Positions 1-64,000 of a stretch of DNA of 64,000 bases are shown piece by piece. Positions within the stretch are counted from its first letter, which is position 1. Each line of letters starts with the position of its first letter. The stretch covers positions 90,993 through 154,992 of the forward strand of contig CAVOSB010000037.1 in NCBI GenBank assembly GCA_963698765.1. The letters are read 5' to 3'. A model generated the notes under the pieces. It saw nothing but the letters and a program-made list of their open reading frames with translations. It was not told the origin of the DNA and did not search any database. This stretch comes from an uncultured Chloroflexia bacterium (lineage in GTDB: Bacteria > Chloroflexota > Anaerolineae > Anaerolineales > UBA4823). The position numbers and the translations under genes were made by a program.

Positions 1-357
1 TCCCTGTTCTACAGTCATTAGTAATACATCTGCGGTAAATGGCTTGGCAATAAAACCATACGCTCCGCGTTTGATGGCCTCGACTGCCAGCTCCACTGTC
101 GCATAACCAGTGATGATCACGCAGACTATTTCCGGGTCATTTTTAAGAAGAGGTGCTAATAAATCGACCCCCCGGCCATCAGGCATCATCACATCGATCA
201 ATGCCAGGTCATAGCGTCCAGCACCGATTTTCTCCAATGCTTCCTTGAAGCTGGAGATTGTCTCTACCTCGAACCCATGCGGTTCCAAGGCACGTCTGCA
301 TCCCTGGCGAATACCAAGCTCGTCATCGACAACTAAAACCGTGGCTTTCGAATCCAT
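1..357 (-). CDS. response regulator, receiver domain (C-terminal part outside window)
   Basis: Not in the ORF track because it runs off the window. Hand translation from ATG at 355-357 gives MDSKATVLVVDDELGIRQG...LALIDVMMPDGRG...ITGYATVELAVEAIKRGAYGFIAKPF, a CheY-like receiver. It starts 2 nt after the stop of the upstream kinase. Confidence 0.8.
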   Translation of the reverse strand, partial: MDSKATVLVVDDELGIRQGCRRALEPHGFEVETISSFKEALEKIGAGRYDLALIDVMMPDGRGVDLLAPLLKNDPEIVCVIITGYATVELAVEAIKRGAYGFIAKPFTADVLLMTVEQG

Positions 358-359
358 TT

Positions 360-2360
360 TTAGTTAGCTAACTGATCAATTCTACTGTTCCGTTTTGCGA
401 TCCGGAAATCGTGCTTTTGAGGGCGGACTGGTAAAGTGATAGTAAAAGTCGTACCCTCATTCGCTTTGCTCTCAGCTGAAATCTGCCCGCGGTGCATCTT
501 TATTATGCCATATACAATAGAAAGACCCAATCCGGTTCCTTTGCCTGGTGGCTTGGTGGTGAAGAATGGGGTAAACAATTTCTTCATATTCTCTTTGGGA
601 ATACCACAACCCGTGTCAGAGATTTTAATTTCTACCCAGGCAGGATCGACCACCCGCGTGATGATCTCAATTAACCCGCAGCCCTCTACTGCCTCAGCTG
701 CGTTATCAAGCAAATTGATGAAAACTTGCTTCAGCTGATCTGGATCTGCCTGAATGGTCGGGAGATCAGGATCATAATCTCGCTTGATCTCGATCCCTTC
801 AAAATCAGGTTTAAGTCGTAATGATTTAATCACCCGCTCGATCAAGTCATGCAGGTCGGTATCTTTGGAGAGCACATCCTGCTGTCGGGCAAAATTCAAC
901 AGGTCAGCCACAATGGCTTTGCATCGTGTGGCTTCCTGGATTATTAATTGCAGATCTTCGCGCTTTGGATCATCTTGGGGAGTTTCCTTAAGCAATATAT
1001 CTGAGAATAAAAGAATCGTTCCCAAAGGATTGTTCAGCTCGTGCGCTACTCCAGCTGCCAGCTGACCCATTGACGCCAGATTTTCTTTATGCATCAGCTC
1101 TTGTTGAGTCCGATGAAGAGTCTCAACCATTGAGTTAAATGAATGCTCCAATACGGCAAGCTCACCGCTTCCATCTTCACTCACCCGGACTGTCATATCA
1201 CCCTTGGCAAGCATTCGGTTTGCGTCCACCAGGGAAATGATTGGCCTGGTAATATAGCGAGCAATCGGTATGGCGATAATGGCAGCCAGGGCGATCGTAA
1301 GAAATGCAATCAGAACCACTTGTTGCCGGAAATTATCTAATAATGCCTGATAACCAGATTTCCTCGCGCCAACATAAATGATCCCTATGACCTCATCTTT
1401 GAAATTAAGAAGTGGTTTGTAGCTGGTGATAAAAGTATCATTGACGACAAAAGCTTCACCAATATAATCCTGCTTGTCACGCAGAACCACATTAAAGACC
1501 TCTTCTGAAAGCCGGGTGCCAATCGCACGCAATCCTTCTTTCGTCATAACATTGGTCGAGACACGTAAATCACCAAAGAAGATGGTTACGGTATCGACCC
1601 CCGCAACCTGCTTGATGCGATCGACCAGTGTGAAATCGTTGTTGAACAGGTACATAGCCAGTGCTGAACCGAGTATCTTTCCATCTCCACCTTTAATCGG
1701 CGCTACACCGACGAGAGCCAGCCCTGCTTCGCCTTCACGCGCATCGAAGGGCTTTTCAACAGCTAATGGTGTATCAACCAGCTCGATTTTGGCCTGGGTG
1801 TCTAGTCCAACGGTAGCTAGTTGTTCCACCGGGATCACATCGGTGGCTGAAATCGATTTACCCGTTCGCATTGCTTCCTTGACAATCGGCAAATCTCCCC
1901 AATACCCACTCTTAAGAATTGGAGACATCTCTCCATTTGATGATAGGGTCCTGCCTGCAACAATATTTCCTTCTTCGTCGAGCACAGCAATCAGGTGAGT
2001 ACCACCTAAAGCGAGCACAGTTATTTTATTCGTGATCTGTTGATCGATAATCTCCAGTGCTCGTGAATTTCCTTTAATTGCTAAGGGCAGATTATTTACC
2101 ACCCATTTATCCAGAACCAAGCGGTAACTGATGGCAGCTATCTCATCCAAGTTCAGGTTGTAGAAAGCGTTAGCCAGATCCATGTCACGGGAGACACGTT
2201 CGGATTCTGCGGCTGAAAGGTACTGGCTGATGACATGTGAAGTTATTCCAGAGCCAAATAAAACTGTGAATGCTGTCATCAAGGTGAAACTGATGATCAG
2301 GATTAACTGCAAGCGCCCACCCACAAGCAGCTTTAGAAGGGCTTCGAGGCGAGTGATCAA
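360..2360 (-). CDS. membrane sensor histidine kinase (extracellular Cache-like domain, HAMP, HisKA, HATPase)
   Basis: 666-aa ORF. It has an N-terminal TM helix, a large sensor region, a second TM helix and a HAMP-like segment (RPIISLVDANRMLAKGDMTVRV). The H-box is GVAHELNNPLG and the ATPase shows N/G boxes (LLDNAAEA, DTGCGIP, GTGLGLSIV). Confidence 0.85.
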   Translation of the reverse strand: MITRLEALLKLLVGGRLQLILIISFTLMTAFTVLFGSGITSHVISQYLSAAESERVSRDMDLANAFYNLNLDEIAAISYRLVLDKWVVNNLPLAIKGNSRALEIIDQQITNKITVLALGGTHLIAVLDEEGNIVAGRTLSSNGEMSPILKSGYWGDLPIVKEAMRTGKSISATDVIPVEQLATVGLDTQAKIELVDTPLAVEKPFDAREGEAGLALVGVAPIKGGDGKILGSALAMYLFNNDFTLVDRIKQVAGVDTVTIFFGDLRVSTNVMTKEGLRAIGTRLSEEVFNVVLRDKQDYIGEAFVVNDTFITSYKPLLNFKDEVIGIIYVGARKSGYQALLDNFRQQVVLIAFLTIALAAIIAIPIARYITRPIISLVDANRMLAKGDMTVRVSEDGSGELAVLEHSFNSMVETLHRTQQELMHKENLASMGQLAAGVAHELNNPLGTILLFSDILLKETPQDDPKREDLQLIIQEATRCKAIVADLLNFARQQDVLSKDTDLHDLIERVIKSLRLKPDFEGIEIKRDYDPDLPTIQADPDQLKQVFINLLDNAAEAVEGCGLIEIITRVVDPAWVEIKISDTGCGIPKENMKKLFTPFFTTKPPGKGTGLGLSIVYGIIKMHRGQISAESKANEGTTFTITLPVRPQKHDFRIAKRNSRIDQLAN

Positions 2361-2474
2361 AAAGTCACATTCCGCAGTCGCAAGAATAAAAAACCACAGA
2401 AAATCCCGAGACCACAGAGCGAAATTCCCTGCGTTATCCCGGTCCCTCTGTGGTTTTTATAGTTAGATCTGGTT

Positions 2475-2879
2475 TTAGACCTTTTCTTTACTGAGCAGAT
2501 AATCTACTTTCTTTACCAGGTCATCCGGATCAATGGGTTTATCGACGAATAACTCAACCGGCAGGTAATCGATATCCGGTTCAAAGCGAAGCGGAGTGGT
2601 GCTGTGAATGGCCGTCAGCATCAGGATCGGGATGCCTTTAAAATCTGCGAATTCTGAAGTTGGATCAGGGCTATGCAGTTTCAAGGCCATCTGGAAACCT
2701 TCCGTTTTAGTCTCCATCATCACATCCAGGATGATCAAGTCTGGACGGTCTTGCTTGATCATTTCCAAACCCTGTTTTCCGCTCTTAGCCTCAAATACCT
2801 GGTGCTTGGCATTTTCCAGGCACAATCTAGCTGCCAGCAGAATGTCTGGATCATCGTCGACGATCAATATTTTAGCCAT
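2475..2879 (-). CDS. single-domain response regulator
   Basis: 134-aa ORF: MAKILIVDDDPDIL...DLIILDVMM...DKP. Receiver fold only, with no output domain. Confidence 0.85.
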   Translation of the reverse strand: MAKILIVDDDPDILLAARLCLENAKHQVFEAKSGKQGLEMIKQDRPDLIILDVMMETKTEGFQMALKLHSPDPTSEFADFKGIPILMLTAIHSTTPLRFEPDIDYLPVELFVDKPIDPDDLVKKVDYLLSKEKV

Positions 2880-2896
2880 TTTTGTGTCCTTTCTTT

Positions 2897-3430
2897 TTAT
2901 ACATGTGATTCGGTAAGCTTAAACTGCGCAAATATATTATTTGGTGCAGGATCTTCTTCTGTCTGGGTCAATTCTAATTCAAATTGTATCGCTTTGCAGA
3001 CCTCCGTCACCGTACTGATTACTGGAGCGCTCAATCCTCGATGATATTCAATATTCTGGGGTTGGATGCCGAAGATCACAATTTCCTCCGGCAATGTGCC
3101 AAGAATTCTGCTCAGTGTAATTGCCTGGATAATCCCCAGCCCATGCGAGTTTTCCTGGTCACCTTCGGAGAGAATTTCGCTAATGTTGTCATTTACCAAA
3201 ATTCGGCGCCATTCTCCAGGCAGAAGCCCCATATTGGCAGCATCCACGATAATCACCTTTTCGAAATCAGGCCTCATCAGAATTGTCGACAGATCAGCTG
3301 TACCACAATCCATAATATCCACTCCTGTCGGAAGCGAATACGATATGCGAAGCCTTGCGGTGATGGCCTTTCCGACACCATCATCTCCACGTAGCTCGCT
3401 TCCAATGGAGAGGACCAGGGTTCTAGACAA
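2897..3430 (-). CDS. [NiFe]-hydrogenase maturation endopeptidase (HoxW/HycI/HyaD family)
   Basis: 177-aa ORF with the N-terminal LVLSIGSELRGDDGVG signature. It overlaps the stop of the hydrogenase large subunit by 8 nt. Confidence 0.8.
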   Translation of the reverse strand: MSRTLVLSIGSELRGDDGVGKAITARLRISYSLPTGVDIMDCGTADLSTILMRPDFEKVIIVDAANMGLLPGEWRRILVNDNISEILSEGDQENSHGLGIIQAITLSRILGTLPEEIVIFGIQPQNIEYHRGLSAPVISTVTEVCKAIQFELELTQTEEDPAPNNIFAQFKLTESHV

Positions 3431-4725
3431 ACTTCACCTTCAACATATGGGCCGAGCAGGAAATGCAGGGATCATACGCACGCACTAACATTTCCAGTTG
3501 TTGGGAGATGTGCTCTTGGGAAGTATTCAGGATAACAGGAACCAGACTCCGCATGTCAGCCTCAATATTCGCCAGGTTCTGTCCTGTAGGGATTATGCAG
3601 TTAGCTTCAGTGATGTATCCGCTTTTTATTGAATAATCGTGGAATAAGATGCCACGCGGCGCCTCACAGGCTCCTGCACCTTCTCCTGAGTATCGCTGGG
3701 GTGGTGTGGGCTCTTCCCAACGGATCCCGGCGTCCAATAATCGATCAATGATCTGGATCGCGTCTTCCACGCAGTGTACAATCTCCACCACCTGTGCAGC
3801 TGTGTTCAGGTAAGGATTGGTACATTTCGGTTTTATATCCAGGGCACTGGCAGCGGCTCTTGCTTTCGGATGCAGCTGGTTAAAATTTAATATTAAAACG
3901 TGCGAGAGCGCCAACCATATAAGATTGACGTTGGTTCCGGGCGTGTTTGGCGGAAGAGTGCTGCTGCTGATATTCGTTGGTGATATTCCGGTAATCCTCA
4001 ATTGGCCACAATCCACCATCGGTACTCTTGATCTGCCCGTCGATGAAACAATACTCGTCATCTTTCCATAACGCAATATATTCAGTGTCCCGTTCGAAAT
4101 CCGGGAATTTTAATCCCTGGAATAATTCGACGGTGGCGTCCAGGTCAATATCCATTGCCTGTAACCGGTCTTTGAGCTGCAGCAGCTGGTCTTTCTCAGG
4201 GAAATGGCTGAAACCACCGATCGTCATTCCGACAGGGTGTGTATGTCGCCCGCAGATAGCTGCACAAATATCACCTGCCAGCTGTTTCATCCGCAAGGCG
4301 CGCAGTACAACGTCGGGGGCGGTTTTGGCCAAAGGAATAACCGATCCAACACCCAAAAAGTCTGGAGCTACCAGCATATACGCATGCAGGACATGACTAT
4401 CCAGCATCTCCCCGTGGTAATTTAACTTCCTCAATAACTCAGTCTGCTGGCTGAGTTTTACATCCAGAGCCTTCTCAACGGCTCGATGAGAAGTCGTGGA
4501 ATGAGCTACTGCGCATATACCGCAGATTCGTGATGCCAACGTCGGCGCCTGCGTGTACGGCTGGCCGCGCAGCATCGCCTCAAAAAAGCGCGGTGATTCA
4601 ATGACTTCTAAATCGCATTGTTCCAGAATGCCATTTCTCGCGTTGACAACAATATTCCCATGTCCCTCGACGCGGGTTATATAGTGGATATTGATATCAA
4701 GGTCTTTCGTTCGTGATTTTGCCAT
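3423..4725 (-). pseudogene. group 3b [NiFe]-hydrogenase large (alpha) subunit, one frame break near 3887
   Basis: ORF 3880-4725 carries the N-terminal Ni-ligand motif RICGICAVAH. ORF 3423-4076 carries the C-terminal DPCISCSAH. The halves join as ...GALARFNI/NFNQLHPKA... if one A is removed from the run at about 3885-3890. Confidence 0.85.
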
Positions 4726-4774
4726 GTGTTCCTGTTCTCCTTCAGCTCCCGGTTTCGTTCTTCATCTCATAACT

Positions 4775-5543
4775 CTACGCTACATCAGAGGAGGATAATC
4801 CGGTGAACTGGTAAGATTGGAATAGCTTCATTTTTTCTGCAAACGCAGTCTCTGGCACGCCATGTTCATGCAGAGCTACCTTCAACCAGCCAATATTGGC
4901 ATCTGGCAGTAGACCGCGGCAGCCATCGCAACCAGAACCGTTTGCCGGGCAAATTGCGTTGCACCCAGCTCGAGTGATCGAACCCAGGCAAGCTTTTCCA
5001 TGTTCTACCACGCATGAATTCTCGCTGAGTTTGCATTCCACGCATACAGCGTAATCTGGCAGGCGGATTGGCCGGCCTCGCACCAGGGCTTTTGCAATGC
5101 GCACGAATTCATTCCTGTCGATCGGGCAGCCGGGAATGAATCCATCTATCTTAATTACCGCTTCGATCGGGCGTGGTGAATAAACATTAAACCGTTTTCC
5201 CATTTCACCGTACACATATTGCACGACGTGATCCTGAGACTGCCAGATGCGAATGGTATTTACCCCTCCAAGATGGGCACAGGCGCCGAGAGCAAAGACA
5301 AGCTGCGCTTGGCTGCGGATCGCTCTTAATCGTTCTTCATCCTGTTCTCGTGTGCATGATCCTTCGATAAATGCCACCTGGTAATCTTCGCTTTTTTCGC
5401 TCATTGCCTCGCGAAATTGGACAATTTCGACAGCATCCAAGAGGTCTGGATATGTCTGCAGCGCGTCGACAATCGTTAAACTGGCAACCTTCACAACTGG
5501 CAAAGTCAAAGAAGGCGATTTTTGGTTTACCATTCTCACTCAT
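4775..5543 (-). pseudogene. group 3b [NiFe]-hydrogenase small (delta) subunit, one frame break at 5478-5480
   Basis: The N-terminus MSENGKPKIAFFDFASCEGCQ lies in the frame of ORF 5337-5585. The rest (LTIVDALQ...FIEGSC...ALGACAHLGG...IPGCP) lies in ORF 4775-5539. Removing one base from the T3/A3 run restores CEGCQLTIVDAL. The ATG at 5541-5543 overlaps the upstream stop (ATGA). Confidence 0.8.
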
Positions 5544-6391
5544 AGGCCTTCCTCCAGGGTCTTTAATTGCGCATAGGTGAAACAAGGTCCATCCTTGCAG
5601 GTGTACTCGTGATTAATCTGGCAGTGCCCGCACTTGCCGATCCCGCATTTCATTCGCCTTTCCATATCGAGATATATATTTCCTTCGCGAATGCCCATTC
5701 CGATCAATTCTGTCACTACAAACCGGTACATCACCTGAGGACCGCAGGTGAATGACACCGTGTTGGGAGCATAGACCTGAATTTTGGGGAAGAGAGTGGT
5801 GATTACTCCGACATTTCCCTTCCAGTTCTCATCCCCACGATCCACGGTTACGAGCAATTCCACATCTTCACGCTCTTCCCACTCCTGGAGTTCTTCTTTG
5901 AAAAGCAGCTCCGATGGATTGCGCGCGCCGTAAAGTATGATCACCCGTCCATAATTGCTGCGATCATCCAGAACCTGGTTGATCAGGGATCTCAATGGGG
6001 GAAGGCCAATGCCCCCAGGGGTAAAAAGCATGTCTTTACCGCGAAATCTCTCGTAAGGGAAGCCGTGTCCGAATGGTCCGCGCACACCCAGAGTATCTCC
6101 GGGCTGCAGTTTGTGCATCACACCGGTAAAATCACCGGCTTTGCGAACGCACATTTGAAAAGAGCCGTTTGTCCGGCTGGGGGAAGACGAAATGCTGATC
6201 GGAGCTTCGCCCACACCCATTATCGATACTTGCAGGAACTGGCCAGGCCTGTGGTTCAAATTTATCCCTGCAGGGAGATCGATGGTAAAGAGCTTCGTTA
6301 ATTCGTTCATTTGATGGATATCCCGGATTCTTGCCTGGATGGGCAGGTAAACTGAGGTTTCCATCAATGCGTCTTTTAACCCTGCGATCAT
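5540..6391 (-). CDS. group 3b hydrogenase gamma subunit (FAD/NAD(P)-binding oxidoreductase with C-terminal 2Fe-2S motif)
   Basis: Ferredoxin-NADP-reductase-like sequence: RPGQFLQVS, GDTLGVRGPFG, PGGIGLPPL. The C-terminal cluster motif is CGIGKCGHCQ. I chose the start at MIAGLK (6391) because it gives an ATGA overlap with the beta subunit stop. Confidence 0.8.
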   Translation of the reverse strand: MIAGLKDALMETSVYLPIQARIRDIHQMNELTKLFTIDLPAGINLNHRPGQFLQVSIMGVGEAPISISSSPSRTNGSFQMCVRKAGDFTGVMHKLQPGDTLGVRGPFGHGFPYERFRGKDMLFTPGGIGLPPLRSLINQVLDDRSNYGRVIILYGARNPSELLFKEELQEWEEREDVELLVTVDRGDENWKGNVGVITTLFPKIQVYAPNTVSFTCGPQVMYRFVVTELIGMGIREGNIYLDMERRMKCGIGKCGHCQINHEYTCKDGPCFTYAQLKTLEEGL

Positions 6392-7452
6392 TGTGCAACC
6401 GCCTCCTGACGGGTGTGCTTGGCTGCTACCCGCCGGTGAAATAGTTTGTTCAATGTGTCTACCGGTGTAATATCGACCAGGCATGCAGACGAACACCGCC
6501 CACACCCGACACAACCTAACAGGCTGGGTGCGAAGGATTGGTATTTATATTTCCTGAAGAAGCGGTGGCGCTGTCTGTTTGCCTGCCCAGGCCTGAAATC
6601 ATGCCCACCAGCCACACTGGCGAACTGGTTGAGCTGGCATGAATCCCAGACCCGGCAGCGATTACCGGAATTCCCGGCGAAATCTGCCTCATCTACCATA
6701 TCAAAACAATAACAGGTCGGGCAAACCAGCGTACAGGATCCGCACCCCAAACAACGCTTTCCAAGGTCTTCCCAGATGGGTGATTTATAACTTGAGCCCA
6801 TCAATCCAGGCAGCTCTGTGATATCGGCGTGCAGATGGTATGTGAAACGTGGCCATTTATTGCGTAAAACCCGATTCAGCTGCTTTTCATCCTTATCCGC
6901 AGCCATATGCACTCGCTCGATTCCATTCAGTAATTTCTCTCCATATTCGGATCCCACATTCAACGCATAGGCGTCTCCGATGTCCACCATGTGGAGGTCG
7001 AGTTCAGCCGGGGCAGTATAAGTGCCCATATCTTTGCAAAATGAGTATTCGGTGCATGGTTCCAGGCACTCGATGCTTACGATGACGGTGTTTTTTCGGC
7101 GGCTGAAGTAATGCTGGTCCGCGTAATCGCGTTGAAATACGGTATCCAGGAAGTTGATGGCATGCAAATCGCAGGTATGCACGCCAAACAATACAGTTGG
7201 CGTATCATCAATCACTGCTTCAGTGCGATTTTCCGAATTATTGAAGGTCATTAATTCTTCGTATTGCGGTGAAAGTGCCTTCTTGGGTGGCAGGATAGTC
7301 GTGCGATATCCTAAATCCATCTCGGAAAATGAGGTCACTTCCTTGAACGCAAAATGTTGTTGAACCGGCGCAGGTCCTATGACGCGATATTCTTGATGTA
7401 GCTTTTCTATCCAGTTTGGTAATTCGGTTTTTGGTATGATTTTCAATGTCAT
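6388..7452 (-). CDS. group 3b hydrogenase beta subunit (4Fe-4S protein, anaerobic sulfite reductase subunit A-like)
   Basis: 354-aa ORF with CLGCGSCTLVCPTCYCF and CVGCGRCSSAC cluster motifs. The beta-gamma-delta-alpha order is typical of sulfhydrogenase-type group 3b enzymes. Confidence 0.8.
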   Translation of the reverse strand: MTLKIIPKTELPNWIEKLHQEYRVIGPAPVQQHFAFKEVTSFSEMDLGYRTTILPPKKALSPQYEELMTFNNSENRTEAVIDDTPTVLFGVHTCDLHAINFLDTVFQRDYADQHYFSRRKNTVIVSIECLEPCTEYSFCKDMGTYTAPAELDLHMVDIGDAYALNVGSEYGEKLLNGIERVHMAADKDEKQLNRVLRNKWPRFTYHLHADITELPGLMGSSYKSPIWEDLGKRCLGCGSCTLVCPTCYCFDMVDEADFAGNSGNRCRVWDSCQLNQFASVAGGHDFRPGQANRQRHRFFRKYKYQSFAPSLLGCVGCGRCSSACLVDITPVDTLNKLFHRRVAAKHTRQEAVAQ

Positions 7453-7571
7453 GACTGGAACGCTCCTTTCGCCTGAATTAGTTTCTGCTTTGAAAGACCA
7501 TTTTCCAGGCGAGGATTTCTTCAGATTTCTTCTTTGTTTTCTTATTTACCATATGAACAAACCGCAAAAAA

Positions 7572-7994
7572 CTATTCTGAAGCCGGCTCGGGTTCTGGCT
7601 CAGGCAGACCTTCCTGGACGATGATAACGTCATTCGGGTCCCCAAAATACACAACCAATGGATCTCTATTCAGTGCTGCCAGCTCCCAGACATCCTTCTG
7701 CATGGAGAGGCAGTCCTGGTTGCAGGAATGCACACATTGGGCGCAAAAAGTGCATTGATCGATATGGTATTCCATCACAAAACGTTTGGCTTTCTTGTCG
7801 AGCACATGCATCTTGATAGCAGCTGCCGGGCAATCGGTCCCGCACATCCCGCACCCAGTGCATTTCTCGGAATCCCAGTGCAGGTGCCCTCTCAGCCGTT
7901 CCGGAGTCTCGAAACGCTCGAAAGGATATTTTTGCGTAATATTTCTGCGAAAAAACGAATGGGTTACATCTGAAAGCATTGTCCCAAGTTTCAT
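7572..7994 (-). CDS. group 4 hydrogenase 2x[4Fe-4S] ferredoxin subunit (NuoI/MbhN/HycF-like)
   Basis: C-terminal 140 aa of the 447-aa ORF, starting at MKLGTML. Motifs are CTGCGMCGTDCP and CTFCAQCVHSCN, with an acidic PEPEPEP tail. The ATG at 7992-7994 overlaps the restored stop of the NuoH-like gene. Confidence 0.8.
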   Translation of the reverse strand: MKLGTMLSDVTHSFFRRNITQKYPFERFETPERLRGHLHWDSEKCTGCGMCGTDCPAAAIKMHVLDKKAKRFVMEYHIDQCTFCAQCVHSCNQDCLSMQKDVWELAALNRDPLVVYFGDPNDVIIVQEGLPEPEPEPASE

Positions 7995-8915
7995 AGTGTT
8001 AACCTCTGACCCAAGAACATGAATAACCACTGAACTAAAACCAACAGGGCGCCGTAACGCCACCAGATGCCGACCGTCTGATCGATGCGCAAGCGCGATA
8101 GGACTGCCTGGAGGACGGCTACGATTACCAGCAAAGCCAGAGTTTTTGCCAGGAACAGTAAGAGGATTCGACACTCCGCCCAAATAGAAGGCTGCCACCA
8201 GGGTCAGTCCCACTACCATCTCAACGCCTTTACCCAGGCGAAAAAGAGCCAACCCTCGACCGCTGTATTCGGTTAAAGCGCCAGCCACAATCTCGGTTTC
8301 CGCTTCGGGAGCATCGAATGGTGGCAGCTCCAGCTTACCCATCAGCCCGATGATCACTACGATAAAACCTATCGGCTGGGTGAAAATCAACCAATGGGAC
8401 TCGGTGTAGGCCGTAATCTTATCAATCTGCCAGCTTCCAGCTACGAGCGCAGGACCCAGCAGCGCCAACATAAAAGGCGCTTCATAAGAGAATAGTTGAG
8501 TGAATGTCCTTGTGGCTCCCAGCACCGAGAAGCGATCCATGGTGTTCGAGCCAGCCAGGCCCATGCAAAGGGTCAGTAAACTGAGCAGGTACAGCGTCAC
8601 AATCAAATCGCCAGTGAAGTTGAAGGCAGGTTTGATCCCCATGATTGGTACATACAGCGCAGCGGTCAGACCACCAGCCAGCGCAGCGATGGGCAGCCAG
8701 ACGAATAACCACTTATTCGATCCATCTGGGATTACTTCTTCTTTACCCATAAGTTTCACTATATCGGCGATCGGCTGAAACCAGCGTGGACCGATCCGGT
8801 TCTGAAGCTGCGCTAATAATTTCCGGTCAACCCACTCGTACAGGAGACCCGCCAGAAGCAAAAACAATCCACCCGGAAAGATAAGCAACCTAAGGAAATC
8901 TAGAAGAATCTCCAT
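7991..8915 (-). pseudogene. group 4 hydrogenase membrane subunit (NuoH/MbhM/HycD-like), frame break near 8170
   Basis: The N-terminal part is family-typical (LQNRIGP, EAETEIVAGALTEYSG). After FYLGG the track frame becomes nonsense. The alternative frame reads RILLLFLAKTLALLVIVAVLQAVLSRLRIDQTVGIWWRYGALLVLVQWLFMFLGQRLTL, ending in a TGA that overlaps the next ATG. Confidence 0.8.
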
Positions 8916-8918
8916 ATC

Positions 8919-10070
8919 TCACCGTCTGCTTTCAATCGTTTCGATTTTTCGATTGTCGCGAACTATGACCATCCGGTCATTGCAGGAGAAACAGGGGTCG
9001 ATGCCTGCCAGGATCATCGGGACATCGGCAAGCTGGTGTCCGACAACCAGCTTTACCACTGTAGTCATGTTACAAATCGTCGGCGTGCGTACTTTTACTC
9101 GTTCTGGTTTATCGGTGCCATTACTTTTAACAAAATAGAATAACTCACCGCGCGGCGCTTCCACACGCATGGCATATTCGGCTGGTTTGATGCGCCTGGG
9201 CATTCTTACGCTCAATTCGCCTTCCGGGAGCCGGTCCAAAATTTCGCGCACCAAGCGGTAGCTCTCGAAAAGCTCTTTCACTCGCACGATGAAACGGGCT
9301 TCCAGGTCGCCAGCCTGCTCGATGATAAGATTTGGCCGGAATTCATCGTATGCACCATAAGGACTTTCGATGCGCACATCACGCGCAACGCCTGACGCTC
9401 TGGCAGTAGGTCCAACCGCACCCATGACTTCTGCCTGCCTTTGAGTCATTTTCCCAACACCACGGGTTCGCTGCAAAAAGAAAGCATCGGTTGTGACAAT
9501 ATTCAGGTAGTGTTGCGTGCGTTCTTCAAGGATATCGAGGCCTTTTAATATGCCGGTTTTTTGTTCGCCATCCACATCAATCTTGACACCTCCCAGCAGG
9601 TTGGTGGAGTAATTCACCCGGTTGCCGGTCAGTTTTTCCAGGATATCCATGATGGTTTCACGGTCCCGCCAGCTGTACATGAATAAGGTGTCAAATCCCG
9701 CTTCATGGGCCGCCACACCGATCCAAAGCAGGTGGCTGTGAATGCGTTCCAGCTCGGATACCAATACACGAATGGCCTGAGCCCTGGGAGGTGCCTGGAT
9801 ATTCGCCAGATGTTCGACTGCCAAGCAATATGCTGTGGCATGGATATGAGAGCAAATTCCGCAAATTCTTTCAACCAGGTAAATATTCTGAATCCAATTA
9901 CGCTCTTCAGCGGCTTTTTCAATGCCTCGATGGGCGTAACCTAAGCGAACGGCTGCGTTCGTGACAATTTCACCATCCACGGTGAATTGAAAATTTCCGG
10001 GTTCCTTCAACGCCGGATGCTGTGGACCAACCGTAACTTCAAAAGGTTTACGTTCGATGATTTCCTCCAT
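8919..10070 (-). CDS. group 4 [NiFe]-hydrogenase large subunit (NuoD/MbhL/EchE-like) with intact Ni-Fe ligands
   Basis: Both CxxC pairs are present: RICGICSHIH near the N-terminus and DPCFSCNDR near the C-terminus, followed by a 17-aa tail. I placed the start at MEEIIERK (10070), which is preceded by GGTGGAG. Confidence 0.85.
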   Translation of the reverse strand: MEEIIERKPFEVTVGPQHPALKEPGNFQFTVDGEIVTNAAVRLGYAHRGIEKAAEERNWIQNIYLVERICGICSHIHATAYCLAVEHLANIQAPPRAQAIRVLVSELERIHSHLLWIGVAAHEAGFDTLFMYSWRDRETIMDILEKLTGNRVNYSTNLLGGVKIDVDGEQKTGILKGLDILEERTQHYLNIVTTDAFFLQRTRGVGKMTQRQAEVMGAVGPTARASGVARDVRIESPYGAYDEFRPNLIIEQAGDLEARFIVRVKELFESYRLVREILDRLPEGELSVRMPRRIKPAEYAMRVEAPRGELFYFVKSNGTDKPERVKVRTPTICNMTTVVKLVVGHQLADVPMILAGIDPCFSCNDRMVIVRDNRKIETIESRR

Positions 10071-10077
10071 GCTCCAC

Positions 10078-10545
10078 CTAATTATTCTGAAAAGCAATAC
10101 GAGGATCTACACCTTTTCTGAGAGGGTAGACTCCTTCCTTCCAGTCATCAGGGAGATACAGATGACCGGGATTTCGCAATCCAGCGATAGTGATGCCGTA
10201 CATCTCACACAGCTCACGCTCGAAGGATTCAGCACTGGGAATGATTTCCCATAGGCTTGGTACAGAGCCATTTAGTTTTGGTACCCGAAATCGAAGAATG
10301 ATCATCAGCTGTTCCACGCAGAAGTGGTACAGGATTTCCAGCTCTTCAGACTCGATACCAGGATCGAGACCCACGATCGCCGCAAGATACCCGAGCCTTT
10401 TCACACGCAATCCTACAACTGCTGGTACCAGGTCTTCGACCTGTTTCATATACACTTCAAGTCTAGTAGGATCGGGTGATTCGAATCTCTCTGCCCAATC
10501 ATCTAGCAGCAGGTGGACAGTCTCAAATGTATTTTCTGGATCCAT
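10078..10545 (-). CDS. group 4 hydrogenase NuoC/MbhK-like subunit
   Basis: 155-aa ORF with the NuoC-type C-terminal pattern PSLWEIIPSAESFERELCEMYGI...YPLRKG. Confidence 0.8.
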   Translation of the reverse strand: MDPENTFETVHLLLDDWAERFESPDPTRLEVYMKQVEDLVPAVVGLRVKRLGYLAAIVGLDPGIESEELEILYHFCVEQLMIILRFRVPKLNGSVPSLWEIIPSAESFERELCEMYGITIAGLRNPGHLYLPDDWKEGVYPLRKGVDPRIAFQNN

Positions 10546-10576
10546 ATGACTTCTCCAATCTCACTGCCGGTTTGGA

Positions 10577-11071
10577 TTACCCGGCTGAAGCTTCTAAGTG
10601 TTTTTTTGAGGGTGGAGGCGGCTGCAAGCTCGTCAGCAATTTCACGATTCCATCAACGATCGCTTCCGGCCGGGGAGGGCACCCAGGGATATAGGCATTT
10701 ACCGGGATTACCTGGTCGATTCCCCCCATTGTGTTATAGCAATCATGAAAAGCGCCGCCAGACAGTGCGCATGAGCCAACTGCTACTACAAATTTCGGAT
10801 CATGCATCTGTTCGTAAATTCTTATTAAGCGATCTTTGGCCTGTCGTGTTACCGGTCCGGTGCAGACCAGAACATCGGCATGCCGTGGGCTCCCTTTCAA
10901 CTTTATTCCAAAACGCTCAACATCGTAACGTGGTGTGAGAGTTGCCAAGATTTCGATGTCACACCCATTACACGAACCGGTATTAAAGTGGATAGCCCAG
11001 GGGGAATTAATTGCAGCCCAAAGTTTTAGACGGTGAACAACGTCTTCAACCAGATTTTCAGATTCACTCAT
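10577..11071 (-). CDS. group 4 hydrogenase small subunit (NuoB/MbhJ/HycG-like)
   Basis: Cluster ligands are GSCNGCDIE, GSCALSGG and IPGCPPRPEA. The start at MSESEN (11071) is preceded by AAGGAG. Confidence 0.85.
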   Translation of the reverse strand: MSESENLVEDVVHRLKLWAAINSPWAIHFNTGSCNGCDIEILATLTPRYDVERFGIKLKGSPRHADVLVCTGPVTRQAKDRLIRIYEQMHDPKFVVAVGSCALSGGAFHDCYNTMGGIDQVIPVNAYIPGCPPRPEAIVDGIVKLLTSLQPPPPSKKHLEASAG

Positions 11072-11090
11072 GTTTGATCTCCTTGTGCGT

Positions 11091-11399
11091 TTATCCGATG
11101 ATAAGAGCGACCAGGGCAAGCATCAATCCGACCAGATAAACGATCGTAATCGAAGACATATCGCTGCTGCCCAACACCAGGACACCCAGGTGGAGGATCG
11201 CAAAGAACAACGCCACAACGAAGAACGGGCGGTAGCCGGGAGATGCTAAATGAGTGGGTGGCGCTTCTCCGCTCGAATAGGTGCTGGTTTTGATTGCGGT
11301 CAGCTTCGCTGGTCCAGCGATGTAGCGCCCGAAACCAGTCAACAAACCGACCAGGACAAGATATATCAAGAAGGCAATTGGTGGGCTGAAAAGACTCAT
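11091..11399 (-). CDS. small 3-TM membrane subunit, NuoA-like
   Basis: 102 aa with three hydrophobic segments. The loop YSSGEAPP...YRPFFVVALFFAILHLG aligns by eye with the NuoA YECG...P...F..A..F pattern. The assignment rests on this motif only. Confidence 0.55.
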   Translation of the reverse strand: MSLFSPPIAFLIYLVLVGLLTGFGRYIAGPAKLTAIKTSTYSSGEAPPTHLASPGYRPFFVVALFFAILHLGVLVLGSSDMSSITIVYLVGLMLALVALIIG

Positions 11400-11501
11400 G
11401 TTTACTTTCCTATTAGATCCTGTTCAGATTATTTGATGTATTCCATTTTATTCAGGTAGCTATGTTTTCCAGGTATCTACGGTAGTAGTGCAGCCTGGAA
11501 G

Positions 11502-12977
11502 CTAGAACAAATTCACCAAAGCGGTACCGGCTGGAATTGTCAGCCAGTTCATCAAACCAGGCCACAAGCCTATGACGATTACCAAGATTGCCAGGACCAC
11601 CAGTGGGATTTTCATTGTGCCTGGCATCCTGTTCCCTTTAACAACCGTCTCCGAGGGCTCCAGGCGATAGAGGGCATTGATCATGGGTGCATAATATGCT
11701 AGTGAGAATACACTGTTTATAGCAGCGAAAAGCACGAGAAGCTCAATCCAGATATCATGGGTTTCGAAGCCTGAAACAAAAATTTGCCATTTGGACATGA
11801 AGCCGGAAAGAGGTGGGATGCCGCCCAATCCGAGTACCGCAAGGCTGAATGTCAGTGCGACCAGAGGATAGCGTTTCGAGGCACCGTTCAGGTCAGAAAT
11901 CAATAAAGGATGGTGATCGCCTGAAGCGATGTGCAGCGTGTACAACAGGGAACCGGCTGCCAGGAAGGCCAGTCCTTTCATCACTCCATGGTTGAAAAGA
12001 TGAAAAGCACCGCCCTGCGCGCCGTTGAATACACCTAAATACACAGCCACGCCCAAACCAACCAGCATATAGCCAACATGAGTCAGGCTCGAATAAGCCA
12101 GCAGGCGTTTGACCTGTTTTTGGCGCAGGGCCATTAAATTCCCCACCATCATGTTAAGAACACCAAAGATCATCAAGAATGGACCCCACCAGGCTGTGAC
12201 ATCGGCCAGGGCGCCCAACGAGCGCAGCATGGCGATCAATCCCGCCTCAATGACCACACCTGAGAGCATGGCGCTTATTCCACTGGGTGCCATCGAATGT
12301 GCATCAGGCAGCCATGTATGCAGTGGTACCAGGGCGGTTTTTACTCCAAATCCGATCAGGAATGCAGCTCCAGCTGCCAGCAGCCAGGGAGAGCTTTCGG
12401 CCTGCCGGATTTCGGAAAGGTCCAGGGTACCAGTCTGTGCCAGAACCAGGCTAATTCCTAAAAGCACAAGAACGGATCCTGCAGCGCTCTGGAGCAAATA
12501 TTTTACCCCTGCTTCAAGCGACAAAGGCAGCTCGTGATAGAAGGCAACCAACAGATAAGATGTGATTGCCATGGCCTCGAACCAGATCCATAAATTAAAC
12601 AGGTCATGGGCGCAACCCAGACCGATCATCACTCCAACCATGGCAACCAGCATGGCGTAAAATTTTTCCTGGTTCGCTTCTTTTGACATATAGGGACCAG
12701 AAAAAATCACCACCATCGTTCCTAATCCAAGAGCTACTGCGGACAACAGCAGGCTTAATCCATCAAAACGCAGGGAAATCCCACCGTATGTGTAGGAGAG
12801 AAAGTCTGTGTTCTGAAGCTCAGCTGCCGCTAAACCGAACGGAATCCACGTCACCAGGAGGACAGCAAGGCTTGTCCATTGTGCTATTCGCCGGCTTCCC
12901 AGATGACCACTCAGATAGATCAAAGGGGAAGCTACCAGAGGGATAATAATCAACCAGAGGAAGATTGGAAACTCCAT
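11502..12977 (-). CDS. antiporter-like subunit (NuoN/NuoM/MrpD/MbhH family)
   Basis: Polytopic protein of about 490 aa with the proton-pump family core (HTWLPDAHSMAPSGISAML, LAYSSLTHVGYM). The start at MEFPIF (12977) lies 1 nt after the upstream stop. Confidence 0.8.
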   Translation of the reverse strand: MEFPIFLWLIIIPLVASPLIYLSGHLGSRRIAQWTSLAVLLVTWIPFGLAAAELQNTDFLSYTYGGISLRFDGLSLLLSAVALGLGTMVVIFSGPYMSKEANQEKFYAMLVAMVGVMIGLGCAHDLFNLWIWFEAMAITSYLLVAFYHELPLSLEAGVKYLLQSAAGSVLVLLGISLVLAQTGTLDLSEIRQAESSPWLLAAGAAFLIGFGVKTALVPLHTWLPDAHSMAPSGISAMLSGVVIEAGLIAMLRSLGALADVTAWWGPFLMIFGVLNMMVGNLMALRQKQVKRLLAYSSLTHVGYMLVGLGVAVYLGVFNGAQGGAFHLFNHGVMKGLAFLAAGSLLYTLHIASGDHHPLLISDLNGASKRYPLVALTFSLAVLGLGGIPPLSGFMSKWQIFVSGFETHDIWIELLVLFAAINSVFSLAYYAPMINALYRLEPSETVVKGNRMPGTMKIPLVVLAILVIVIGLWPGLMNWLTIPAGTALVNLF

Positions 12978-12978
12978 G

Positions 12979-14728
12979 TTATATACCCCAGGCAAGTACG
13001 ATGAGAACTATGACCAGGCCGCCGACAATCCCCACAACGTTCCAATTCAATTGGCCGGTTTGTGTACGGCGCAGTCCTTCAGAGATCCTTTGGGTACCCC
13101 GGATGATCTGCTGGTTTATCCACTCAAATCCGAAACTCTTCTCGGCAATTGTCCCAAGTGGTTTCAGGATCCTAGCCAGGCCAGTGATCCTGTCTCTCAT
13201 CAGCCAGAAGGTTAATCCGGCTGCAACGATCGCCAGTGCAACCCAGGTGGCTGGAGCAGTTAAGATCTCGACTATGAAAGTGATTGTTGATGCGGCGTGA
13301 ATTCTCATGGAACGGCAGTGTATTGGCGAGTAATTCGCTGAACGGGCCCACTAGCAGCCAGGTGAGCAAAGTGCCAAGGGCAAGCAAGAACAGGGATATG
13401 CGCATCCTGGATGGTGCATCGTGGAAATGGGCTTTGTTCTGCGCCTCACCGTAAAAAACCATCCATACCATTCTCAGACTGTAAAAAGCCGTGATTCCGG
13501 CCACCAGGAGCATAACCAGGTAAGCCCAGAACGGTCCACCTACCATCCCACCTTCCAGTAAGAGCTCCTTGCTGAAGAAACCATTTGCGATCGGGATACC
13601 TGCCAACCCGGCTGCGCCGATAATAAAAACCAGCCTGGTAAAAGGCATAAGTTTTCCCAGGCCGCCCATTTCACGCATGTCGCGGGTGCCCACGGTATGA
13701 ATAACAGCACCAGCTCCTAAAAACAAAAGTGCCTTGAAGACCGAGTGGCTCATCAGGTGAAACTGGCTGGCAAATACGGCTCCACAGCCGATGGCATAGA
13801 CCATGTATCCGAGCTGGCTGATCGTCGAGTAAGCCAGAGTGCGCTTAAGGTCATTGGCGACAACTGCCATGATCCCTGCCATCAAAGCGGAAAGCATACC
13901 TACCAACATTACAGCCGATGTCCAGCCTGGGACGCTTTCAAAAGCAGGGAAAAATCTAGCAAGCAGATATACACCTGCATTCACCATTGTTGCGGCATGG
14001 ATCAAAGCGCTAATCGGTGTTGGAGCTTCCATTGCGTCAGGGAGCCAGGTTTGGAATGGTAGTTGTGCGGATTTCGCTGCCGCGGCGATCAGGAATCCGA
14101 ATGCGATGAACCCAAAGACGTTAACAGGGATCGTATGAGCATTTTCGATGAAATCCGGGATTTGATAAGTTCCGAGATAGGAATATATGATCAAAGCGCC
14201 TATCAACAGGCCAATCCCGCCGACTTGAGTGATAATCAGCGCTTTAATGCCTCCCGCGACAGCCTTGGGGTCATCATTGTGAAAAGAGATCAGCGCATAA
14301 GAACAAAAAGCTGTGATCTCCCAAAATATGAACATGAACAGAAGAGATCCAGAAAGAACGAGACCACTCATCGCCCCAATGAAGAGCAAAACCAGTGAAT
14401 AGTAGCGGCCTAATTGGGCTTCACCTTTCATGTAGTCATTGGAAAAGATGACAGCCAGACTGCCCACCACTGAAGCAATGATCGTCAGATATACACCCAG
14501 GCCATCTGGAATAAGGGTAAAGCTGCCAAACGGTGCTCCTAAAGGTATTTCTACTACCGATGAGGAGGATGCAAAAGGTAAAAGGGTGACAGCGAGCACG
14601 CCTCCCAGCACCGCGAAAATAGATGCAAGTGCGTGTTGGAGGCCCGGATTCTTATCTCCAAGCCTCCATACACACAACCCGCCCACCCAAGGCAAGATTA
14701 TGACCGATAGAATTAACCAGGATGCCAT
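12979..14728 (-). pseudogene. antiporter-like subunit (NuoL/MrpA family) with C-terminal extension, frame break near 13302
   Basis: ORF 13172-14767 carries the NuoL/MrpA core (WLPDAMEAPTPISALIHAATMV, LAYSTISQLGYM). Its tail is nonsense. ORF 12979-13308 supplies TM helices, and the join is ...LPFHE/IHAASTITFIVEIL.... The start at MASWLIL (14728) follows GAGGA. Confidence 0.8.
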
Positions 14729-14732
14729 GTCG

Positions 14733-15044
14733 TTATCCTCGTAATTTCGATAGTTCTGCGACGTCAAGCGTTCCGAGTTGCCGACGGACCTGGACGGCGA
14801 GGGCCATTCCTATTACTGCAACGATTGTGTCGGCGACGATCACCGTTATAACCAGGCTTTGAGCAAGATTGATGCGATTGCTGATCAAGCCAGCACCGAT
14901 GATTGCCAGCATGACCCCTTTGACTAAAATTTGAAGGGCGATCACCAGTTTGATCAGGTTGCGTTTGAACAAAAGAGTGTAGAAACCCACTCCCAGCAGG
15001 CAGATCACTCCGAAGATCATTATGTCGACAGGTGAAAAGTTCAT
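14733..15044 (-). CDS. NuoK/MrpC/MbhG-like small membrane subunit
   Basis: 103-aa, 3-TM ORF of MnhC/NuoK type (LIKLVIALQILVKGVML...ITVIVADTIVAVIGMALAV). Confidence 0.75.
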   Translation of the reverse strand: MNFSPVDIMIFGVICLLGVGFYTLLFKRNLIKLVIALQILVKGVMLAIIGAGLISNRINLAQSLVITVIVADTIVAVIGMALAVQVRRQLGTLDVAELSKLRG

Positions 15045-15594
15045 ACTGTCTCCTTTTCCAATTCGGGCTGTCCCATTTGATCCAACTCAATATCTCGTTT
15101 TGCAGTGATGGCATCCGCCACAGAATGCTTGAGGGAGATTTAACCTCCGCCAGCAGGCCAATCAGTCCGAGGACGCCGGCAAATATCAAACTCACTTGCA
15201 CCACCATATCCAAGCCACGTTCCTGCCAGAAGACAGTGATGAAGGGAGGCTCCGTTGAAGGGATTGTCGTCATTGATCCTGGAATTGTGAACCAGGTAAA
15301 CAACCCGACCATCAGCAATATTAACGCCCCACCCAGCCAGACCGGTACATATGATTTCAATACTCCTGGTTCTTCACCTGCTATGCTGATCGCGAAGGCA
15401 AACAGGACTGTGACCAGCCCGGCTCCAACACTCAATTCAACGACTGCTACCTGGCGAGCGCCAAGCAGATAGAACAACACTGCCACCATAGCGCTGACAC
15501 CCGCCAGCCAAAGGGCTGAAGCAATCAACCCTTTGGCTCTGACAGCCATGATCGCAAAAATGATCGATAAGAGCATGAGTAATGCGTATAGCAT
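15041..15594 (-). pseudogene. MrpB-like (DUF4040 + MnhB; NuoJ-related) membrane subunit, frame break at 15139-15141
   Basis: The N-terminal part (ARQVAVVELSVGAGLVTVLF, then FWQERGLDMVVQVSLIFAGVLGL) matches the MrpB/MbhD-E pattern. The track ORF then runs as nonsense through the whole NuoK-like gene. The alternative frame reads ISLKHSVADAITAKRDIELDQMGQPELEKETV, ending in a TGA that overlaps the ATG at 15042-15044. Confidence 0.65.
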
Positions 15595-15607
15595 TGAATT
15601 CTCCTAT

Positions 15608-16162
15608 TCACGCCAACGATGATTCCAGAGTATCCTGCCCGCGCATATAAGTCTCCAGGCTTATCCCATAGAAATCTGCCATAGCCTGAGAATTCGCAGG
15701 ATCCACCCTTCCCCAGCGAGCAAATGCCAGGTCGCCTTCCAAGTTGAAGCGACCGTTGTAGGTTTCTCCATCAGGCATTATTGCCCCATACAGACGCTTG
15801 GCTTTTCTTAATTGCTCATCTGTCAGGTTTCGAGCTTCCTTCAAATTAGCCTTATACAAATCAGCGCCTGAGATGTCTGTATGGCTCAGATTTGCCCTTT
15901 GGAAATTAACGCGCGTTAGTTTCGTATTGGCCAAATTAGCCATACTTAAATCTGCGTTTTCAAAATTGGCCTGGTGAAAATCGATGTTGGAGAGATCTGC
16001 TGAAAGCAAGTCGACTCCTTGCATGTGCACATGGCAGAGTGGGACTGCGCGTAAAGAGCCGTCTTGCAGCCAACCGCGGACGCGCAGCTCTTCTACAGCT
16101 TGCATGACACGCTTGTTGTCAGGGCTGCGCAATTTATAGATTAGCTCAACTAAAGTAACCAT
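15608..16162 (-). CDS. pentapeptide-repeat protein
   Basis: 184-aa ORF. Its centre is a run of A(D/N)LxX pentapeptides: ADLSNIDFHQANFENADLSMANLANTKLTRVNFQRANLSHTDISGADLYKANL. Confidence 0.85.
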   Translation of the reverse strand: MVTLVELIYKLRSPDNKRVMQAVEELRVRGWLQDGSLRAVPLCHVHMQGVDLLSADLSNIDFHQANFENADLSMANLANTKLTRVNFQRANLSHTDISGADLYKANLKEARNLTDEQLRKAKRLYGAIMPDGETYNGRFNLEGDLAFARWGRVDPANSQAMADFYGISLETYMRGQDTLESSLA

Positions 16163-16367
16163 TTTTTGCCTCCTGAATAGTCATGAATTCTGAATCAGGT
16201 CCTTTATTCCATTTGAAAATTTCGAGTTGATTTATTATAGGAATGCTGCATCGCGGCTGGATTGCTACTTCCTTCACAATAGAGTATAGTGGCCGATGGT
16301 AACAGGGCTGGTCTAATTACGGTGACAATCTGGTAACAATTTCCCCCGTTTATTTTCCTGTAACTGG

Positions 16368-17046
16368 TTATTTTTGCAGGAAGATATATCCCAGGTTCGA
16401 GACGGTCTGGATGTATATTGGTCGATCCATGTCAGGTTCGATTTTCCTCCGCAGGCGATAGATCAATTGTTTGAGCATTTTGCGATCTCCACCAGATGGC
16501 CCCCAGACATAGTCGATTAAGGTAAACGTAGATACGACATGACCCGCATTTCTCATCAAGACTTCTAGCAACCGAGATTCAAGTCTTGTGATCTGGGTAA
16601 TTGTTCCATTACCTACCCTCAGCTCGTTCTTTGTGGAATCAAGCAAAAAATCACCAGCTACAAGCGTTTCTGGGATTTCCTGGGAAGCGCTAGCCCTCCT
16701 TAAAGACAGCATCAGCTCTTGCAACCAGCTCGCGAGGACTGAAAGGTTTGACCAAGTAGTCGTCAGCTCCGAGTTTTAATCCATCAACTACATCTTCTTC
16801 ATCGCTGCGTACACTCAAAATTATTATCGGGACATCCGATCTGGTACGTATCCATTTACAAACCGAAAAGCCGTCAAGTTTTGGTAAATTCAAATCCAAG
16901 ATGATCAGGTCTGGCGATTCGCTTTGCCACAGGTCAAGGGCTTCCTTGCCGTCGTGTGCAGTAATCACCTGGAAGCCTGCACGCCGCATTGTGAAGGACA
17001 GCACATCCGAGAGGGCGAAGTCGTCGTCTACAACCAATGCTTTCAT
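16368..17046 (-). pseudogene. OmpR-family response regulator, frame break near 16705
   Basis: The receiver (MKALVVDDD...[12 protein letters not shown]...[12 protein letters not shown]) lies in the frame of ORF 16690-17601. The winged-helix output (ITRLESRLLEVLMRNAGHVVS...LGYIF) lies in ORF 16368-16724. Confidence 0.8.
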
Positions 17047-17051
17047 AAAAT

Positions 17052-18218
17052 CTACCCGGCAGAAGGAATTGTGAACCAGAACATTGAACCGCCTTCTGGC
17101 GCTTCTTCTACACCTACAACCCCACCATGCTGTTCGATTATTACGCGTACCACCCACAATCCCAATCCCACCCCATCCTGTGCATTGGACTTTGCACCAA
17201 GCCGGTAATATTGCTGGAATATTTTTCCGTGTTTCTGGCTCTGGAATCCCTGGACCGTGGTCTGTCACCGATACTTTTAGCCAATTATTGTCGGCTGGAA
17301 TCACATTGATCAGGATTTCTTGCTGGGTAGGACCGTATTTACTGGCATTCGACAAGAAATTAACAAGAACCTGCGTTATGCGGGTCGGATCACAATAAAC
17401 TTGTGGCAATCCTTCTGGCTTCAGTATATTAAGCGCCTGCTGCCTGCGAGTGAATAATGGGGACATTATCCGCTTGGCTTCTGTAATTATCCTATCCAGA
17501 TCAGTGGTCCGAGGTGAAATGGAAAACCGTCCGGCTTCGATTTGGATGCTTTCCAGTAGGTTGTCAATCAGCGTCTGTAGACCTGTTACACTCAAATGCA
17601 CGGAAGTCAGCAGTGCTTCTATTTCATTTCTAGATAGGGAACTTAATCTCTTCTAAGAGAAATTCCACTGATGCATTAAGTGAGAGAGAGAGGGGTGCGA
17701 AATTCATGTGTGATATTAGCTAAAAAGAAAGCCCGAAGTTTGATTGCGGCATCTTCCTCACGTGAGTTCCTGGAAAATTATGATTGAAGAGTGCAGCTTC
17801 TGGACTTTGGCCTGATGGCTGAGAAAACCAGTATTTGATTGAGACTGGATATCCTTCCCTATGTTGGATCTCCGCCCGGTTGTTAGTAATAACGCCCGGT
17901 TGGGTGACCTGTCAACAGGTGCCTATATTCATCAAAATTGAATATTTCATGAATTGATTTTCCGCATATTTCATTGCGGTTCCAGCCGGAAATCTTCTCT
18001 GCACCAGAGCTGAAGTAATATATGCACTGAGAAGCATCGATCAGTATGAGCCCTTCGGATATGGCTGGTGCCAGCCCATCTAACCAGGTGATCAAGCCGG
18101 GAGGATCGATGCTCCTAAAGTTATTGATTTCGTGATAAAGATTGAGTTCGGACTCTGGTGGATCTTTCTTAACCAGCAGTCGTTTCACGGATGTCAATGA
18201 CTTTCTCCACAACTCCAT
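17052..18218 (-). pseudogene. PAS-HisKA-HATPase sensor kinase, heavily disrupted (at least 6 frame breaks)
   Basis: I traced pieces by hand in three frames. They are a PAS-like N-terminus (ORF 17883-18218), ...[67 protein letters not shown], then [10 protein letters not shown]...DHGPGIP, and after a shift [23 protein letters not shown]...[13 protein letters not shown] stop (17052-17054). The 5-prime end is uncertain. Confidence 0.7.
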
Positions 18219-18822
18219 TTAGTGCATCATGGCATTTCGAGGAATTTATCCCATTCACTTTCAGCATAACGCCGGAAAGTTCGGTGTTATCACCCTGAAA
18301 GGTGCCTAATGCGATAATATTTCCACCCGACTCGAATATCGCTCTGGTCACATTTGCCAGTGTCCCGGGGACGTTTTTCACCATCGCTGAGATGCGAATT
18401 CCAGGTTCGCGAGCAGCAAACATTTCAAGGAATATCCTGAATAATGTCGTTTCAGTGATAATGCCGACCAGTCGGCCTTCCTGAGTCACGGGCAGACTTC
18501 CAATTTTCTTATCTGCCATAATTCGTGCCGCTTCCTCGATTGGTGTATCAACATCCACTGTAATCACGTCAAGTGTCATTACCTGATCCACCCGAATTTT
18601 GCTCATCAGGTAATTGATCTCCCAGATGCTCAGACTGGTAACTTCCGAGGGGGAGGCTTCAAGAATATCGCTTTCTGACACGATACCGCGTAAATGGCCG
18701 CGATTGTCAACAACCACCAGCCGGCGGATATTCTCCTGGCGCATGATGTCGTGAGCTTCTTGAATAGGTAATTCAGGGTGAACAGTGATCACAGGATGAG
18801 TCATCCGATCGCCAACAAACAT
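18169..18822 (-). CDS. CBS-pair plus C-terminal ACT-like domain protein (AcuB-like)
   Basis: 217-aa ORF with two CBS repeats (MTHPVITVHP..., VMTLDVITVDVDTP...KKIGSLPV) and an ACT-like tail (IRISAMVKNVPGTLANVTRAIFESGGNI). Confidence 0.75.
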   Translation of the reverse strand: MFVGDRMTHPVITVHPELPIQEAHDIMRQENIRRLVVVDNRGHLRGIVSESDILEASPSEVTSLSIWEINYLMSKIRVDQVMTLDVITVDVDTPIEEAARIMADKKIGSLPVTQEGRLVGIITETTLFRIFLEMFAAREPGIRISAMVKNVPGTLANVTRAIFESGGNIIALGTFQGDNTELSGVMLKVNGINSSKCHDALNGVVEKVIDIRETTAG

Positions 18823-18950
18823 AATATGCTCCTTTCTTGAGAATTTAATATATCATCGGGTGGTGATAAATCCCGTGACATGCTCATGACAATTATGTTA
18901 TATTTTTCACAAAAGAATTGCTCGTTGCTTTTTGCGTCACGAACGAAAAT

Positions 18951-19643
18951 TCAAAATTCTTCGTTTTTATCTTCAGTCACGAGTGAATATCCCAGGCGGG
19001 GAATATTCTGAATATAAACCGGGAATTCCGGATCTGATTCCAACTTTATTCGCAGCCGGTGGATTAACTGGCGAACCATATCGCGATCTCCACCGCGTGG
19101 TCCCCAAACTGAATCAATTATCATTTCGATAGTCAAGACCTGGCCAGGATTTCTCATGAGCAAATCCAATAAACGCGATTCCAGCGCAGTCAATTGGACA
19201 ATTTTTTCCTCTGCAATTACCACCTCCCGGCGGTTTAAATCAAATTTTAGTTGACCTGATTCTCTAAAAGCCGTACTCGGAGAGCGGCCTGATCTGCGCA
19301 AAATTGCTTGTGCACGCGCAACCAGCTGCCGTGGGCTGAACGGTTTAGTTATATAATCGTCGGCGCCCAGCTTCAATCCTCGGACGATGTCGTCTTCATC
19401 ATCTCGTACAGTCAACAACAGAATTGGTGTGGAGGAAGTCTTCCGGATTTGGGCGCAAACCTCAAAACCATCAAGAATGGGAAGATTCACGTCAAGGATT
19501 ATCAAATCTGGATCTTCCTCCATCCATCTCTGAATTGCCAATTTTCCGTCATATGCCAGAAGTACCTCATATCCCTCCCGTCGCATGGTGAATGCCAGGA
19601 CATCAGCAAGGGTTCGATCATCGTCAACAATCAGTGTCTTCAT
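18951..19643 (-). CDS. OmpR-family response regulator (intact paralogue of 16368-17046)
   Basis: MKTLIVDDD...LILDVNLPILDG...KPFSPRQLVARA plus a winged helix (LTALESRLLDLLMRNPGQVLT...LGYSL). The ATG at 19641-19643 overlaps the kinase stop (ATGA). Confidence 0.85.
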   Translation of the reverse strand: MKTLIVDDDRTLADVLAFTMRREGYEVLLAYDGKLAIQRWMEEDPDLIILDVNLPILDGFEVCAQIRKTSSTPILLLTVRDDEDDIVRGLKLGADDYITKPFSPRQLVARAQAILRRSGRSPSTAFRESGQLKFDLNRREVVIAEEKIVQLTALESRLLDLLMRNPGQVLTIEMIIDSVWGPRGGDRDMVRQLIHRLRIKLESDPEFPVYIQNIPRLGYSLVTEDKNEEF

Positions 19644-21722
19644 TTGGATTTTGCCAGCCGCATTGTAAACCAGAAACAAGCTCCGCTGCCTGGATTATCT
19701 TCGACTCCCACTTCACCTCCCTGGGCTTCTACGATTGCCTTCACGACCGATAATCCTAACCCAGCTCCAGGTTTCGCTCGCTCATTTTCAGAGCGCGGGA
19801 GATTAAAACGTGTAAAGATTTCCTGGCGATATTCCGGTGAAATTCCTGGACCGTGGTCAGATATCAATACCCGGACCTTTCTGTCTCTTTCATTTGCTTG
19901 CAGTGTGATTTCTGAATTCTCCGGGCCATACTTGATTGCGTTTGAGAGCAGGTTAATCAACACCTGGACAGTTCGCCTGGGATCGCCATAGACCAGTGGA
20001 AGATCGAGTGGAATTTTCACTATCAGGTGCTGACCATGTTTTTCGAGCAACGGCGCTAAGGTCTGTTCGACATCCGAGATAATTTCCTCGATATCAAATG
20101 ACCTGGGTGTTACCCGGAAGCGCCTGGCTTCAATGCTGGAGCTTTCCAAGAGATTGTCGATCAAAGTCTCCAAACCCAGCACACCCAACTTCTGAGAGCG
20201 GATCAGCTCCATCACTTCACCGCTGTTGAAATCGGGAAACTGATCTTCCAACAGCTCAACAGATGCAGAAAGCGCAGAAAGTGGTGTTCGGAATTCGTGA
20301 GCGACATTGCTCAAGAATTGCCCTAGCAATCTATTTATTGCAACTTCTTCGGTGACATCACGGAAGACCAGAGCAATTTGCGAATTGCTGGCCTGGCTTG
20401 GGAAAAATTCCGCTCCCGAAATAGAGAGAGTAGCCTGCCTTTTTAATGCTAATTCCACATTGAGAAAATATTTCTCTCCTGGAGAGGGAAGATTTTCACT
20501 GAATACCCCATCTTTTTCGACAAGCTTGAAATAATCATCGACCGGATTGTGAAGCACTTCTTCTTTTTTCCAGCCGGTTATGCGTTCTGCCGCAGGACTG
20601 AAGAAAAGAATCTTGTTATTGGAATTGAGCGTTAAAATCCCTTCTGCTATCGCTTCCAGCAGATGTTCGATCCAATCTTGCTCAAGTTGAAGCTGACTTC
20701 ACCTTTTGACTCAGGTCCAATCTGGCATGCTCGTATGCGTCTGCCAGTTCGATCAACTCTTTGATTTTTGAATCAGTTGAGATTGGTGTCTTGATAAAAT
20801 CTGACCTGGAGCGAATAGCCTGTGAGGACAATTCTTCCAATGGTCTACTAATCCGGTGAGCGATCAGACTGCTCAAAAAAATGGAAATGCACAGAACTGT
20901 GAAAATCCCGGCGAGCATCAGCATGATTTGCTTTTGAGAGGATTTTAGAATCTCTTCCATTGGGAGTGCCAGAACACCTGTAAAACCATCACTTTTTACC
21001 GGGAAAGCGATCGCATAGTATGGTTTGTCGTCAATTGTGAATTTAAATGAATTGTTATCTGTCTGTGAATTAAGTGCTTCCGTTTCTATATATACATCAT
21101 CTAGGGCAGATCGTTCGGAGTCCAGGCTGGTAGCCAGGAAATTCCCATCTTTCAGAATAGAATAATCCAGACCGATTTCAGTCTGCATCGCAGCTGCAAA
21201 CCGATCATCGATCTTTTTACCTACAATTGCAGTACCAACCGCCTGCTCATTGATCAAAATTGGATGGGTCCTAAATAACCAGGCTTCTTCCGTTGGATTC
21301 TGGACAATCGTCAGGAAGTTCTGACGCAGGCATAGATGCAGATCTTCGAAATGGCGAGTCTCAACCAGGATTTTTCCTGCCTGGGTGCAAATCGTGATGG
21401 AATTGCTCTGGATACCGTCCTGTAAAGTTGACAGGTATGAAAGTAGAGCCAGCTGGTCGTCAAGCTGTATCAATTCCAGCAGACTAGGACGTTCAGCCAC
21501 CAGTTTTGCATTGTTGGCCAACTCGAATTCTTTCACTTCAAAAAGAGCATGGCTTGTCCTCGCACCCTGTTCGATTTGAGCCCAGATTTGTTTTTCAGTT
21601 TCGAATTGGATATACAGAATTGTCGGTATTCCGACGGCCAGAACTGAAAGCAAAGAAAGAAGAATCAGGTGGGATGAAATATGCGAGAAGAGGCTGCGCG
21701 GCCTGTTGAAAGGTAACATCAT
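19640..21722 (-). pseudogene. membrane sensor kinase (TM-sensor-HAMP-PAS-HisKA-HATPase), frame break near 20690
   Basis: ORF 20682-21722 is the two-TM sensor plus a HAMP-like segment. Hand translation across 20557-20700 gives QLEQDWIEHLLEAIAEGILTLNSNNKILFFSPAAERITGWKKEEVLHNPVDDY (PAS), in frame with ORF 19640-20557. That ORF carries the H-box [13 protein letters not shown] and the motifs LLSNAIKYG and GLGLSVV. Confidence 0.8.
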
Positions 21723-21919
21723 TTTTTATTGTACTCGCTAAGGTTTTTTTTGGGTAAAAACCTGTAGCGGTATGCGAAAACATTTATAAAGCTTTACCTA
21801 ATTTTTGTTCTAAACGGCTGCGTCTCACCGAAATTGGGGAACTGCTTTTTCGAGTAAAATAGCTAAGAGAAATCCACTTCATTCCAAAAAACTCAGGAGT
21901 TTACTCGGTTGTACCAATA

Positions 21920-22000
21920 ATGGCGCTTATTTTGGCAGCTGAAGCAAATCCATTTATCAAAATTGGTGGATTGGGAGACAATGCTGGTTCGTTGACTTAG
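21920..22000 (+). pseudogene. 5-prime remnant of a glycogen synthase (GlgA-type) gene
   Basis: Hand translation gives MALILAAEANPFIKIGGLGDNAGSLT then a stop. This matches the GlgA N-terminal E..P..K.GGL.D motif. I found no continuation in any frame before glgC. Confidence 0.35.
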
Positions 22001-22099
22001 GCATCACTCAATCTTTCGAAGCCTGAATTCCCTTAATTTATCGCGGTTCTGGGATCTAGCTTCAACAATGATCCTGAATAACAGAAAGGAGAAAGGCAG

Positions 22100-23364
22100 A
22101 TGGCTTATAGAATTCGTGCAGTTATACTGGCAGGTGGTGAAGGATCTCGCCTGGGGGTATTGACTGCAAAGCGTACCAAGCCAGCAGTTCCCTTTGCAGG
22201 AAAATATCGCATCATCGATTTCACATTGTCGAATTGCGTGAACTCCGATATATTCGATATTTTAATCCTGGCTCAATACCGGCCTCATTCATTAATCGAG
22301 CATATCGCAACCGGAGGTCCGTGGGATCTAAACAGGAATTTCACCGGTGGAGTAAGCATACATACTCCGTATAAGGGGCGTTCATCATCGGACTGGTATC
22401 TCGGAACTGCTGATGCCGTTCAGCAAAATTTCCTTTTCATAAAACGGGATTACCCGGATTTTGTATTAATCTCTCTGGAGACCACATTTACTCAATGGAT
22501 TTCAGACCACTCATTGAATACCATGTGCGGCACCAGGCTGATGCCACGATCGCTTCCCTCCAGGTGCCAGTGGATGAGGCATCACGGTTCGGAATCCTGG
22601 GTGTCGACAGTGAAAACCGTGTCACCTCATTTATAGAAAAACCCAAAGAACCGCTTTCTAATCTTGCCAATATGGGGGTTTATCTCTTCAACACCAAGAT
22701 CCTGGACCGTGCTCTTTGGGAAGACCGGGATCGTTCCGATTCTTTCCATGATTTTGGAAAAGATATATTGCCTAAATTAGTTAGTGAAGGCAATAAGATC
22801 TACAGCTTTCCGTATTCTGGTTATTGGGTGGATGTCGGGACCGATGACTCTGTATTGGCGGGCACATATGGATTTGCTTAATACCCTCCTCCGATTAATT
22901 TAAACGATCGGTCCTGGATTATTCACACCCGGACAGAAGAACGACCACCCTCACGTTTTGCCTCAGGTTCATCTGTTATGGATAGCCTGGTTAGCGATGG
23001 ATGCTATATCGCTCCTGGTGCGGTAGTGGAACGCAGTGTTTTGTCTCCTGGTGTCATTGTCCTCGAAAACGCGAGGATTTATGAATTGGTTATTTTGACG
23101 GATGCCGTTGTCAAACAAGGTGTGCAGGTCGCGAAGTCGGTTCTTGATAAGCGAGTAACAATCGAGCCTGACGCTCGCATCGGTGCTGTTGACGTGGATA
23201 GTCCCAAAATCACGATAATCGGAAAGAACTCCATCGTGATGCCAGGGATGGTGATCGAGCCAGGCGCGATCGTGGGACCAGATGTGGTTGATGTGGATTA
23301 TTCATCTGCGATTGTGCGGAGTGAAGATTTTGTCCAAACAAGTAGACTGCCTTATGAAATATAA
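22100..23364 (+). pseudogene. glgC: glucose-1-phosphate adenylyltransferase, three frame breaks (~22470, ~22850, ~22885)
   Basis: The sequence runs [35 protein letters not shown]..., then [18 protein letters not shown]..., then YWRAHMDLL, then PPINLNDRSWIIHTRTEERPP... and a left-handed beta-helix tail. These pieces are spread over ORFs 22100-22636, 22495-22881 and 22978-23364. Confidence 0.85.
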
Positions 23365-24893
23365 ACGCTCATCCGGCATATTACTTCACCCCACAAGCCT
23401 TCCAGGACCTTTTGGTATCGGTGATCTGGGTCCACAGGCTTACCGTTGGATCGATTTCCTTTCCGATGCCGGCTGCAGCTGGTGGCAGGTTCTCCCACTA
23501 GGCCCTACCGGTTATGGTGATTCGCCATATCAATCTTTCTCGGCATTTGCAGGGAATCCATACTTGATCAGCCCGCAGCTTTTGCTTTCCGAGAACCTGT
23601 TATCGGAGGAAGATCTGGGCGATCTGCCAAAATTTCCAGCCAAGCGGGTGGATTACGAGGCTGTTATTGGCTGGAAGAACAGAGTGCTTAATCGAGCTTT
23701 TGAGCGCACAATTCAACAACCGGATTGCACTTTAAGGCACTCCATCGATATTTTCAAGAAAGAGAACACCAGCTGGCTGGAGGATTTCGCAGTATTTATG
23801 GCCCTAAAAGACGTGCATGGCGGCTTACCATGGCATACATGGGAAACCAAATTACGCGACAGGGATCCTGATAAAATCAAACAAACCTCAAAAATTTATC
23901 ACGAAGCCATCCAGCGACATAATCTTAATCAATACCTGTTCTTTAAACAATGGAGAGACTTGCATTCTTACGCATTGAAGAAAAAAGTTCGGATAATCGG
24001 TGATTTACCAATTTTTGTTTCGCATGACAGTGCCGACGTGTGGGTGAATCCGGAGTTTTTCTACCTGAAGAAGAGCGGTAAACCGAAATTGGTTTCAGGA
24101 GTGCCGCCTGATTATTTTTCTCCTACAGGACAGATTTGGGGAAATCCCTTGTATCGCTGGAAAGTCCACCAGAGTACTGGTTTTAATTGGTGGATCTCAA
24201 GGTTTAGGATGGAATTAGCCCAATTTGACATGCTGCGATTGGATCATTTCAGGGGATTTGCTGGATATTGGGAGATTCCTGGAGATGCCGAGACAGCAGA
24301 TAATGGTCGATGGGTAAAGGCACCTGGGAATGCTCTTTTCAAGAAATTGAAACAAGAATTAGGTGATATACCAGTCATAGCAGAAGATCTGGGTGTGATA
24401 ACACCTGATGTGGAAGAGATGAGGAAGAAATTTGGATTTCCTGGAATGAAGATTTTGCTGTTTGCGTTTTCAGGCGATCCCCAGGATCCGTACCGCCCTC
24501 ATAACTACCCCAGAAATTGTGTGGCATATACCGGTACTCATGATAACGATACTGCACTTGGCTGGTATAAACGAGTTCCGGATGAGGAAAAGAAAATTCT
24601 GCCTGCAGTACATGAACCGAGATGGATCTGATTTCTCCTGGGATCTCATACGAACCTGCTGGTCATCCGTAGGGAATTTTGCCATAGCCCCCATGCAAGA
24701 TTTTCTGAACCTTGATAACCAGTCGCGCATGAATTATCCCGGAAATCCAAGTGGGAACTGGCAATGGAGAATGCAGGATACCGCAATAGATCTCGGGTTG
24801 GAAGAGCGCATCCGTGAAATCAATCGATTGTATGATCGATTTGAAATCTTGAAAATTGAAATTAGTTATTCAACGAAAAAATATTATCAGTGA
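23354..24893 (+). pseudogene. malQ: 4-alpha-glucanotransferase (amylomaltase), frame break at A-run 24593-24596
   Basis: MKYKRSSGILLHPTSLPGPFGIGDLG...PLGPTGYGDSPYQ...GTHDNDT lies in ORF 23282-24631. The tail (...FCLQYMNRDGSDFSWDLIR...PMQDFLNLD...MNYPG) lies in ORF 24462-24893. Removing one A restores DEEKKFCLQY. Confidence 0.85.
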
Positions 24894-26297
24894 ATCAGGA
24901 GTTGATCCAAAGCGGATGTCAGCTGCGCCAGCGTATTGGCTGTCAGGATGGCATCACAGTTTGGAGAGTAGCGCAGCATATCACTATCCCCGCTGTTCCA
25001 CAGAGCCGAAGCCTCTGGATTTATCCAGATTGCCCTCCTGCACCGTCTGGTAACTTTACGGAAAATTTCCAGTTGGGGATCATTATAGTTGTTCCGTCCA
25101 TCACCAACGACGATCAGCGTGGTACGACCATCGATGACTTCCAGATAATTGCGGTGGAAATCCTGCAGGCTCTTTCCCAGGTCTGTGTTGTAATATCCCG
25201 AAGGCATCCTTTCTAGTACATGGGAGACAGCCTGACGGGCGTCCTTGTTCGTAAAATCGGGAGAGATGAATTCCAGGTGATCGATGAAAGCAAATGCCAT
25301 TGTTCTGCTAATTTGGTCCTGCAGGTGATATAGAAGACTTAACATGAGTTCAGAACAATAACGCATCGATGTGCTGACATCGCAGATCACCACCAATTTA
25401 GGCTTCAGTGAGTGTTCGCGGTATTTCAGCTGAATTGGCACATTGCCGTGTTTCAGGTTCGCGTGGATCGTGCTTTTGGCATCCAATGATCCATTGCTGG
25501 CTTTCTTCATACGCAATGCAATCCGAGTCCTGAGTATTGAGGCCGAGGTGCTGCACTTCTTTGCGCAGTATTTCCATATCCTTATCGGATAATGTATTGA
25601 AAGGTCGATTAATTAATGCGTCCGCACTTCCTTCCTTGCGCTTGTTGGTCATGTTCTCTGCTATACGCTGACCGGAAAACTGGCGCAACTGTTCTACCAG
25701 CGCTCTCTGGTTAGCTTGCATCAACTGGACTAGTCGCTGAGAACGTTCTTTATTCATGCCAAGCTGCTGCAAGGTCTCTTCAAGCATTCGCAGGGCTTCT
25801 TGAACTTCCTTAAAGTGCAGTGCTCTTTTCATGCGCTGAACCATCCAATCCCGGTAGCGCATGTCATCCATCTGGTTCAGACCGATCATTTTAGACAATC
25901 GTTCTAATTCTTGCTGGCTGAGCATTTCACCCTTGAGCAGCCTTTCAAGCATCCGGCGTAATTGATCGTTTAGCTGTTCAATTCCTTTGGCGAATTGTTG
26001 AGCTTCTTCCGGGGTGATATCATCCGCAGCGCTCATGAATGTAGGGACATCACTATTTCCAAAAAAAATTGAAAATAATTCGTCGAATTTTGGTAAATTC
26101 TCGGCTTCTTTAACCAGGGTCGTTTGCAGGCTGAGACGGAATATCTCCCGGTTTTTTACCCCCATCTCTTCGACGGCTTTGAAAGCATCGGTACTTTCGG
26201 AAAGGCTGATCCGCAGCCCAGAAGATCTTAACGCAGTGATGAAGCGAGCAATTCGCTCTTCCATATTAGGAAATACCTGATAAGTATCAAAAAACAT
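24887..26297 (-). pseudogene. VWA-domain protein, CoxE-like, frame break near 25520
   Basis: The N-terminal helical part lies in ORF 25398-26297. The VWA core with MIDAS-like LVVICDVSTSM and LIVVGDGRNN lies in ORF 24887-25516. It sits downstream of a MoxR-type ATPase. Confidence 0.7.
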
Positions 26298-26340
26298 ACG
26301 CTTCAGGAAATTCTATACTGTCAAGATCACTAAATGTTAA

Positions 26341-27342
26341 TCAGTTCCGGGTTCGAGTTGTGCGCCAGTCCTCTTCGTCGGTGGGAAATCCGCTGACTGG
26401 TGGATTTTCAATCCACCTTTTGGCGCGTTGAAGGTCATTCTCATGCTTCAGCAGCACGCTCATAGTTGTGTTCAATGTGCTTTTATCGAGTTTGGTTGCA
26501 TTCAGCGCTACCAGGGCTTTTGCCCAATCAAGTGTCTCGCTGATACTCGGAGACTTTCGCAGATCCATGGTGCGCAGGCTCTGCACCATCTCGACTGCCT
26601 GCATGGCCAGTTTAGGTGACAATTCAGGCACCTTTAAACGCACCACAGCCATTTCCTGTTCGATTGAAGGATAATCGATAAACAAGTACAGGCATCTGCG
26701 TTTCAATGCTTCGCTCAGTTCGCGGGTATTATTACTGGTTAATACAACCAAAGGGCGATAGATGGCACTTAATGTTCCCAGTTCTGGTACACTCACCTGG
26801 AAATCACTTAATACTTCGAGCAGGAAGGCTTCGAATTCTGCATCGGCACGATCGATTTCGTCGATTAATAGGACAGTGGGTTGTTCGCTCAAAATAGCTT
26901 TTAATAACGGTCTCTGCAATAAGAAGCGCATGGAGAAAAAAACTTCTTCTTCATTCGCCAGCCTGTCTGCGGCGGCGGATAGGCTTTCCGTTCCAACCAG
27001 TGTCTCGTGAAGTTTTTCTCGCAGAAGCTGAGTGTATAGCAGCTGCTTTGCATACTCCCATTCATAAAGAGCCTTTGTTTCATCCAGACCTTCATAACAC
27101 TGCAGGCGTATCAGTTCCCGGCAGGTTGCGGAGGCAATCGCCTTGGCTAATTCTGTTTTTCCGACTCCAGCAGGTCCTTCCGTCAGAAGTGGTTTGCCTA
27201 GCTGCTGGCTTAGGTACATTATCGTGGCGATCTCATCGCCTGCAATATAATTCTGTTCTCCTAGTGCTGCCCTCAAATCCCCTGGAGATGAAAAACGGAT
27301 GGTTTTATCCACCGGCTTCATTTTCTGCCTTTTGAGGTTCAT
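26341..27342 (-). CDS. MoxR/CoxD-like AAA+ ATPase
   Basis: 333-aa ORF with Walker A (LLTEGPAGVGKT), Walker B (VLLIDEIDRA) and an AAA-lid region. The start could also be MKPVDK (27321). Confidence 0.8.
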   Translation of the reverse strand: MNLKRQKMKPVDKTIRFSSPGDLRAALGEQNYIAGDEIATIMYLSQQLGKPLLTEGPAGVGKTELAKAIASATCRELIRLQCYEGLDETKALYEWEYAKQLLYTQLLREKLHETLVGTESLSAAADRLANEEEVFFSMRFLLQRPLLKAILSEQPTVLLIDEIDRADAEFEAFLLEVLSDFQVSVPELGTLSAIYRPLVVLTSNNTRELSEALKRRCLYLFIDYPSIEQEMAVVRLKVPELSPKLAMQAVEMVQSLRTMDLRKSPSISETLDWAKALVALNATKLDKSTLNTTMSVLLKHENDLQRAKRWIENPPVSGFPTDEEDWRTTRTRN

Positions 27343-27517
27343 AACCCGGCGCAGCGCGCATTAACTCGGATTTTGAAACCCGGTTCACTCTACGGCAGTG
27401 AGGGCATGGAGCGTTGAAGTGGTTTAATTTTTCCAGATCAATTGTATCCAGTGCCGCATGGACCATTTCTTTATTCAAAGCGTAAGGTTTATGGCAGTGG
27501 TAGCAACGGATTTGCAT
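27305..27517 (-). CDS. small zinc-ribbon protein
   Basis: MQIRCYHCHKPY...NAPCPHCRRVN gives a CxxC...CxxC pattern. It overlaps the start of the MoxR gene. I chose the start at MQIRC, and the function is unknown. Confidence 0.5.
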   Translation of the reverse strand: MQIRCYHCHKPYALNKEMVHAALDTIDLEKLNHFNAPCPHCRRVNRVSKSELMRAAPGYEPQKAENEAGG

Positions 27518-27594
27518 AAAATCTCTCCTGTCGCCAGATCTACTTGATCGGGCATGAACTAAGCGCTGGTTATTATATCCCAAATTGGATATAG

Positions 27595-28173
27595 ATGGTT
27601 TATAATCCCATCATGCCGGGTTTCTACACCAGGAAAGGTGATTCAGGGTATACGGGGGTGTTGGGGGAAGGTCGCTTACCCAAGCACCACCCGCGTTTGG
27701 ATGCAATTGGTTCTGTCGATGAAGCTACAGCGGGATTAGGCGTTGCCCGCTCTCAATCGGTAGCCCCAGGGTTGAATAACATACTGGTAGTTATACAGAG
27801 AGACCTGTATCACTTAATGGGTGAAATCGCAGCCACACCTGAGAATGTGCAGAAATTCCGGGTAATAGATGCCAATAGAGTAAGATGGTTGGAAGAACAA
27901 ATCGATTTTTTAGGGGCAAAGATTGAAATGCCAAAGGACTTCATAGTTCCGGGCGATTCCCGATCTGGTGCCGCATTTGCTATGGCCCGTACCCTGGTGC
28001 GCCGGGCAGAGCGCAAGGTCAGCCATTTGTATCATGACAATCAAATCGACAACCTAGAGCTACTTCGTTACCTAAATAGATTGTCCTCCTTGTGTTTTAT
28101 TCTCGAGCTTGCTGAAAATCAGAACGCTGGGATCGCTTTCCCTACCCTGGCATCCAGCCAGGATCAGGGATGA
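27595..28173 (+). CDS. ATP:cob(I)alamin adenosyltransferase, PduO type
   Basis: YTRKGDSGYTGVLGEGRLPKHHPRLDAIGSVDEATAGLGVAR... is the PduO-type N-terminal signature. The start may be MPGFYT (27613). Confidence 0.8.
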   Translation: MVYNPIMPGFYTRKGDSGYTGVLGEGRLPKHHPRLDAIGSVDEATAGLGVARSQSVAPGLNNILVVIQRDLYHLMGEIAATPENVQKFRVIDANRVRWLEEQIDFLGAKIEMPKDFIVPGDSRSGAAFAMARTLVRRAERKVSHLYHDNQIDNLELLRYLNRLSSLCFILELAENQNAGIAFPTLASSQDQG

Positions 28174-28182
28174 AATTTGGTT

Positions 28183-28225
28183 AAAAAATGGCTCCGCTTA
28201 AAATCAACCTACTTATAGCGGAGCC
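28183..28225 (-). terminator. putative rho-independent terminator after the DsbA-like gene
   Basis: GGCTCCGC (28190-28197) pairs with GCGGAGCC (28218-28225). On the minus strand an ATTTTTT run follows (28183-28189). The 20-nt loop is long, so confidence is moderate. Confidence 0.5.
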
Positions 28226-28254
28226 AGTTGAGAAATTTCCAGTAACTCAGCAAA

Positions 28255-29004
28255 TTATTGATTGATTTGTGCCTCGACTGCGGCGGAAATCTCCTCAAAG
28301 CTCGGAACAAATCCCGGTTTGATGATCACCCCGTTAACAAAAACCGATGGGGTCCCTTTCACACCCATTTGCTGTCCAAGAGCTAGATCAGCATCAATTT
28401 CGGCTTTAAACCGGCGTTCATCCAAGCACTGGCTGAATTGCTCAGTGTCAAGGCTAAGTGAATCTGCGAACGCTTCCAGGCGGTTAATCGAGAATTCTCC
28501 GGAAACAAAATTCAAATTGGTAAATAATATGAGTTTATAATCCCAAAAGCGATCCTGCTCCGAAGCGCACATAACTGCGTGTGCTGCATTATCAGAATTT
28601 TTAATTGCCAGACCGTCATCCAGGAAAGGAAAATTTCTGTATGTATAGAATACTTTTCCCGTATCGACCAATTCTGAAATCACCAATGGCTCAATATTCT
28701 CGTTGAATCCCTGGCATGCTGAGCATTTAAAATCTTCAAATACATCTATCTTCACAGGTGCGTTGGGATCCCCTATCGACAAGCCATCCACATTCTGCAG
28801 GCTGCGGGGTGTCACACGTGTAAATTCTCCTACCGGTGCATTGTTCCGGGCAATAGCTGGAATTACCAGCAGCCCAACGAATAATGCCACCACCAGGACA
28901 ATCGCTCCAACAACCAATAAACGCTGTTGCCTGGCTTTACGGGCTCGCTCCTCCCTCACCTGCTGGCGCTTGGATTTCGTCTCTTGAACTTGTTTCTTTG
29001 CCAT
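28255..29004 (-). CDS. membrane-anchored DsbA-family thiol:disulfide oxidoreductase
   Basis: 249-aa ORF with a basic N-terminus plus a TM anchor, the redox motif FKCSACQ (CxxC) and the DsbA-like tail GVKGTPSVFVNG. Confidence 0.75.
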   Translation of the reverse strand: MAKKQVQETKSKRQQVREERARKARQQRLLVVGAIVLVVALFVGLLVIPAIARNNAPVGEFTRVTPRSLQNVDGLSIGDPNAPVKIDVFEDFKCSACQGFNENIEPLVISELVDTGKVFYTYRNFPFLDDGLAIKNSDNAAHAVMCASEQDRFWDYKLILFTNLNFVSGEFSINRLEAFADSLSLDTEQFSQCLDERRFKAEIDADLALGQQMGVKGTPSVFVNGVIIKPGFVPSFEEISAAVEAQINQ

Positions 29005-29123
29005 TATTTCTCCTGTCGCAACTTACTAACTTCAAAATACTTAGATCATGCCAGAACCTGACTGTATGCGCAGATTAGGGCAGAATTCTCCCACGAGTTG
29101 AGAAGTTTGTCCAGTGATGAATT

Positions 29124-29158
29124 CAAAAAAAGCCAGGATCAGAAAGTGTAGCCTGGCT
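29124..29158 (-). terminator. putative rho-independent terminator of the hydrolase gene
   Basis: On the minus strand AGCCAGG (29152-29158) pairs with CCTGGCT (29131-29137), followed by a T7 run (29124-29130). The stop codon (29139-29141) lies in the loop. Confidence 0.6.
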
Positions 29159-30009
29159 CATTGGAGGGGGGGTTGATGGTTCTCTTATTCAACCATTCAA
29201 GTAGATAGTTAATAACCATCTCCTTGCCAATTTCATTGTGTATCTCGTGATACATCTCTTCCCAAATCTTGAGCGTGCAAGTCTTCTCTGCAAGTCGAGC
29301 GAATTCGATCGAAGAATTCGGGAATGCTACCCGGTCTTTCTCACCATGGATCATTAAAAGCGGAGCTGGAAATTTGTTTGCATTTTCCCAGATCGAGGCT
29401 ATCTCATTTATCATTTCAAGGGCAAAACCTAATGATGCGTGATCATGAACTAATGGATCATTGATATAGCTGTTGACAATTTCAGGATCTCGCGAAAAGG
29501 GCATTAGGGTCGAGACCTGAAGGTATGGATAATCGTGGGATTACTCGACCCAGGATTTTAACCAGGGAAAGCTTGATTCTTTGGGTTTCCAAAGCGTTGT
29601 GCAGAGCCACTCCGGTGCAAATCACGCCGTTAAGCGGCGGATTTCGGCTCAATACATAAGAGATTGCAAGAATTGCTCCCAGGCTGTGACCATACAAGAA
29701 ATGCGGTTTGCTGAGCAAGTCAGGGATTGACAATAAAAATCCATCAATGTCCTTTAAGTATGTTTCATATGAGGGCGTATCACCGCGCTGGCCTTCTGAT
29801 TTTCCATGGCCGCGCAGATCAAAGGATTTTAAGGAGAATCCATTTTCAATGAGAAACTTGCCAAGATGAGCATACCGGCTGCTGTGTTCACCGAGGCCAT
29901 GCAGCAGGATAACCATACCCCTTTCCTGGGTGTCAGGTATCCAGCTTTGACAGAACAAACTCAAACCATCATGGGTGAGAATATGTTTTTCTAAATAATT
30001 TCGTTCCAT
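29139..30009 (-). pseudogene. alpha/beta hydrolase (lysophospholipase/monoglyceride lipase-like), frame break near 29495
   Basis: ORF 29482-30009 has HGLGEHSSRY and the nucleophile elbow GHSLGA. ORF 29139-29504 continues with RDPEIVNSYINDPLVH...MIHGEKD...YHEIHNE, which supplies the catalytic Asp and His. Confidence 0.75.
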
Positions 30010-30048
30010 GTGGATTTTGGTTTTCCGGGGGATTGATTGGCCAGGACT

Positions 30049-30924
30049 TCATTCAAGGGGGTGATTTTGTACCTCGTATTGGTAAATCGGATACTCTTCA
30101 CCAGAAAATATGAAACCAGCTTTCTTGTAAAGTGATAAAGACACCTGATTATCCTTCTGAGTATTCACAGTCACAACCAACGCACCTCTCCGAGCAAACT
30201 GGGCAAGCAAATCTGAAAGCAGGGCGGTGCCTAAGCCTTTCCCCTGGAATTCTGGTGATACTGCCAGGCGCGCCAGATGGCCACCCATGTGTGTTGGAGT
30301 GCTGATCTGGTAACCAGCGACCAAGCCATCTAACAATGCTACTGTGGCGATACCTGCCTGCCGGAAGGCAATCTCGAGGGTGTCGATAGAATTCTGCCAG
30401 ACGGGTACGAATGCACTCTGATCAATAAAGGAGATCGCGGCCAGATCATCCAATGTCATTGGTCGAACCGAAATCCCGATAGGAAGCGTGCCATTTTCGA
30501 TTGGCTGCTTTTGCCATTTCATCATAACAATATGGTGACTCACCTCGAAAAGGCTTTTTTCTAATAAATACTTGAACCAATTCTGGAGCGGAATCGCGGC
30601 TGCCCATTGGACACCTGGAATTTGAAGCAGTATGTCTTTAGCTTCGGACCAGATTTCTTCCCAGGCTATTTGAGGTCGTAATTGCCTCGAGGCAGCGAAC
30701 ATCTTGATCCAGGCAATCCTGGGTGGATCGGGTGGGCAAACCAGAGTTGATTCAATTTTCCCATCCCTTTCAAGAACGAGAAACGGTCGGCTCCCAATCC
30801 ATTCTAATGGTTCACGGTAATCAAGATGGCGGTGAACATAGGCATCGAAATGGACCAGCTGAGACAAGACTTTCATGTCTTGATGGTCAGCAGATCGAAT
30901 AATCCAATTTTTCTTCCCGAACAT
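30049..30924 (-). CDS. GNAT-family N-acetyltransferase (two-domain)
   Basis: 291-aa ORF. The C-terminal half has the acetyl-CoA motif LAVSPEFQGKGLGTALL. Confidence 0.7.
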   Translation of the reverse strand: MFGKKNWIIRSADHQDMKVLSQLVHFDAYVHRHLDYREPLEWIGSRPFLVLERDGKIESTLVCPPDPPRIAWIKMFAASRQLRPQIAWEEIWSEAKDILLQIPGVQWAAAIPLQNWFKYLLEKSLFEVSHHIVMMKWQKQPIENGTLPIGISVRPMTLDDLAAISFIDQSAFVPVWQNSIDTLEIAFRQAGIATVALLDGLVAGYQISTPTHMGGHLARLAVSPEFQGKGLGTALLSDLLAQFARRGALVVTVNTQKDNQVSLSLYKKAGFIFSGEEYPIYQYEVQNHPLE

Positions 30925-30947
30925 TAATGGGGGTCGTATCAGCAGAG

Positions 30948-31509
30948 TTACCGGCTTTTATTCATCATATGAAATGGGTATTGCAACAAGTTCTTTACCA
31001 TTTTTTGTGTGAGAGAGGGTTTTTTTAATCCTTCGATACCCTGTTGCATACTGACCAATGCCTGGATTTTCCTTCCTGTACGTAATTGTAACGCAGAAAG
31101 AGATTGCATAACAGTTGCTCGAAGCTGGTCATCCCCGGATATTTCCAATAAGTTGGCACACCGTTGATAAGCCGAAAGAGCATCTTCGAATCGACCTAGA
31201 GCCTCAAGCGCAGCCGCCTGGTTACCTACGGTGATTCCCTGCCCGCTTAATATCTCCAACTTCACTGTAAAACTCTTCGATCCCTTGCAGCTCATCCAAT
31301 GCATCGCCAGCTTGCCCAGCCTGTAAAAATGCAACGCTGCAGTTATTCGCCATTTCAGCAGCTTTCGACCAATCACCTGCAATCTCCAAACCACTCCGTG
31401 CAGCGTGGAATGATACTGCCGAATCAAGATATCGCTGTTTTTGATAAAGCGACATTCCCTCCTGTGCCAGGCTTTGAGGATCGATCGTTTCAACCATTTT
31501 GTAAATCAA
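30948..31509 (-). pseudogene. TPR-repeat protein, frame break near 31235
   Basis: ORFs 31222-31509 and 30948-31493 overlap in different frames. Both contain TPR-like helices (YQKQRYLDSAVSFHAA..., GNQAAALEALGRFEDALSAYQRCANLL). Confidence 0.55.
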
Positions 31510-32192
31510 TATGTAATTTCGAGGATACCTTCTGCGATGGAGCGCAGTTTATCTGCCGACATATTGCTGAGGCGCTTTGCGAGCTCAAGATATGGGCGGT
31601 TTTCATGCCCGCTTACAAAAATCTGTAGGTCTTCCGGCAGCTCAAGGAAATCTCGCTGGATTTGCTGCCGCACGGTCCATTTCCCCGCGATGCCATCGTT
31701 ATCCTGAAAATCCTGTATCGAAAGATCGAGATTAACAGCCACCGTTTCTAATTGTGGTAGCTCAATTGGGATTTTTCCCAGCTCAATGGCTTCCAAATCA
31801 ACAGAACTCATCCTCGTCTTTTGGCTTAATTCTTCGACGGATAATTTCTTATTCAACCTTGCTTGCTTAATCATTGCTCCAATGATTCTTCCTCGGATTT
31901 GGATGAGCCGGGGGATATTGTAGAAAATATTATCCGCCTGGCTTTCGGAGTACTGCTTGCCTGACCAGAATTCATCAACAGGCACATCCAGGAAATAAGC
32001 GATGAATTCAAGCTGTGGAAGTGACGGCGACCTCTTACCCAGCTCGAATGCCTCAAATTCATTGTCCGTAAGCTCAAGAAATTTAGCGCAATCTGAGATT
32101 GATTTTCCTGATGAAAGCCGAGCTTCTCGGATGATAGTGCCAAGGATTTTAGACCGAACCAACTGTGAATTTGACTCAGAATTCATATGCAT
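31506..32192 (-). CDS. XRE-family protein with two helix-turn-helix domains
   Basis: 228-aa ORF with two HTH_3-like units (IIREARLSSGKSISDCAKFLELTDNEFEAFELG and MIKQARLNKKLSVEELSQKTRMSSVDLEAIELG). Confidence 0.7.
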   Translation of the reverse strand: MHMNSESNSQLVRSKILGTIIREARLSSGKSISDCAKFLELTDNEFEAFELGKRSPSLPQLEFIAYFLDVPVDEFWSGKQYSESQADNIFYNIPRLIQIRGRIIGAMIKQARLNKKLSVEELSQKTRMSSVDLEAIELGKIPIELPQLETVAVNLDLSIQDFQDNDGIAGKWTVRQQIQRDFLELPEDLQIFVSGHENRPYLELAKRLSNMSADKLRSIAEGILEITY

Positions 32193-32279
32193 TTCTCGCA
32201 GTTTTAGGAAGCAAGGCTGGGGATGGAATCACAATCAAGGAAATTAACTCGGTTTTCAACTGAATAAATCATCTTTATC

Positions 32280-32970
32280 TTACAGGGGCGGCATGGTATA
32301 TCCCAGCCCTGAACGAGTCACGATATGCTGCGGATTTTTTGCATCCGTTTCCAGTTTTTGCCTCAGCCGGGAGATGCTCACCCATAATATTTCTTTATCT
32401 TCACGATATTCCGTTCCCCACACGTCGACTAAAAGCTGTTCTGATGTCAGCACACTTCCGACATTGTGGGCGAATTGTAAAAGCAAGCGATACTCTGTAG
32501 CCGATAAATAGACGATCCGATCATCCTTAAACACTTCTGCCCGCGCAAAATCGATTCTCAAATTTGCATGGTTAAAAATTGTCTGTTGAAACGAGCTCCC
32601 GATATTCTGAGCGCGTCTGTAATACTGCACGTACGCGTGCTAATAATTCTGTGGCGGAGAATGGTTTGACAATATAATCATCCGCACCGAGATCGAGACC
32701 GCGCACACGATCGTTTTCATTTCCGCGCGCGGTAACAATGATGATGGGAACGGTCGAGAACTCACGAATACGCTGGCAAGCTGCAAAGCCATCGAGTACA
32801 GGCATCATCACATCAAGCAAAACCAGGTCGGGGTGTTTATCTCCCACCATGTGGACGGCTTCCTGACCGTTGGTGGCTTTAAGCACCCTGTAACCTTCGG
32901 TAATAAGATTGGCTTCCATCAAGCGCAAATATCGTGGTTCGTCATCTACGATCAAAATGCTACCAATCAT
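32280..32970 (-). pseudogene. OmpR-family response regulator, frame break near 32620
   Basis: The receiver lies in ORF 32572-32994 (MIGSILIVDDEP...VLLDVMMPVLDG...KPFSATELLARV). The winged helix lies in ORF 32280-32630 (LSATEYRLLLQFAHNVGSVLT...LGYTM). The start at 32970 follows GAGGAGG. Confidence 0.8.
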
Positions 32971-32980
32971 TTTGTCCTCC

Positions 32981-34217
32981 TCAACTTTGACCAATGTCCG
33001 ATTTTTGAAGCAGCGGCAGGTAGATTTGAAAAGTGGTTCCGAGACCTAAATGTGACTGGGCATCGATTTCACCATCGTGAGCTTGAATAATCTTCCTCGT
33101 GATATAAAGACCTAATCCTGACCCGCGCACACTGGTGCTGGATTGCTGGACTCGATAAAAACGCTGAAAAATCCGATCAAGGTGTTCGGAAGCTATCCCG
33201 GGACCATAATCCTGCACCGAGATGCGTGCTTGGAGGTTCTTTTTATCCAATATTAATTTAATGGGTGAGCCAGGTGCATATTTAGTCGCATTGCTTACGA
33301 TATTGTCAAAAACCTGGGTTAACCGTGTCGGATCAGCAGATACCTGTAATCCAGGGGTCCTTAACTCAAGATCAACGCGCAGGTCTTCATGCATTGACCG
33401 GACACGAAGTGAAAGCTCTTTCAAGAATGTGTCCAACCTGACGGTCTGGAACGCCATCTGCAGAGTTCCCGCTTGCAGTCGGGAAAAGTCGAGCAAATTG
33501 TCGATCAGGTTTCTTTAACCTGTCAGATTCCTCGTCTATGATCGAAAGAAATTCCCGGCGAGTAGACTCATCCCAGGAAGTATCCTCCCTCAGAAGCGTG
33601 GTCGCATAACCTTTGATGAAACCGAGTGGAGTTAAAAGCTCGTGTGAAATCATGGCAATAAAATCATCCTGCAGGCTGTCCAACCGCCGTTTGGCTTCCA
33701 GATTGGCAATTTGATTTACCAGCTGTTTGCGCTCGAGTATTTGAGCAACATGCAGCGCGATAAATTCTGCCAGGTTGATTTGATCGGGAGTAAAGACCGG
33801 ACCGCCGAACCGAATAAAAACCAGGACGCCTTTGGATTGCCCGGCAAGCCTGAGGGGTAAACCCAAGAAGTGCCTGATATCTGTTCGATCTGTTGATCCG
33901 CCGTCCAGTTGTTCGAATCGGGTCGTCGTCCTGCCGTTCTGGAAAGCTTCGTGCGCCACCACTTCTCCCCATGCCAGGTCCGCTTCCCTGAACCGGCCTC
34001 GTCCTATCGCCCTGGCGTATGTAGGGTCGAGTCCATTCTCCGGCAGTTTTTCATACATTACAATATTGTCAAAGATAAAGATGGGACGGGCGATTTTAAC
34101 GATTGTATCCAGGGCAGCTTCAGTGCTGATTGCTGAAGCAACAGCCTGGCTGAGCGTGTAAACTGCATCAAGCTCTTGCGGTTGTAATTGAACAGCGCCG
34201 TTATTCTGATCAGCCAT
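32981..34217 (-). pseudogene. GAF-domain sensor histidine kinase, frame break at 33508-33509
   Basis: ORF 33387-34217 holds the GAF region and the H-box (MISHELLTPLGFIKG). ORF 32981-33496 holds the HATPase (NIVSNATKYA, DYGPGI, GSGLGLYI). Removing one C restores DRLKKLIDNLLDFSRLQAG. Confidence 0.8.
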
Positions 34218-34377
34218 ATCTGCTTACCTATGCGATTTAATAATCATACCATAAGGGCCTATGCACAGATTTTACGATCGAAATTGATACTTTCGTTAAC
34301 CTGCACCTCGATTGTAAAGATTTTGTAAGGTTTGCCAGATTTTGGATCGATGATAATAATTTCGATGATCGTCTGAG

Positions 34378-34800
34378 GTGGAAACTATAAAAATGGCTGA
34401 CGTAAACGGATTGGTCCGCATTTTAATTATCGATGATGATTGGGAGACTACGGAATTATTCAAAATCCTTCTCGAACCGCATCAATTTGAAGTGGTCACG
34501 TCGAACTCCGGTCAGGAAGGGATTAAGCTGGCTGCCGAAATAGAGCCTGATGTCATCATGGTTGATTTATTAATGCCTGAAATGAACGGTCTCACGGTGT
34601 GTGACGAAGTCCGCAAGTTCAGCAATGTGCCAATTCTGATGTTAACAGCGATCAGTAAGCCAGGGACGCTTTCAGAAGCACTTGAGCATGGAGCAGACGA
34701 CTACCTGATTAAACCTGTGAAAAGCAGTGTTTTAACTGCGCACCTCAAGAAACTTGTTCGCCGCGAACGACTTAACCGCCAGGCTGATAAATCCCGATAA
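34378..34800 (+). CDS. single-domain response regulator
   Basis: VRILIIDDD...VIMVDLLMPEMNG...KPV is a receiver fold. An ATG at 34393 is an alternative start. Confidence 0.8.
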   Translation: METIKMADVNGLVRILIIDDDWETTELFKILLEPHQFEVVTSNSGQEGIKLAAEIEPDVIMVDLLMPEMNGLTVCDEVRKFSNVPILMLTAISKPGTLSEALEHGADDYLIKPVKSSVLTAHLKKLVRRERLNRQADKSR

Positions 34801-34872
34801 ATATAAAAATCTAATTCTCTATGAAGGTTCGGGCACTTGGGTTAAAATTATGGAAAATCCAGGAGAAAACCA

Positions 34873-35169
34873 GTGCAGATCTGTTCCAAGTGCCAATCAC
34901 AATTACCAGATTCAACCAGTTTATGCTATTCCTGTGGTTCAGATTTGCGGGAATGGTCGAATAGTGCTGTCGCTTTAAAGAGGATGCGGGCGAATGCACG
35001 TGTAAATTACGTTCGCATATCAGTCTCCCATGACTGCTGTCCGGCCTGCCGGGCAGCTGAAGGGGCGTATGCGAAAGATATGACCCCACCCTTGCCGATT
35101 GACGGCTGTTCATACAGCCTGGGCTGCCGTTGTTTCTATCAACCTGCCCTGGAAGTCATTTATCCTTAA
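34873..35169 (+). CDS. cysteine-rich zinc-ribbon protein, function unknown
   Basis: 98-aa ORF with a GTG start. It has an N-terminal CSKC...CYSC ribbon and a C-terminal CCPAC...GC...GCRC cluster. I recognise no family. Confidence 0.45.
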   Translation: MQICSKCQSQLPDSTSLCYSCGSDLREWSNSAVALKRMRANARVNYVRISVSHDCCPACRAAEGAYAKDMTPPLPIDGCSYSLGCRCFYQPALEVIYP

Positions 35170-35179
35170 ACATCGGTAC

Positions 35180-36707
35180 CTACTGCTCAAAAGAACTATT
35201 GGTGTTTTTGTCCAGAATTTGAGCTTCTTTCATGCAGAGGCGTGCAAATTCGAGGGCTTGTGCCCGTGATTGGATTTCACCGCTGGCCTGTGCTTCCCTG
35301 GCGAGACTTAATATTTGCCCAATCAACGGCCCGGGTTTTATCTTGAATTCCTCAAGTAAATCAGAGCCAGTTATTAAACTGGGGGAGATACCAGTTCATC
35401 AGCCAGCTCCCACCAACTTTCGAGTAAAGTGCGAATCACATCGACCAGGAATATCCATTTCGCCTGAGGTAACTCCGTCCCATAAGTTGCGAGGGTATCA
35501 GCCAGCGAGAGCAGGCAGATATCCACTCCAGTTTCTCCTGTTGCTTGAAAAAACCTGTAAACGCTGCGCCGAGCTGGCAGTTCACCTGCCTGAGCTAATA
35601 AAATGGGACGCATGTGGTTTTTTATTATTCTGGAAATACGATCGCATTCCAAACGGCTCAATCTGAGTATCCGGGCGCGAAGGGAAGCACATTGAGCTCC
35701 GATGAGTTCGTGTTTGTAAAAATGTACATCACCAGTCCCATCCACCGTACGGGTCGTAGGTTTCCCGACATCATGATACAACGCAGATAGCAATAGCAAT
35801 CCGGTGAGAGACCTGCCGGGAACCAATGAAGTTTTCAGATGTTCATCCAAATGCCTGCGAAATCTCCCAAGCTTCGCTGATATCAATCCCGTAATCCAAT
35901 TAGGATTTGATTTAGTATCATAATGTATGGAGAGAATTTCTAAAACCTGGTGTAATTTTTGAACGGTGTCCAGCGAGTGAGAAAACGCGTCTGAGATGTG
36001 CGGAGGCGCGGCAGCCACTGCCTTGAGCACCTCCATTTCTGGGAGCATGAACTTCAGCGCACCGACAACATCCAATCCTCGCAAGACGGAAGCAGGACGG
36101 GCTCCTCCAAAAATGCGGAATAGCTCATCCCGCAATCGGTCTTGAGAAATGCTTTCCATGTACGGGATTGCCGGATACATCCCCGCCTTCGTTCCGGATG
36201 AAAAAGTGAGATTAAAATCGGAAGCCTGGCGGAATGCACGCGGGATGCGAATAGGATCATCTACAAAAGAATGGTTGGAGCATACGTGCAGGGACTTGTT
36301 CCGAAGATCTTTAGCTCCACCCAGCGGATCGATAAGTGTGTCCAGATCGCGCAAGGATACAGCCATAGCATTAACGGTAAAATCCCGATTGCGGAGATCA
36401 GTCTCGAGATCCTGACCCTGAAATGCTGCAAAGTCAAGAGTCCATCGTTTGCTATCCCATTCGTCTACTATCACTCGCCCGATATCTCGACTGATGTCAA
36501 GTGGGTAAAATGCTGCTCGAAGATGATTTGCCACCCGGCGTGCGGTATCGATGGCATGATTGGGGAGGGTAAAATCCAAATCGGTGATCGGTCTGGCCAG
36601 CAAGGAGTCGCGAAATCGCCCCTCCGACCAGGTACACTTCACTGTCAATCGGAATGGCGGGTTGAATTTTTGTTTAAAATTTCTACCGGTAGACTGAAGG
36701 CAGACAA
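35180..36707 (-). pseudogene. cca: CCA-adding enzyme / poly(A) polymerase family with HD domain, at least 3 frame breaks (~35375, ~36615, ~36650)
   Basis: Hand tracing gives (TTG 36707) SAFSLPVEIL..., then EVYLVGGA, then RDSLLARPITDLDF... and the HD region (ALYHDVGKP) in ORF 35374-36846. After its stop the sequence continues LITGSDLLEEFKIKPGPLIGQILSLAREAQASGEIQSRAQALEFARL, ending at the stop at 35180-35182. Confidence 0.7.
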
Positions 36708-36709
36708 AA

Positions 36710-37264
36710 TTACTCTTCTGGGCGGTAGCGGTTAAGGTCAACGGTTGCAATGAAGGGTAGATTGCGATAATACTCATCCATATCGAGCCCGTAACCAAAA
36801 ACGAATTCATTTGGGATGACGAATCCACAATAATGAATCGGTACATCTACCTCACGCCGGTCAGGTTTATCCAGCAGCGTACAGACCCGCAAGCTGTTTG
36901 GGTGTCGAGTGTTTAATAATTCAATGACCGAGGAGATTGTGTTTCCGCTGTCGACGATATCTTCAACAAGCAAGACATTCCTGCCGTAAATATCTGATTT
37001 CAAATCTAAAGAGATGCGAATTTGCCCGGTCGTGTGCCGCTCGGTCCCGTAAGATGAAATTGCCATAAAGTCGATGGTATGAGGCACCTGAATATGGCGC
37101 ATTAAATCTCCAAGGAAGAGCACCCCTCCGCGCAGAATGCAGATGAGATGTAGGTCCTGATGTGAATAATCGCGGCTGATTTCCTCTCCCAGCTCAATAA
37201 TCCGGTTTTGTAACGCTTCTTCGTTGACCAAGATTTTATCGAGGAAGTCTTTGTAATTCTGCAT
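36710..37264 (-). CDS. hpt: hypoxanthine phosphoribosyltransferase
   Basis: The PRPP-binding motif is VLLVEDIVDSGNT, with the typical flanks (ICILRGG, FVIPNEFVFGYGLD). The start at MQNYKD (37264) lies 2 nt after the tdk stop. Confidence 0.85.
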   Translation of the reverse strand: MQNYKDFLDKILVNEEALQNRIIELGEEISRDYSHQDLHLICILRGGVLFLGDLMRHIQVPHTIDFMAISSYGTERHTTGQIRISLDLKSDIYGRNVLLVEDIVDSGNTISSVIELLNTRHPNSLRVCTLLDKPDRREVDVPIHYCGFVIPNEFVFGYGLDMDEYYRNLPFIATVDLNRYRPEE

Positions 37265-37266
37265 GC

Positions 37267-37839
37267 TCAATCCTTTGGTACCTGATGATGAGCCCGGCAC
37301 CGGGCCTCATAAAGTTCGGCTGCTCCGACGATAACCACCGGGTCGTTGTAATGAGCAGGCTTATCGTTGACAAGACGCTGAGTACGGCTTGCCGGTTCTC
37401 CACAAATCATGCAAATCGCATGCAGCTTATCGACATCTTCAGCTTTTGCCATAATGATTGGCATGGGGCCAAAAGGTTCACCACGAAAGTCGGTATCCAG
37501 CCCGGCAACAATAACTCGAATACCTCTCTCTGCCAGCTGTTGAACTACCTGTATGATCTCGTTTTCAAAAAATTGGGCTTCATCTACGGCGACCACTGTG
37601 GTATCGCTGTCGGTTTTCTCAAGGATTTCCCGGGCAAAATTGATGGGGATGGCATCAAACTCATTTCCGGCGTGAGATTTGACTTTAACTGTACTATAGC
37701 GAATATCCAATGATGGCTTGAACACCTGCACTTTTTGTCTTGCGATCGTTGCTCGCCTCAGCCGTCTGATCAGTTCATCGGTCTTCCCGCAAAACATTGA
37801 CCCCGTGATGACTTCGATTGAACCGGTGTGGTGTTTCAT
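37267..37839 (-). CDS. tdk: thymidine kinase
   Basis: P-loop [14 protein letters not shown], the motif AVDEAQFF and the C-terminal zinc motif CMICGEPA...RCRAHH. Confidence 0.9.
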
Positions 37840-37951
37840 TCATCACCTCGCTTGGTATTTGACCGTATTTTCCGCTCTGACATTCTATCGGTATTATAGT
37901 CTGTTCTGATGACCTGAATTACGTATGTAAACAGGTACACGTTCAATATTT

Positions 37952-37981
37952 GAAAAGAAAAAGCAGGTGAGAGCCACCTGC
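37952..37981 (-). terminator. rho-independent terminator of the rplU-rpmA-rpmE operon
   Basis: On the minus strand GCAGGTG (37975-37981) pairs with CACCTGC (37963-37969) across a 5-nt loop, followed by TTTTTCTTTTC. Confidence 0.65.
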
Positions 37982-38062
37982 TTAATCCTGTTATTTACTA
38001 CAAGGAAACTATCTATTTACACTAATAACCTAGCCAGACAGGCTATCTTCTAAGGGAAGGTT

Positions 38063-38536
38063 TTATACAACAATTTCCTTGGCGGCCTCAGGTAATTCAT
38101 ATCCGAAATATCGGAGGCGTTTCTTCAAATCTGCCAGGGATTTTCGACCAAATCCATCGATCGCAAGCAAGGCTGCTTCACCATCAGAAAGTCTTTCCAG
38201 TATTTGACCTACAGTTGTAATTCCCGCTTTGGTCAAGGATTCCTGAGCGCGCGTCCCCAACTCCAATTCAGCAACTGGCCTCTCGAGCGAGGTTCGGGCT
38301 GATTTACGTGCTTCCTGATCATCCAGGAACTGCTGGCGTACCTGCAGCTTCTTATAAAACCGGTCGACCTGACCCTCGCTATCGACAATGCGTTGCTCAC
38401 CTGTATAAAATGGATGGCAATTCGAGCACACATCCGTGCGGATCAATTTTTTAGTTGACCCGGTTGTCCAGGTATTTCCACAAGAACAGATGACCTGAGC
38501 ATCTGTGTAGTAAGTAGGATGAATATCTTTTCTCAT
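38063..38536 (-). CDS. rpmE: ribosomal protein L31 (type A, Zn-binding) fused to an RNA polymerase alpha-CTD-like helix-hairpin-helix domain
   Basis: Residues 1-65 are MRKDIHPTYY...CSCG...CSNCHPFYTGEQR..GQVDRF, which is L31. Residues about 85-150 are RPVAELELGTRAQESLTKAGITTVGQILERLSDGEAALLAIDGFGRKSLADLKKRL. This aligns by eye with the E. coli and B. subtilis alpha-CTD ([35 protein letters not shown]). Confidence 0.85.
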   Translation of the reverse strand: MRKDIHPTYYTDAQVICSCGNTWTTGSTKKLIRTDVCSNCHPFYTGEQRIVDSEGQVDRFYKKLQVRQQFLDDQEARKSARTSLERPVAELELGTRAQESLTKAGITTVGQILERLSDGEAALLAIDGFGRKSLADLKKRLRYFGYELPEAAKEIVV

Positions 38537-38551
38537 GACTTAGTCCTGTCT

Positions 38552-38819
38552 TTATTCTGCTTTCTCCTGAGGCATCACGCTGACACGCTTCCGATCATCT
38601 CGGATGGTTTCGTAAACCACAATCCCATCCGTGGTTGCAAAAAGCGTATCATCTTTCCCAACCCCAACGTTAATACCTGGTTTGATGCGAGTCCCCGCGT
38701 TGCCTGACCAGGATATTCCCAGAGAGGACCTGTTCCCCACTGAACACTTTCACTCCCAATCGCTGGCTCTGGCTGTCACGTCCGTTGCGGCTGGATCCGC
38801 CGCCTTTTTTATGTGCCAT
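38552..38819 (-). pseudogene. rpmA: ribosomal protein L27, frame break in G4 run (38693-38696)
   Basis: Hand translation from ATG 38817-38819 gives [42 protein letters not shown]. Then ORF 38552-38740 supplies [28 protein letters not shown]. Removing one G joins the two. Confidence 0.85.
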
Positions 38820-38896
38820 GGTTACCTCTGAAATCCCTTACTGTGAAACGTGGTCTGCTGGCTGGTTTCGTGCGAAAAAACAGCAGATCAATCGTT

Positions 38897-39221
38897 TTAT
38901 TTTCCATTTTCCGCTATCGCCTCAATTTGAAGGCGAGTATATTTCTGCCGGTGACCGGTCTTAACCCGTACACGTTTCTTGGGCTTATATCTAAATACAG
39001 TCAATTTCGGTCCTTTGAATTGCGAGACAACTGATGCCTTCACATTTGCTTTTTCCAAAATCGGCTTGCCCAGACTCACTTTATCGCCGTCGACTGATCA
39101 TTAAAACCCTTTGGAGATTTACTTCATCTCCAGGTTCTGATTCGAAGAAATCGACTTCGATCGTGCCTCCTTCAACGGCAGTGTACTGTTTTCCACCATC
39201 TTCAACGATTGCATATTTCAT
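38897..39221 (-). pseudogene. rplU: ribosomal protein L21, frame break near 39093
   Basis: Hand translation from ATG 39219-39221 gives [43 protein letters not shown]. After a 1-nt shift it continues [22 protein letters not shown]...[11 protein letters not shown] (ORF 38897-39079). Confidence 0.85.
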
Positions 39222-39343
39222 AGAAAGCTCCTCCAAGCTTCACTTCGCCGGACAAGCAGCGGTCAATCCGCGGCAGTTCGGGGAATTTGGGGATAAACGT
39301 AATGCTATCCCGACAAAATGCCTGCCGGGACAGAGCGGGCTGT

Positions 39344-39373
39344 ATTATAACGGGGGAAACGGCAGATTGTCAA
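39344..39373 (-). promoter_or_regulatory. sigma-70-type promoter for rplU operon (TTGACA-N18-TATAAT)
   Basis: On the minus strand TTGACA lies at 39368-39373 and TATAAT at 39344-39349. This is about 120 nt upstream of the rplU ATG. Confidence 0.55.
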
Positions 39374-39565
39374 CTGATTTGCAATTTTTATCCTCGAATC
39401 GATTTAAAGACCAGATATTATTGGCAAGAACCTAACAGAAATCAGTGTCCCAGGCAATACATTCTAAAAAGTATTTTACTATGCGAAAAATCTAGTATAA
39501 TAAAATACCGAATTTGCGGCAGGGAGTGGTAGTTACAGTCCGTCTCTCAGTAATTAATCTTATCG

Positions 39566-41114
39566 GTGATGAGAGTGTACTCGGTTGAGCCACGTTTTCT
39601 CTCGATTAGGCAGGCGATGAGGATGGGTTCCACTCTGAAAATATCTGCTGTAGACCGAATCAGAAATCCACTACTGTCGATTGCGGTATTTTTACTTGCA
39701 TTCCTGTCCTCCTGTTCTGAAACGAAATCCATCATAGTCACACAAGATTGGCAAACCATTTCTCCGGTACTCAGGGAGATGTACGATCACCTGGGGGGAA
39801 GTGAGGTCCTTGGACCAGCTATCTCATTACCTACAGAAGAAGATGGAAGGACCAGCCAATACACTCGAGCAGCGAAACTGGAATTTGATCAAACCCGACC
39901 GGTAAACACAAGATTTCGTCTGCTGCCGATCGGAGTGGAATTGGGATATGTTGAATTTCCAAAACCGCCATTCGATTTCCACAATGAAAGTCTGTGCAGC
40001 GCGCACCAGGTTGCACCCATGTTTCTGGCGATGTATGAGAAACTTGGAAAGGAATTCATCGGCTGTCCGATCTCCGAATTACGCTTCAATCCATCACGAA
40101 ATCGGTTCGAGCAGTACTTTGAAAACCTGGGTTTGTACCGACTGAAGGGTACTGATTCGGTCCATACACTCGATTGGGGTTGGATTGCATGTGGTGACCC
40201 TTGTCTTAACTCTCCCTTGAAAAAGGATACAGTTTACAGCATTGCAAATCCAGGATATGTGGATCTGCAGTACCACCTGCATCCAGTCTTCAAGGAATTT
40301 GCCAATCGCCTTGGAACCGACCTGACAGGGTTTCCTTTAAGCGATCCGCATATAAACAAGGATGGCCGTTTTGACCAGGTAATGGAAAAGGGTCGTACTT
40401 TCGGCTACCTCGCCTAATTCACCAGAGACTGTGACTTTACGCTCGCTTTCGAAAGAATTCCATATACCTGTCGCCAATCCGAGACCTTTCAGACAAGCGC
40501 CTGGATTTTATTTATATAAAACCTTTAACGAATTAGGGTATGAGATCCCGGAAGAAGTCTGGGTGTATATTCTCGATCATGGGGGGGTCGAAGTGATTGG
40601 AGCACCGATCACTCACCTTACAGTAGAAGAAGATCAATTATTTTCGCAGTGTTTCGTGAACCTGTGTCTTTACTACGACCTGACTGAGACTGGGATGCCG
40701 CGGGTCTATCCGATGTCATTGGGATATATCTACAATTCCTTCGTCACCCCCCCAAAGAATCCTGCACCTGGAGATTTACTCGAAACCCCTGAAACTAAAG
40801 AGCGTCTCACTCTAAATGTGTGGGCGAGTATGCCGTCAGTAAAAACTAATCAACAACAAGAAATTGGAGTCATAGCATCCAGGAATGGAAATCCAGAAGC
40901 AGGTGTTACACCGATTTTGATAATTTTCATGCCAGATGGCCGTCATCTCAAAATTTCTATGTCTCCAACTGGAGACGACGGCCGGACTGGTGTGCGCTTG
41001 CCGACTTTAGACGCGGCTAGTGGAAGCATAATAAATTACGAAATTTGTGTTGAAACCGAATTAAATAAATTGTACTGTAATGGCAACAGTTTCGTTATAT
41101 GGGATAATCCTTAG
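39566..41114 (+). pseudogene. predicted lipoprotein with LGFP-like repeats, probable frame break near 40390
   Basis: The signal and lipobox are LLSIAVFLLAFLSSC. Units recur of the form (V/F)(L/I)G.P(I/L)S......Q.FE.. : VLGPAISLPTEEDGRTSQY, FIGCPISELRFNPSRNRFEQYFENLGLY, LTGFPLSDPHINKDGRFDQVMEKG, VIGAPITHLTVEEDQLFSQCFVNLCLY. Shifting frame after MEKG reads VVLSATSPNSPETVTLRSLSKEFHIPV, directly into ORF 40431-41114. Confidence 0.5.
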
Positions 41115-42279
41115 GATTGAGTACATCCGTCGGTAAATGGGGGAGATCGATACTCGCTTCATCACAAAACAAACAAGCATGTTCGATGGCATTTCTCAAT
41201 TCGCGGATGTTGCCTTTCCAATTATAGGATTTCAGAGCATCCATTGCTCGCGGAGTAATGTCAACGATATTCTTACCGTCCCTTGGAGCAATCTGGTTAA
41301 TGAATAATGCCACTAATTGAGGAATGTCCTGTTTTCGTTCTCTTAATGGCGGAATATGTAAATGAACCACTTTCAGCCTGTAATAAAGATCTTCTCGAAA
41401 AAGATTTTCTTCCACCATCTTCTCTAAATTGCGATTAGAGGCTGTAATAACCTGGACATCGACACGGATCATATTCGTGCCGCCCAGTCTTCGAAATGCT
41501 CTTTCTTCTAAGGCTCGCAGCAGTTTTGGCTGCATATCGAGCGGCATGGTTGAGATCTCGTCGAGAAAAAGGATGCCACCATCGGCCACTTCCATCAGGC
41601 CATATTTCCGTTTTTCTGCCGTGGTGAAGGCGCCTGCTTCGTGACCAAACAGTTCAGATTCGAGTAATGTTGTTTGAATTGCTCCGCAGTTAATCGGCAT
41701 AAATGGTTTCCCAGCCCTGGGACCGCGATGCCGGATGGCATCTACCAAAACTTCCTTGCCAGTGCCGCTTTCACCGGTGATGAGGATTGTTGCACCCACA
41801 TCCGCCGCTCTTTTCGCAATCTCGACCATCCTCTTCATCTGGGGATGCGAGCCGACTACGAAATTCGAGTTTTCCCAATTTGCCTGGCGTAGCAGCATAA
41901 GCTCGCGACGCATAGTAAATATTTCTACTGCGCGGCAAACAGCCTCTTCCAGTCGGTCGAGTTTGACAGGTTTCTGTAAAAAATCAGTCGCGCCATCTTT
42001 CATTGCCTTCACGGCCATATCAATGTCACCATTGCCGGTAATCACAATGACCGGTGGACGCATATCATACTTTGTTGTCTCTTCAAGCAAATCGGGACCA
42101 TAACCATCTGGCAGCAGGACATCCAAAAGGATAACATCGGCATTCCCTTGCTGGATATTGCGGCGGGCGTCGGCGAGAGTGGCAGCTCCGATCGTTTCGT
42201 AACCATTGGAGGACAGGAAAGTCCGAATATTTTCGCGAAACTTGTCTTCATCATCCACAATCAAAATCGTCGCACTCAT
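41095..42279 (-). CDS. sigma-54-dependent activator: receiver + AAA+ domain, no DNA-binding domain
   Basis: The receiver is ILIVDDEDKF...VILLDVLLPDG. The AAA+ core has GESGTGKE, FGHEAGAFTTAEKR (a GAFTGA variant), ILFLDEI and RELRNAIEH. The ORF ends about 25 aa after the last AAA+ helix, where a convergent gene begins. Confidence 0.85.
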   Translation of the reverse strand: MSATILIVDDEDKFRENIRTFLSSNGYETIGAATLADARRNIQQGNADVILLDVLLPDGYGPDLLEETTKYDMRPPVIVITGNGDIDMAVKAMKDGATDFLQKPVKLDRLEEAVCRAVEIFTMRRELMLLRQANWENSNFVVGSHPQMKRMVEIAKRAADVGATILITGESGTGKEVLVDAIRHRGPRAGKPFMPINCGAIQTTLLESELFGHEAGAFTTAEKRKYGLMEVADGGILFLDEISTMPLDMQPKLLRALEERAFRRLGGTNMIRVDVQVITASNRNLEKMVEENLFREDLYYRLKVVHLHIPPLRERKQDIPQLVALFINQIAPRDGKNIVDITPRAMDALKSYNWKGNIRELRNAIEHACLFCDEASIDLPHLPTDVLNPKDYPI

Positions 42280-44265
42280 CGTTCTTTATCCTTCTCCTTG
42301 CACGCCGGAAATTGTACATAAAAAACAGTTCCAGGCGTGTAGAATTCAACCTTGATATTGCCTTTGTGTGCAGATACCATCCCTTTTATGATTGCCAGCC
42401 CCAAACCCGTGCCATTCTTCTTTGTTGTGTAAAAAGGTTGAAAGATGTGCTCACGGAATTCTGGCGGGATCCCTGGAGCGGTATCTGCAACAGCTACCTG
42501 GACAAATGTCCTTCCCTCTGGAGTAATTACTGGTTGTACTCGCAAGACCAACCTGCCTCCCGCATCTCCCATCGCCTCTAATGCATTGCTGATTAAATTC
42601 CCAAAAACCTCTTCCAGGGCATATTGATTCCCCTCGATTTTGGGGCATTCAGGAGGCAAAATTACCTCACATTGTACTTTTGCACGCATGATGCGTGCCC
42701 GGTATCTATCCAGGATACGGTTAAGAAGCTGCGGTACTTCCAGAACCACCATTTCGTATTTTTTGGGTTTGGCGATTTCCAGAACAGCTGAAACCTGTGA
42801 GGATAGTCGATCGCATTCCTCAAGCATTTGTCCAATATACTTGCGATGAGTTCTCATTTTCGACTACCTGCCGGTCCATCAGCTGTAATGTAGTACTGAT
42901 GTTGTTGATCATATTACGCATTTCGTGCGCGAACATGGCAGTGACCTCGCCAAGCGTAGCACGCTGTTCATACTGTTGAGCCCGGTTTCGAATTTCTTCC
43001 TGCTCGGTTAAATCCTGTATCAGGATCACGATTGCTTTGAGCAAATTGTCTACCACCACTGGGACGATCCTGGTTGTTGCCAGAAACTTATCACCGTTTC
43101 TTCTGTACAGGTGGATATTATCCGGAATAGAAGGTGCAACCAAATTTGTCATTGATCCCAGATAGGATGAAAAATTTTGGTCCCCAATCAAGATGCTATC
43201 GAGAAATTGGTTTCTTGCCTCCCAACCTTGATATCCTAATATAATTTCAGCAGAACTGTTCAATTCCAGTATTTTGTGGTCTGGATCGATAATAATTACA
43301 GCCTCGCTGATCGAGCTGGTTATATGTTGGAAAATGGTGTTACTGAATTCCTGTTCAGATAGGTTTATGAATAATTCCATCCGTTTTGAATAAATTTGAA
43401 TAAGCGCAGTTATTCCGGAGCCGATGACCCGAGTTGTCTCCAACAGGTAATCAACGGGATTTCTCTTTAAATCGCCGATCACTAAAATACCAATCGTCGC
43501 ATTCTTTTCGCCCAACATGTGTGAAGCAAGATAATTAAGACCCGCTCCGCGAGCTGTGCGATGCAGATAGGTAACCGGTCGGCTCTTGGCAATCCATAGA
43601 TCGGTGTTATTTAAGCCTTCAAGCTCGATATCTTTCAATTGTTCAGGAAGTAAATTCAAATCCCCATGCTCAATAACCTTTTTAAAAACTGGCTCTCCTT
43701 CTTGTGCCAAATATATCGCCAGGATATTTGCTTCTGTCAGATTGGAGCCAACTTCCAGGGTTGCTTTGAGTGCTGATTCTATATCCGGGGATTTTGCTGC
43801 CCTGGTGATTTCACAGAATCCATCAAATGTTTTGGGGATAATATTTTGAGTTTCCGGCGGGAGGACCGTCTCTGGTTCCAGGAAGAAAAGTATTTGCCGG
43901 CTGTTTTCTCGAACTGCCTTTACTTTCACATAGATGCTGTGATTGTTTCTATCCTTTGTTGCCAATTCTATGTGATAGAAATTACTCTTCCAAAGCTGGT
44001 CATATTGCTCTGAGCTGGAGACGAGCTCAATGAACTCTGAATTCCAGTTGTTGAAAAGAGAAAATAATTCCAGCTGGATTAATTCTTCAATCGATATATC
44101 TGTGATTTGTGCGGCAGCAGGATTTGCGTTCTGGATTTTCCATGAATCCGATTCTACGAGCAAGACCGGAATTGGAAGAGATTCGATTGAAACATGGGTC
44201 GTTGAATTATCCGCGAGTTTTTTTCTTCGGAAGCTGTGAATTGTCACTTGCGAAGGATCGCTCAT
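42276..44265 (-). pseudogene. PAS/GAF sensor histidine kinase (NtrB-like), frame break near 42850
   Basis: ORF 42820-44265 holds PAS/GAF regions and the H-box (AMFAHEMRNMINN). ORF 42276-42857 holds the HATPase (LISNALEAM, DTAPGIP, GTGLGLAI). There is an ATGA overlap with the activator gene at 42276-42279. Confidence 0.8.
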
Positions 44266-44298
44266 CAGTTTGGATAATTACTCTTGTGATTGGTCATT

Positions 44299-45767
44299 CT
44301 AAACAGGTTGGATGTATTGATCGAATTTAGGAGCATCTATTGGCATCGTGCTACGTCTGGATTTCTTTTTCCTAGAACTCCTGAGACGACCGGGTAGTAT
44401 GCCTTCCAGCGATCGATATTTTGCCACCGTACGGCGTGCAACATGGTAGCCTCGGGCGCCTAATCTTATGACGATTTCTGCGTCGCTGAGCGGATGTTCT
44501 TCGCTTTTAATGATCTCTTGCATAATAGTTCGAACATTCAGGCTGCGCTCGAACATCCTTGACATAGGAATGATGCGTTGATCTGGTAATTGTACCGCTT
44601 TATTAGACACAGCCCTCGATATCGTGGATTCATGCAGTTCAAGCTCTTTTGCCAGCTGAGCTCTGGTCATAGGAATTAATTTTGCTTCGCCCTCCAAAAT
44701 AAATTGACGCTGGTAAAAGACGAGTTTTTCAACCAGACGGACAATGGTGTGATTGCGCTGTTGAAGACACTTGACCAGGAGATTCGCGCGCTCATAATCC
44801 TCCCGCCATTCATCGGTTTTTTCCTCCGGAGCTTGATGCAGAGCTTCTTTGAACAGTGGATTGACCCTCAAACAACCGCTGTATGGGGAGACTATCTCCA
44901 CCACAAGCTGAGTCTCTTGTGTGTCTTTGGATGCAGATATGATGATGTCTGCGTGCTGGTAGACTGGCGGAGTGGGGGTTTTTTGATTATTCTCACCCCA
45001 ATGGGCGCGTGCTGGAAAGGGATTGAGGTTCTGAATAATGAAGTCGGATAACTCCTGTGCTTCATCAGATGATATACCTAGAAAGCGCCCAAGTAGCTCT
45101 GGAGACTTGCGAGTGAGAATATTAAATCCTTCCTGAACAGCCTTATAACAAAGTCCTGGTACCGGACGTAATTCGGCCAGAACTTCCAATTGAACCAACA
45201 TGGCTGATTGAGGTGTCTGAGAGCCAACTCCGATCGGATCTGATCGCTGCACACTTCTCAATACCTCTTCGACGCACGAGATTGGAACATGGTGGTACAG
45301 GGCAATTTCGTGGAGAGGTACACGCAGCAGGCCATCGTCATCCAGGCTCGTCAGGATAAAAGCAGCGATAGGTCGATCACCCGGATCCAGCTCAGGTGCG
45401 ATTTGACGGAAGACATATGTTGGAAGGTTCTGGACTTCAGCGATCCATTCATCTTGTGCGTCATTTCTTTCCAAGTCATAATTTCTTGAAGAGGAAAAGT
45501 CACTTGTGGGGGAAATAAAGATGATGGGTTCTGATTGAGAATGTTTAATCGGGAAGAACATACCGGACACGCGCCGGATGCGATCTGTGGACGGTGGCAG
45601 CGCGGACAACGGCGGACATCAATAAGCTCCAATGCTGGGTTTGATGCTAAGTCTGCCTCAATCTTTTGCTTTAATTCACCACTTGTGAGCTCCAATAATG
45701 ACATTGTTTGAGCAAGATGGGCAGTCGGTTGCTGGCGAAGGAGTGGGGATTGTCTTTGTTGCAGCAT
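44299..45767 (-). pseudogene. rpoN: RNA polymerase sigma-54 factor with a CxxC..CxxC insert, frame break near 45550
   Basis: Region I is MLQQRQSPLLRQQPTAHLAQTMSLLELTSGELKQKIEADLASNPALE (ORF 45351-45854). The core-binding and C-terminal regions lie in ORF 44299-45609 (HTH: TRAQLAKELELHESTISRAV; RpoN box: ARRTVAKYR). Confidence 0.85.
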
Positions 45768-45934
45768 GGGGACACCTCTTTCTATTATAACCCGTTGCAA
45801 GAAATGTACCAAATGAAGTGCTATTACGCAACAAATGTGCCATTTGTCGATCAATATTATGACTTTTGCGATTTTCTTTCAGCGTTCCACAGTGTTAAAA
45901 TATCCAAAATCAATCCATAGTACAGAGGATCAAA

Positions 45935-46897
45935 ATGCTACGCTCTTTTCTGATCTACCTATCAAAAGCCAGATGGGCGCAATACATGGTTACTAGGTGG
46001 AGATTTTCCTGGCGTGCGGCGTCACGCTTTATTGCAGGAGAAAAGATAGAAGATGCGATTCTTGCCATTAAAAACCTTAATGCTAAAGGGATTAATGCCA
46101 CTCTCGACCATTTGGGGGAACACACCACGAATGAGGAAGAAGCGCGCCGCGCGGCTGGTGATATTCTGCTGGCAATTGATGCAATCGAAGAAGCTGGCGT
46201 CCGGGCGAATGTTTCGATCAAGTTGACACAAATTGGACTGGCACTGGGTGAAGAAGTCTGCGCTGAAAATCTCAAAACGATTCTCACTCATGCTAAGAGC
46301 AGAGGGAATTTTGTCCGCATCGATATGGAAGATTTCACTTGCGTTGAGAAGACACTTGCATTATTTGATAAAATGCGGAATGAATGTGATTGTCCTAACG
46401 TGGGTACTGTCATCCAGGCCTACCTTTACCGCAGTCAGAAGGACATTGAAAAAATAACCCAGGAAGGTGGTAAAGTCAGGCTTTGCAAGGGGGCGTACAA
46501 GGAGTCTCCAGAGGTAGCATACCCGAAAAAGAAAGACGTTGATGCCAGTTACGATCGACTAACAGAGAAGCTGTTGGATGCAGCGCTTTTACATGGCTCG
46601 CCTGTTCTGAGTAGGGACGGCAAAGTACCACCACTTCCAGCCATTGCTTCTCACGATCCTGTCCGCATAGAGAAAGCAAAAACATACGCCGGTAAAATCC
46701 AGCTGCCCAAACAGGCTTTGGAATTTCAAATGCTGTATGGGATTCGACGAGACCTCCAGGAAAGTTGTGTGGCGGAAGGTTTTCCAGTCCGGGTATATGT
46801 ACCATACGGCACACAGTGGTACCCATATTTTGTCCGCCGTTTGGCTGAACGTCCGGCAAATCTATGGTTCTTCATTTCTAACTTCTTCCGGAAATAA
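45935..46897 (+). CDS. proline dehydrogenase family protein
   Basis: 320-aa ORF with a monofunctional PRODH-type pattern (NATLDHLGE, SIKLTQIG, VRIDMED, RLCKGAY, HD..., QMLYGIR). Confidence 0.8.
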   Translation: MLRSFLIYLSKARWAQYMVTRWRFSWRAASRFIAGEKIEDAILAIKNLNAKGINATLDHLGEHTTNEEEARRAAGDILLAIDAIEEAGVRANVSIKLTQIGLALGEEVCAENLKTILTHAKSRGNFVRIDMEDFTCVEKTLALFDKMRNECDCPNVGTVIQAYLYRSQKDIEKITQEGGKVRLCKGAYKESPEVAYPKKKDVDASYDRLTEKLLDAALLHGSPVLSRDGKVPPLPAIASHDPVRIEKAKTYAGKIQLPKQALEFQMLYGIRRDLQESCVAEGFPVRVYVPYGTQWYPYFVRRLAERPANLWFFISNFFRK

Positions 46898-47038
46898 AAG
46901 AACAGAATTAACCTCGTTATCATAATCGTTTGATAGGCGTGTGGTATTATGGGAAACCATCGTACCTGCGGATAGTTCACGCATTAATCGTTTCGTGGTC
47001 CCGCAAATTTATAACTGGCAGGGATAGGAATTCGGGAA

Positions 47039-47515
47039 GTGAAAAAGGTAAATCGCCAACCTCTTGTATCAATTCTAATTATAGTTCTCGGAGCAGTCAT
47101 TATCTTAGCGTCATATTTTTGGTTTCAGAGCGCCTCGAATCAGGGTAGGGCTGAACCAGCGGCCTCAGTGGAACAGGTTGCAGAAATTCCGTACCCAGAT
47201 ATTAAGCGAGTTGGTCTGGCTGACGCAAAAGCTGCCTACGATTTGGGCACAGCTGTCTTTATTGATGTCAGAGATGAATACTCATTCCAGCAAGGCCATA
47301 TCCCAAATGCACGATTAGTCCCAGTCGATAGGATTCTACAAGAGAGTGATCAACTGGACTCTTCTCAGTGGTATATCCTGTACTGTACCTGACCGGCTGA
47401 AGAATCAAGCGCCCGTGCGGCGCAAATATTGAAGGATAATGGCTTCAGCAACGTGACGCCAATTCTGGGTGGATTGGCAGCCTGGCGAGATGCCGGGTAT
47501 CCGATTGATCAATAA
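47039..47515 (+). CDS. membrane-anchored rhodanese-domain sulfurtransferase with in-frame TGA (47390-47392) at the predicted catalytic position
   Basis: The track ORF ends ...WYILYCT at the TGA. The same frame continues PAEESSARAAQILKDNGFSNVTPILGGLAAWRDAGYPIDQ to TAA at 47513-47515. That is the canonical rhodanese C-terminal half, and the upstream part has IDVRDEYSFQQGHIPNA. Confidence 0.7.
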
Positions 47516-47518
47516 CAA

Positions 47519-48016
47519 ATGTCAGCAATGGAAAGTAAGTCTGAGCGGCTATCCAGGCGGTTGATCGAGGAAGGTGAAAAAACCGGAGAATTTTTCCGTT
47601 TCCTGCCACTTGATTTTTTGGATATGGAGTTGTACACAGATGGAGGTCACTGGAAAGTCGGACAGATCATGGCTCACTTCCTGGCCACGGAAATTGGGAT
47701 TTTTGCATTAATTACATCAATTTTGGATGGAAATCCAGGAACTCCTGAGGATTTTGAACTCAACCGCTATAATGAGAAAAAAGTCACCGAATTTTGTGAC
47801 CTGCCATTGTCAGTTTTACTCGATGGTTTTATTGAACAGCGGCTAAGAAATGCTCTGGCAGTTAAAGTTTTCACCGATGAGCAACTGCAAACCCAAGGAA
47901 GGCATCCTTATCTCGGTTTTACACGAATTGAAGAGATCATAAAGCTTTTATATCGCCATAACCAGATCCATCAACGCGATATCCGCCGCTTGCTGCTCGA
48001 ATTTCAGTTTTCTTAA
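47519..48016 (+). CDS. DinB-superfamily protein
   Basis: 165-aa helical protein with spaced His residues (HWKVGQIMAHF...HNQIHQRD). The assignment is by general resemblance only. Confidence 0.5.
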   Translation: MSAMESKSERLSRRLIEEGEKTGEFFRFLPLDFLDMELYTDGGHWKVGQIMAHFLATEIGIFALITSILDGNPGTPEDFELNRYNEKKVTEFCDLPLSVLLDGFIEQRLRNALAVKVFTDEQLQTQGRHPYLGFTRIEEIIKLLYRHNQIHQRDIRRLLLEFQFS

Positions 48017-48040
48017 TAACCCGCGAATTCCTGGTCACAA

Positions 48041-48946
48041 ATGGAGACCATCCGATTATTCATACGCCTAACCAGGCCGCTCTTCTTGCTAGGTGCAGCT
48101 TTGCTGTATGCATTAGGTGCAGGAATTGCGCATTATTTGGGGGTAAATATCAATTGGAATGTTTACATCAGCGGCCAGCTTTGGGTAACCCTTCTGCAGT
48201 TGAGCACCCACTATTTGAATGAATATTACGATACTCCAGGTGATCTGCAAAATAATAACCGGACCCCATTGACGGGAGGAAGCGGTGCACTCGGCCCTGG
48301 CAAGCTTCCGAGGAGAGTAGCATTAATTGCTGGATTGGCCTGCCTTGCTGCTCTTGCTTCCATATCTGTTCTATTTATCGCATGGATTAAGCCAGCACCT
48401 CTCGCATATCTGATCATGATTTCAGGTTTCTTAGGGGCTTTTTTCTACTCCGTACCTCCGGTTCGCTTAGAATCAACCGGCTATGGAGAGTTGACTACGA
48501 CGGTACTTTTGACATTTCTTCTCCCTGCTTATGCTTTCAGTTTACAGGCCGGAGAATTACACCGCCTGGTTTCAATGACTGCCTTTCCGCTTGCATCGCT
48601 TCACCTGGCGATGTTCCTGGCATTCGAATTACCTGATTATCTTGCAGATATCAAGAGTGAGAAGAAAACGTTGATGGTGCGTCTCGGATGGCAGGCTGGA
48701 ATGAATTTGCACAACATTCTCATCCTGACCTCCTATTTACTTCTGATCCTGGCTGCAAGTTATGGTTATCCGTGGTTTGCCACATGGCCTGCCTTGCTTA
48801 CTCTTCCTTTGGGTGTTTTCCAGATTATTCAAATGCGGAAAATTGCCAACGGTTCGAAACCGCAATGGAATATACTTGTTGTTGGCGCCTTGGCGCTTTT
48901 CAGCGTGACCGTTTATTTGATCACTTTTGCTTTTTGGATTAATTAA
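48041..48946 (+). CDS. UbiA-family aromatic prenyltransferase (MenA-like)
   Basis: 301-aa protein with 8-9 TM segments, the first Asp-rich motif NEYYDTPGD and the second FELPDYLADIK. Confidence 0.75.
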   Translation: METIRLFIRLTRPLFLLGAALLYALGAGIAHYLGVNINWNVYISGQLWVTLLQLSTHYLNEYYDTPGDLQNNNRTPLTGGSGALGPGKLPRRVALIAGLACLAALASISVLFIAWIKPAPLAYLIMISGFLGAFFYSVPPVRLESTGYGELTTTVLLTFLLPAYAFSLQAGELHRLVSMTAFPLASLHLAMFLAFELPDYLADIKSEKKTLMVRLGWQAGMNLHNILILTSYLLLILAASYGYPWFATWPALLTLPLGVFQIIQMRKIANGSKPQWNILVVGALALFSVTVYLITFAFWIN

Positions 48947-48978
48947 TCGTCCTTCGATTTCTTTTTTTGGATTTGTAG

Positions 48979-50211
48979 ATGCCGGAATTCCTTGAACTTT
49001 CCCCAGTTGAAGAAGCCCAATTAATTTTCAAAAATACATTGCAAGTGAATGTTAAAGAAGAGGAAATACTCACACAAAATGCTGTGGGGAGAATTACCAC
49101 AACCTCGATTGCTGCTCCACATCCTTTACCTTCGTTTACCCGGTCCAGTGTGGATGGCTATGCCCTCAAGGCCTCTGATACTTTCGGCGCTAGTGATGCT
49201 CTACCCGCATATTTGAAATTGATCGGTGAGATCTCTATGGGTGTGAAGCCCAATTTTTCGCTCGCCCCCGCACAATGCTGCCTCATTCACACAGGAGGGA
49301 TGCTGCCGGCAGAAGCGGATGCTGTGGTTATGCTGGAGCATACCCAGATATCCCGGCCAGGAGAAATTGAAGTGTACCGGGCGGTCGCATTTGGGGAGAA
49401 TGTAATACGAGAAGGGGAGGATGTAAAGGCATCCGAGATTGTGGTTCAGAAAGGTACTCGCCTGCGCCCTGCAGAGATTGGGGGTCTCATGTCCCTGGGG
49501 ATCGTGCGTGTCAAGGTAGCCTGCAAACCACGAGTGGGAGTTATATCGAGTGGCGATGAAATCGTTCCCCCGGAAAGCAAAATACTACCTGGGAAAATCA
49601 GAGACACCAATTCATACAGCCTGAGTGCGCTGGTTGAAGAAGCCGGAGGGACCGCAATCCGCTATGGAATCGTTCCGGATGATTTCGATGTTTTATATCA
49701 GGTGGCATCCCAGGCGATAGCTGAATGCGATCTGGTAGTGATAACTGCAGGCTCGTCAGCCAGCGCCCGGGATTTCACCGCACAAGTGATCAACCAGCTT
49801 GGAAAACCGGGTGTACTGGTACACGGTATAAACATCAAACCCGGGAAACCCACGATTTTAGGGATATGTCAGGGAAAAGCAGTGGTTGGTCTGCCTGGGA
49901 ATCCAGTCAGTGCACTGATTATCGCCAGACACTTCCTGATTCCAGTTATAAATTTGTTAACCGGTTTGCGTGAAGACTTTTTTCAACAATTCATATATGC
50001 CAAACTAACTCTTAATCTTTCATCACAGGCTGGACGCGAGGATTGGATTCCGGTGCATGTGGAAGAGAAACAATCTGAATATACAGCAGAACCGGTATTC
50101 GGCAAGAGCAATCTGATTTTCACGCTTGCCCGGTCAAATGGTTTGATCTGCATTCCTGCCGATACCACCGGATTAAATGCGGGTGAAATCGTCAAGGTTT
50201 ACACTTATTGA
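48979..50211 (+). CDS. moeA: molybdopterin molybdenumtransferase
   Basis: 410-aa ORF with the MoeA pattern SVDGYAL, the MoCF-binding core ISSGDEIV...IRDTNS and ITAGSSAS...GINIKPGKP. Confidence 0.85.
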   Translation: MPEFLELSPVEEAQLIFKNTLQVNVKEEEILTQNAVGRITTTSIAAPHPLPSFTRSSVDGYALKASDTFGASDALPAYLKLIGEISMGVKPNFSLAPAQCCLIHTGGMLPAEADAVVMLEHTQISRPGEIEVYRAVAFGENVIREGEDVKASEIVVQKGTRLRPAEIGGLMSLGIVRVKVACKPRVGVISSGDEIVPPESKILPGKIRDTNSYSLSALVEEAGGTAIRYGIVPDDFDVLYQVASQAIAECDLVVITAGSSASARDFTAQVINQLGKPGVLVHGINIKPGKPTILGICQGKAVVGLPGNPVSALIIARHFLIPVINLLTGLREDFFQQFIYAKLTLNLSSQAGREDWIPVHVEEKQSEYTAEPVFGKSNLIFTLARSNGLICIPADTTGLNAGEIVKVYTY

Positions 50212-50282
50212 AAGTGGTTATCATGTGAAAGTCTGGAAATAGAATTTTTCACGACAAAGAAATCGAGCATTGTTTATAGAAA

Positions 50283-52313
50283 ATGAGCGTATATCTCAAA
50301 GACATCCCACTCCCTGAAGCGAAGTCCCGGTTGGAAATAGCCATCAAATCATCCGGAAAATGGGGGATTCTGGGTGAAGAAGTTATTGCCCTGGATGAAA
50401 AAGCTTGTGGGCGAGTATTATCTGAACCTGTCTGGGCCAAGATATCCTCTCCTCATTACCATTCTTCCGCAATGGATGGATTTGCAATACGGACCATGGA
50501 TACCCGCCATGCGATGCAGAATTCACCTGTCCGATTAACCATTCAATCCGCAGCTGGCGAAGAAAGGACAGAATATGTAGATACTGGCGATCCCCTCCCT
50601 GAATGGGCGGATGCTGTGATTCCAATTGAATTCACAGAACCTGTGGATGACCAGGGTCAAATCGCTTCAAACCCGCGCTGTCCTTTTGCCATTCGTATTC
50701 GGGCAGCCGTTTCGCCTTGGAGCAATGTCAGGGTGATGGGTGAAGATATCGTTGCCACGCAATTGGTCCTGCCTAAAGGACATATCCTGCGACCAGTAGA
50801 CCTGGGTGCAATCGCTGCCAGCGGGAATGACACTGTCAAAGTAGCCAAACAGCCAAAGGTGGCAGTGCTTCCCACAGGTAGTGAATTAGTGCCTGTAGGT
50901 CAACCTGTTTCAGCCGGAGAGATTATTGAATTTAATTCCCTGGTCTTGGCTGCCCAGGTGAACGATTGGGGAGGTAAGGCGAGCCGGTTCAGCATTACCA
51001 CGGATGACTTCGAGACGATTCGAAAGCGAGTGGCTCAGGCAGCACTCGAGCATGATCTCATCCTGTTGAACGCTGGGTCGTCTGCAGGATCCGAAGATTT
51101 TTCCGCCAGGGTGGTCGAATCCCTGGGATCAGTACTGGTTCATGGGATTGCAGTCAGACCCGGGCATCCCGTTATCCTGGGGATGCTGCGAATGAAGGCG
51201 GTCTATGATTGCTTGAATGTAGAATACCACACAGAGTTACCCGACATTCCCATTATCGGAGTGCCGGGCTTTCCGGTTTCAGCCGCATTGACCGGAGAGA
51301 TTTTTGTAGAGCCGCTCATGGCGCTCTGGCTGGGCAGGAAGGATTTTTCTCCAATTGAGGTTTCAGCCAGGATTACCCGAAAAATAACTTCTCCTCCCGG
51401 AGATGATGACTACTTGCGGGTGGTCGTTGGAAGGGTAAGAGACCAGCTCCTGGCGGCCCCACTTTCGCGTGGATCCGGCGTAATCACGTCATTGGTCCAG
51501 GCGGATGGTATCGTGATCCTGCCGCGCGGTATACAGGGTCTGCCTGCAGGGAGTGAAATCCGGGTGAGATTATATAAATCCCAATCTGAAATTGACCGAA
51601 CGATCTTCGCAATTGGATCGCACGACATGATACTGGACATCTTGGGTCAATCTCTTGTTCAGCACAATCGCAGGCTATCATCCGCCAATGTTGGCAGCCA
51701 GGCAGGGTTGGTTGCATTGAGCCGAGGGGAGGCTCATTTGTCAGGATCGCATCTATTGGATCCTGAAACGGGTGAATATAATATTAAGTATATTTACCAA
51801 TACCTGCCGGGTGTACCGATTAAAGTGGTTGACTTTGCTGTCAGGCAGCAGGGTTTTCTGGTTCTGCCTGACAACCCAAAGTCAATTCACTCACTCGAGG
51901 ACCTCTCACGTCCTGATGTCCGTTACATCAACCGTCAGCGCGGAGCTGGGACAAGAGTTCTATTAGATTACCACCTGGCACGGTCTGGCATTGAACCAGC
52001 TCAGATTCAAGGCTACAATCAAGAAGAATTTACCCACCTGGCGGTTGCAGCTGCTGTCTCATCTGGCCGAGCCGATTGTGGGCTGGGGATTCCAGCCGCA
52101 GCTGGCGCTCTTAAGCTGGATTTTGTGCCATTGTATTCAGAAAAATACCAGCTGGTGATCCCGGAAGAATTTTACGGAGCAGAAATCCTCCAGCCATTAT
52201 TGGAATTATTGACGGATCGAGCTTTCCAGGGTGCGGTCGGGAAATTGCCGGGATATGATGTCTCATCGATGGGTAAAATTGCTGCGGAGTTGAGCGGCGT
52301 CGGAGAAGTGTAA
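50283..52313 (+). CDS. MoeA-like protein fused to a C-terminal periplasmic-binding-protein-like domain
   Basis: The N-terminal roughly 430 aa are MoeA-like (SAMDGFAI, LPTGSELV, NAGSSAGSEDF, GIAVRPGHP). The C-terminal roughly 240 aa (FAIGSHD...NVGSQAGLVAL..GEAHLSGSH...INRQRGAGTR) resemble a PBP/substrate-binding fold. Confidence 0.8.
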   Translation: MSVYLKDIPLPEAKSRLEIAIKSSGKWGILGEEVIALDEKACGRVLSEPVWAKISSPHYHSSAMDGFAIRTMDTRHAMQNSPVRLTIQSAAGEERTEYVDTGDPLPEWADAVIPIEFTEPVDDQGQIASNPRCPFAIRIRAAVSPWSNVRVMGEDIVATQLVLPKGHILRPVDLGAIAASGNDTVKVAKQPKVAVLPTGSELVPVGQPVSAGEIIEFNSLVLAAQVNDWGGKASRFSITTDDFETIRKRVAQAALEHDLILLNAGSSAGSEDFSARVVESLGSVLVHGIAVRPGHPVILGMLRMKAVYDCLNVEYHTELPDIPIIGVPGFPVSAALTGEIFVEPLMALWLGRKDFSPIEVSARITRKITSPPGDDDYLRVVVGRVRDQLLAAPLSRGSGVITSLVQADGIVILPRGIQGLPAGSEIRVRLYKSQSEIDRTIFAIGSHDMILDILGQSLVQHNRRLSSANVGSQAGLVALSRGEAHLSGSHLLDPETGEYNIKYIYQYLPGVPIKVVDFAVRQQGFLVLPDNPKSIHSLEDLSRPDVRYINRQRGAGTRVLLDYHLARSGIEPAQIQGYNQEEFTHLAVAAAVSSGRADCGLGIPAAAGALKLDFVPLYSEKYQLVIPEEFYGAEILQPLLELLTDRAFQGAVGKLPGYDVSSMGKIAAELSGVGEV

Positions 52314-52329
52314 CCAGTTTATTCAAACT

Positions 52330-52349
52330 ATAAGGATAATTATCCTTAT
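52330..52349. promoter_or_regulatory. perfect 20-bp palindrome ATAAGGATAATTATCCTTAT upstream of bcp (candidate operator)
   Basis: The first 10 nt are the exact reverse complement of the last 10. The palindrome ends 15 nt before the bcp ATG (52365), just upstream of the GGAGG RBS. Confidence 0.45.
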
Positions 52350-52364
52350 GAAACAGGAGGAAAA

Positions 52365-52832
52365 ATGATCATACAATCAGGCCAAAAAGCGCCAGATTTC
52401 AGTCTGCCGGACGAGACTGGAAAAGAACACCGCCTTTCGGACTATTTGGGGAAGCCGGTCGTTTTATATTTTTATCCGAAGGATGATACTTCAGGATGTA
52501 CAACCGAAGCCTGTAATTTCCGTGATGACTACAGTCAATACGATGACGCAGGAGTGGTCATATTGGGGGTCAGTCCCGACGATGCTAAAAGCCACCTAAA
52601 ATTTAAAAGCAAATATCATCTACCTTTCACGCTGCTGGCTGATGTTGACCATAAAGTCTGCGAACTATACGGCGTGTGGGGGAGGAAAAAGATGATGGGT
52701 CGCGAATATGATGGTGTGTTCAGGACGACATTTCTGATCAGTGAAACCGGGAAAATACTGAAAGTATTTGAGAAAGTCAAACCTGCCGAACACAGCCAGG
52801 AAGTAATTGAAGCACTGAAAATAGGTGGATGA
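52365..52832 (+). CDS. bcp: thiol peroxidase, Bcp-type peroxiredoxin
   Basis: VVLYFYPKDDTSGCTTEAC is the peroxidatic Cys motif of 1-Cys/atypical 2-Cys Bcp. The ORF is 155 aa. Confidence 0.85.
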   Translation: MIIQSGQKAPDFSLPDETGKEHRLSDYLGKPVVLYFYPKDDTSGCTTEACNFRDDYSQYDDAGVVILGVSPDDAKSHLKFKSKYHLPFTLLADVDHKVCELYGVWGRKKMMGREYDGVFRTTFLISETGKILKVFEKVKPAEHSQEVIEALKIGG

Positions 52833-52844
52833 TGTTCGCGTTAT

Positions 52845-53287
52845 ATGGCTTTATTTTTGTTGCTGGGATTGTGCCTGGGATTGATCACAGCCTGTGACAG
52901 CAAAATGCAGAGTACGCCCCAGTCCAATAAAAACCGCCCTGATCCGCCTGATGAGTATTCACACCTAGAAAATCCGCTCGCGGGAAATCCGGAAGCGGAG
53001 ACGAGCGGGAGAGATGTATACCGAATTCATTGTGTGATGTGTCATGGTGAGAATGGAGCCGGAGATGGACCTGCTGCGACTTTCCCTGAATCCTGAAGCC
53101 AGAATCCTTTATTACCAACCAGGACCAATTCAGCGATGCATACTTGTTTTGGAGGATTTCTGAAGGAGGCTTGATAAAGCCATTTTCATCTGCCATGCCT
53201 TCCTGGAAAAGCATACTCAGTGAAGAAGAAATCTGGCAGGTCATCTCTCACTTGCGAACACTGATGGACTCAAGTACTTCAGGCTGA
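52845..53287 (+). pseudogene. c-type monohaem cytochrome lipoprotein, at least 1 frame break (~53080-53105)
   Basis: The lipobox is LGLITAC and the haem motif is CVMCHGENGAGDGPAA (ORF 52845-53096). The hand-translated alternative frame continues ...FSDAYLFWRISEGGLIKPFSSAMPSWKSILSEEEIWQVISHLRTL to TGA at 53285-53287, which supplies the Met ligand region. Confidence 0.65.
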
Positions 53288-53333
53288 ATGAGCTTGAAGT
53301 ACTTCTGATTCCTTACACCATAAACTGGTTAGA

Positions 53334-53732
53334 TCATTCGGTGACTGTCAAGGTCCCTTTCATCCCTTGTTCTAGGTGACCTGCAGTGCCGCACACCAGC
53401 TGGTATTCTCCAGGTTCAGACGGAGCCACGAAAGTGATTGTCTGCTTGGTGCCTGGCTGTAATTCTGCTTCCCAATAAATATTTGCCTCATCATCGTCGT
53501 CAAATGGGAGCGTAGCATCTTTACTCAGTAACATGATTACCAGCTCATGTTCCAGGGCTCCGGTATTCTCCAATTCCATGGTGACTTGTGCCCCAGCTGG
53601 GACGCTGAATGAATTCGGGATAAATTTAAACTCCTCCATCTTCACATTAAACTTGTATTCTTTCGGTGCACACGCTGTAAGCACAATAATCATAATAATA
53701 AAAATATAAAAAAAGCCGATTTTTCTATTCAT
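53334..53732 (-). CDS. cupredoxin (plastocyanin/azurin-like blue copper lipoprotein)
   Basis: The lipobox is VLTAC. The type-1 copper ligands are ...GALEHELV... and the C-terminal YQLVCGTAGHLEQGMKG (C-x2-H-x4-M). Confidence 0.75.
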   Translation of the reverse strand: MNRKIGFFYIFIIMIIVLTACAPKEYKFNVKMEEFKFIPNSFSVPAGAQVTMELENTGALEHELVIMLLSKDATLPFDDDDEANIYWEAELQPGTKQTITFVAPSEPGEYQLVCGTAGHLEQGMKGTLTVTE

Positions 53733-53890
53733 AAACTCCTCTCCCGTGGTTAGTTTGGAATATGGACCGTCTTGATGACAAGATCGCCCACTGATTTTGA
53801 GGGGTTCTTGTCCATCAGGTGTTTATACTACCGATATTACGTGCCGTCGACGTTTGAGAGGGGGATTAATGCAACCAAGAAGGATGATAT

Positions 53891-55828
53891 TTGGTTAATC
53901 ATATTGGAGGTCGCACACGATCTGAAAGACGATTTTGGGTTAAAATGATCGGCATGTTCCGCATAGCTTCCAGAGCAGCAAAAACTTTGGCGACCCGTTG
54001 GTTTCCATGGTTGGTTTTGGGATTAATTCTGATCGGTTTTTCGCTCAATGAAATCCTCAACCGGACATTGCTTGAAACTTCGTCTCTGAAAAGTAATGGA
54101 TTATTCTGGGTAAGTTTCCTGGTAATTTCCGGTATTTATGCTCTGATCGTATTCAGGCTGGATGATTTGTATAATCAACGCGAACAGCTCAGGAAAAGGA
54201 TCCAGGAAGGTGACAGCATTGTTGCCGCATCTGATAAACGTCTGGAAGCGATCTTTAATGTCAGCCAGAAATTCGTTGAAGCAAGTGATGAAAATGAAGT
54301 CATTGAGCCGGTGCTGCAATTGATTATAGAATTAATCGGTGCGAAAGGTGCGACTTTTGTGCCTTTGGATGAACACGGGCAACCGACTTCAGCCATCAGC
54401 TATGGAGAAACGCAACCCGCGATGATGAATGCGTGGCTTGAGTATTTAGCTTCACCGAAGGTACGCCAGAAGTGCAGCTCCTGCGAGTCCCCGGATAACC
54501 CGGAATCACGGGAGCGCTGCCCAATGCTGACCGGTCCCTTTACGAGTGACAGGTCTATCTATTGTTTACCAGTTCGAAGAGGGGAAATGGAATATGGAGT
54601 GGTGACAATCACATTTGCCGAATCCGATCAGCTGGATAACAAATCATTCTCTTTTCTACGCGCATTGCTGGACGAGACGGCATTAGGTCTGGAGAGTATT
54701 CGACTGAGGCGAAGGGAATTAGCTGCATTGCGCGAAATGCAGGTGTTGAGGGAAAAGACTGATCTGAATGGCTTGTTAAAGAACTACCTTGATAGTATTA
54801 TTCGAACTTTAGAAGTCGATTTTGCAGTCATGTTCCTGAAGAATCCATTTACTGGTGGTTCTATGGTAGCTGATAAGCGGACTATGCTGTCCAAGGGTGA
54901 GTTACCAGACCAGGCATTTCCGATCGTAGATGGGCTGATGCAGGGTGTATTTTCAATAAAGGAGCCAGTGATTCTTGGCGATGTGGGAGGAGGATCTTCT
55001 GCAGCGCCAGAGGCGCTCTCGCTGGGGGCGGTACCGCTATTATTTGCAGGACAAGAAGCACTCGGCGTCGTCTTGGTCGGGAATCGAAAAACCAAGCGCA
55101 TCAACCAGCGCCAGCTATCGCTTTTACAAACGATTGCGGGGCAGGTGGTGCTTGTCATACAGAATTCCCGCCTGATGGCGGAATTGGAATACAAGACGCT
55201 TATTGAAGAACGCAGCAGGTTGGCAAGAGAAATTCATGATGGCCTGGCTCAAACCCTCGGCTTATTAAAGCTGCAAGTCGCTCAAATCCGTAGCAATCTA
55301 GGCAGAGGTGAAATCGAGCGCTCACTCCAACTGATTGATATTACATACAACACTTTGAACGAAGCCTATGAAGATGCCCGACAGGCGATAGATGGTTTAC
55401 GCATCTCACCTGTAGAGACAGGGATTCGAACTTGGCTGGAGCAGATTCTAAGGGACTTCCAGGAAGTTACCGGTATTGCTTTCGAGATACAGGATCGCGA
55501 ATTGCGGACCGAATTGCCATCCGAAGTACATGTTCAATTGATCAGGATTGTCCAGGAGGTGCTGAGCAACGTACGGAAACATGCTCAGGCCAGCAGAGTG
55601 TGGGTGGAATTCCTGGAAAATGAGAAAGAGATCATTCTTGAGATTCGGGATGATGGAATCGGATTTTCACCTGAAGATGTCTCCCGACCATCGAAGCATG
55701 GCTTACGCGGAATACAAGAACGTGCAAATTTGATAGGAGCAAATATAAAAGTTATCAGCCGGAACGAAGAAGGTACAATAATCAGATTGGCTATACCTAC
55801 GAGCCAATTTAATGAGGTGGTTTTGTGA
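53891..55828 (+). CDS. GAF-domain sensor histidine kinase, NarX/LiaS type (HisKA_3)
   Basis: 645-aa ORF with TM helices, two GAF-like regions, the H-box LAREIHDGLAQTL and the HATPase motifs QEVLSNVRKHA and DDGIGF. The start is uncertain: TTG at 53891 or ATG at 53945. Confidence 0.8.
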   Translation: MVNHIGGRTRSERRFWVKMIGMFRIASRAAKTLATRWFPWLVLGLILIGFSLNEILNRTLLETSSLKSNGLFWVSFLVISGIYALIVFRLDDLYNQREQLRKRIQEGDSIVAASDKRLEAIFNVSQKFVEASDENEVIEPVLQLIIELIGAKGATFVPLDEHGQPTSAISYGETQPAMMNAWLEYLASPKVRQKCSSCESPDNPESRERCPMLTGPFTSDRSIYCLPVRRGEMEYGVVTITFAESDQLDNKSFSFLRALLDETALGLESIRLRRRELAALREMQVLREKTDLNGLLKNYLDSIIRTLEVDFAVMFLKNPFTGGSMVADKRTMLSKGELPDQAFPIVDGLMQGVFSIKEPVILGDVGGGSSAAPEALSLGAVPLLFAGQEALGVVLVGNRKTKRINQRQLSLLQTIAGQVVLVIQNSRLMAELEYKTLIEERSRLAREIHDGLAQTLGLLKLQVAQIRSNLGRGEIERSLQLIDITYNTLNEAYEDARQAIDGLRISPVETGIRTWLEQILRDFQEVTGIAFEIQDRELRTELPSEVHVQLIRIVQEVLSNVRKHAQASRVWVEFLENEKEIILEIRDDGIGFSPEDVSRPSKHGLRGIQERANLIGANIKVISRNEEGTIIRLAIPTSQFNEVVL

Positions 55829-56484
55829 ATCCAATCCGACTGGCGGTTGTGGACGATCATGCTCTCTTTCGAGCAGGCTTAATCAGCTTGCTGAATGAAA
55901 TGGTCGAATTCAACGTCATTGGAGAGGCTGAAGATGGATATGGAGCACTGGACCTGATTAAGCAGAAGAAATTGGATGTCATTTTACTGGACGTGAATAT
56001 GCCCGGCATGGGGGGAGTTGAGACTGTCAAATGCCTGCGAAACCTGCCGCGAGGGGATGAGCTGCGCATCCTTATGTTGACAATTTCTAAAAATGAGGAA
56101 GACCTGTTGGGCGCAATTACTGCGGGTGCAGACGGCTATTTACTAAAAAATGCTGAACCCGAGGAACTACGTAAGGCCATCCTCCAGGTGTACCAGGGAA
56201 TGTCCGTGCTATCCCCTCAGGTAACTCGCCTGGTATTACAGGCAGCGGCGGTGGCTGGAGATCACACCCGCACTTCCGACAGCGGTTTGAGCGGTCGCGA
56301 AATGGAAGTCCTATCTTGCTTATCGCAGGGCAAGACCACCAGCCAGATCGCCAACGAGCTTTTTATTTCAGAGAATACCGTAAAAACACACGTTCGCCAC
56401 ATTCTGGAAAAACTGGAGGCTTCTAACCGGGCTGAGGCAGTTAGCAAGGCCGTCCAGATGGGCTTGATTGGTTCACACACCTGA
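55825..56484 (+). CDS. NarL/LuxR-family response regulator
   Basis: The receiver is IRLAVVDDH...VILLDVNMPGMGG. The C-terminal HTH is LSGREMEVLSCLSQGKTTSQIANELFISENTVKTHVRHILEKL. It overlaps the kinase stop by 4 nt. Confidence 0.85.
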   Translation: MNPIRLAVVDDHALFRAGLISLLNEMVEFNVIGEAEDGYGALDLIKQKKLDVILLDVNMPGMGGVETVKCLRNLPRGDELRILMLTISKNEEDLLGAITAGADGYLLKNAEPEELRKAILQVYQGMSVLSPQVTRLVLQAAAVAGDHTRTSDSGLSGREMEVLSCLSQGKTTSQIANELFISENTVKTHVRHILEKLEASNRAEAVSKAVQMGLIGSHT

Positions 56485-57837
56485 TCCGAATTCCTTCATA
56501 ATCCGAACCATATGCCTGGCATGTTTCAGGTAAAGGTCCAACCGAAGATTTTCGTTTGGAGCGTGAGCTAAAGTTCCCGGATAACCGGCTCCCGCCGTGA
56601 CGACAGGCAGCTTCAAGTCGTGGATGAAAGGATAATTCGGTCCTGATCCACCGATCATCGGTGAAATCTGCATGGGCATTCCGTAAACTGGCCTGGCTGT
56701 ATCGACGGTCAGTTTGACAAACGGATGATCTGGATCGGTTCGTGCGGGTGGTTCCCTCCCAGATAGTGGATAACTACATCCTCAAATCCATTCGAATCCA
56801 GATGGAGACGCAGCTGCTCGAATACTTTTTGTGGGTGTTGGTCTGGCACCAGACGGAAATCAACTTTTGCGGAGGCCCGTGAGGGTAAGACTGTCTTTGA
56901 TCCTTCTCCTTGATACCCCGAAGTCAACCCGCAAATCGTGCAGGTTGGCTCAAATACTTCCGCCAGTCTCAGCTCGACTCCGCCAGTCAATCCCTTGAGA
57001 AATTTAGCTACCCCGTACTGCTGTTTATATTCCTGTGAGACTTCAGGCAGCAATTCCATATAATGCCGGTCGCGATCACTGGGCGGGAGAACTGAGTCAT
57101 AAAACCCGGGAATCCGAATGCGTTCATCGAGCCCTTTCAATGTGCTCAACGCCCAAACCAGTCGCCAGGCGGGATTCGGAAAAATTGAACCTCCCAGTCC
57201 TGAGTGGACATCGATATCGGCTGTTTTCACCTCGAGCTGGACATAGCAAATGCCTCTCAAGCCGAGGTATTGAATTGGTACCTCCCGGTGATCAACTCCT
57301 CCAAATTCCCAGATACACGCATCTGCTGCTAATCTCTGTTTATTGGATTGAATGAATTCGTGTAAATGGACGCTGCTGATTTCCTCTTCGCCCTCGATAA
57401 TGAATTTGATCCGGCAGGGTAATTCTCCCTCCGTGTTCAAGATCGCATCCAGATGCAAATAAGCGGGCAACCAGCTGGCCTTTATCATCGCTGACACCCC
57501 TGCCATAGAGTTTCCCATCTCGGATGGCGGGTTCGAAGGGTGGGCTTTCCCATAATTCAAGCGGTTCTGGAGGTTGAACGTCATAATGATTGTAAATCAG
57601 CAGGGTTTTTTCACTCTTACCCGGTCGCTCTCCATAAACTACCGGTGCTCCGTCAGTTTTCATAATTTCGACAGCAAACCCCCTATTTTCCAACATAGCT
57701 GCAACCATCTGTGCGCATTCCTGTACGCCCCAGTTTTGGGCAGCCACGCTGGGTTGGGCGACAAGCCTTGAAAGCTCAGCAATGCTTCCCTCGAGGTGCT
57801 CGTCGAGATACTTGTCAAACATCGAATAGTCACTCAT
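56473..57837 (-). pseudogene. M20-family metallopeptidase (dipeptidase/ArgE-DapE-CPG2 type), about 3 frame breaks (~57470, ~56740, ~56690)
   Basis: The N-terminus lies in ORF 57340-57837 (LLIYNHYDVQPP...GRGVSDDKGQ). The dimerisation domain lies in ORF 56709-57584 (FIIEGEEEISS...). The C-terminus lies in ORF 56473-56679 (GSGPNYPF...AHAPNENL). Confidence 0.75.
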
Positions 57838-57907
57838 CTATTTTTCCTTTCTTGGATTGTTGAGATTTGCACGACTATGTCAGCTCGCTTTAGCTTGATG
57901 AATCGTT

Positions 57908-58432
57908 TCACTTTCCAAGCAGCCATTGAAAAGATGTAGCCCCTGCATATGCAATTACCAACATCTTCAGGATTTTTCCAATAGAGCAAAACACCAAAAA
58001 TTGGAAGACCGGGATTTTCATTGTTCCCGCAGCTATCCCAGCCAGGTCAAAAAACGGATTAGGGATAAACGCCAGGACGAGGATAAATAGATTTCGCAGG
58101 TTCTTGTGACTTTCCATCCAATTTCGGACGCGTTCGTAGGATTCATAATTTTCGACCACAGCCTGGCCGCTGAAACCCGCTAAATAGCCGGTTAATTCGC
58201 CGATTGCAGCTCCAAGTCCGGCCGAAATCGCAACTCCGATTGGATTGAATACGGCTCCGAGAGTAAACACGAAGAGTATACCTGGCGCCGGAAGTAGAAC
58301 TGTTGAATTGGCTAAAATTGAAAGCAAGAAGATCCCCGGATATCCGTATTTTGCCAGCTCCTGGACTTGATCCCGAATACTGAAAATAAAAACGCTGATC
58401 GATATCACAATCATCAGCGCCAGTATCCGCAT
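57908..58432 (-). CDS. DedA/VTT-domain membrane protein
   Basis: Polytopic ORF with the VTT-type motif (LLPAPG...FNPIGVAISAGLGAAIGELTGY). I chose the ATG at 58432. The longer TTG-initiated form (to 58552) would overlap udk. Confidence 0.65.
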   Translation of the reverse strand: MRILALMIVISISVFIFSIRDQVQELAKYGYPGIFLLSILANSTVLLPAPGILFVFTLGAVFNPIGVAISAGLGAAIGELTGYLAGFSGQAVVENYESYERVRNWMESHKNLRNLFILVLAFIPNPFFDLAGIAAGTMKIPVFQFLVFCSIGKILKMLVIAYAGATSFQWLLGK

Positions 58433-58511
58433 GACGGTCAATCTGGTATTCGGTTTTGCTGCTAACTTTGGATTCGAGGTCAGCGCTGTCTCCTGGATTT
58501 GCCTGGCAGGC

Positions 58512-59147
58512 CTAATTCTTGCCCCGAACCAGTGCTTCGAGTCGCGCCACAACCATTTCCATGGCGACGGTATTCATTCCCCCTTCCGGGATGATCACGT
58601 CTGCATATCTTTTTGAGGGTTCAACAAATTCGAGGTGCATCGGCCTGACTGTCGACAGATATTGGTGCACAACCATTTCGGTTGTTCGGCCTCTTTCTGC
58701 TATGTCGCGTTGTAACCGGCGGATGAGCCGGATGTCCGGATCGGTATCGACAAAAACTTTCGCATCACACAGACCCCTCAGCACAGGGTCAGCGAAGATC
58801 AGGATGCCCTCGACCAGGATTATTGGCTGAGGATCGACTTGCTGTGTCTTTTCGGTCCGCATATGCGACTTGAAATCGTATACAGGTAATTGGATGGGCT
58901 GATTGTTTCTCAGCTGCTGGATGTGTTGGATCAGCAGGTCGGTGTCGAGCGAATCCGGGTGATCGAAGTTCACAATCGCCCTCTGGTTAGGAGGAAGATC
59001 ACTCAAGTCTTTATAATATGCATCATGGGGTAAATAAGCGATCTGTTCGCTGCCGACTTTTTCCAGGATCAGAAGGGCGAGGGTGGTCTTTCCAGAACCG
59101 GAACCGCCGGCAATTCCAATCACAAGCGGGGTTGCACGATTGCCCAT
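58512..59147 (-). CDS. udk: uridine kinase
   Basis: P-loop VIGIAGGSGSGKTT, NFDHPDSLD, ILVEGIL, and RRLQRDIAERGR. Confidence 0.85.
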   Translation of the reverse strand: MGNRATPLVIGIAGGSGSGKTTLALLILEKVGSEQIAYLPHDAYYKDLSDLPPNQRAIVNFDHPDSLDTDLLIQHIQQLRNNQPIQLPVYDFKSHMRTEKTQQVDPQPIILVEGILIFADPVLRGLCDAKVFVDTDPDIRLIRRLQRDIAERGRTTEMVVHQYLSTVRPMHLEFVEPSKRYADVIIPEGGMNTVAMEMVVARLEALVRGKN

Positions 59148-59224
59148 GATCGAATTATACTGGATGGGATGACGATTAGAAACGAATAGCAGCAGATATC
59201 GGGAAATCCGAACAAAAAAGATGG

Positions 59225-59299
59225 AGTCAACGAAGGGAATCAAACCTTTGACCCGCCGCTTACGAAGCGGCTGCTCTGCCGTGCTGAGCTACAGCTGGC
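59225..59299 (-). tRNA. tRNA-Thr(CGU)-like sequence with imperfect acceptor stem (degenerate copy or error-affected gene)
   Basis: Its reverse complement matches the tRNA at 63341-63413 from the D-stem through the anticodon arm (GCCGC-TTCGTAA-GCGGC) and the T-arm. However, the acceptor halves (GCCAGCTG / CGTTGAC) do not pair cleanly, showing one mismatch and one extra base. One T-stem pair is also A-C. Confidence 0.5.
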
Positions 59300-59404
59300 G
59301 CTTACCGCCACCTAAGGTGTTGAGCCAATTTCCATCCCCCACCATTGGGGTATTATTATTCCTGAAATTTTCATCCTTTCTCCCCGAATTACTTGACCAG
59401 CAGC

Positions 59405-60250
<846 letters not shown>

Positions 60251-61083
60251 GACCGCCTCCCCAAAATCAAAAACCCCAGCCGATTAATCGCCAGGATTAA
60301 GATGTTATTATACGATGTACCGCCACTACCCTGGCGGTGGGCTGGAATGATTTTCATTTCCATCCATTTTTATAATTGTAAAGGGTAATTTTACAAAGTA
60401 AATTAAATTCCAGAACTCAATATTTGCCTTCTGGGGCTAAAAAATGGGATTATTTCCGTGAGGGCTACCTCACGTCTCCTTGCATATCCAAAACGCATAC
60501 TGCCAGTACCCAACACCTCTCCGGGCTCTCATGCGTTCTGAAGTGCTTTTCTTGTTACTTGTCTTCCGATTTTCCTGGGGAGTGGGGATTGTATCGGTTG
60601 CTCCTCCTGTGTAAAATGCTGGAACAGAGCCAGAAGGAGTTCTTTCGAAGCGATTTAAAATTCGAGCATAATCCATAGTAATCCAAGTCTTTATAAAAAA
60701 AAGCACCCCTGAACTTTTTCTGCTCTAATGAGAACAAAGAAATAATGCGGTTTCTTGTCATCAATTTTCCCAATAAAATACCAATATCATCTGTATAAAA
60801 TTGAGACACGAACAGGTTTACTTTTCCCAGACTCTGATTATGTGAAAATTAATTCATGACCTTTATCAAGAAGCAAATTCGCACCACCAAGGCTCTAGAA
60901 GTCATCAAACGCTCGAAATAAGGGATGAACATCACGGATGGCCGGTTATGAAGGCGGCAGTGCCATAGCACAGGGATATAATTAAGAGACCAGTATATGA
61001 ATAGATAACAGGCAGGTTGCCACGGTGAGACAGGATCGGAAGAAATCCATCTCTATATAATCCTGTTCGAAAGGGAGGGGAAA

Positions 61084-62934
61084 ATGAATAGATCGAATTG
61101 CCTTCCAGCGGAGATGTTATTCCGTATAGGGATCTTCATCCTTATCTTAGGCACGCCTTTTCAAGTTGGAAACTCATCAGCTGCGCTTCACCCGCATGCA
61201 GAAATCTTGTCACCAAACGAAGTGATCAGCTGGGTTGGGCTCAGCTCAGGGGATTGGAACACGCCAGACAACTGGAGCACGGAAAGCGTCCCTGGAGCCA
61301 ACGACGATGTGAGCATCGGAGCAGGGAATACAGTCAACTTCTCATCGGGCACGAGCACGATCAACAGCCTTAACTGCCAGGGCACTTTAACTGTCAGCGG
61401 CGGGAGCTTCACGGTAAGTGGAGGATCTGCGATCAACGAGCTTAAAGTGAAGGGCGCCGACGCCTATTTCGACGGCACAACAACCATCATGTTTCTCTAT
61501 TTGGAAGGCACGAACGCAAATGAAGGCGTTTTAGGCGGCAACGGCAGGATAAACATAACTTCTTACATCAATTGGCTGGGCGCGGGGAGTGATCCTGGCG
61601 GGGGTGGTCGGAAATCCAGCCGAATTGTCAGCAATGGAAGCATTGTCATTGCAGACTCAGCCACCGGACTTATCGAGGCTCGATATGATGGCTACGATGC
61701 CCCATATGGCGCCGTCCGCCTGGCAGGCTTCCTGGATAATTTTGGGGATCTCGAATTGAGAGGCGCCTTGGAAACGATGGCGGATTTTTCCGAGTTAGCC
61801 AATAAGCCCAGCGGGAGCATCACGATCCCGGCTGAATATGATGCGATCAACAGGCTCGATGTAAGAATTAACAATGAAGGACTGATCTTACTTGATGCCC
61901 CCGGCTCGTTCGACTTGCCGTATATCCACAATTGGGGAATGATCAAGACCACTGGCGGTGAAATCAACCTGAATTTCATTGAGAACAGCGGCCGCCTGGA
62001 AGTCAACGGTGATGGAATTCTGCACTTCAACAATCCGATTGCGCTGATCAACCCCTGGTCAGTGATCGTGGGTACAGGCACGGTCAAATTTAGCGATGGA
62101 GATGGGCTTACGGATCTGAATGTGGATGGCGTATACAACGTTACGAACACGGTAATCGAGGATCAGGATGCCCTGGTCAAAATGCTTCCAACTGCCACAG
62201 TCCAAATAAGCAATTTAACCGTCAGCGCCGGGCGAATAGAGCTGACCGAACCCCTAGCGCTGAACGACCTGACCATTTCGCAATTACCTGGGCAAATCCC
62301 AGGAATACTGACCGGCAGCGGGCCAGTCACCGTCAATGGTACGTTCAACTGGTCAGCCGGTACGATGGAAGGGTCCGGGGATACGTCCGTTAACGGGGTA
62401 ATGAGTATTTTTGGAAGCGCTGTGAAGTCCCTGGGCACAAGCGGAAAGCCACGGGACCTGTACCTGAATGGAACAGGGAGCTGGTCTGCGGGGGACATTA
62501 ATACCTCCAGCGGGTCGTTGATCACGATATACCCCGGCGCCGACTTGACTGCCAGCGGCACGCTGATAGGAGACCTGCATAATCGAGGGACGCTCCAGGT
62601 TGGGACTTCAACGGGTATCCTTTCGGTAGGCAGCAATTACACTCAGGATGCAACCGGAGTGCTCAATATGGAGATCGGTGGTGCAGGAGCAGGAGAGTTC
62701 GACCAGCTCAACATTTCTAGTATCGCGACTTTAGGGGGCACCCTCAACGTTGGCTTGATCAACGGTTATTCATTGATCAACCAAGGCATTGATATTCTAA
62801 CCTATGGGAATCGCAACGGCGAGTTCACAATGCACGTTCTACCCGCAGGCACTCATCACACCTACAATGCAAACGGGCTGACCATCTCAGGTGGTGTCTC
62901 GATCTACTTACCGTTGATCTGCAAGCCAAATTAG
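61084..62934 (+). CDS. large secreted Gly/Thr/Asn-rich beta-helix-type repeat protein
   Basis: 616-aa ORF with an N-terminal signal-like segment (LFRIGIFILILGTPFQVGNSSA). It has repeated G(T)L(T)VSGG-type strands and a C-terminal GEFDQLNISSIATLGGTLNVGLINGY module. No catalytic motif was recognised. Confidence 0.6.
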   Translation: MNRSNCLPAEMLFRIGIFILILGTPFQVGNSSAALHPHAEILSPNEVISWVGLSSGDWNTPDNWSTESVPGANDDVSIGAGNTVNFSSGTSTINSLNCQGTLTVSGGSFTVSGGSAINELKVKGADAYFDGTTTIMFLYLEGTNANEGVLGGNGRINITSYINWLGAGSDPGGGGRKSSRIVSNGSIVIADSATGLIEARYDGYDAPYGAVRLAGFLDNFGDLELRGALETMADFSELANKPSGSITIPAEYDAINRLDVRINNEGLILLDAPGSFDLPYIHNWGMIKTTGGEINLNFIENSGRLEVNGDGILHFNNPIALINPWSVIVGTGTVKFSDGDGLTDLNVDGVYNVTNTVIEDQDALVKMLPTATVQISNLTVSAGRIELTEPLALNDLTISQLPGQIPGILTGSGPVTVNGTFNWSAGTMEGSGDTSVNGVMSIFGSAVKSLGTSGKPRDLYLNGTGSWSAGDINTSSGSLITIYPGADLTASGTLIGDLHNRGTLQVGTSTGILSVGSNYTQDATGVLNMEIGGAGAGEFDQLNISSIATLGGTLNVGLINGYSLINQGIDILTYGNRNGEFTMHVLPAGTHHTYNANGLTISGGVSIYLPLICKPN

Positions 62935-63300
62935 GCCGCAGCGAGAATTCTCTGGGTTTGGAATAGCCTGCCTGCGTCTCCCTCGATACCAGTAGGTATT
63001 AGCCCTGTTCACTCGGTAAGACACATGGCAACCGCCTGAATTGCGCCTTTTGGCCAGCTGAATCTGATAACGCCGGCTAAGCTCCGCGGTCAAATCTTCG
63101 ATCGCTTCGACTTGCAGCACAGCCAGGTAATCATGAAAATCGCGGAGCTCCTGTGAATTACACTGCAGGATTTTTGGAGACAGACCCTGGGACTTACGGT
63201 CCAAGAGAAAACCATCCATGACTTGAAGAATCGACCCTGATATAATTTCCAGAGTCAGCCGGTCTACCGGGTGTCCTGCATAAGAAACGCTCCCTTCCAC
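62908..63300 (-). pseudogene. tyrosine recombinase/integrase, N-terminal SAM-like domain only (truncated)
   Basis: FLLDRKSQGLSPKILQCNSQELRDFHDYL...IEDLTAELSRRYQIQLAKR...NRANTYWY resembles the core-binding domain of XerC/D-type integrases. There is no catalytic domain, because the ORF runs into the 3-prime end of the convergent 616-aa gene. Confidence 0.5.
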
Positions 63301-63340
63301 CCGCCATAGGTAGGGGAAGGGAGTCGAAAAACGCTGAAAG

Positions 63341-63413
63341 AGCCACCGAAGGGAATCGAACCCTTGACCCGCCGCTTACGAAGCGGCTGCTCTGCCGGCT
63401 GAGCTACGGTGGC
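63341..63413 (-). tRNA. tRNA-Thr (anticodon CGT)
   Basis: The reverse complement GCCACCG-TA-GCTC-AGCCGGCA-GAGC-A-GCCGC-TTCGTAA-GCGGC-GGGTC-AAGGG-TTCGATT-CCCTT-CGGTGGC-T folds as a perfect 73-nt cloverleaf. Confidence 0.9.
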
Positions 63414-63470
63414 AGCAATTGCTGCGGCGCAGATTATACAAGGGAAAAGCCTATATAACAAGGTAAAGAC

Positions 63471-64000
63471 TTGAACAATAAACCACTGAACATTGCGATG
63501 CTGTCCTACCACACCTGTCCCCTCGCCACGCTTGGCGGAAAAGATACCGGCGGTATGAACGTATATGTGAGAGATCTGACCCGTTATTTGGGCCAGTTAG
63601 GAGTCCATGTTGATGTCTACACCAGGTCGCAAGATGAACATGTTCCGCATGTGCTGCATGATCTGGGATATGGAAATCGTGTTGTTCACATTCCAGCTGG
63701 GAAAGAAGTGCCATTGCCAAAGCAAGAATGGCAGAATTACTTGCCCGAATTTACCACGAATATCCTTGAATTTGCTTCAACCAAGTGTATTCAGTACGAT
63801 CTGATCCACAGCCATTATTGGCTTTCGGGGATTGCTGCACGGGATCTTCAGGCCGCCTGGAAGGTCCCGATCGTGCACATGTTTCATACTTTGGGTGTTA
63901 TGAAACAACGAGTTGCAAGGATCAATGAAGAGACAGAAGGTGAATACCGGCTGAAGGGTGAGCGGGATGTTCTAGGTATTTCTGACCGGATTGTAGTGTC
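63471..64000 (+). CDS. GT4-family glycosyltransferase (MshA/sucrose-phosphate-synthase-like), N-terminal part; continues beyond window
   Basis: Not in the track because it is open-ended. Hand translation gives (L)NNKPLNIAMLSYHTCPLATLGGKDTGGMNVYVRDLTRYLGQLGVHVDVYTRS...LIHSHYWLSG...IVHMFHTLG with no stop up to 64000. The start is TTG at 63471 or ATG at 63498. Confidence 0.75.
   Translation, partial: MNNKPLNIAMLSYHTCPLATLGGKDTGGMNVYVRDLTRYLGQLGVHVDVYTRSQDEHVPHVLHDLGYGNRVVHIPAGKEVPLPKQEWQNYLPEFTTNILEFASTKCIQYDLIHSHYWLSGIAARDLQAAWKVPIVHMFHTLGVMKQRVARINEETEGEYRLKGERDVLGISDRIVV

Follow-up and report, generated by a model that had tools for sequence, protein, structure and literature searches.

The ten-gene locus described here is, as judged from its sequence, a membrane-bound, energy-converting group 4 [NiFe]-hydrogenase operon related to archaeal Mbh, and its ten-subunit form is the standard version of this enzyme in the class Anaerolineae. 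Within the window (the whole 64-kb stretch of DNA that was analysed), ORFs and repaired frames revealed ten co-directional genes on the minus strand, running from 15594 to 7572. The order of transcription is NuoJ/MbhD-like (J), NuoK/MbhG-like (K), NuoL-like (L), MbhH/NuoN-like (N), a 102-aa NuoA-like protein (A), NuoB (B), NuoC (C), the [NiFe] large subunit (D), NuoH (H) and NuoI (I). Pfam families were matched above curated cut-offs by J (Oxidored_q3, 41.8 bits; MbhD, 37.1 bits), K (Oxidored_q2), L and N (Proton_antipo_M), B (Oxidored_q6), C (Complex1_30kDa), D (NiFeSe_Hases and Complex1_49kDa) and H (NADHdh). The ORFs and Pfam matches confirm the ten genes of the preliminary description at their positions (Table 1).

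Table 1. Predicted features of the operon and its neighbours in the 64-kb window
Feature	Position	Strand	Evidence
J, NuoJ-like, ~184 aa repaired, 5 predicted TM helices	15041..15594	-	Pfam, PDB matches
K, NuoK/MrpC/MbhG-like, 103 aa, 3 TM helices	14733..15044	-	Oxidored_q2 50.9 bits
L, NuoL/MrpA-type antiporter-like, ~584 aa repaired	12979..14728	-	TIGR01974, PDB
N, MbhH/MrpD/NuoN-type antiporter-like, 491 aa	11502..12977	-	Proton_antipo_M 224.8 bits
A, divergent NuoA/ND3-family, 102 aa	11091..11399	-	Oxidored_q4 20.5 bits, family profile
B, NuoB-like hydrogenase small subunit, 164 aa	10577..11071	-	Oxidored_q6 117 bits
C, NuoC-like, 155 aa	10078..10545	-	Complex1_30kDa 71 bits
D, group 4 [NiFe]-hydrogenase large subunit, 383 aa	8919..10070	-	NiFeSe_Hases, Complex1_49kDa
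H, NuoH/MbhM-like membrane anchor, ~308 aa repaired	7991..8915	-	NADHdh 220 bits
I, NuoI/MbhN-like 2x[4Fe-4S] ferredoxin-type, 140 aa	7572..7994	-	Fer4 families, NuoI-type NCBIfam models
Pentapeptide-repeat protein, 184 aa, 13 nt upstream of J	15608..16162	-	Pfam Pentapeptide 75 bits
Group 3b four-gene soluble [NiFe]-hydrogenase, NAD(P)-linked, sulfhydrogenase-type	3423..7452	-	Pfam: Fer4_22; FAD_binding_6, NAD_binding_1 and DHODB_Fe-S_bind; Oxidored_q6; NiFeSe_Hases
Group 3b genes	beta 6388-7452, gamma 5540-6391, delta 4775-5543, alpha 3423-4725	-	
HycI-type hydrogenase maturation endopeptidase	2897..3430	-	Pfam HycI 60.8 bits
Response regulator (candidate regulator)	2475-2879	-	Gene tables L003, L004, L005; tblastn survey
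Cache/HAMP histidine kinase (candidate regulator)	360-2360	-	Gene tables L003, L004, L005; tblastn survey

The large subunit carries the motifs RICGICSHIH and DPCFSCNDR, and after the Arg of the latter comes a 17-residue C-terminal tail. Its four cysteines, E23, R68, H77 and R366 were invariant or nearly so among 66-67 orthologues, and the Ni-Fe cysteines and the Glu equivalent to MbhL E21 were invariant in 66-72 orthologues, a figure that also covers the NuoB cysteines. Among solved structures, D matched MbhL best (284 bits, full length), followed by HycE (254 bits), Nqo4 (225 bits) and MbsL (192 bits). In subunit B, the ligands of the proximal [4Fe-4S] cluster (C34, C37, C101 and C131) were invariant in 72 orthologues, and NCBIfam NuoB subfamily models scored above cut-off. 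A NuoD homologue with all four Ni-Fe cysteines makes this a hydrogenase rather than a quinone reductase, and since these ligands are kept and invariant, the enzyme is not complex I, nor does it belong with the ligand-less complexes of Ehr/MBS type. The preliminary description had reached the same view from the two cysteine pairs and the four cluster cysteines of the NuoB-like protein, and the orthologue alignments uphold it on both counts. Subunit H was about as close to NdhA (117 bits) and E. coli NuoH (106 bits) as to MbhM (104.5 bits), with HycD at 94.6 bits, and contains a PFDxPEAExE...EYSG loop. Subunit I, with two Cys motifs in its sequence, is where the electron donor presumably docks; its Fer4 dicluster and NuoI-type NCBIfam matches lie at residues 308-421 of the ORF fused to H.

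The membrane arm combines Mbh-like and complex-I-like subunits. Subunit J matched MbsD and MbhD over residues 5-70 and NdhG/NuoJ over residues 5-157; its first three helices resemble MbhD/MbsD, and its E53 was invariant in 45 orthologues. For subunit K the best PDB matches were MbhG (47 bits), MbsG (42 bits) and E. coli NuoK (29 bits). Q38, K42 and D72 of K were invariant in the orthologue alignment, in which neither the NuoK E36/E72 nor the MbhG D37/H41 positions were conserved; MbhG D37/H41 align to V41/M45. Because K lacks the acidic residues used by NuoK and MbhG, the proton path through J and K may differ or be inoperative. Subunit L passed the NCBIfam model TIGR01974 NDH_I_L (423.8 bits; cut-off, 407.5) and was closest to E. 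coli NuoL (280 bits), then NdhF, Nqo12, MrpA (225 bits) and MbhH (177 bits). Its C-terminus consists of TM15, a ~50-residue amphipathic lateral helix and TM16, as seen with a hydrophobic-moment profile over residues 509-560. Subunit N was closest to MbhH (211 bits), then MbsH (168 bits) and MrpA, NdhF and MrpD (~133 bits). Both L and N retain the canonical Glu of TM5 and the Lys residues of TM7 and TM12.

The 102-aa protein had been likened to NuoA for its loop, YSSGEAPP...FFVVALFFAIL, which is present. Alone, it scored 20.5 bits on Oxidored_q4/NuoA, just under the 23.3-bit cut-off, and its assignment to NuoA stands at the level of the family. PF00507 was matched by 50 of 76 family representatives, and the family profile aligned with solved ND3/NuoA chains over their full length (E 1e-5 to 3e-3); the match to MbhI was weak (E 0.24) and limited to TM1 and the loop. 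The protein consists of TM1, a 29-residue loop (YSSGEAPP...PGYRP), TM2 and TM3, with no lateral helix, and AF2 placed helices at residues 6-28, 58-76 and 82-101 with low confidence. Members of the family are named NuoA in the JGI annotation. Taken as a family, these sequences identify the protein as a divergent NuoA/ND3-family member. The further statement that such a subunit is not normally listed for Mbh needs qualifying, since MbhI has been described as the N-terminal part of NuoA, and MbhD + MbhE and MbhG as relatives of NuoJ and NuoK (PMC8679088).

We surveyed gene order in related genomes. The ten-gene order was complete in 54 of 80 related loci, and a further 24 were cut by contig ends yet consistent with it (78/80). 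Genomes of 443 species contained the family; nearly all of these are Anaerolineae, and the cultured Anaerolinea thermolimosa is among them. The order had been read as a rotated nuo order, and it does hold across the surveyed loci. It is equally the order of the Pyrococcus mbh operon, and is thus not specific evidence of an affinity to complex I.

Beyond these observations of gene content, order, ligands, families, conservation and distribution, we infer the electron donor, direction, ion, coupling and link to the group 3b enzyme. The operon most likely encodes a ferredoxin-driven, proton-pumping, H2-evolving group 4 hydrogenase without a Na+ module, its labour divided among the subunits in the style of complex I. 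In the surveyed loci the operon contains no gene for a formate dehydrogenase, a CO dehydrogenase or an NADH module, and the lack of a dedicated substrate module, as in Mbh, makes ferredoxin the likely donor. A low-potential donor, most likely reduced ferredoxin, would dock on the NuoI-like subunit, and electrons would travel via its two [4Fe-4S] clusters and the one cluster of the NuoB-like subunit to the Ni-Fe site of the large subunit, where protons would be reduced to H2. Three active-site loops, in the NuoA-like, large and NuoH-like subunits, may relay the reaction to the membrane part, with proton translocation via the NuoH-like subunit, the NuoJ/K-like pair and both antiporter-like subunits, which would be clamped together by the lateral helix that the NuoL-like one carries. 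The downstream HycI-type protease is predicted to trim the C-terminal tail off the large subunit, and the neighbouring soluble 3b enzyme would probably re-oxidise part of the H2 to yield NAD(P)H, as in the Pyrococcus Mbh/SHI pair.

Direction is not fixed by sequence, and group 4 enzymes are reversible in principle. The enzyme could normally run in reverse, with the proton-motive force driving ferredoxin reduction with H2, as Ech and Eha do in methanogens, and the 3b enzyme also consuming H2; the sensor kinase and response regulator linked to the locus would fit such conditional use. We consider this unlikely. Anaerolineae in culture produce H2 by fermentation, Mbh, the nearest relative of solved structure, evolves H2, and no carbon-fixation or other ferredoxin-demanding genes were linked in the surveyed loci.

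The pumped ion bears on a second alternative, that of an ordinary Mbh-type (HydDB 4d) enzyme with its Na+/H+ module, MbhA-C/MrpEFG, encoded elsewhere and the 102-aa protein as an MbhI orthologue. The closeness of D, N and K to MbhL, MbhH and MbhG, the collinearity with mbhD-N and the kinship of MbhI itself with the N-terminal part of NuoA (PMC8679088) all agree with it. The preliminary description had reported no MrpE/F/G homologues, and our searches concur over the ground covered, which is the window and the flanks of the loci: no MrpE/F/G (MbhA-C) genes were found in the operon or flanks of 80 related loci (up to 9 kb each side), and scanning the 64-kb window for hydrophobicity brought up no small multi-TM ORF as a candidate, the remaining multi-TM ORFs falling into other Pfam families. 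The 102-aa family aligns better with NuoA/ND3 than with MbhI and has no lateral helix, whereas an extra NuoL-type subunit bears one, and K does not conserve the residues of the MbhG Na+ site. An ordinary Mbh-type enzyme is thus improbable. The absence of MrpE/F/G together with the loss of the MbhG Na+-site residues suggests that the enzyme probably pumps only protons, without Na+/H+ exchange.

Three subunits required frame repair, as the preliminary description had remarked: J, L and H each contain one frameshift. A one-base deletion near 15136 shifts the frame of J, a one-base insertion near 13303 that of L, and an extra T at 8161 fuses H to I in the ORF table; the 3b delta and alpha genes have single-base indels at 5480 and 3888. 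If real, these lesions would inactivate the enzyme of this strain, and five frameshifts in 13 kb of the window could mark a decaying pseudogene cluster. This is very improbable. A 99.9%-identical short-read contig (L002) lacks the extra T in H, and a sister contig from long reads (L004) shows none of the five lesions, though it bears other single-base indels of its own. In a third relative (L005; large subunit 93% identical) the operon is intact. No stop codons or larger lesions were seen, and relative to L004 the window has more single-base indels in neighbouring genes at 16.2-18.1 kb, a pattern of long-read consensus error. Since the J, L and H indels are missing from these relatives, we regard the three operon frameshifts as single-base assembly errors, not pseudogenisation.

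The flanking genes recur to differing extents. The pentapeptide-repeat neighbour was found in 13 of 80 surveyed loci and in L003-L005, and a 3b hydrogenase adjoins the group 4 operon in 21 of 80 loci, being intact in L005. The HycI gene directly follows the operon in L003 and L092, both without 3b genes. The response regulator and histidine kinase, conserved downstream of the hydrogenase genes, are candidate regulators. The 3b genes share the strand of the group 4 operon and begin 119 nt past its last gene, with no terminator detected, and a 2026 survey proposed SHI beta/gamma-like modules on some group 4b enzymes (PMC13582414), but it is extremely unlikely that the group 4 enzyme and the 3b beta and gamma subunits form one supercomplex with NAD(P)H rather than ferredoxin as donor, because the 3b enzyme has its own large and small subunits and is thus a complete soluble hydrogenase, its genes are absent or on the opposite strand in most loci with the ten-gene operon, and NAD(P)H-driven H2 evolution coupled to pumping would be energetically implausible.

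We found no paper describing this architecture. The likeliest automatic label for this clade would be group 4g, which takes in uncharacterised bacterial and archaeal group 4 enzymes with many subunits and a presumed coupling to ferredoxin; that group is reported to be polyphyletic, and its members in papers have Ech2-like or Mrp-linked clusters. Ech (group 4e) and Hyc/Hyf (group 4a; PDB 7Z0S) share the six-subunit catalytic core of B, C, D, I, H and an antiporter-like subunit, and among solved structures only MbhL matches the large subunit better than HycE does. However, Ech has only two membrane subunits, and Hyc/Hyf have a fused NuoC-D large subunit with formate dehydrogenase and HycB-type partners and no NuoA or NuoJ (Moparthi and Hagerhall 2011; PMC3144371). 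The JGI annotation labels many orthologues 'ech hydrogenase subunit E'. MBS/Mbx (PDB 6U8Y) also has two antiporter-like subunits, one with a lateral helix, and MbsD/G-type small subunits. In contrast, MBS lacks the Ni-Fe cysteines and retains MbsA-C, its MbsH' is a weak match to subunit L (88 bits), and its loop 1 comes from TM15-16 of MbsH' and not from a separate NuoA-like protein (PMC7684303).

Pyrococcus furiosus Mbh (PDB 6CFW; HydDB group 4d) provides the best solved matches to D, N and K, and MbhD is second to MbsD for the N-terminus of J. Its homologous genes lie in the same order (D/E, G, H, I-position, J, K, L, M, N), and it likewise depends on a HycI-type protease and has a soluble 3b partner (SHI). 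Unlike Mbh, the Anaerolineae operon lacks genes for MbhA, B, C (MrpE/F/G) and for MbhF, its NuoJ is not split into MbhD + MbhE, and D37/H41 of the MbhG Na+ site are replaced in K. A three-helix NuoA-type protein occupies the MbhI position, and the lateral helix, carried by MbhI in Mbh, is on the additional NuoL-type subunit. Of the 11-subunit core of complex I (NuoA, B, C, D, H, I, J, K, L, M, N), 10 types are present as separate genes. NuoM is missing, K lacks the two NuoK glutamates, and the NuoD homologue differs from that of complex I in keeping the four Ni-Fe cysteines. The enzyme had been called unusually complex-I-like; subunit L and the division of labour bear this out, whereas D, N and K are closest to Mbh. 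What is complex-I-like is that division of labour: a three-helix NuoA-type subunit without a lateral helix, an undivided five-helix NuoJ and a NuoL-type subunit that bears the lateral helix itself. With an almost complete membrane part list of complex I, this operon of hundreds of Anaerolineae genomes lends itself well to testing how complex I arose from hydrogenases.

The locus comprises ten co-directional genes (table), assigned from the ORF table and from Pfam and NCBIfam scans and separated by 0-31 nt, except for 102 nt ahead of the gene for subunit A. NuoB-, NuoC-, NuoI- and NuoH-like subunits and antiporter-like subunits were all found, completing the group 4 hydrogenase set. The large subunit, D, matches the Pfam families NiFeSe_Hases and Complex1_49kDa and carries RICGICSHIH at residue 68 and DPCFSCNDR at residue 358, corresponding to the L1 (RxCGxCxxxH) and L2 (DPCxxCxxR) motifs. 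The four Ni-Fe Cys of D were invariant in 66-67 orthologues, and the Glu equivalent to E21 of MbhL, from the Pyrococcus membrane-bound hydrogenase (Mbh), was invariant in the orthologue alignment. Subunit B has a CxxC...C...C motif forming one [4Fe-4S] site, with its four Cys invariant in 72 orthologues, while subunit I has two four-Cys motifs and E53 of J was invariant in orthologues. D extends 17 residues beyond DPCFSCNDR; HycI-type proteases usually act on such a C-terminal tail, and the gene for one lies downstream of the operon. Given the invariance of these residues, purifying selection maintains the enzyme as a hydrogenase.

Features of the hydrogenase locus and its surroundings in the window
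Feature	Assignment	Length	Position	Strand	Location
Group 4 operon	ten genes, J to I		15594-7572	minus	
J	NuoJ/MbhD-like	~184 aa		minus	
K	NuoK/MbhG-like	103 aa	14733-15044	minus	
L	NuoL-like antiporter-type	~584 aa		minus	
N	second antiporter-type	491 aa		minus	
A	small three-helix protein	102 aa	11091-11399	minus	
B	NuoB-like	164 aa		minus	
C	NuoC-like	155 aa		minus	
D	[NiFe] large subunit	383 aa	8919-10070	minus	
H	NuoH-like	~308 aa		minus	
I	NuoI-like	140 aa		minus	
Group 3b hydrogenase (beta, gamma, delta, alpha)	complete, NAD(P)-linked [NiFe]		7452-3423	minus	119 nt past the group 4 operon
HycI	protease		2897-3430		downstream of operon
Response regulator, then Cache/HAMP sensor kinase					downstream of operon
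Pentapeptide-repeat protein gene			15608-16162	minus	13 nt upstream of J

The preliminary description had held that both cysteine pairs of the NuoD-like subunit and the four cluster cysteines of the NuoB-like subunit are retained, making the enzyme neither complex I nor a ligand-less Ehr-type complex, and the orthologue alignments bear this out. Identity with Ehr or with the membrane-bound sulfane reductase (Mbx/MBS) was rejected because the Ni-Fe ligands are kept and both the HycI gene and the tail of D are present. Complex I, in which NuoD has a quinone pocket and no Ni-Fe ligands, was rejected because all four Cys are kept and invariant. A six-subunit Ech was rejected notwithstanding the JGI label 'echE', and formate hydrogenlyase (FHL) was rejected for want of Fdh and of a fused NuoCD.

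Several of the genes are broken in the window. One frameshift each was found in J (~15136), L (~13303) and H (~8161), and two genes of the neighbouring 3b hydrogenase are also frameshifted (at 5480 and 3888). The indels are single-base and mostly lie within short homopolymers, and at least five of the genes in the two hydrogenase operons are broken by them. A pseudogene cluster was considered and was rejected on comparison with close relatives. L002, a short-read contig 99.9% identical to the window, does not have the extra T at 8161, and its NuoH-like protein is intact at 307 aa. L004, a sister long-read contig (94-96% DNA identity), is intact at all five sites and has its own single-base indels elsewhere, and every gene is intact in L005, a short-read contig with a large subunit 93% identical. 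As these contigs are intact at sites broken in the window, the frameshifts fit consensus errors rather than decay, and the window appears to derive from an unpolished long-read assembly. Further indels between the window and L004 occur at 16.2-18.1 kb, in adjoining two-component genes. J, L and H were repaired by joining frames, and the repaired proteins were used in later comparisons.

At E < 1e-30, D has more than 8000 database homologues, and those with names that lie closest to it are from Anaerolineae, Anaerolineales and Chloroflexota. When one genome per species was scanned, relatives of the 102-aa family (subunit A) were found in 443 genomes. The best 80 of these 443 relatives are nearly all from Anaerolineae, among them Anaerolineales, Aggregatilineales, Ardenticatenaceae, Promineifilaceae, Thermoflexales and Caldilineaceae, and include the cultured Anaerolinea thermolimosa IMO-1. 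The ten reference proteins were mapped onto these best 80 loci. The order J-K-L-N-A-B-C-D-H-I was complete in 54 of them and partial but consistent, owing to truncation, in 24 more; two have a nine-gene variant without L. No inserted genes were found within the ten-gene order in the 80 loci. Genes for MrpE/F/G (the Na+/H+ module, MbhA-C in Mbh) had been reported missing, and none was found between or beside the operon genes in the 80 loci or among the other multi-TM ORFs of the 64-kb window. Two contigs, labelled 'Methanosarcinales archaeon' (L073) and 'candidate division NC10 bacterium' (L046), have operons 56-80% protein-identical to those of Anaerolineae; horizontal transfer could account for this, as could a mistake in binning or labelling.

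The wider family includes operons with different numbers of antiporter-like genes. The nine-gene variant of two Anaerolineae genomes (L018, 2078-8050; L040, 6730-12688) reads J-K-N-A-B-C-D-H-I; as the NuoL-like gene is missing, none of its subunits has a lateral helix. Locus L090 of a Chloroflexota bacterium (1471-14934) has three antiporter-like genes together with A, J, K, B, C, D, H and I, so that each of the eleven subunit types of the complex I core is represented. The large subunit of L090 retains RVCGICSHIH and DLCIACADR and ends exactly at the Arg, without a protease tail, and the operon is interrupted by NfeD/Band-7 genes and an LPG_synthase_TM gene. Locus L092 (4592-13103) shares the architecture of the window operon, except that J is divided between two genes, one the size of MbhD and one the size of MbhE; these are joined by K, a pair of antiporter-like genes, A, B, C, a D that has its Ni-Fe Cys, H, I and then HycI. 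The contig is apparently archaeal, judged by an adjacent TFIIS/RPB9-type gene. Huta_2230 of Halorhabdus utahensis is also a member of the NuoA-like family.

The 102-aa protein had been likened to NuoA from its loop. The window protein itself scored 20.5 bits against Pfam Oxidored_q4 (PF00507), under the gathering threshold of 23.3, and a phmmer search against the PDB gave chance matches only, to viral spike protein. A profile built from 34 close homologues gave weak PDB matches (E 0.02-2), nearly all to ND3/NuoA, in register and near full-length. Searching 1.84 billion representative proteins with a profile recovered a compact family of 217 members and did not reach bona fide NuoA at library-wide E-values; the link was therefore made through Pfam and the PDB with a widened profile of 76 representatives. 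Of the 26 PDB matches to this profile, 23 were ND3, NuoA or NdhC (positions 10-105; E 1.1e-5 to 0.57 overall, including chains at E 1.1e-5 to 3e-3), and MbhI (6cfw_I) was weaker, matching at E 0.24 only and across TM1 and the loop. PF00507 was matched individually by 50 of the 76 representatives (E <= 0.01; best 2.3e-7), and some close homologues of the window protein have a precomputed PF00507 match. The family layout, TM1, a long cytoplasmic loop with Y-x-x-G-(E/F), TM2 and TM3, can be aligned to NuoA/ND3 over its whole length, and more distant members have the loop motif YACGED, near YECGF of ND3. An AlphaFold2 monomer of low confidence (pLDDT 64, pTM 0.35), from which the helix positions alone were used, has helices at 6-28, 58-76 and 82-101, arranged as in NuoA, and no amphipathic helix; Foldseek found nothing for this low-confidence model in the PDB at E < 6. 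Many family members are labelled NuoA at JGI and hypothetical at NCBI. Collectively, the profile comparisons indicate that the 102-aa protein is a divergent NuoA-family subunit, a resemblance seen at the level of the family and sub-threshold in the window protein itself.

The remaining subunits were compared with the chains of solved complexes. D scored highest against MbhL (284 bits; 6cfw_L, E 1.9e-83, full length), followed by HycE (254), Nqo4 (225) and MbsL (192). N was likewise closest to Mbh (MbhH 211 bits, MbsH 168, and MrpA, NdhF and MrpD ~133), as was K (MbhG 47, MbsG 42, NuoK 29), which matches Pfam Oxidored_q2 above the cut-off. J has five predicted helices and matches Oxidored_q3 above the cut-off; its first three helices align to MbsD/MbhD, and residues 5-157 to NdhG/NuoJ. 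H gave 117 bits against NdhA, 106 against NuoH, 104.5 against MbhM and 94.6 against HycD. L was closest to E. coli NuoL (280 bits), followed by NdhF, Nqo12, MrpA (225) and MbhH (177), and reached 423.8 bits against the NCBI model NDH_I_L (cut-off 407.5). Its C-terminus consists of TM15, a ~50-residue amphipathic segment and TM16, so that of the two antiporter-like subunits, L and N (there is no NuoM), L carries the lateral helix. By these similarities the enzyme is a mosaic of an Mbh-like catalytic core, an Mbh-like proximal pump and three features in the style of complex I: a three-helix NuoA that is a subunit of its own, a NuoJ that is not split, and a lateral helix borne by a NuoL-type subunit.

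L and N both keep the TM5 Glu, TM7 Lys and TM12 Lys, and H keeps the acidic TM5-6 loop. The Na+-site residues D37/H41 of MbhG align to V41/M45 of K, positions that hold V and M/L in orthologues, and the positions of NuoK E36/E72 hold Q and V in K orthologues; Q38, K42 and D72 of K were invariant in 49 orthologues. The absence of MbhA-C together with the replaced Na+-site residues would favour plain proton pumping. With the NuoK Glu positions also replaced, the ion path through J and K may differ from both the NuoK and the MbhG models. Genes for a formate dehydrogenase, a CO dehydrogenase or an NADH module are absent from the operon, which suggests reduced ferredoxin as the likeliest donor; it would dock on the NuoI-like subunit, as in Mbh and Ech.

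Genes for a 3b hydrogenase accompany the operon in 21 of the 80 loci; in 17 of these they lie downstream on the operon's own strand, and in the other 4 upstream on the reverse one. The pairing in the window recalls that of Mbh and SHI in Pyrococcus and suggests that the 3b enzyme could partly recycle H2 from the membrane enzyme to NAD(P)H. A pentapeptide-repeat gene lies upstream of J in 13 of the 80 loci and also in contigs L003-L005; proteins of this kind are not known to have a role in hydrogenase operons. Scans for promoters and terminators found no more of either than in shuffled sequence and were uninformative on transcription units. Further along the window, two large ORFs (48979-50211 and 50283-52313) come after a gene for a UbiA-family prenyltransferase (48041-48946); this region, 48041-52313, appears to have no connection with the hydrogenase locus.

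Current models of how complex I evolved rest on the structures of Mbh, MBS, Mrp and FHL. The hydrogenase arm docks at the antiporter-like end in Mbh and MBS, and at the NuoA/J/K end in complex I. Such models must explain how the hydrogenase module shifted from one end to the other, and must date the appearance of NuoA, of an undivided NuoJ and of a NuoL with its own lateral helix. We tentatively raise the possibility, which we would not yet favour, that the arm formed here by H with B, C, D and I is docked through the NuoA-like subunit on the NuoJ/K end, as in complex I. If so, the enzyme would be an extant [NiFe]-hydrogenase that has the topology of complex I, and the forms with one, two and three antiporter-like subunits (L018/L040, the window operon and L090) would record how the membrane arm of complex I was assembled ahead of Ni-Fe loss. 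Since the operon abounds throughout the class, and cultured strains, Anaerolinea thermolimosa among them, have it, the question of topology is directly testable.

In full-text searches we found no published account of a Ni-Fe hydrogenase in which NuoA, NuoK, a NuoJ that is not split and a lateral-helix NuoL occur without MrpE/F/G, and no published HydDB subgroup for the Anaerolineae clade; on group 4g, the literature offered its definition alone. According to a 2011 survey, no hydrogenase has NuoA or NuoJ (PMC3144371); the operon encodes a true Ni-Fe hydrogenase that has both, with NuoJ unsplit, as well as a lateral-helix NuoL, and is without the Na+ module. A 2021 review of complex-I-like complexes confines itself to Mbh, MBS, Mrp and complex I (PMC8165549). 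The operon genes are abundant in public data, where they are auto-annotated as 'ech hydrogenase subunit E', NuoD and NuoA at JGI and as 'nickel-dependent hydrogenase large subunit' or 'hypothetical' at NCBI. Because of these mixed labels, Anaerolineae metagenomics may miscount both complex I and hydrogenases.

The preliminary description had taken the gene order for that of nuo, rotated so that J comes first. This reading is possible, but the mbh order (D/E, G, H, I, J, K, L, M, N) fits just as well, with mbhA-C and F missing and a NuoL-like gene added after G. As the order is common to nuo and mbh, it is by itself no argument for an affinity with complex I, which is indicated instead by the types of subunit. 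In Mbh, a single subunit, MbhI, bears both loop 1 and the lateral helix, as MbsH' does in MBS, whereas complex I has loop 1 on NuoA and the lateral helix on NuoL (PMC7684303, PMC8165549, PMC8679088). The operon enzyme shares the complex I pattern, with loop 1 and the lateral helix on separate subunits, and also has the separate NuoA, NuoJ and NuoK of complex I, from which it differs in having two antiporter-like subunits rather than three, the NuoM type being absent. Its catalytic subunit is closest to MbhL among solved chains. In contrast, Mbh (HydDB group 4d, coupled to ferredoxin and linked to Mrp) has a single antiporter-like subunit, an MbhI with the lateral helix and an encoded MrpE/F/G-like module (MbhA-C) not found with the operon, which instead pairs two antiporter-like subunits with a lateral helix carried by L.

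Follow-up and report, generated by a model that had tools for sequence, protein, structure and literature searches.

Can a ribosomal protein carry, as a genuine part of its chain, a domain of the bacterial RNA polymerase (RNAP), and if so, what would such a domain do there? This question is raised by an rpmE gene in the 64-kb stretch of DNA analysed here (the window), which starts with ATG and encodes, without interruption, a protein of 157 aa identical in sequence to that quoted in the first-pass annotation. The protein had been described there as a Zn-type bL31 fused in frame to a helix-hairpin-helix (HhH) module resembling the C-terminal domain of the RNAP alpha subunit (alpha-CTD), a description borne out by profile HMMs, by the predicted fold, by conservation in hundreds of species and by purifying selection. 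The segments of the fusion and the features of its operon are compiled in Table 1.

Table 1. Coordinates in the window of the rpmE fusion gene, its segments and its neighbouring features.
Feature	Position	Strand	Basis or remark
rpmE fusion gene (bL31 + alpha-CTD-like domain, 157 aa)	38063..38536	-	ORF list, sequence, Pfam; stop codon 38063-38065
Residues 1-64, canonical Zn-ribbon bL31	38345..38536	-	Pfam, NCBIfam, PDB bL31 matches, conservation
Residues 65-85, spacer, part of predicted continuous helix 53-81	38282..38344	-	AF2 models, length and conservation statistics, pN/pS
Residues 86-148, alpha-CTD-derived five-helix HhH domain	38093..38281	-	Pfam, PDB alignments, rpoA identity, Foldseek
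Residues 149-157, acidic-hydrophobic tail PEAAKEIVV	38066..38092	-	Sequences, conservation, AF2
Ribosome-binding site AGGA, 7 nt 5' of ATG	38544..38547	-	Read from sequence
rpmA (L27), immediately upstream of the fusion	38552..38819	-	Frameshifted in the window, one extra G near 38694
rplU (L21), first gene of the cluster	38897..39221	-	Frameshifted in the window, one extra C near 39093
Candidate sigma-70-type promoter TTGACA-18 nt-TATAAT 5' of rplU	39344..39373	-	Promoter scan 12/12; consensus match only
Intrinsic-terminator-like hairpin, 10-bp stem then TTTCTTTT	37961..37983	-	Terminator scan; ~80 nt past the fusion stop

An HMM search had been named earlier as an analysis that could undo the alpha-CTD assignment, and a Pfam architecture search as a way to check it; both domains were found above their gathering scores. 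Ribosomal_L31 (PF01197) was matched by residues 1-64 over profile positions 1-64 of 65 (99 bits against a gathering score of 27, E=1.7e-28), and RNA_pol_A_CTD (PF03118) by residues 78-141 over profile positions 5-65 of 67 (45.3 bits against 23.8, E=7e-12). The NCBIfam L31 equivalog NF000612 (98.6 bits, cut-off 70) and TIGR00105 (88.5 bits, cut-off 38.35) were likewise recovered, while the NCBIfam rpoA models gave only partial matches, confined to the C-terminal end of the models; no RNA_pol_A_bac or RNA_pol_L domain was detected by Pfam in the fusion protein, whose N-terminus is bL31. A sequence search of the PDB divided the protein in the same way: residues 1-64 retrieved bL31 chains (E down to 9e-21), and residues 82-150 retrieved RNAP alpha subunits and isolated alpha-CTDs (E about 1e-5 to 1e-4). 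In that search no bL31 chain matched the fusion past residue 80, and residues 74-151 matched only RNAP alpha chains. By tblastn, neither an rpoA nor a second L31 gene was present within the 64-kb window.

The N-terminal part is an ordinary type A bL31. Residues 1-64 align end to end with the canonical proteins of E. coli (70 aa) and T. thermophilus (71 aa), are 51-57% identical to the solved bL31 chains, and share with them the four Zn cysteines and the VDRF-x-K-K/R motif. The Zn-ribbon cysteines C17, C19, C37 and C40 (CxC...CxxC) are invariant in 142 homologs of the fusion, as are V57-F60 and L64, with Y61, K62 and K63 conserved in 97-99%. The two types of protein part company at the C-terminus: canonical bL31 stops 6-10 residues past the motif that contacts the head of the small subunit, whereas the fusion adds 93 residues, comprising a spacer predicted to be helical and a folded domain. 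Lengthened forms of bL31 have precedents in a 97-aa chain of Mycoplasma pneumoniae and in chloroplast precursors of 130-144 aa (chain lengths from the PDB search).

A fusion of this kind could also arise in the data, if two adjacent genes, one a short rpmE and the other small and alpha-CTD-like, had been merged by a sequencing indel or by the loss of a stop codon, and the window gives some grounds for such a suspicion. It is rich in indels, with at least five 1-nt frameshifts, two of which lie in the genes directly upstream (rplU and rpmA), and three further genes within ~17 kb, encoding an S33 hydrolase, a GAF-HisKA/HATPase kinase and sigma-54, are split by 1-nt frameshifts as well. The first-pass annotation had judged an indel artefact unlikely, and comparative data show that the fusion is none; the argument then given, that the ORF needs no frame correction, is weak because of these same frameshifts. 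Fusion proteins were found in more than 240 protein clusters derived from independent assemblies (NCBI, JGI, ENA and Logan). The best 120 clusters of one search are 152-159 aa long (all 157 or 159 except one of 152) and 78-98% identical, every one of them with both Pfam domains, and a second, more divergent clade (clade 2) consists of proteins of 150-200 aa, mostly 154-165, that are 50-64% identical to the window protein. In the assembly index the very sequence encoded in the window is absent, the nearest cluster (P0001) being 98% identical. Across the family, PF03118 was matched at E<=0.01 in 113 of 121 members, clade-2 members falling slightly under the gathering score (21.5 bits).

The same picture emerged from a scan of GTDB with one genome per species, which followed up an earlier proposal to survey the distribution in Chloroflexota. 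Relatives were found in at least 527 species, and locus details were obtained for the best 80, whose labels read Anaerolineae, Anaerolineales, Anaerolineaceae, Chloroflexota or 'uncultured Chloroflexia' with a single exception. The carriers among these 80 include Thermanaerothrix daxensis GNS-1 and T. solaris, both cultured, as well as MAGs with the labels Anaerolinea thermophila, Bellilinea, Levilinea and Brevefilum. The exceptional label, 'uncultured beta proteobacterium' (L016), is probably a mislabel. The reading frame is unbroken across both domains in 79 of the 80 best loci; the sole exception, in a single-contig MAG, has a frameshifted N-terminus. Between fusion genes the synonymous sites are saturated (pS about 0.75), and with pS at saturation pN/pS amounts to 0.14 in L31 and to 0.37, 0.29 and 0.28 in the spacer, the CTD and the tail, respectively. 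Since this ratio is low in every segment, the whole fusion is under purifying selection. That both the frame and a spacer of 30 residues have been kept although synonymous sites are saturated argues against an artefact, as do the continuous ORFs in independent species genomes. Three candidates for stand-alone or split precursors, annotated as separate small CTD proteins, were inspected (P0245, P0235 and P0256); each turned out to be the fusion itself, called with a frameshift, from a late start or cut off at a contig end. With clusters, species loci and clade 2 taken together, the artefact is ruled out, its probability being practically nil, and the fusion is a real, class-wide gene, conserved and under purifying selection in Anaerolineae (phylum Chloroflexota).

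The gene is embedded in a ribosomal-protein operon. The rpmA stop codon (38552-38554) lies only 15 nt before the fusion start, pointing to tight coupling in one operon, and the order rplU-rpmA-rpmE(fusion) was found in 80 of the 80 best loci, with tdk downstream in 71 of them. The neighbours are rplU, rpmA, tdk and hpt; a location beside tdk within a cluster of ribosomal-protein genes is shared with canonical bL31. The terminator-like hairpin listed in Table 1, which has a T-rich tail, would, judged from its sequence, close the rplU-rpmA-rpmE unit. A 13-bp hairpin is located between the promoter-like site and rplU. In E. coli, bL31 represses rpmE translation through the 5'UTR (PMC7297116). By this precedent the CTD might help free L31 to bind the mRNA or leader of its own operon, or serve some other moonlighting role off the ribosome. 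The E. coli repressor activity, however, depends on the N-terminus of bL31 and not on its C-terminus (PMC7297116), no significant Rfam match to an RNA leader or regulatory RNA was obtained around the operon, and an invariant spacer length points to a geometric role within a large complex. An extraribosomal or autoregulatory function is for these reasons very unlikely.

Where the additional domain came from can be read from its closest relatives. The CTD of rpoA from Anaerolineae-labelled MAGs is 47% identical to the fusion CTD over 68 residues without gaps, and the solved alpha-CTDs of Streptomyces, Bacillus, Mycobacterium, Thermus and E. coli align with it at 20-29 bits. In the five best PDB alignments (Streptomyces, Bacillus and Mycobacterium) there is a 3-residue gap in the loop L-x-x-G-E-x-x-L-L-A-I, and this insertion is common to the fusion CTD and Chloroflexota rpoA. 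Because of the 47% identity and the shared 3-residue insertion, the L31-borne domain is taken to be a duplicate of the CTD of the lineage's own rpoA, a descent that we regard as shown. The donor gene itself is still complete: rpoA genes in Anaerolineae-labelled MAGs encode 332-336 aa with the canonical CTD intact, which answers, at class level, the earlier question of whether there is a normal, CTD-bearing rpoA elsewhere.

The nearest matches to the fusion CTD that lack L31 are proteins with a TPR region and two CTDs (~440 aa), arrays of 3-7 CTDs, one of which also carries Sigma70_r4, and Chloroflexota rpoA with two tandem CTDs. The alpha-CTD is a generally mobile, duplicable module; unlike the fusion, none of these other forms is joined to a ribosomal protein. 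Both the rpoA ancestry of the domain and the wide reuse of alpha-CTD-like modules elsewhere, in one case together with sigma-70 region 4, are compatible with a tether in which the L31-borne CTD would bind a genuine alpha-CTD ligand, either DNA or a factor such as NusA, and so connect the translating ribosome physically with the nucleoid or the transcription complex. A proposal in this direction, with UP-element DNA, activators or RNAP at the far end, had accompanied the first description of the gene, where it was marked as speculation. How the domain is attached and which of its residues have been kept bear directly on this proposal.

A structure prediction had also been recommended at the outset. 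An AlphaFold2 (AF2) model of the window fusion was built on the 142-sequence alignment and reached a mean pLDDT of 77.5, with values of 81-88 over residues 81-150. It shows an L31 beta domain (strands 10-17, 22-27 and 31-34), a single long helix at residues 53-81, and an alpha-CTD-like five-helix bundle at 88-144 (helices 88-91, 95-103, 109-117, 121-124 and 131-144), followed by a short helix (150-153) in the tail. Residues ~45-57, which correspond to the bL31 stretch crossing the intersubunit gap, are predicted with low confidence, and at a pTM of 0.47 the orientation of the two domains relative to each other is not reliable. Foldseek retrieved bL31 chains and the RNAP alpha chains 8igr_G, 9msf_G and 9msg_G with this model, and the predicted bundle has the five-helix, double HhH fold of the RNAP alpha-CTD (PF03118). 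A second, independent AF2 model of a clade-2 protein gave the same architecture, with the same CTD helices and a continuous spacer helix.

The region between the two domains had been described as a basic linker of ~20 aa. The basic character is real, with conserved R67, R77 and R/K81 in addition to A76, and the spacer directly follows K62 and K63; the notion of a loose linker has to be replaced by that of a predicted continuous helix of invariant length. In every one of the 142 homologs, F60 and L91 are separated by exactly 30 residues, at a mean spacer identity of only 55%, and more distant representatives of the fusion also align across the spacer without gaps. In rpoA of the same lineage, the linker between the NTD and the CTD measures 55-60 residues in a set with 72% identical CTDs. 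Thus, while the RNAP alpha subunit joins its CTD to the alpha N-terminal domain through a flexible linker, the fusion domain is borne by bL31 on a helix of fixed length, which the models predict to be rigid. One would expect a tether to transcription to be flexible and, like the alpha linker, of varying length, and the fixed 30-residue helix of the fusion does not fit this expectation.

DNA binding by the alpha-CTD is assigned by genetics and structures in E. coli to the '265 determinant', comprising R265, N268, C269, N294, G296, K298 and S299. To compare these positions, 142 fusions and 118 Chloroflexota rpoA CTDs were mapped to E. coli numbering, in which R96 of the window protein corresponds to R265 and G130, R131, K132 and S133 correspond to G296, K297, K298 and S299. 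The fusion domain has retained the equivalents of R265 (96%), G296 (100%), K297 (as Arg in 97%), K298 (96%) and D/E302 (96%), with S299 kept in 63%. Lost from the fusions are Y267, N268, C269, K271, R272 and N294; the positions of N268, C269 and N294 are occupied by variable residues or Gly, with Gly in 97% at N294, and R293 is charge-reversed to Asp/Glu. In rpoA CTDs of the lineage, the lost residues are 89-99% conserved, and N268, C269, N294 and R293 about 99%. With N268, C269 and N294 replaced, the complete '265 determinant' is not present in the fusion CTD. Moreover, the 261 and 287 surfaces that contact activators and sigma are not conserved (E 52% and G 38% at the E261 position; a variable 287-region), and other residues have been gained, namely a family-specific basic stripe of K138 (100%), K139 (97%), R140 (85%) and R142 (100%), and G119 (100%). 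The HhH elements contacting the nucleic-acid backbone survive in the fusion CTD, and the determinants for UP elements and activators have been lost from it.

This conservation pattern speaks against the proposed tether to UP-element DNA, activators or RNAP. The retention of R265, G296 and K298 counts in favour of the tether, but the same domain has given up N268, C269 and N294 and reversed R293, all about 99% conserved in the lineage's rpoA, and has kept neither E261 nor the 287-region. Also on the side of the tether is a coupled transcription-translation complex: in E. coli NusA-NusG-TTC-B, the N-terminal domain and AR2 of NusA bind the two alpha-CTDs, and RNAP and NusG sit on the 30S head at uS3 and uS10 (bioRxiv 10.1101/2020.03.01.972380), with the bL31 C-terminus on the 30S head as well. 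On balance, we hold a coupling tether of this type to be unlikely. A specific form of it, in which the fusion CTD would be a ribosome-resident mimic of the alpha-CTD and bind a component of the transcription complex (the N-terminal domain of NusA being the most plausible) or, failing that, DNA or nascent RNA at RNAP, is distinctly improbable; if true, it would amount to a hard-wired coupling of ribosome and RNAP in Anaerolineae, replacing or adding to the NusG-uS10 bridge. Any link of the fusion to RNA polymerase or DNA is speculative.

Some HhH domains bind proteins, as exemplified by AR1 and AR2 of NusA, and the fusion CTD might by the same token be a docking platform for a translation-side partner, bringing to the 30S head or central protuberance a ribosome-associated factor, such as a chaperone, an ABCF protein or one involved in hibernation or dimerisation, or else mediating contacts between ribosomes. 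The net charge of the domain is only about +1, so that electrostatics make a protein partner just as plausible, and conserved acidic residues (D/E127 and D136) lie beside the basic stripe. The tail, which has low pLDDT at its extreme end, has the look of a short linear docking motif in clade 1, where the consensus ELPEAAEEIVV is conserved; in clade 2, however, it is divergent. The best-conserved residues of the domain are the nucleic-acid-contacting elements of the HhH, and the neighbours rplU, rpmA, tdk and hpt offer no syntenic candidate for a partner. A platform for protein docking is in our view an unlikely explanation.

The anchor point of the helix can be placed by alignment. QVDRFYKKL of the fusion aligns without offset to RVDRFNKRF of E. 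coli bL31, so that K63 of the window protein corresponds to E. coli R63, within the head-contact segment at E. coli residues ~56-64. Known ribosomes then give the frame for the fusion. In them, bL31 forms bridges B1b/B1c from the 50S subunit's central protuberance to the 30S head, and these bridges influence subunit association, head movement and fidelity (in part from PMC7297116). The C-terminal part of bL31 lies on uS13/uS14/uS19 of the 30S head, R63 contacts h42 of the 16S rRNA, and residues 63-70 are required for 30S binding in E. coli (PMC7297116).

By analogy with other bacteria, the central protuberance of 50S would bear the N-terminal domain of the fusion, and the VDRFYKKL segment would rest on the head of 30S (uS13/uS14/uS19/h42). 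The head-contacting C-terminus would then be extended as a rigid helix by ~18 more residues, or roughly 27 Å, and this helix would keep the CTD in a single defined place near the central protuberance, either on top of the 30S head or beside its top. There, R96, G128-F-G130-R131-K132 and the K138/K139/R142 stripe may bind nucleic-acid backbone, most probably that of rRNA, with a passing tRNA or mRNA as alternative ligands. Placed in this way, the CTD would enlarge or modulate bridge B1b/B1c and could act on subunit association and head movement, as a built-in extension of the ribosome rather than as a free tether to DNA. We tentatively favour this reading of the fusion CTD as an appendage of the 30S head that is rigidly positioned beside B1b/B1c and binds nucleic acid, and from sequence, model and analogy we give it a chance somewhat short of even. 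Both the docking site and the ligand of the CTD, be it rRNA, mRNA, tRNA, DNA or protein, are what we infer.

The fusion extends a ribosomal protein in one particular lineage, by means of a domain recruited from RNA polymerase: in a large bacterial class, this folded, conserved domain has been joined to an intersubunit-bridge protein, at a fixed distance. If the CTD docks on the ribosome, it would represent a bridge element absent from solved bacterial ribosomes and a transcription domain recruited as a ribosomal part; if it reaches outward, it would offer a possible new physical route for the coupling of transcription and translation. A full-text literature search, with coverage mainly outside subscription journals, returned no description of an L31-alpha-CTD fusion. 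Precomputed Pfam annotations do show the architecture; the proteins go under the plain name '50S ribosomal protein L31'. Truncated fusions are miscalled in public annotation as 'RNAP alpha CTD domain-containing protein', and two of the three truncated calls inspected here are annotated at NCBI, one of them as 'hypothetical protein'. A further CTD-containing protein, P0164, combines a GNVR domain with a CTD on a 1.4-kb contig.

Directly upstream of the fusion gene, which encodes bL31 joined to an RNA polymerase alpha-subunit C-terminal domain (alpha-CTD)-like module, the genes for L21 (rplU) and L27 (rpmA) are both interrupted, and tblastn placed a switch from frame -3 to frame -1 within each of them in the window. 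The single-base insertions responsible disrupt two essential ribosomal-protein genes, and most probably arose as errors of sequencing or assembly. Together with an S33 hydrolase, a histidine kinase and sigma-54, at least five frameshifts were counted in approximately 17 kb of the window, and ORF-based readings of this stretch should therefore be treated with caution.

Features of the window and public gene calls affecting the fusion
Feature	Location	Strand	Details
Promoter match	window 39344-39373	minus	TTGACA-18-TATAAT, perfect; upstream of rplU
Leader hairpin	window 39305-39333	minus	13 bp; after the promoter match
rplU	window 38897-39221	minus	frameshift; one extra C near 39093
rpmA	window 38552-38819	minus	frameshift; one extra G in a G-run near 38694
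tdk (thymidine kinase), hpt (phosphoribosyltransferase), CCA-adding/poly(A) polymerase-family gene	window 35377-37839	minus	downstream of fusion
S33 hydrolase	window 29142-30009	minus	overlapping ORFs; Hydrolase_4 profile 2-149 and 148-237
GAF-HisKA / HATPase_c histidine kinase	window 32984-34217	minus	overlapping ORFs
sigma-54	window 44302-45854	minus	overlapping ORFs, AID vs CBD+DBD
Shortened fusion	L082 2767-3310		GCA_033577755.1, MDW8326219.1
Shortened fusion	L084 1-459		GCA_026418995.1, MCX7680809.1
Shortened fusion	L081 2846-3370		

Public gene calls shorten the fusion at three loci in other genomes or contigs, each of them an L31-CTD fusion lying in an rplU-rpmA-rpmE cluster. One was assigned a late start codon and hence named 'RNA polymerase subunit alpha C-terminal domain-containing protein', one lies at a contig end and is named 'hypothetical protein', and one carries a frameshift inside the L31 domain.

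The gene order downstream of the fusion recurs on a 3.68-Mb Anaerolineae contig (L083), and among the best 80 loci, each from a different genome, tdk was found downstream in 71 and hpt in 70. Upstream, the promoter match and hairpin may represent a hitherto uncharacterised leader for the L21-L27-L31 operon; no Rfam family matched this rplU leader region.

Alpha-CTD modules were also observed outside the L31 fusion. Some Chloroflexota rpoA genes, represented by related sequences outside the window from metagenomic contigs (P0392, 410 aa; P0401, 391 aa; P0138; P0148), specify a pair of alpha-CTDs in tandem: a canonical one ([10 protein letters not shown]...IRNFGQKS) followed by a degenerate one that has lost K298 and N294 (E. 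coli numbering). The closest alpha-CTD-like relatives of the L31 module also occur in proteins P0160, P0177, P0162, P0172, P0128, P0129 and P0140, among them TPR proteins of about 312-443 aa with two such modules and arrays of three to seven modules; one protein of 1059 aa has seven CTDs as well as a sigma-70 region 4 domain. No characterised function was found for the TPR, array or sigma-70 region 4 proteins.

In P0164 (L085 30-635, on a 1.4-kb contig of JGI 3300035127), an L31-type CTD appears to be joined to an N-terminal segment of GNVR (Wzz-like) type, and P0183 seems to show the same arrangement. This pairing could be an assembly chimera, or it could be a second architecture that genuinely exists; the junction motif '..SxER.I.DLELGKR..' is present in the GNVR-linked CTD.

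Follow-up and report, generated by a model that had tools for sequence, protein, structure and literature searches.

The window analyzed here is a stretch of 64,000 nucleotides of DNA from an uncultured Chloroflexia bacterium (GCA_963698765.1 CAVOSB010000037.1:90993-154992), and on its plus strand, at positions 47039-47515, it contains a gene of 158 codons for a predicted rhodanese selenoprotein. The gene has a GTG start codon and ends with TAA (47513-47515), and its reading frame contains an in-frame TGA (47390-47392, codon 118) that follows the residues WYILYCT. Translation of 47039-47515 gives 40 more sense codons between this TGA and the TAA stop, and these encode PAEESSARAAQILKDNGFSNVTPILGGLAAWRDAGYPIDQ. 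An earlier interpretation of the same DNA, made without database searches and referred to here as the sequence-only reading, had proposed that these 40 codons supply the second half of a rhodanese domain, and both the translation and the Pfam model bear this out. With Cys placed at codon 118, the read-through product matches the Pfam family Rhodanese (PF00581) with E=2.6e-14 over residues 62-151, and the domain thus defined extends across the UGA. A DinB_2-family gene (47519-48016, plus strand), assigned from its open reading frame and from Pfam DinB_2 matches on syntenic orthologues, lies 3 nt past the rhodanese stop and is probably co-transcribed with the rhodanese gene. In the closest clade the genes follow the conserved order rpoN, proline dehydrogenase, rhodanese, DinB_2, UbiA, MoeA, MoeA-PBP, AhpC/TSA, and cytochrome c, while the DinB_2, UbiA, and MoeA neighbors are not retained in the more distant orthologues, where the neighboring genes are unrelated. 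Since the neighbors are conserved only in the closest clade, we draw no conclusion on function from the gene context.

The read-through protein is predicted by AlphaFold2, run with X at residue 118, to have a rhodanese fold (mean pLDDT 91.8), with pLDDT values of 96-98 over residues 111-158; the secondary structure of this model was used in what follows. The best Foldseek matches are all rhodaneses, either single-domain or fused (6mxv, 3tp9, 3gk5, BH2092, Alr3790, YgaP, and GlpE), with E-values down to 2.5e-10. The N-terminus contains a predicted transmembrane anchor at residues 9-33 (47063-47137, plus strand), where AlphaFold2 places a helix and where the hydrophobic stretch is conserved among orthologues. 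Residues K2, K3, and R6 lie upstream of this helix, which suggests a cytoplasmic N-terminus and a rhodanese domain on the outer side of the membrane. Several relatives have lipoprotein-like signal peptides instead of the anchor (for example, AIAACNS in L028 and GLACTNN in L031). Hence, based on the charged residues before the helix and on the lipoprotein-like signals in relatives, the rhodanese domain is probably extracytoplasmic.

The unusual codon is not specific to this genome. The same codon is TGA in all 33 orthologous loci (L001-L033), which come from independent Logan, ENA, JGI, and GTDB assemblies and represent 22 distinct sequences with 43-100% protein identity. Of these loci, 31 belong to Anaerolineales-type Chloroflexota (Anaerolineales, Anaerolineaceae, Leptolinea, Villigracilis, and 'Chloroflexia' MAGs) and two (L030 and L031) to Pyrinomonadaceae of the Acidobacteriota, and the orthologues share the start region and the length of the gene at 47039-47515. 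The alignment of orthologues that the sequence-only reading had called for therefore shows TGA throughout at codon 118, with Cys appearing in more distant homologues. An exhaustive search of a representative library, which holds one protein per 50% identity cluster, yielded full-length relatives with the motif Y-C-[ST/D]-C-P-x-E, and 15 of the fetched cluster representatives have C-x-C, so the motif Y-C-x-C-P-x-E that the sequence-only reading had given for related rhodaneses does exist in the Cys homologues. Examples of these Cys forms are P0133 (VLYCTCPAEESSAGAA) and P0140 (VTYCSCPAEESSARAA). At the DNA level, the codon at the UGA position is TGC or TGT in each of the 24 Cys-form loci examined, which comprise L088, L089, and 22 loci from a metagenome scan built on an 8-sequence alignment.

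Downstream of the UGA there is a small RNA hairpin that lies entirely within the coding sequence (47409-47423, plus strand). Its 5' arm (47409-47413, GCGCC) and 3' arm (47419-47423, GGCGC) form a 5-bp G+C stem that encloses a 5-nt loop (47414-47418, CGUGC), for a total of 15 bases that begin 16 nt 3' of the UGA, and the calculated folding energy of this inner hairpin is −9.4 kcal/mol. It overlaps the five S-A-R-A-A codons and extends one base into the codon after them. Two foldings had been proposed for this region by the sequence-only reading, and both do form on the window sequence, the second being an outer pairing of GCUGAAG (47396-47402) with CUUCAGC (47443-47449), but only the inner hairpin proved to be conserved. 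The single sequence folds no more stably than its own dinucleotide shuffles do (z = +0.2 to +0.3) and so by itself it proves nothing about the RNA; the significance comes from the comparison of orthologues, and it applies to the inner hairpin alone. When the 22 distinct orthologous sequences are aligned over the region that extends from the UGA to +60, the RNAalifold consensus consists of a single helix, made up of the five pairs of the inner hairpin. For this helix 97.3% of the cells are paired and one of 500 column shuffles is as good, and control helices slid along the alignment pair in 19-58% of cells. The outer stem was rejected as a part of the element, with 59% of cells paired across the 22 orthologues and 90 of 500 shuffles as good.

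Within the hairpin, independent compensatory double changes from C:G to U:A have occurred at different pairs in L025 and L027, and there are G:C to G:U changes at two further pairs. All five pairs can form in 17 of the 22 distinct Sec-form sequences, the closing pair is broken in three of them, and at least four pairs are retained in all 22. Part of the nucleotide conservation must be derived from the protein because the five codons (AGC GCC CGT GCG GCG) encode the conserved peptide S-A-R-A-A. Six codons are available for Ser, six for Arg, and four for Ala; the pairwise synonymous diversity in the five hairpin codons is 0.056 vs. a mean of 0.58 in the 42 other conserved codons, and the stem is 87% G+C vs. 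47.6% for the window. Among the 24 Cys-form loci, L089 is the only one in which the homologous 15-mer can make all five pairs, and the others make from one to four. The hairpin is therefore not strictly exclusive to UGA, since L089 keeps an identical hairpin next to a TGC codon, which suggests that Sec was recently converted to Cys in this locus and a fossil SECIS left behind, and we regard this as a minor caveat.

The dimensions of the hairpin are those expected of a bacterial SECIS element. The limits of the bacterial SECIS model are an apical loop of 3-9 nt, an upper stem of 4-16 bp, a distance from the UGA to the loop of 16-37 nt, and a free energy at or below −7.5 kcal/mol (PMC13188914), and the respective values here are 5 nt (CGUGC), 5 bp, 21 nt, and −9.4 kcal/mol. 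The model further expects a G followed by a U among the loop bases, and these are at loop positions 2-3. The proposal that the G/U-containing loop and its spacing are compatible with a SECIS thus holds. The conserved loop G of SECIS elements is found ∼20 nt past the UGA and the stem is typically 6-8 bp (PMC4605307), and in the present case the conserved loop G is 23 nt from the last base of the UGA and the 5-bp stem is shorter than is typical. When compared with the consensus bacterial SECIS (the bSECISearch model and that of E. coli fdhF), the element is likewise an intra-CDS hairpin just 3' of the UGA with a small G-U apical loop, but it is minimal in that it has five base pairs and lacks both a lower stem and a bulged U. 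The hairpin variant in the Pyrinomonadaceae has the loop GGUCU, which we take to be the fdhF-type loop sequence. A search of Rfam gave no match up to E=10 on 47330-47530, and in the whole window at the gathering threshold it gave two tRNA-Thr genes and nothing else. Further copies of the hairpin were not found within the window, where the two matches with three mismatches are at chance level.

Where the selenocysteine would sit in the active site depends on how the loop is aligned with that of characterized rhodaneses. If the sequence is aligned with GlpE without gaps, Sec falls on the catalytic Cys, as had been proposed by eye, but this assignment is now doubtful. In rhodaneses of the GlpE/PspE type the catalytic Cys opens a six-residue active-site loop between a central strand and a helix. 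Both the MAFFT alignment and the HMMER profile alignments to solved rhodaneses identify the canonical catalytic Cys with Cys116 (codon TGT, 47384-47386, plus strand) and require a two-residue insertion after it, and in the AlphaFold2 secondary structure the central strand at residues 111-115 is followed by a six-residue loop at 116-121 (C-T-U-P-A-E) and by a helix from residue 122, which would make Cys116 the opening residue of the active-site loop and place Sec two residues further on. Of the 22 distinct Sec forms, 21 have Cys at residue 116 (L025, which has TGA, is the exception), as does every Cys form, and this first Cys is retained as well in P0024, P0027, P0120, P0137, and P0147, which have Ser, Tyr, or Gln at position 118. 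From the alignments, the limits of the modeled secondary structure, and the retention of Cys116, we infer that there is a C-x-U motif inside the active-site loop, with Sec118 most likely its third residue (C116-T117-U118), an assignment that we consider to be well supported. The loop itself is acidic (P-A-E-E) and in this respect is unlike that of thiosulfate-binding rhodaneses.

Several families of predicted rhodanese selenoproteins have been described in reviews, and one of them is of the CxU type, known as 'form 3' or 'COG0607 form 2' and represented by NF041203 with TKB26178.1 as its exemplar (PMC13188914, PMC9312934). The sequence-only reading had also named rhodanese-type sulfurtransferases as a reported family of bacterial selenoproteins. 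Classification in this scheme follows from possession of the same domain and the same Sec motif (PMC9312934), and the protein described here has the PF00581 domain (E=2.6e-14) and a single Sec in C-x-U that define rhodanese-like selenoprotein form 3. Its best NCBIfam match is also NF041203 (rhodanese_LYCAU, 'rhodanese-related (seleno)protein'), which it covers from positions 19-124 of 126, but it scores 60.6 bits when residue 118 is Cys and 53.7 bits when it is X, both below the curated cut-off of 115. The loss of 7 bits with X suggests that the Cys/Sec column of the model is aligned with residue 118. The orthologue L001 scores 70.3 bits, and the orthologue and Cys relatives range from 54 to 86 bits; because all of these scores, including those of the Cys relatives, are below 115 bits, the clade lies outside the NF041203 equivalog as NCBI defines it. 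Hence, by the rule of the reviews it belongs to the CxU family, and by the equivalog threshold of NCBI it is a neighboring clade. The two have in common a single rhodanese domain with one Sec in a C-x-U motif at the end of the L/T-Y-C strand (LYCTU here and LYCAU in the model name), and both are known from prediction only. The members of the clade described here have an N-terminal membrane anchor or lipoprotein-like signal peptides, by which they may differ from the NF041203 members.

Other relatives provide further points of comparison. The Cys-form rhodaneses P0133, P0138, P0140, and P0113, which are uncharacterized, share the domain and an N-terminal signal or anchor with the Sec form at 29-40% identity, and the loop is CTCPAEESSA in place of CTUPAEESSA; they differ in having TGC or TGT where the Sec form has TGA, and in the hairpin being present in just the one Cys-form locus noted above. 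E. coli GlpE has the same fold (Foldseek to 1gmx, E=2.5e-6, TM-score 0.58), and in the protein described here, as in GlpE and PspE, a Cys probably occupies the first position of the loop. Unlike the acidic C-T-U-P-A-E-E loop, however, theirs is of the C-Y-H-G-N-S type, the protein described here has a second redox residue in the form of Sec, and aligning it with them needs the two-residue insertion between the Cys and the helix. It reaches neither of the respective equivalog cut-offs, scoring 47 bits against the GlpE model and 22.6 bits against the PspE model, each of which has a cut-off of 102. PspE is located outside of the cytoplasm, as is probably the case here. The TsoB family (NF045694, rhodanese/DsbD fusion-like, UxxxxU) is similar in being an envelope-type rhodanese selenoprotein and is matched weakly, at 29.9 bits, but its cut-off is 805 bits and the model is one of 572 positions with a DsbD-like part and two Sec.

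We consider it highly likely that UGA118 encodes selenocysteine with the aid of a minimal, conserved SECIS hairpin and that the gene product is a membrane-anchored C-x-U rhodanese. The strongest of the alternatives, which is nevertheless improbable, is that the UGA is recoded to a standard amino acid, either by near-cognate Trp or Cys insertion or by Cys carried on tRNA-Sec, perhaps in lineages without a working selenium metabolism, and that the hairpin serves as a pause element or stimulator of read-through. Such recoding might be favored by the base that follows the UGA, which is C in all 22 distinct sequences. UGA-C is a weak termination context. The hairpin retained in the one Cys form L089 would also be accommodated, as would the results of our searches for selenocysteine machinery, in which ARAGORN found no tRNA-Sec when applied to the 64-kb window and to 29 orthologous loci and tblastn with E. 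coli SelA, SelB, and SelD (NC_000913) gave no match at E<=1e-3 to the window or to any of the 85 fetched loci. On the other hand, SelD, SelA, and SelB are all recorded for Anaerolinea thermophila UNI-1, together with four selenoproteins, and Caldilinea and several Acidobacteria are also positive (Peng 2016, Tables S1 and S2), and selenoproteins of Chloroflexi and Acidobacteria were counted as early as 2006. By analogy, Sec machinery for the host is thus supported from the literature at the level of class or lineage. Recoding to a standard amino acid is also difficult to reconcile with a hairpin that falls within the limits for a bacterial SECIS, including the G-U of its loop and its spacing, with Cys at the same position in homologues, which is the classic Sec/Cys pattern, and with the fact that the CxU motif is shared by the nearest curated family, which is one of selenoproteins. 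Moreover, if TGG or TGC were equivalent to the UGA, it is hard to explain why UGA has been kept over a range of 43-100% identity.

It is very unlikely that the mature product is the protein of 117 residues that ends at the UGA, with the downstream frame and the hairpin representing a separate peptide, or a terminator or attenuator located before the DinB_2 gene. Nearly all public gene calls do end at codon 117, but a protein of this length would be cut inside the active-site loop and would lack the last helix-strand-helix of the fold, whereas the model of the read-through protein is confident in precisely this region (residues 111-158). The first in-frame start after the TGA is a TTG at codon 131, and the hairpin is not followed by a U-tract and lies 90 nt upstream of the real stop. 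In addition, the part of the domain encoded downstream is the best conserved, with 24 of 40 residues after the UGA invariant in eight orthologues, compared with 20 of the 65 domain residues that precede it. Synonymous variation downstream of the UGA amounts to 0.4-0.8 per codon, and since synonymous codons are free to vary there the conservation is at the protein level. As judged from this comparison of sequences, the frame 3' of the UGA is under purifying selection.

The same selection on the downstream frame argues against the alternatives that were left standing by the sequence-only reading, namely that the TGA is a genuine nonsense mutation in a pseudogene or a base-calling error in a long-read contig that converted TGC or TGT to TGA, and we regard both as refuted. 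The contig does have assembly errors. Relative to L084, an independent assembly that is 99.65% identical, the window shows 18 substitutions and two single-base indels. The indels, at window positions 42851 and 45544, are the reason that the histidine kinase and rpoN genes are split. The claim that the other disruptions in this contig are indels is consequently upheld, and the TGA is common to both assemblies. It is found as well in L085, an independent short Logan contig of which 480 nt are 100% identical to the window. A protein search recovered 16 relatives, 14 of which (54-100% identical) stop exactly at YCT whereas the other two (P0012 and P0013) have W at the next position, and in the representative library 17 fetched matches are cut short at the UGA site, of which 16 end in YCT and the remaining one in ITY. 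With TGA in all 33 loci from independent assemblies, it is, from the sequences compared, neither an assembly error nor a private mutation. The assignment of the TGA as a Sec codon by the sequence-only reading is therefore favored over nonsense or base error by the 33 loci, the conservation downstream, the Cys homologues, and a SECIS-like covarying hairpin that is linked to the TGA. Finally, a genome-wide reassignment of TGA to sense (code 4 or code 25) is suggested by some Logan gene calls that read W at the UGA position (P0012, P0013, P0026, P0093, P0128, and P0167 are recorded in this way, and P0012, called under code 4, has TGA at the W position in its DNA loci L001 and L002), but it is firmly refuted by the TGA stops of 14 of the 32 ORFs of at least 250 codons in the window and by neighboring genes in orthologous contigs that are called normally with table 11.

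We propose that the gene at 47039-47515 is expressed as a selenoprotein of 158 residues with one rhodanese domain and an N-terminal membrane anchor. UGA118 would not be decoded as a stop, as the 15-nt hairpin would serve as a bacterial SECIS that brings SelB-GTP and Sec-tRNA(Sec) to the ribosome for the insertion of Sec in a presumably SelB-dependent manner, and translation would then run on for 40 codons to produce the second half of the rhodanese fold. In the C-T-U motif, Sec118 and Cys116 may form a selenol/thiol redox or persulfide-carrier pair that cycles via a Se-S bond, which we consider to be the most likely chemistry, and the predicted topology would place this chemistry at the outer face of the membrane. 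A broader proposal is more tentative and, in our estimation, rather less likely to be correct than not: that these proteins constitute a distinct and widespread clade in the Anaerolineales and some Pyrinomonadaceae, exported and membrane- or lipid-anchored, which is separate from NF041203, has Sec at a non-canonical position, and uses one of the smallest natural SECIS elements. If so, with Sec as the second residue of a Cys-x-Sec pair, the protein would be an extracytoplasmic selenol/thiol oxidoreductase or persulfide reductase and not a plain sulfurtransferase, and the 15-nt hairpin would at the same time fix the peptide S-A-R-A-A.

Current knowledge is not overturned by these results, as CxU rhodanese selenoproteins are already listed among the predicted families, and what is described here adds to a selenoprotein family that had been predicted before, either as a new member or as a sister clade, and one whose genes are consistently mis-annotated. 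Their value is in annotation and in SECIS biology, and they will not surprise the specialist. The public gene calls examined for this rhodanese clade are all either cut at codon 117 or have Trp under code 4, and because the genes are miscalled neither protein databases nor selenoproteome counts reveal this whole clade of Anaerolineales selenoproteins, which belongs to a phylum that is common in sludge, sediments, and soils. The 15-nt hairpin and its natural compensatory variants offer a compact system in which to study what SelB needs outside of the Proteobacteria and Firmicutes, and a C-x-U motif on a rhodanese domain that probably faces outward raises the question of whether such proteins are redox enzymes rather than sulfur carriers. 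One MAG (L025) has TGA at both codons 116 and 118 and may encode a U-x-U version with a double Sec.

The UGA of the rhodanese gene (window 47390-47392, codon 118, the predicted selenocysteine position) appears to lie in a constrained sequence context. In alignment A2, which holds 22 distinct orthologous Sec-form segments, the codon preceding the UGA is nearly always ACC, with a synonymous diversity of 0.1, and a C directly follows the UGA in all 22 sequences (window 47387-47393). The near-constant ACC and the invariant C suggest that ACC-UGA-C is a conserved recoding context in addition to the SECIS-type hairpin.

The locus L089:1001-1546 (Logan ERR15087786) encodes a Cys-form rhodanese homologue with a TGC codon, ...YCSCPAEHTSARAASEL. 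The hairpin is retained intact in this locus as GCGCC-CGUGC-GGCGU and is not retained in the other 23 of the 24 Cys-form loci, and it may be a fossil SECIS element left by a recent Sec-to-Cys change. A rhodanese orthologue from MAG MFD02979.bin.1.144 reads TAC TGA ACT TGA (L025:10292-10300), with TGA at both the Cys116 and the Sec118 codons, a possible U-T-U, and a compensated U:A pair is present in its hairpin. This could be a double-Sec variant, or else the product of a long-read substitution error.

Six protein database entries have Trp at the Sec position (P0012, P0013, P0026, P0093, P0128, and P0167). The DNA was checked for P0012 alone and has TGA at that position, and the gene was therefore called under genetic code 4. 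The Trp-reading entries are full-length with residue 118 wrong, and the remaining family entries examined end at codon 117. MAG MFD03804.bin.2.42 carries three copies of the rhodanese gene on three contigs (L026, L032, and L033); the upstream reading frames are scrambled in two of the three, and instead of genuine paralogy the copies may reflect long-read contigs that were collapsed or duplicated.

Compared with a 99.65% identical contig (L084), the window has two single-base indels: a T is inserted at 42851, and one base is lacking at 45544. Both are probably long-read assembly errors. The genes for a PAS/HisKA histidine kinase (window 42276-44265) and for sigma-54 (rpoN, 44299-45854) are each split by one of them. 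A further indel probably accounts for two adjacent plus-strand ORFs in differing frames (39566-40417 and 40431-41114), judging from their summed length, which is about that of one 496-residue protein of orthologous contigs (L003:2586-4076) that has no Pfam domain and adjoins a sigma-54 activator gene there. The window also has two minus-strand tRNA-Thr(CGU) genes 4 kb apart (59222-59299, Rfam 35.7 bits, and 63340-63413, 67.1 bits), and the first, with 78 nt and its anticodon at position 36, may be an indel-damaged or divergent copy.

In two loci of the Anaerolineaceae clade that lacks the DinB_2/UbiA/MoeA neighbours of the rhodanese, what by eye is a DsbD/CcdA-like membrane protein is encoded ~2.8 kb downstream of the rhodanese (L015:13138-14370 and L021:13177-14379). 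It has an N-terminal CDEC motif, its gene is preceded by those of putative FAD/Fe-S oxidoreductases, by appearance, and it could be the electron source for an exported thiol/selenol protein.
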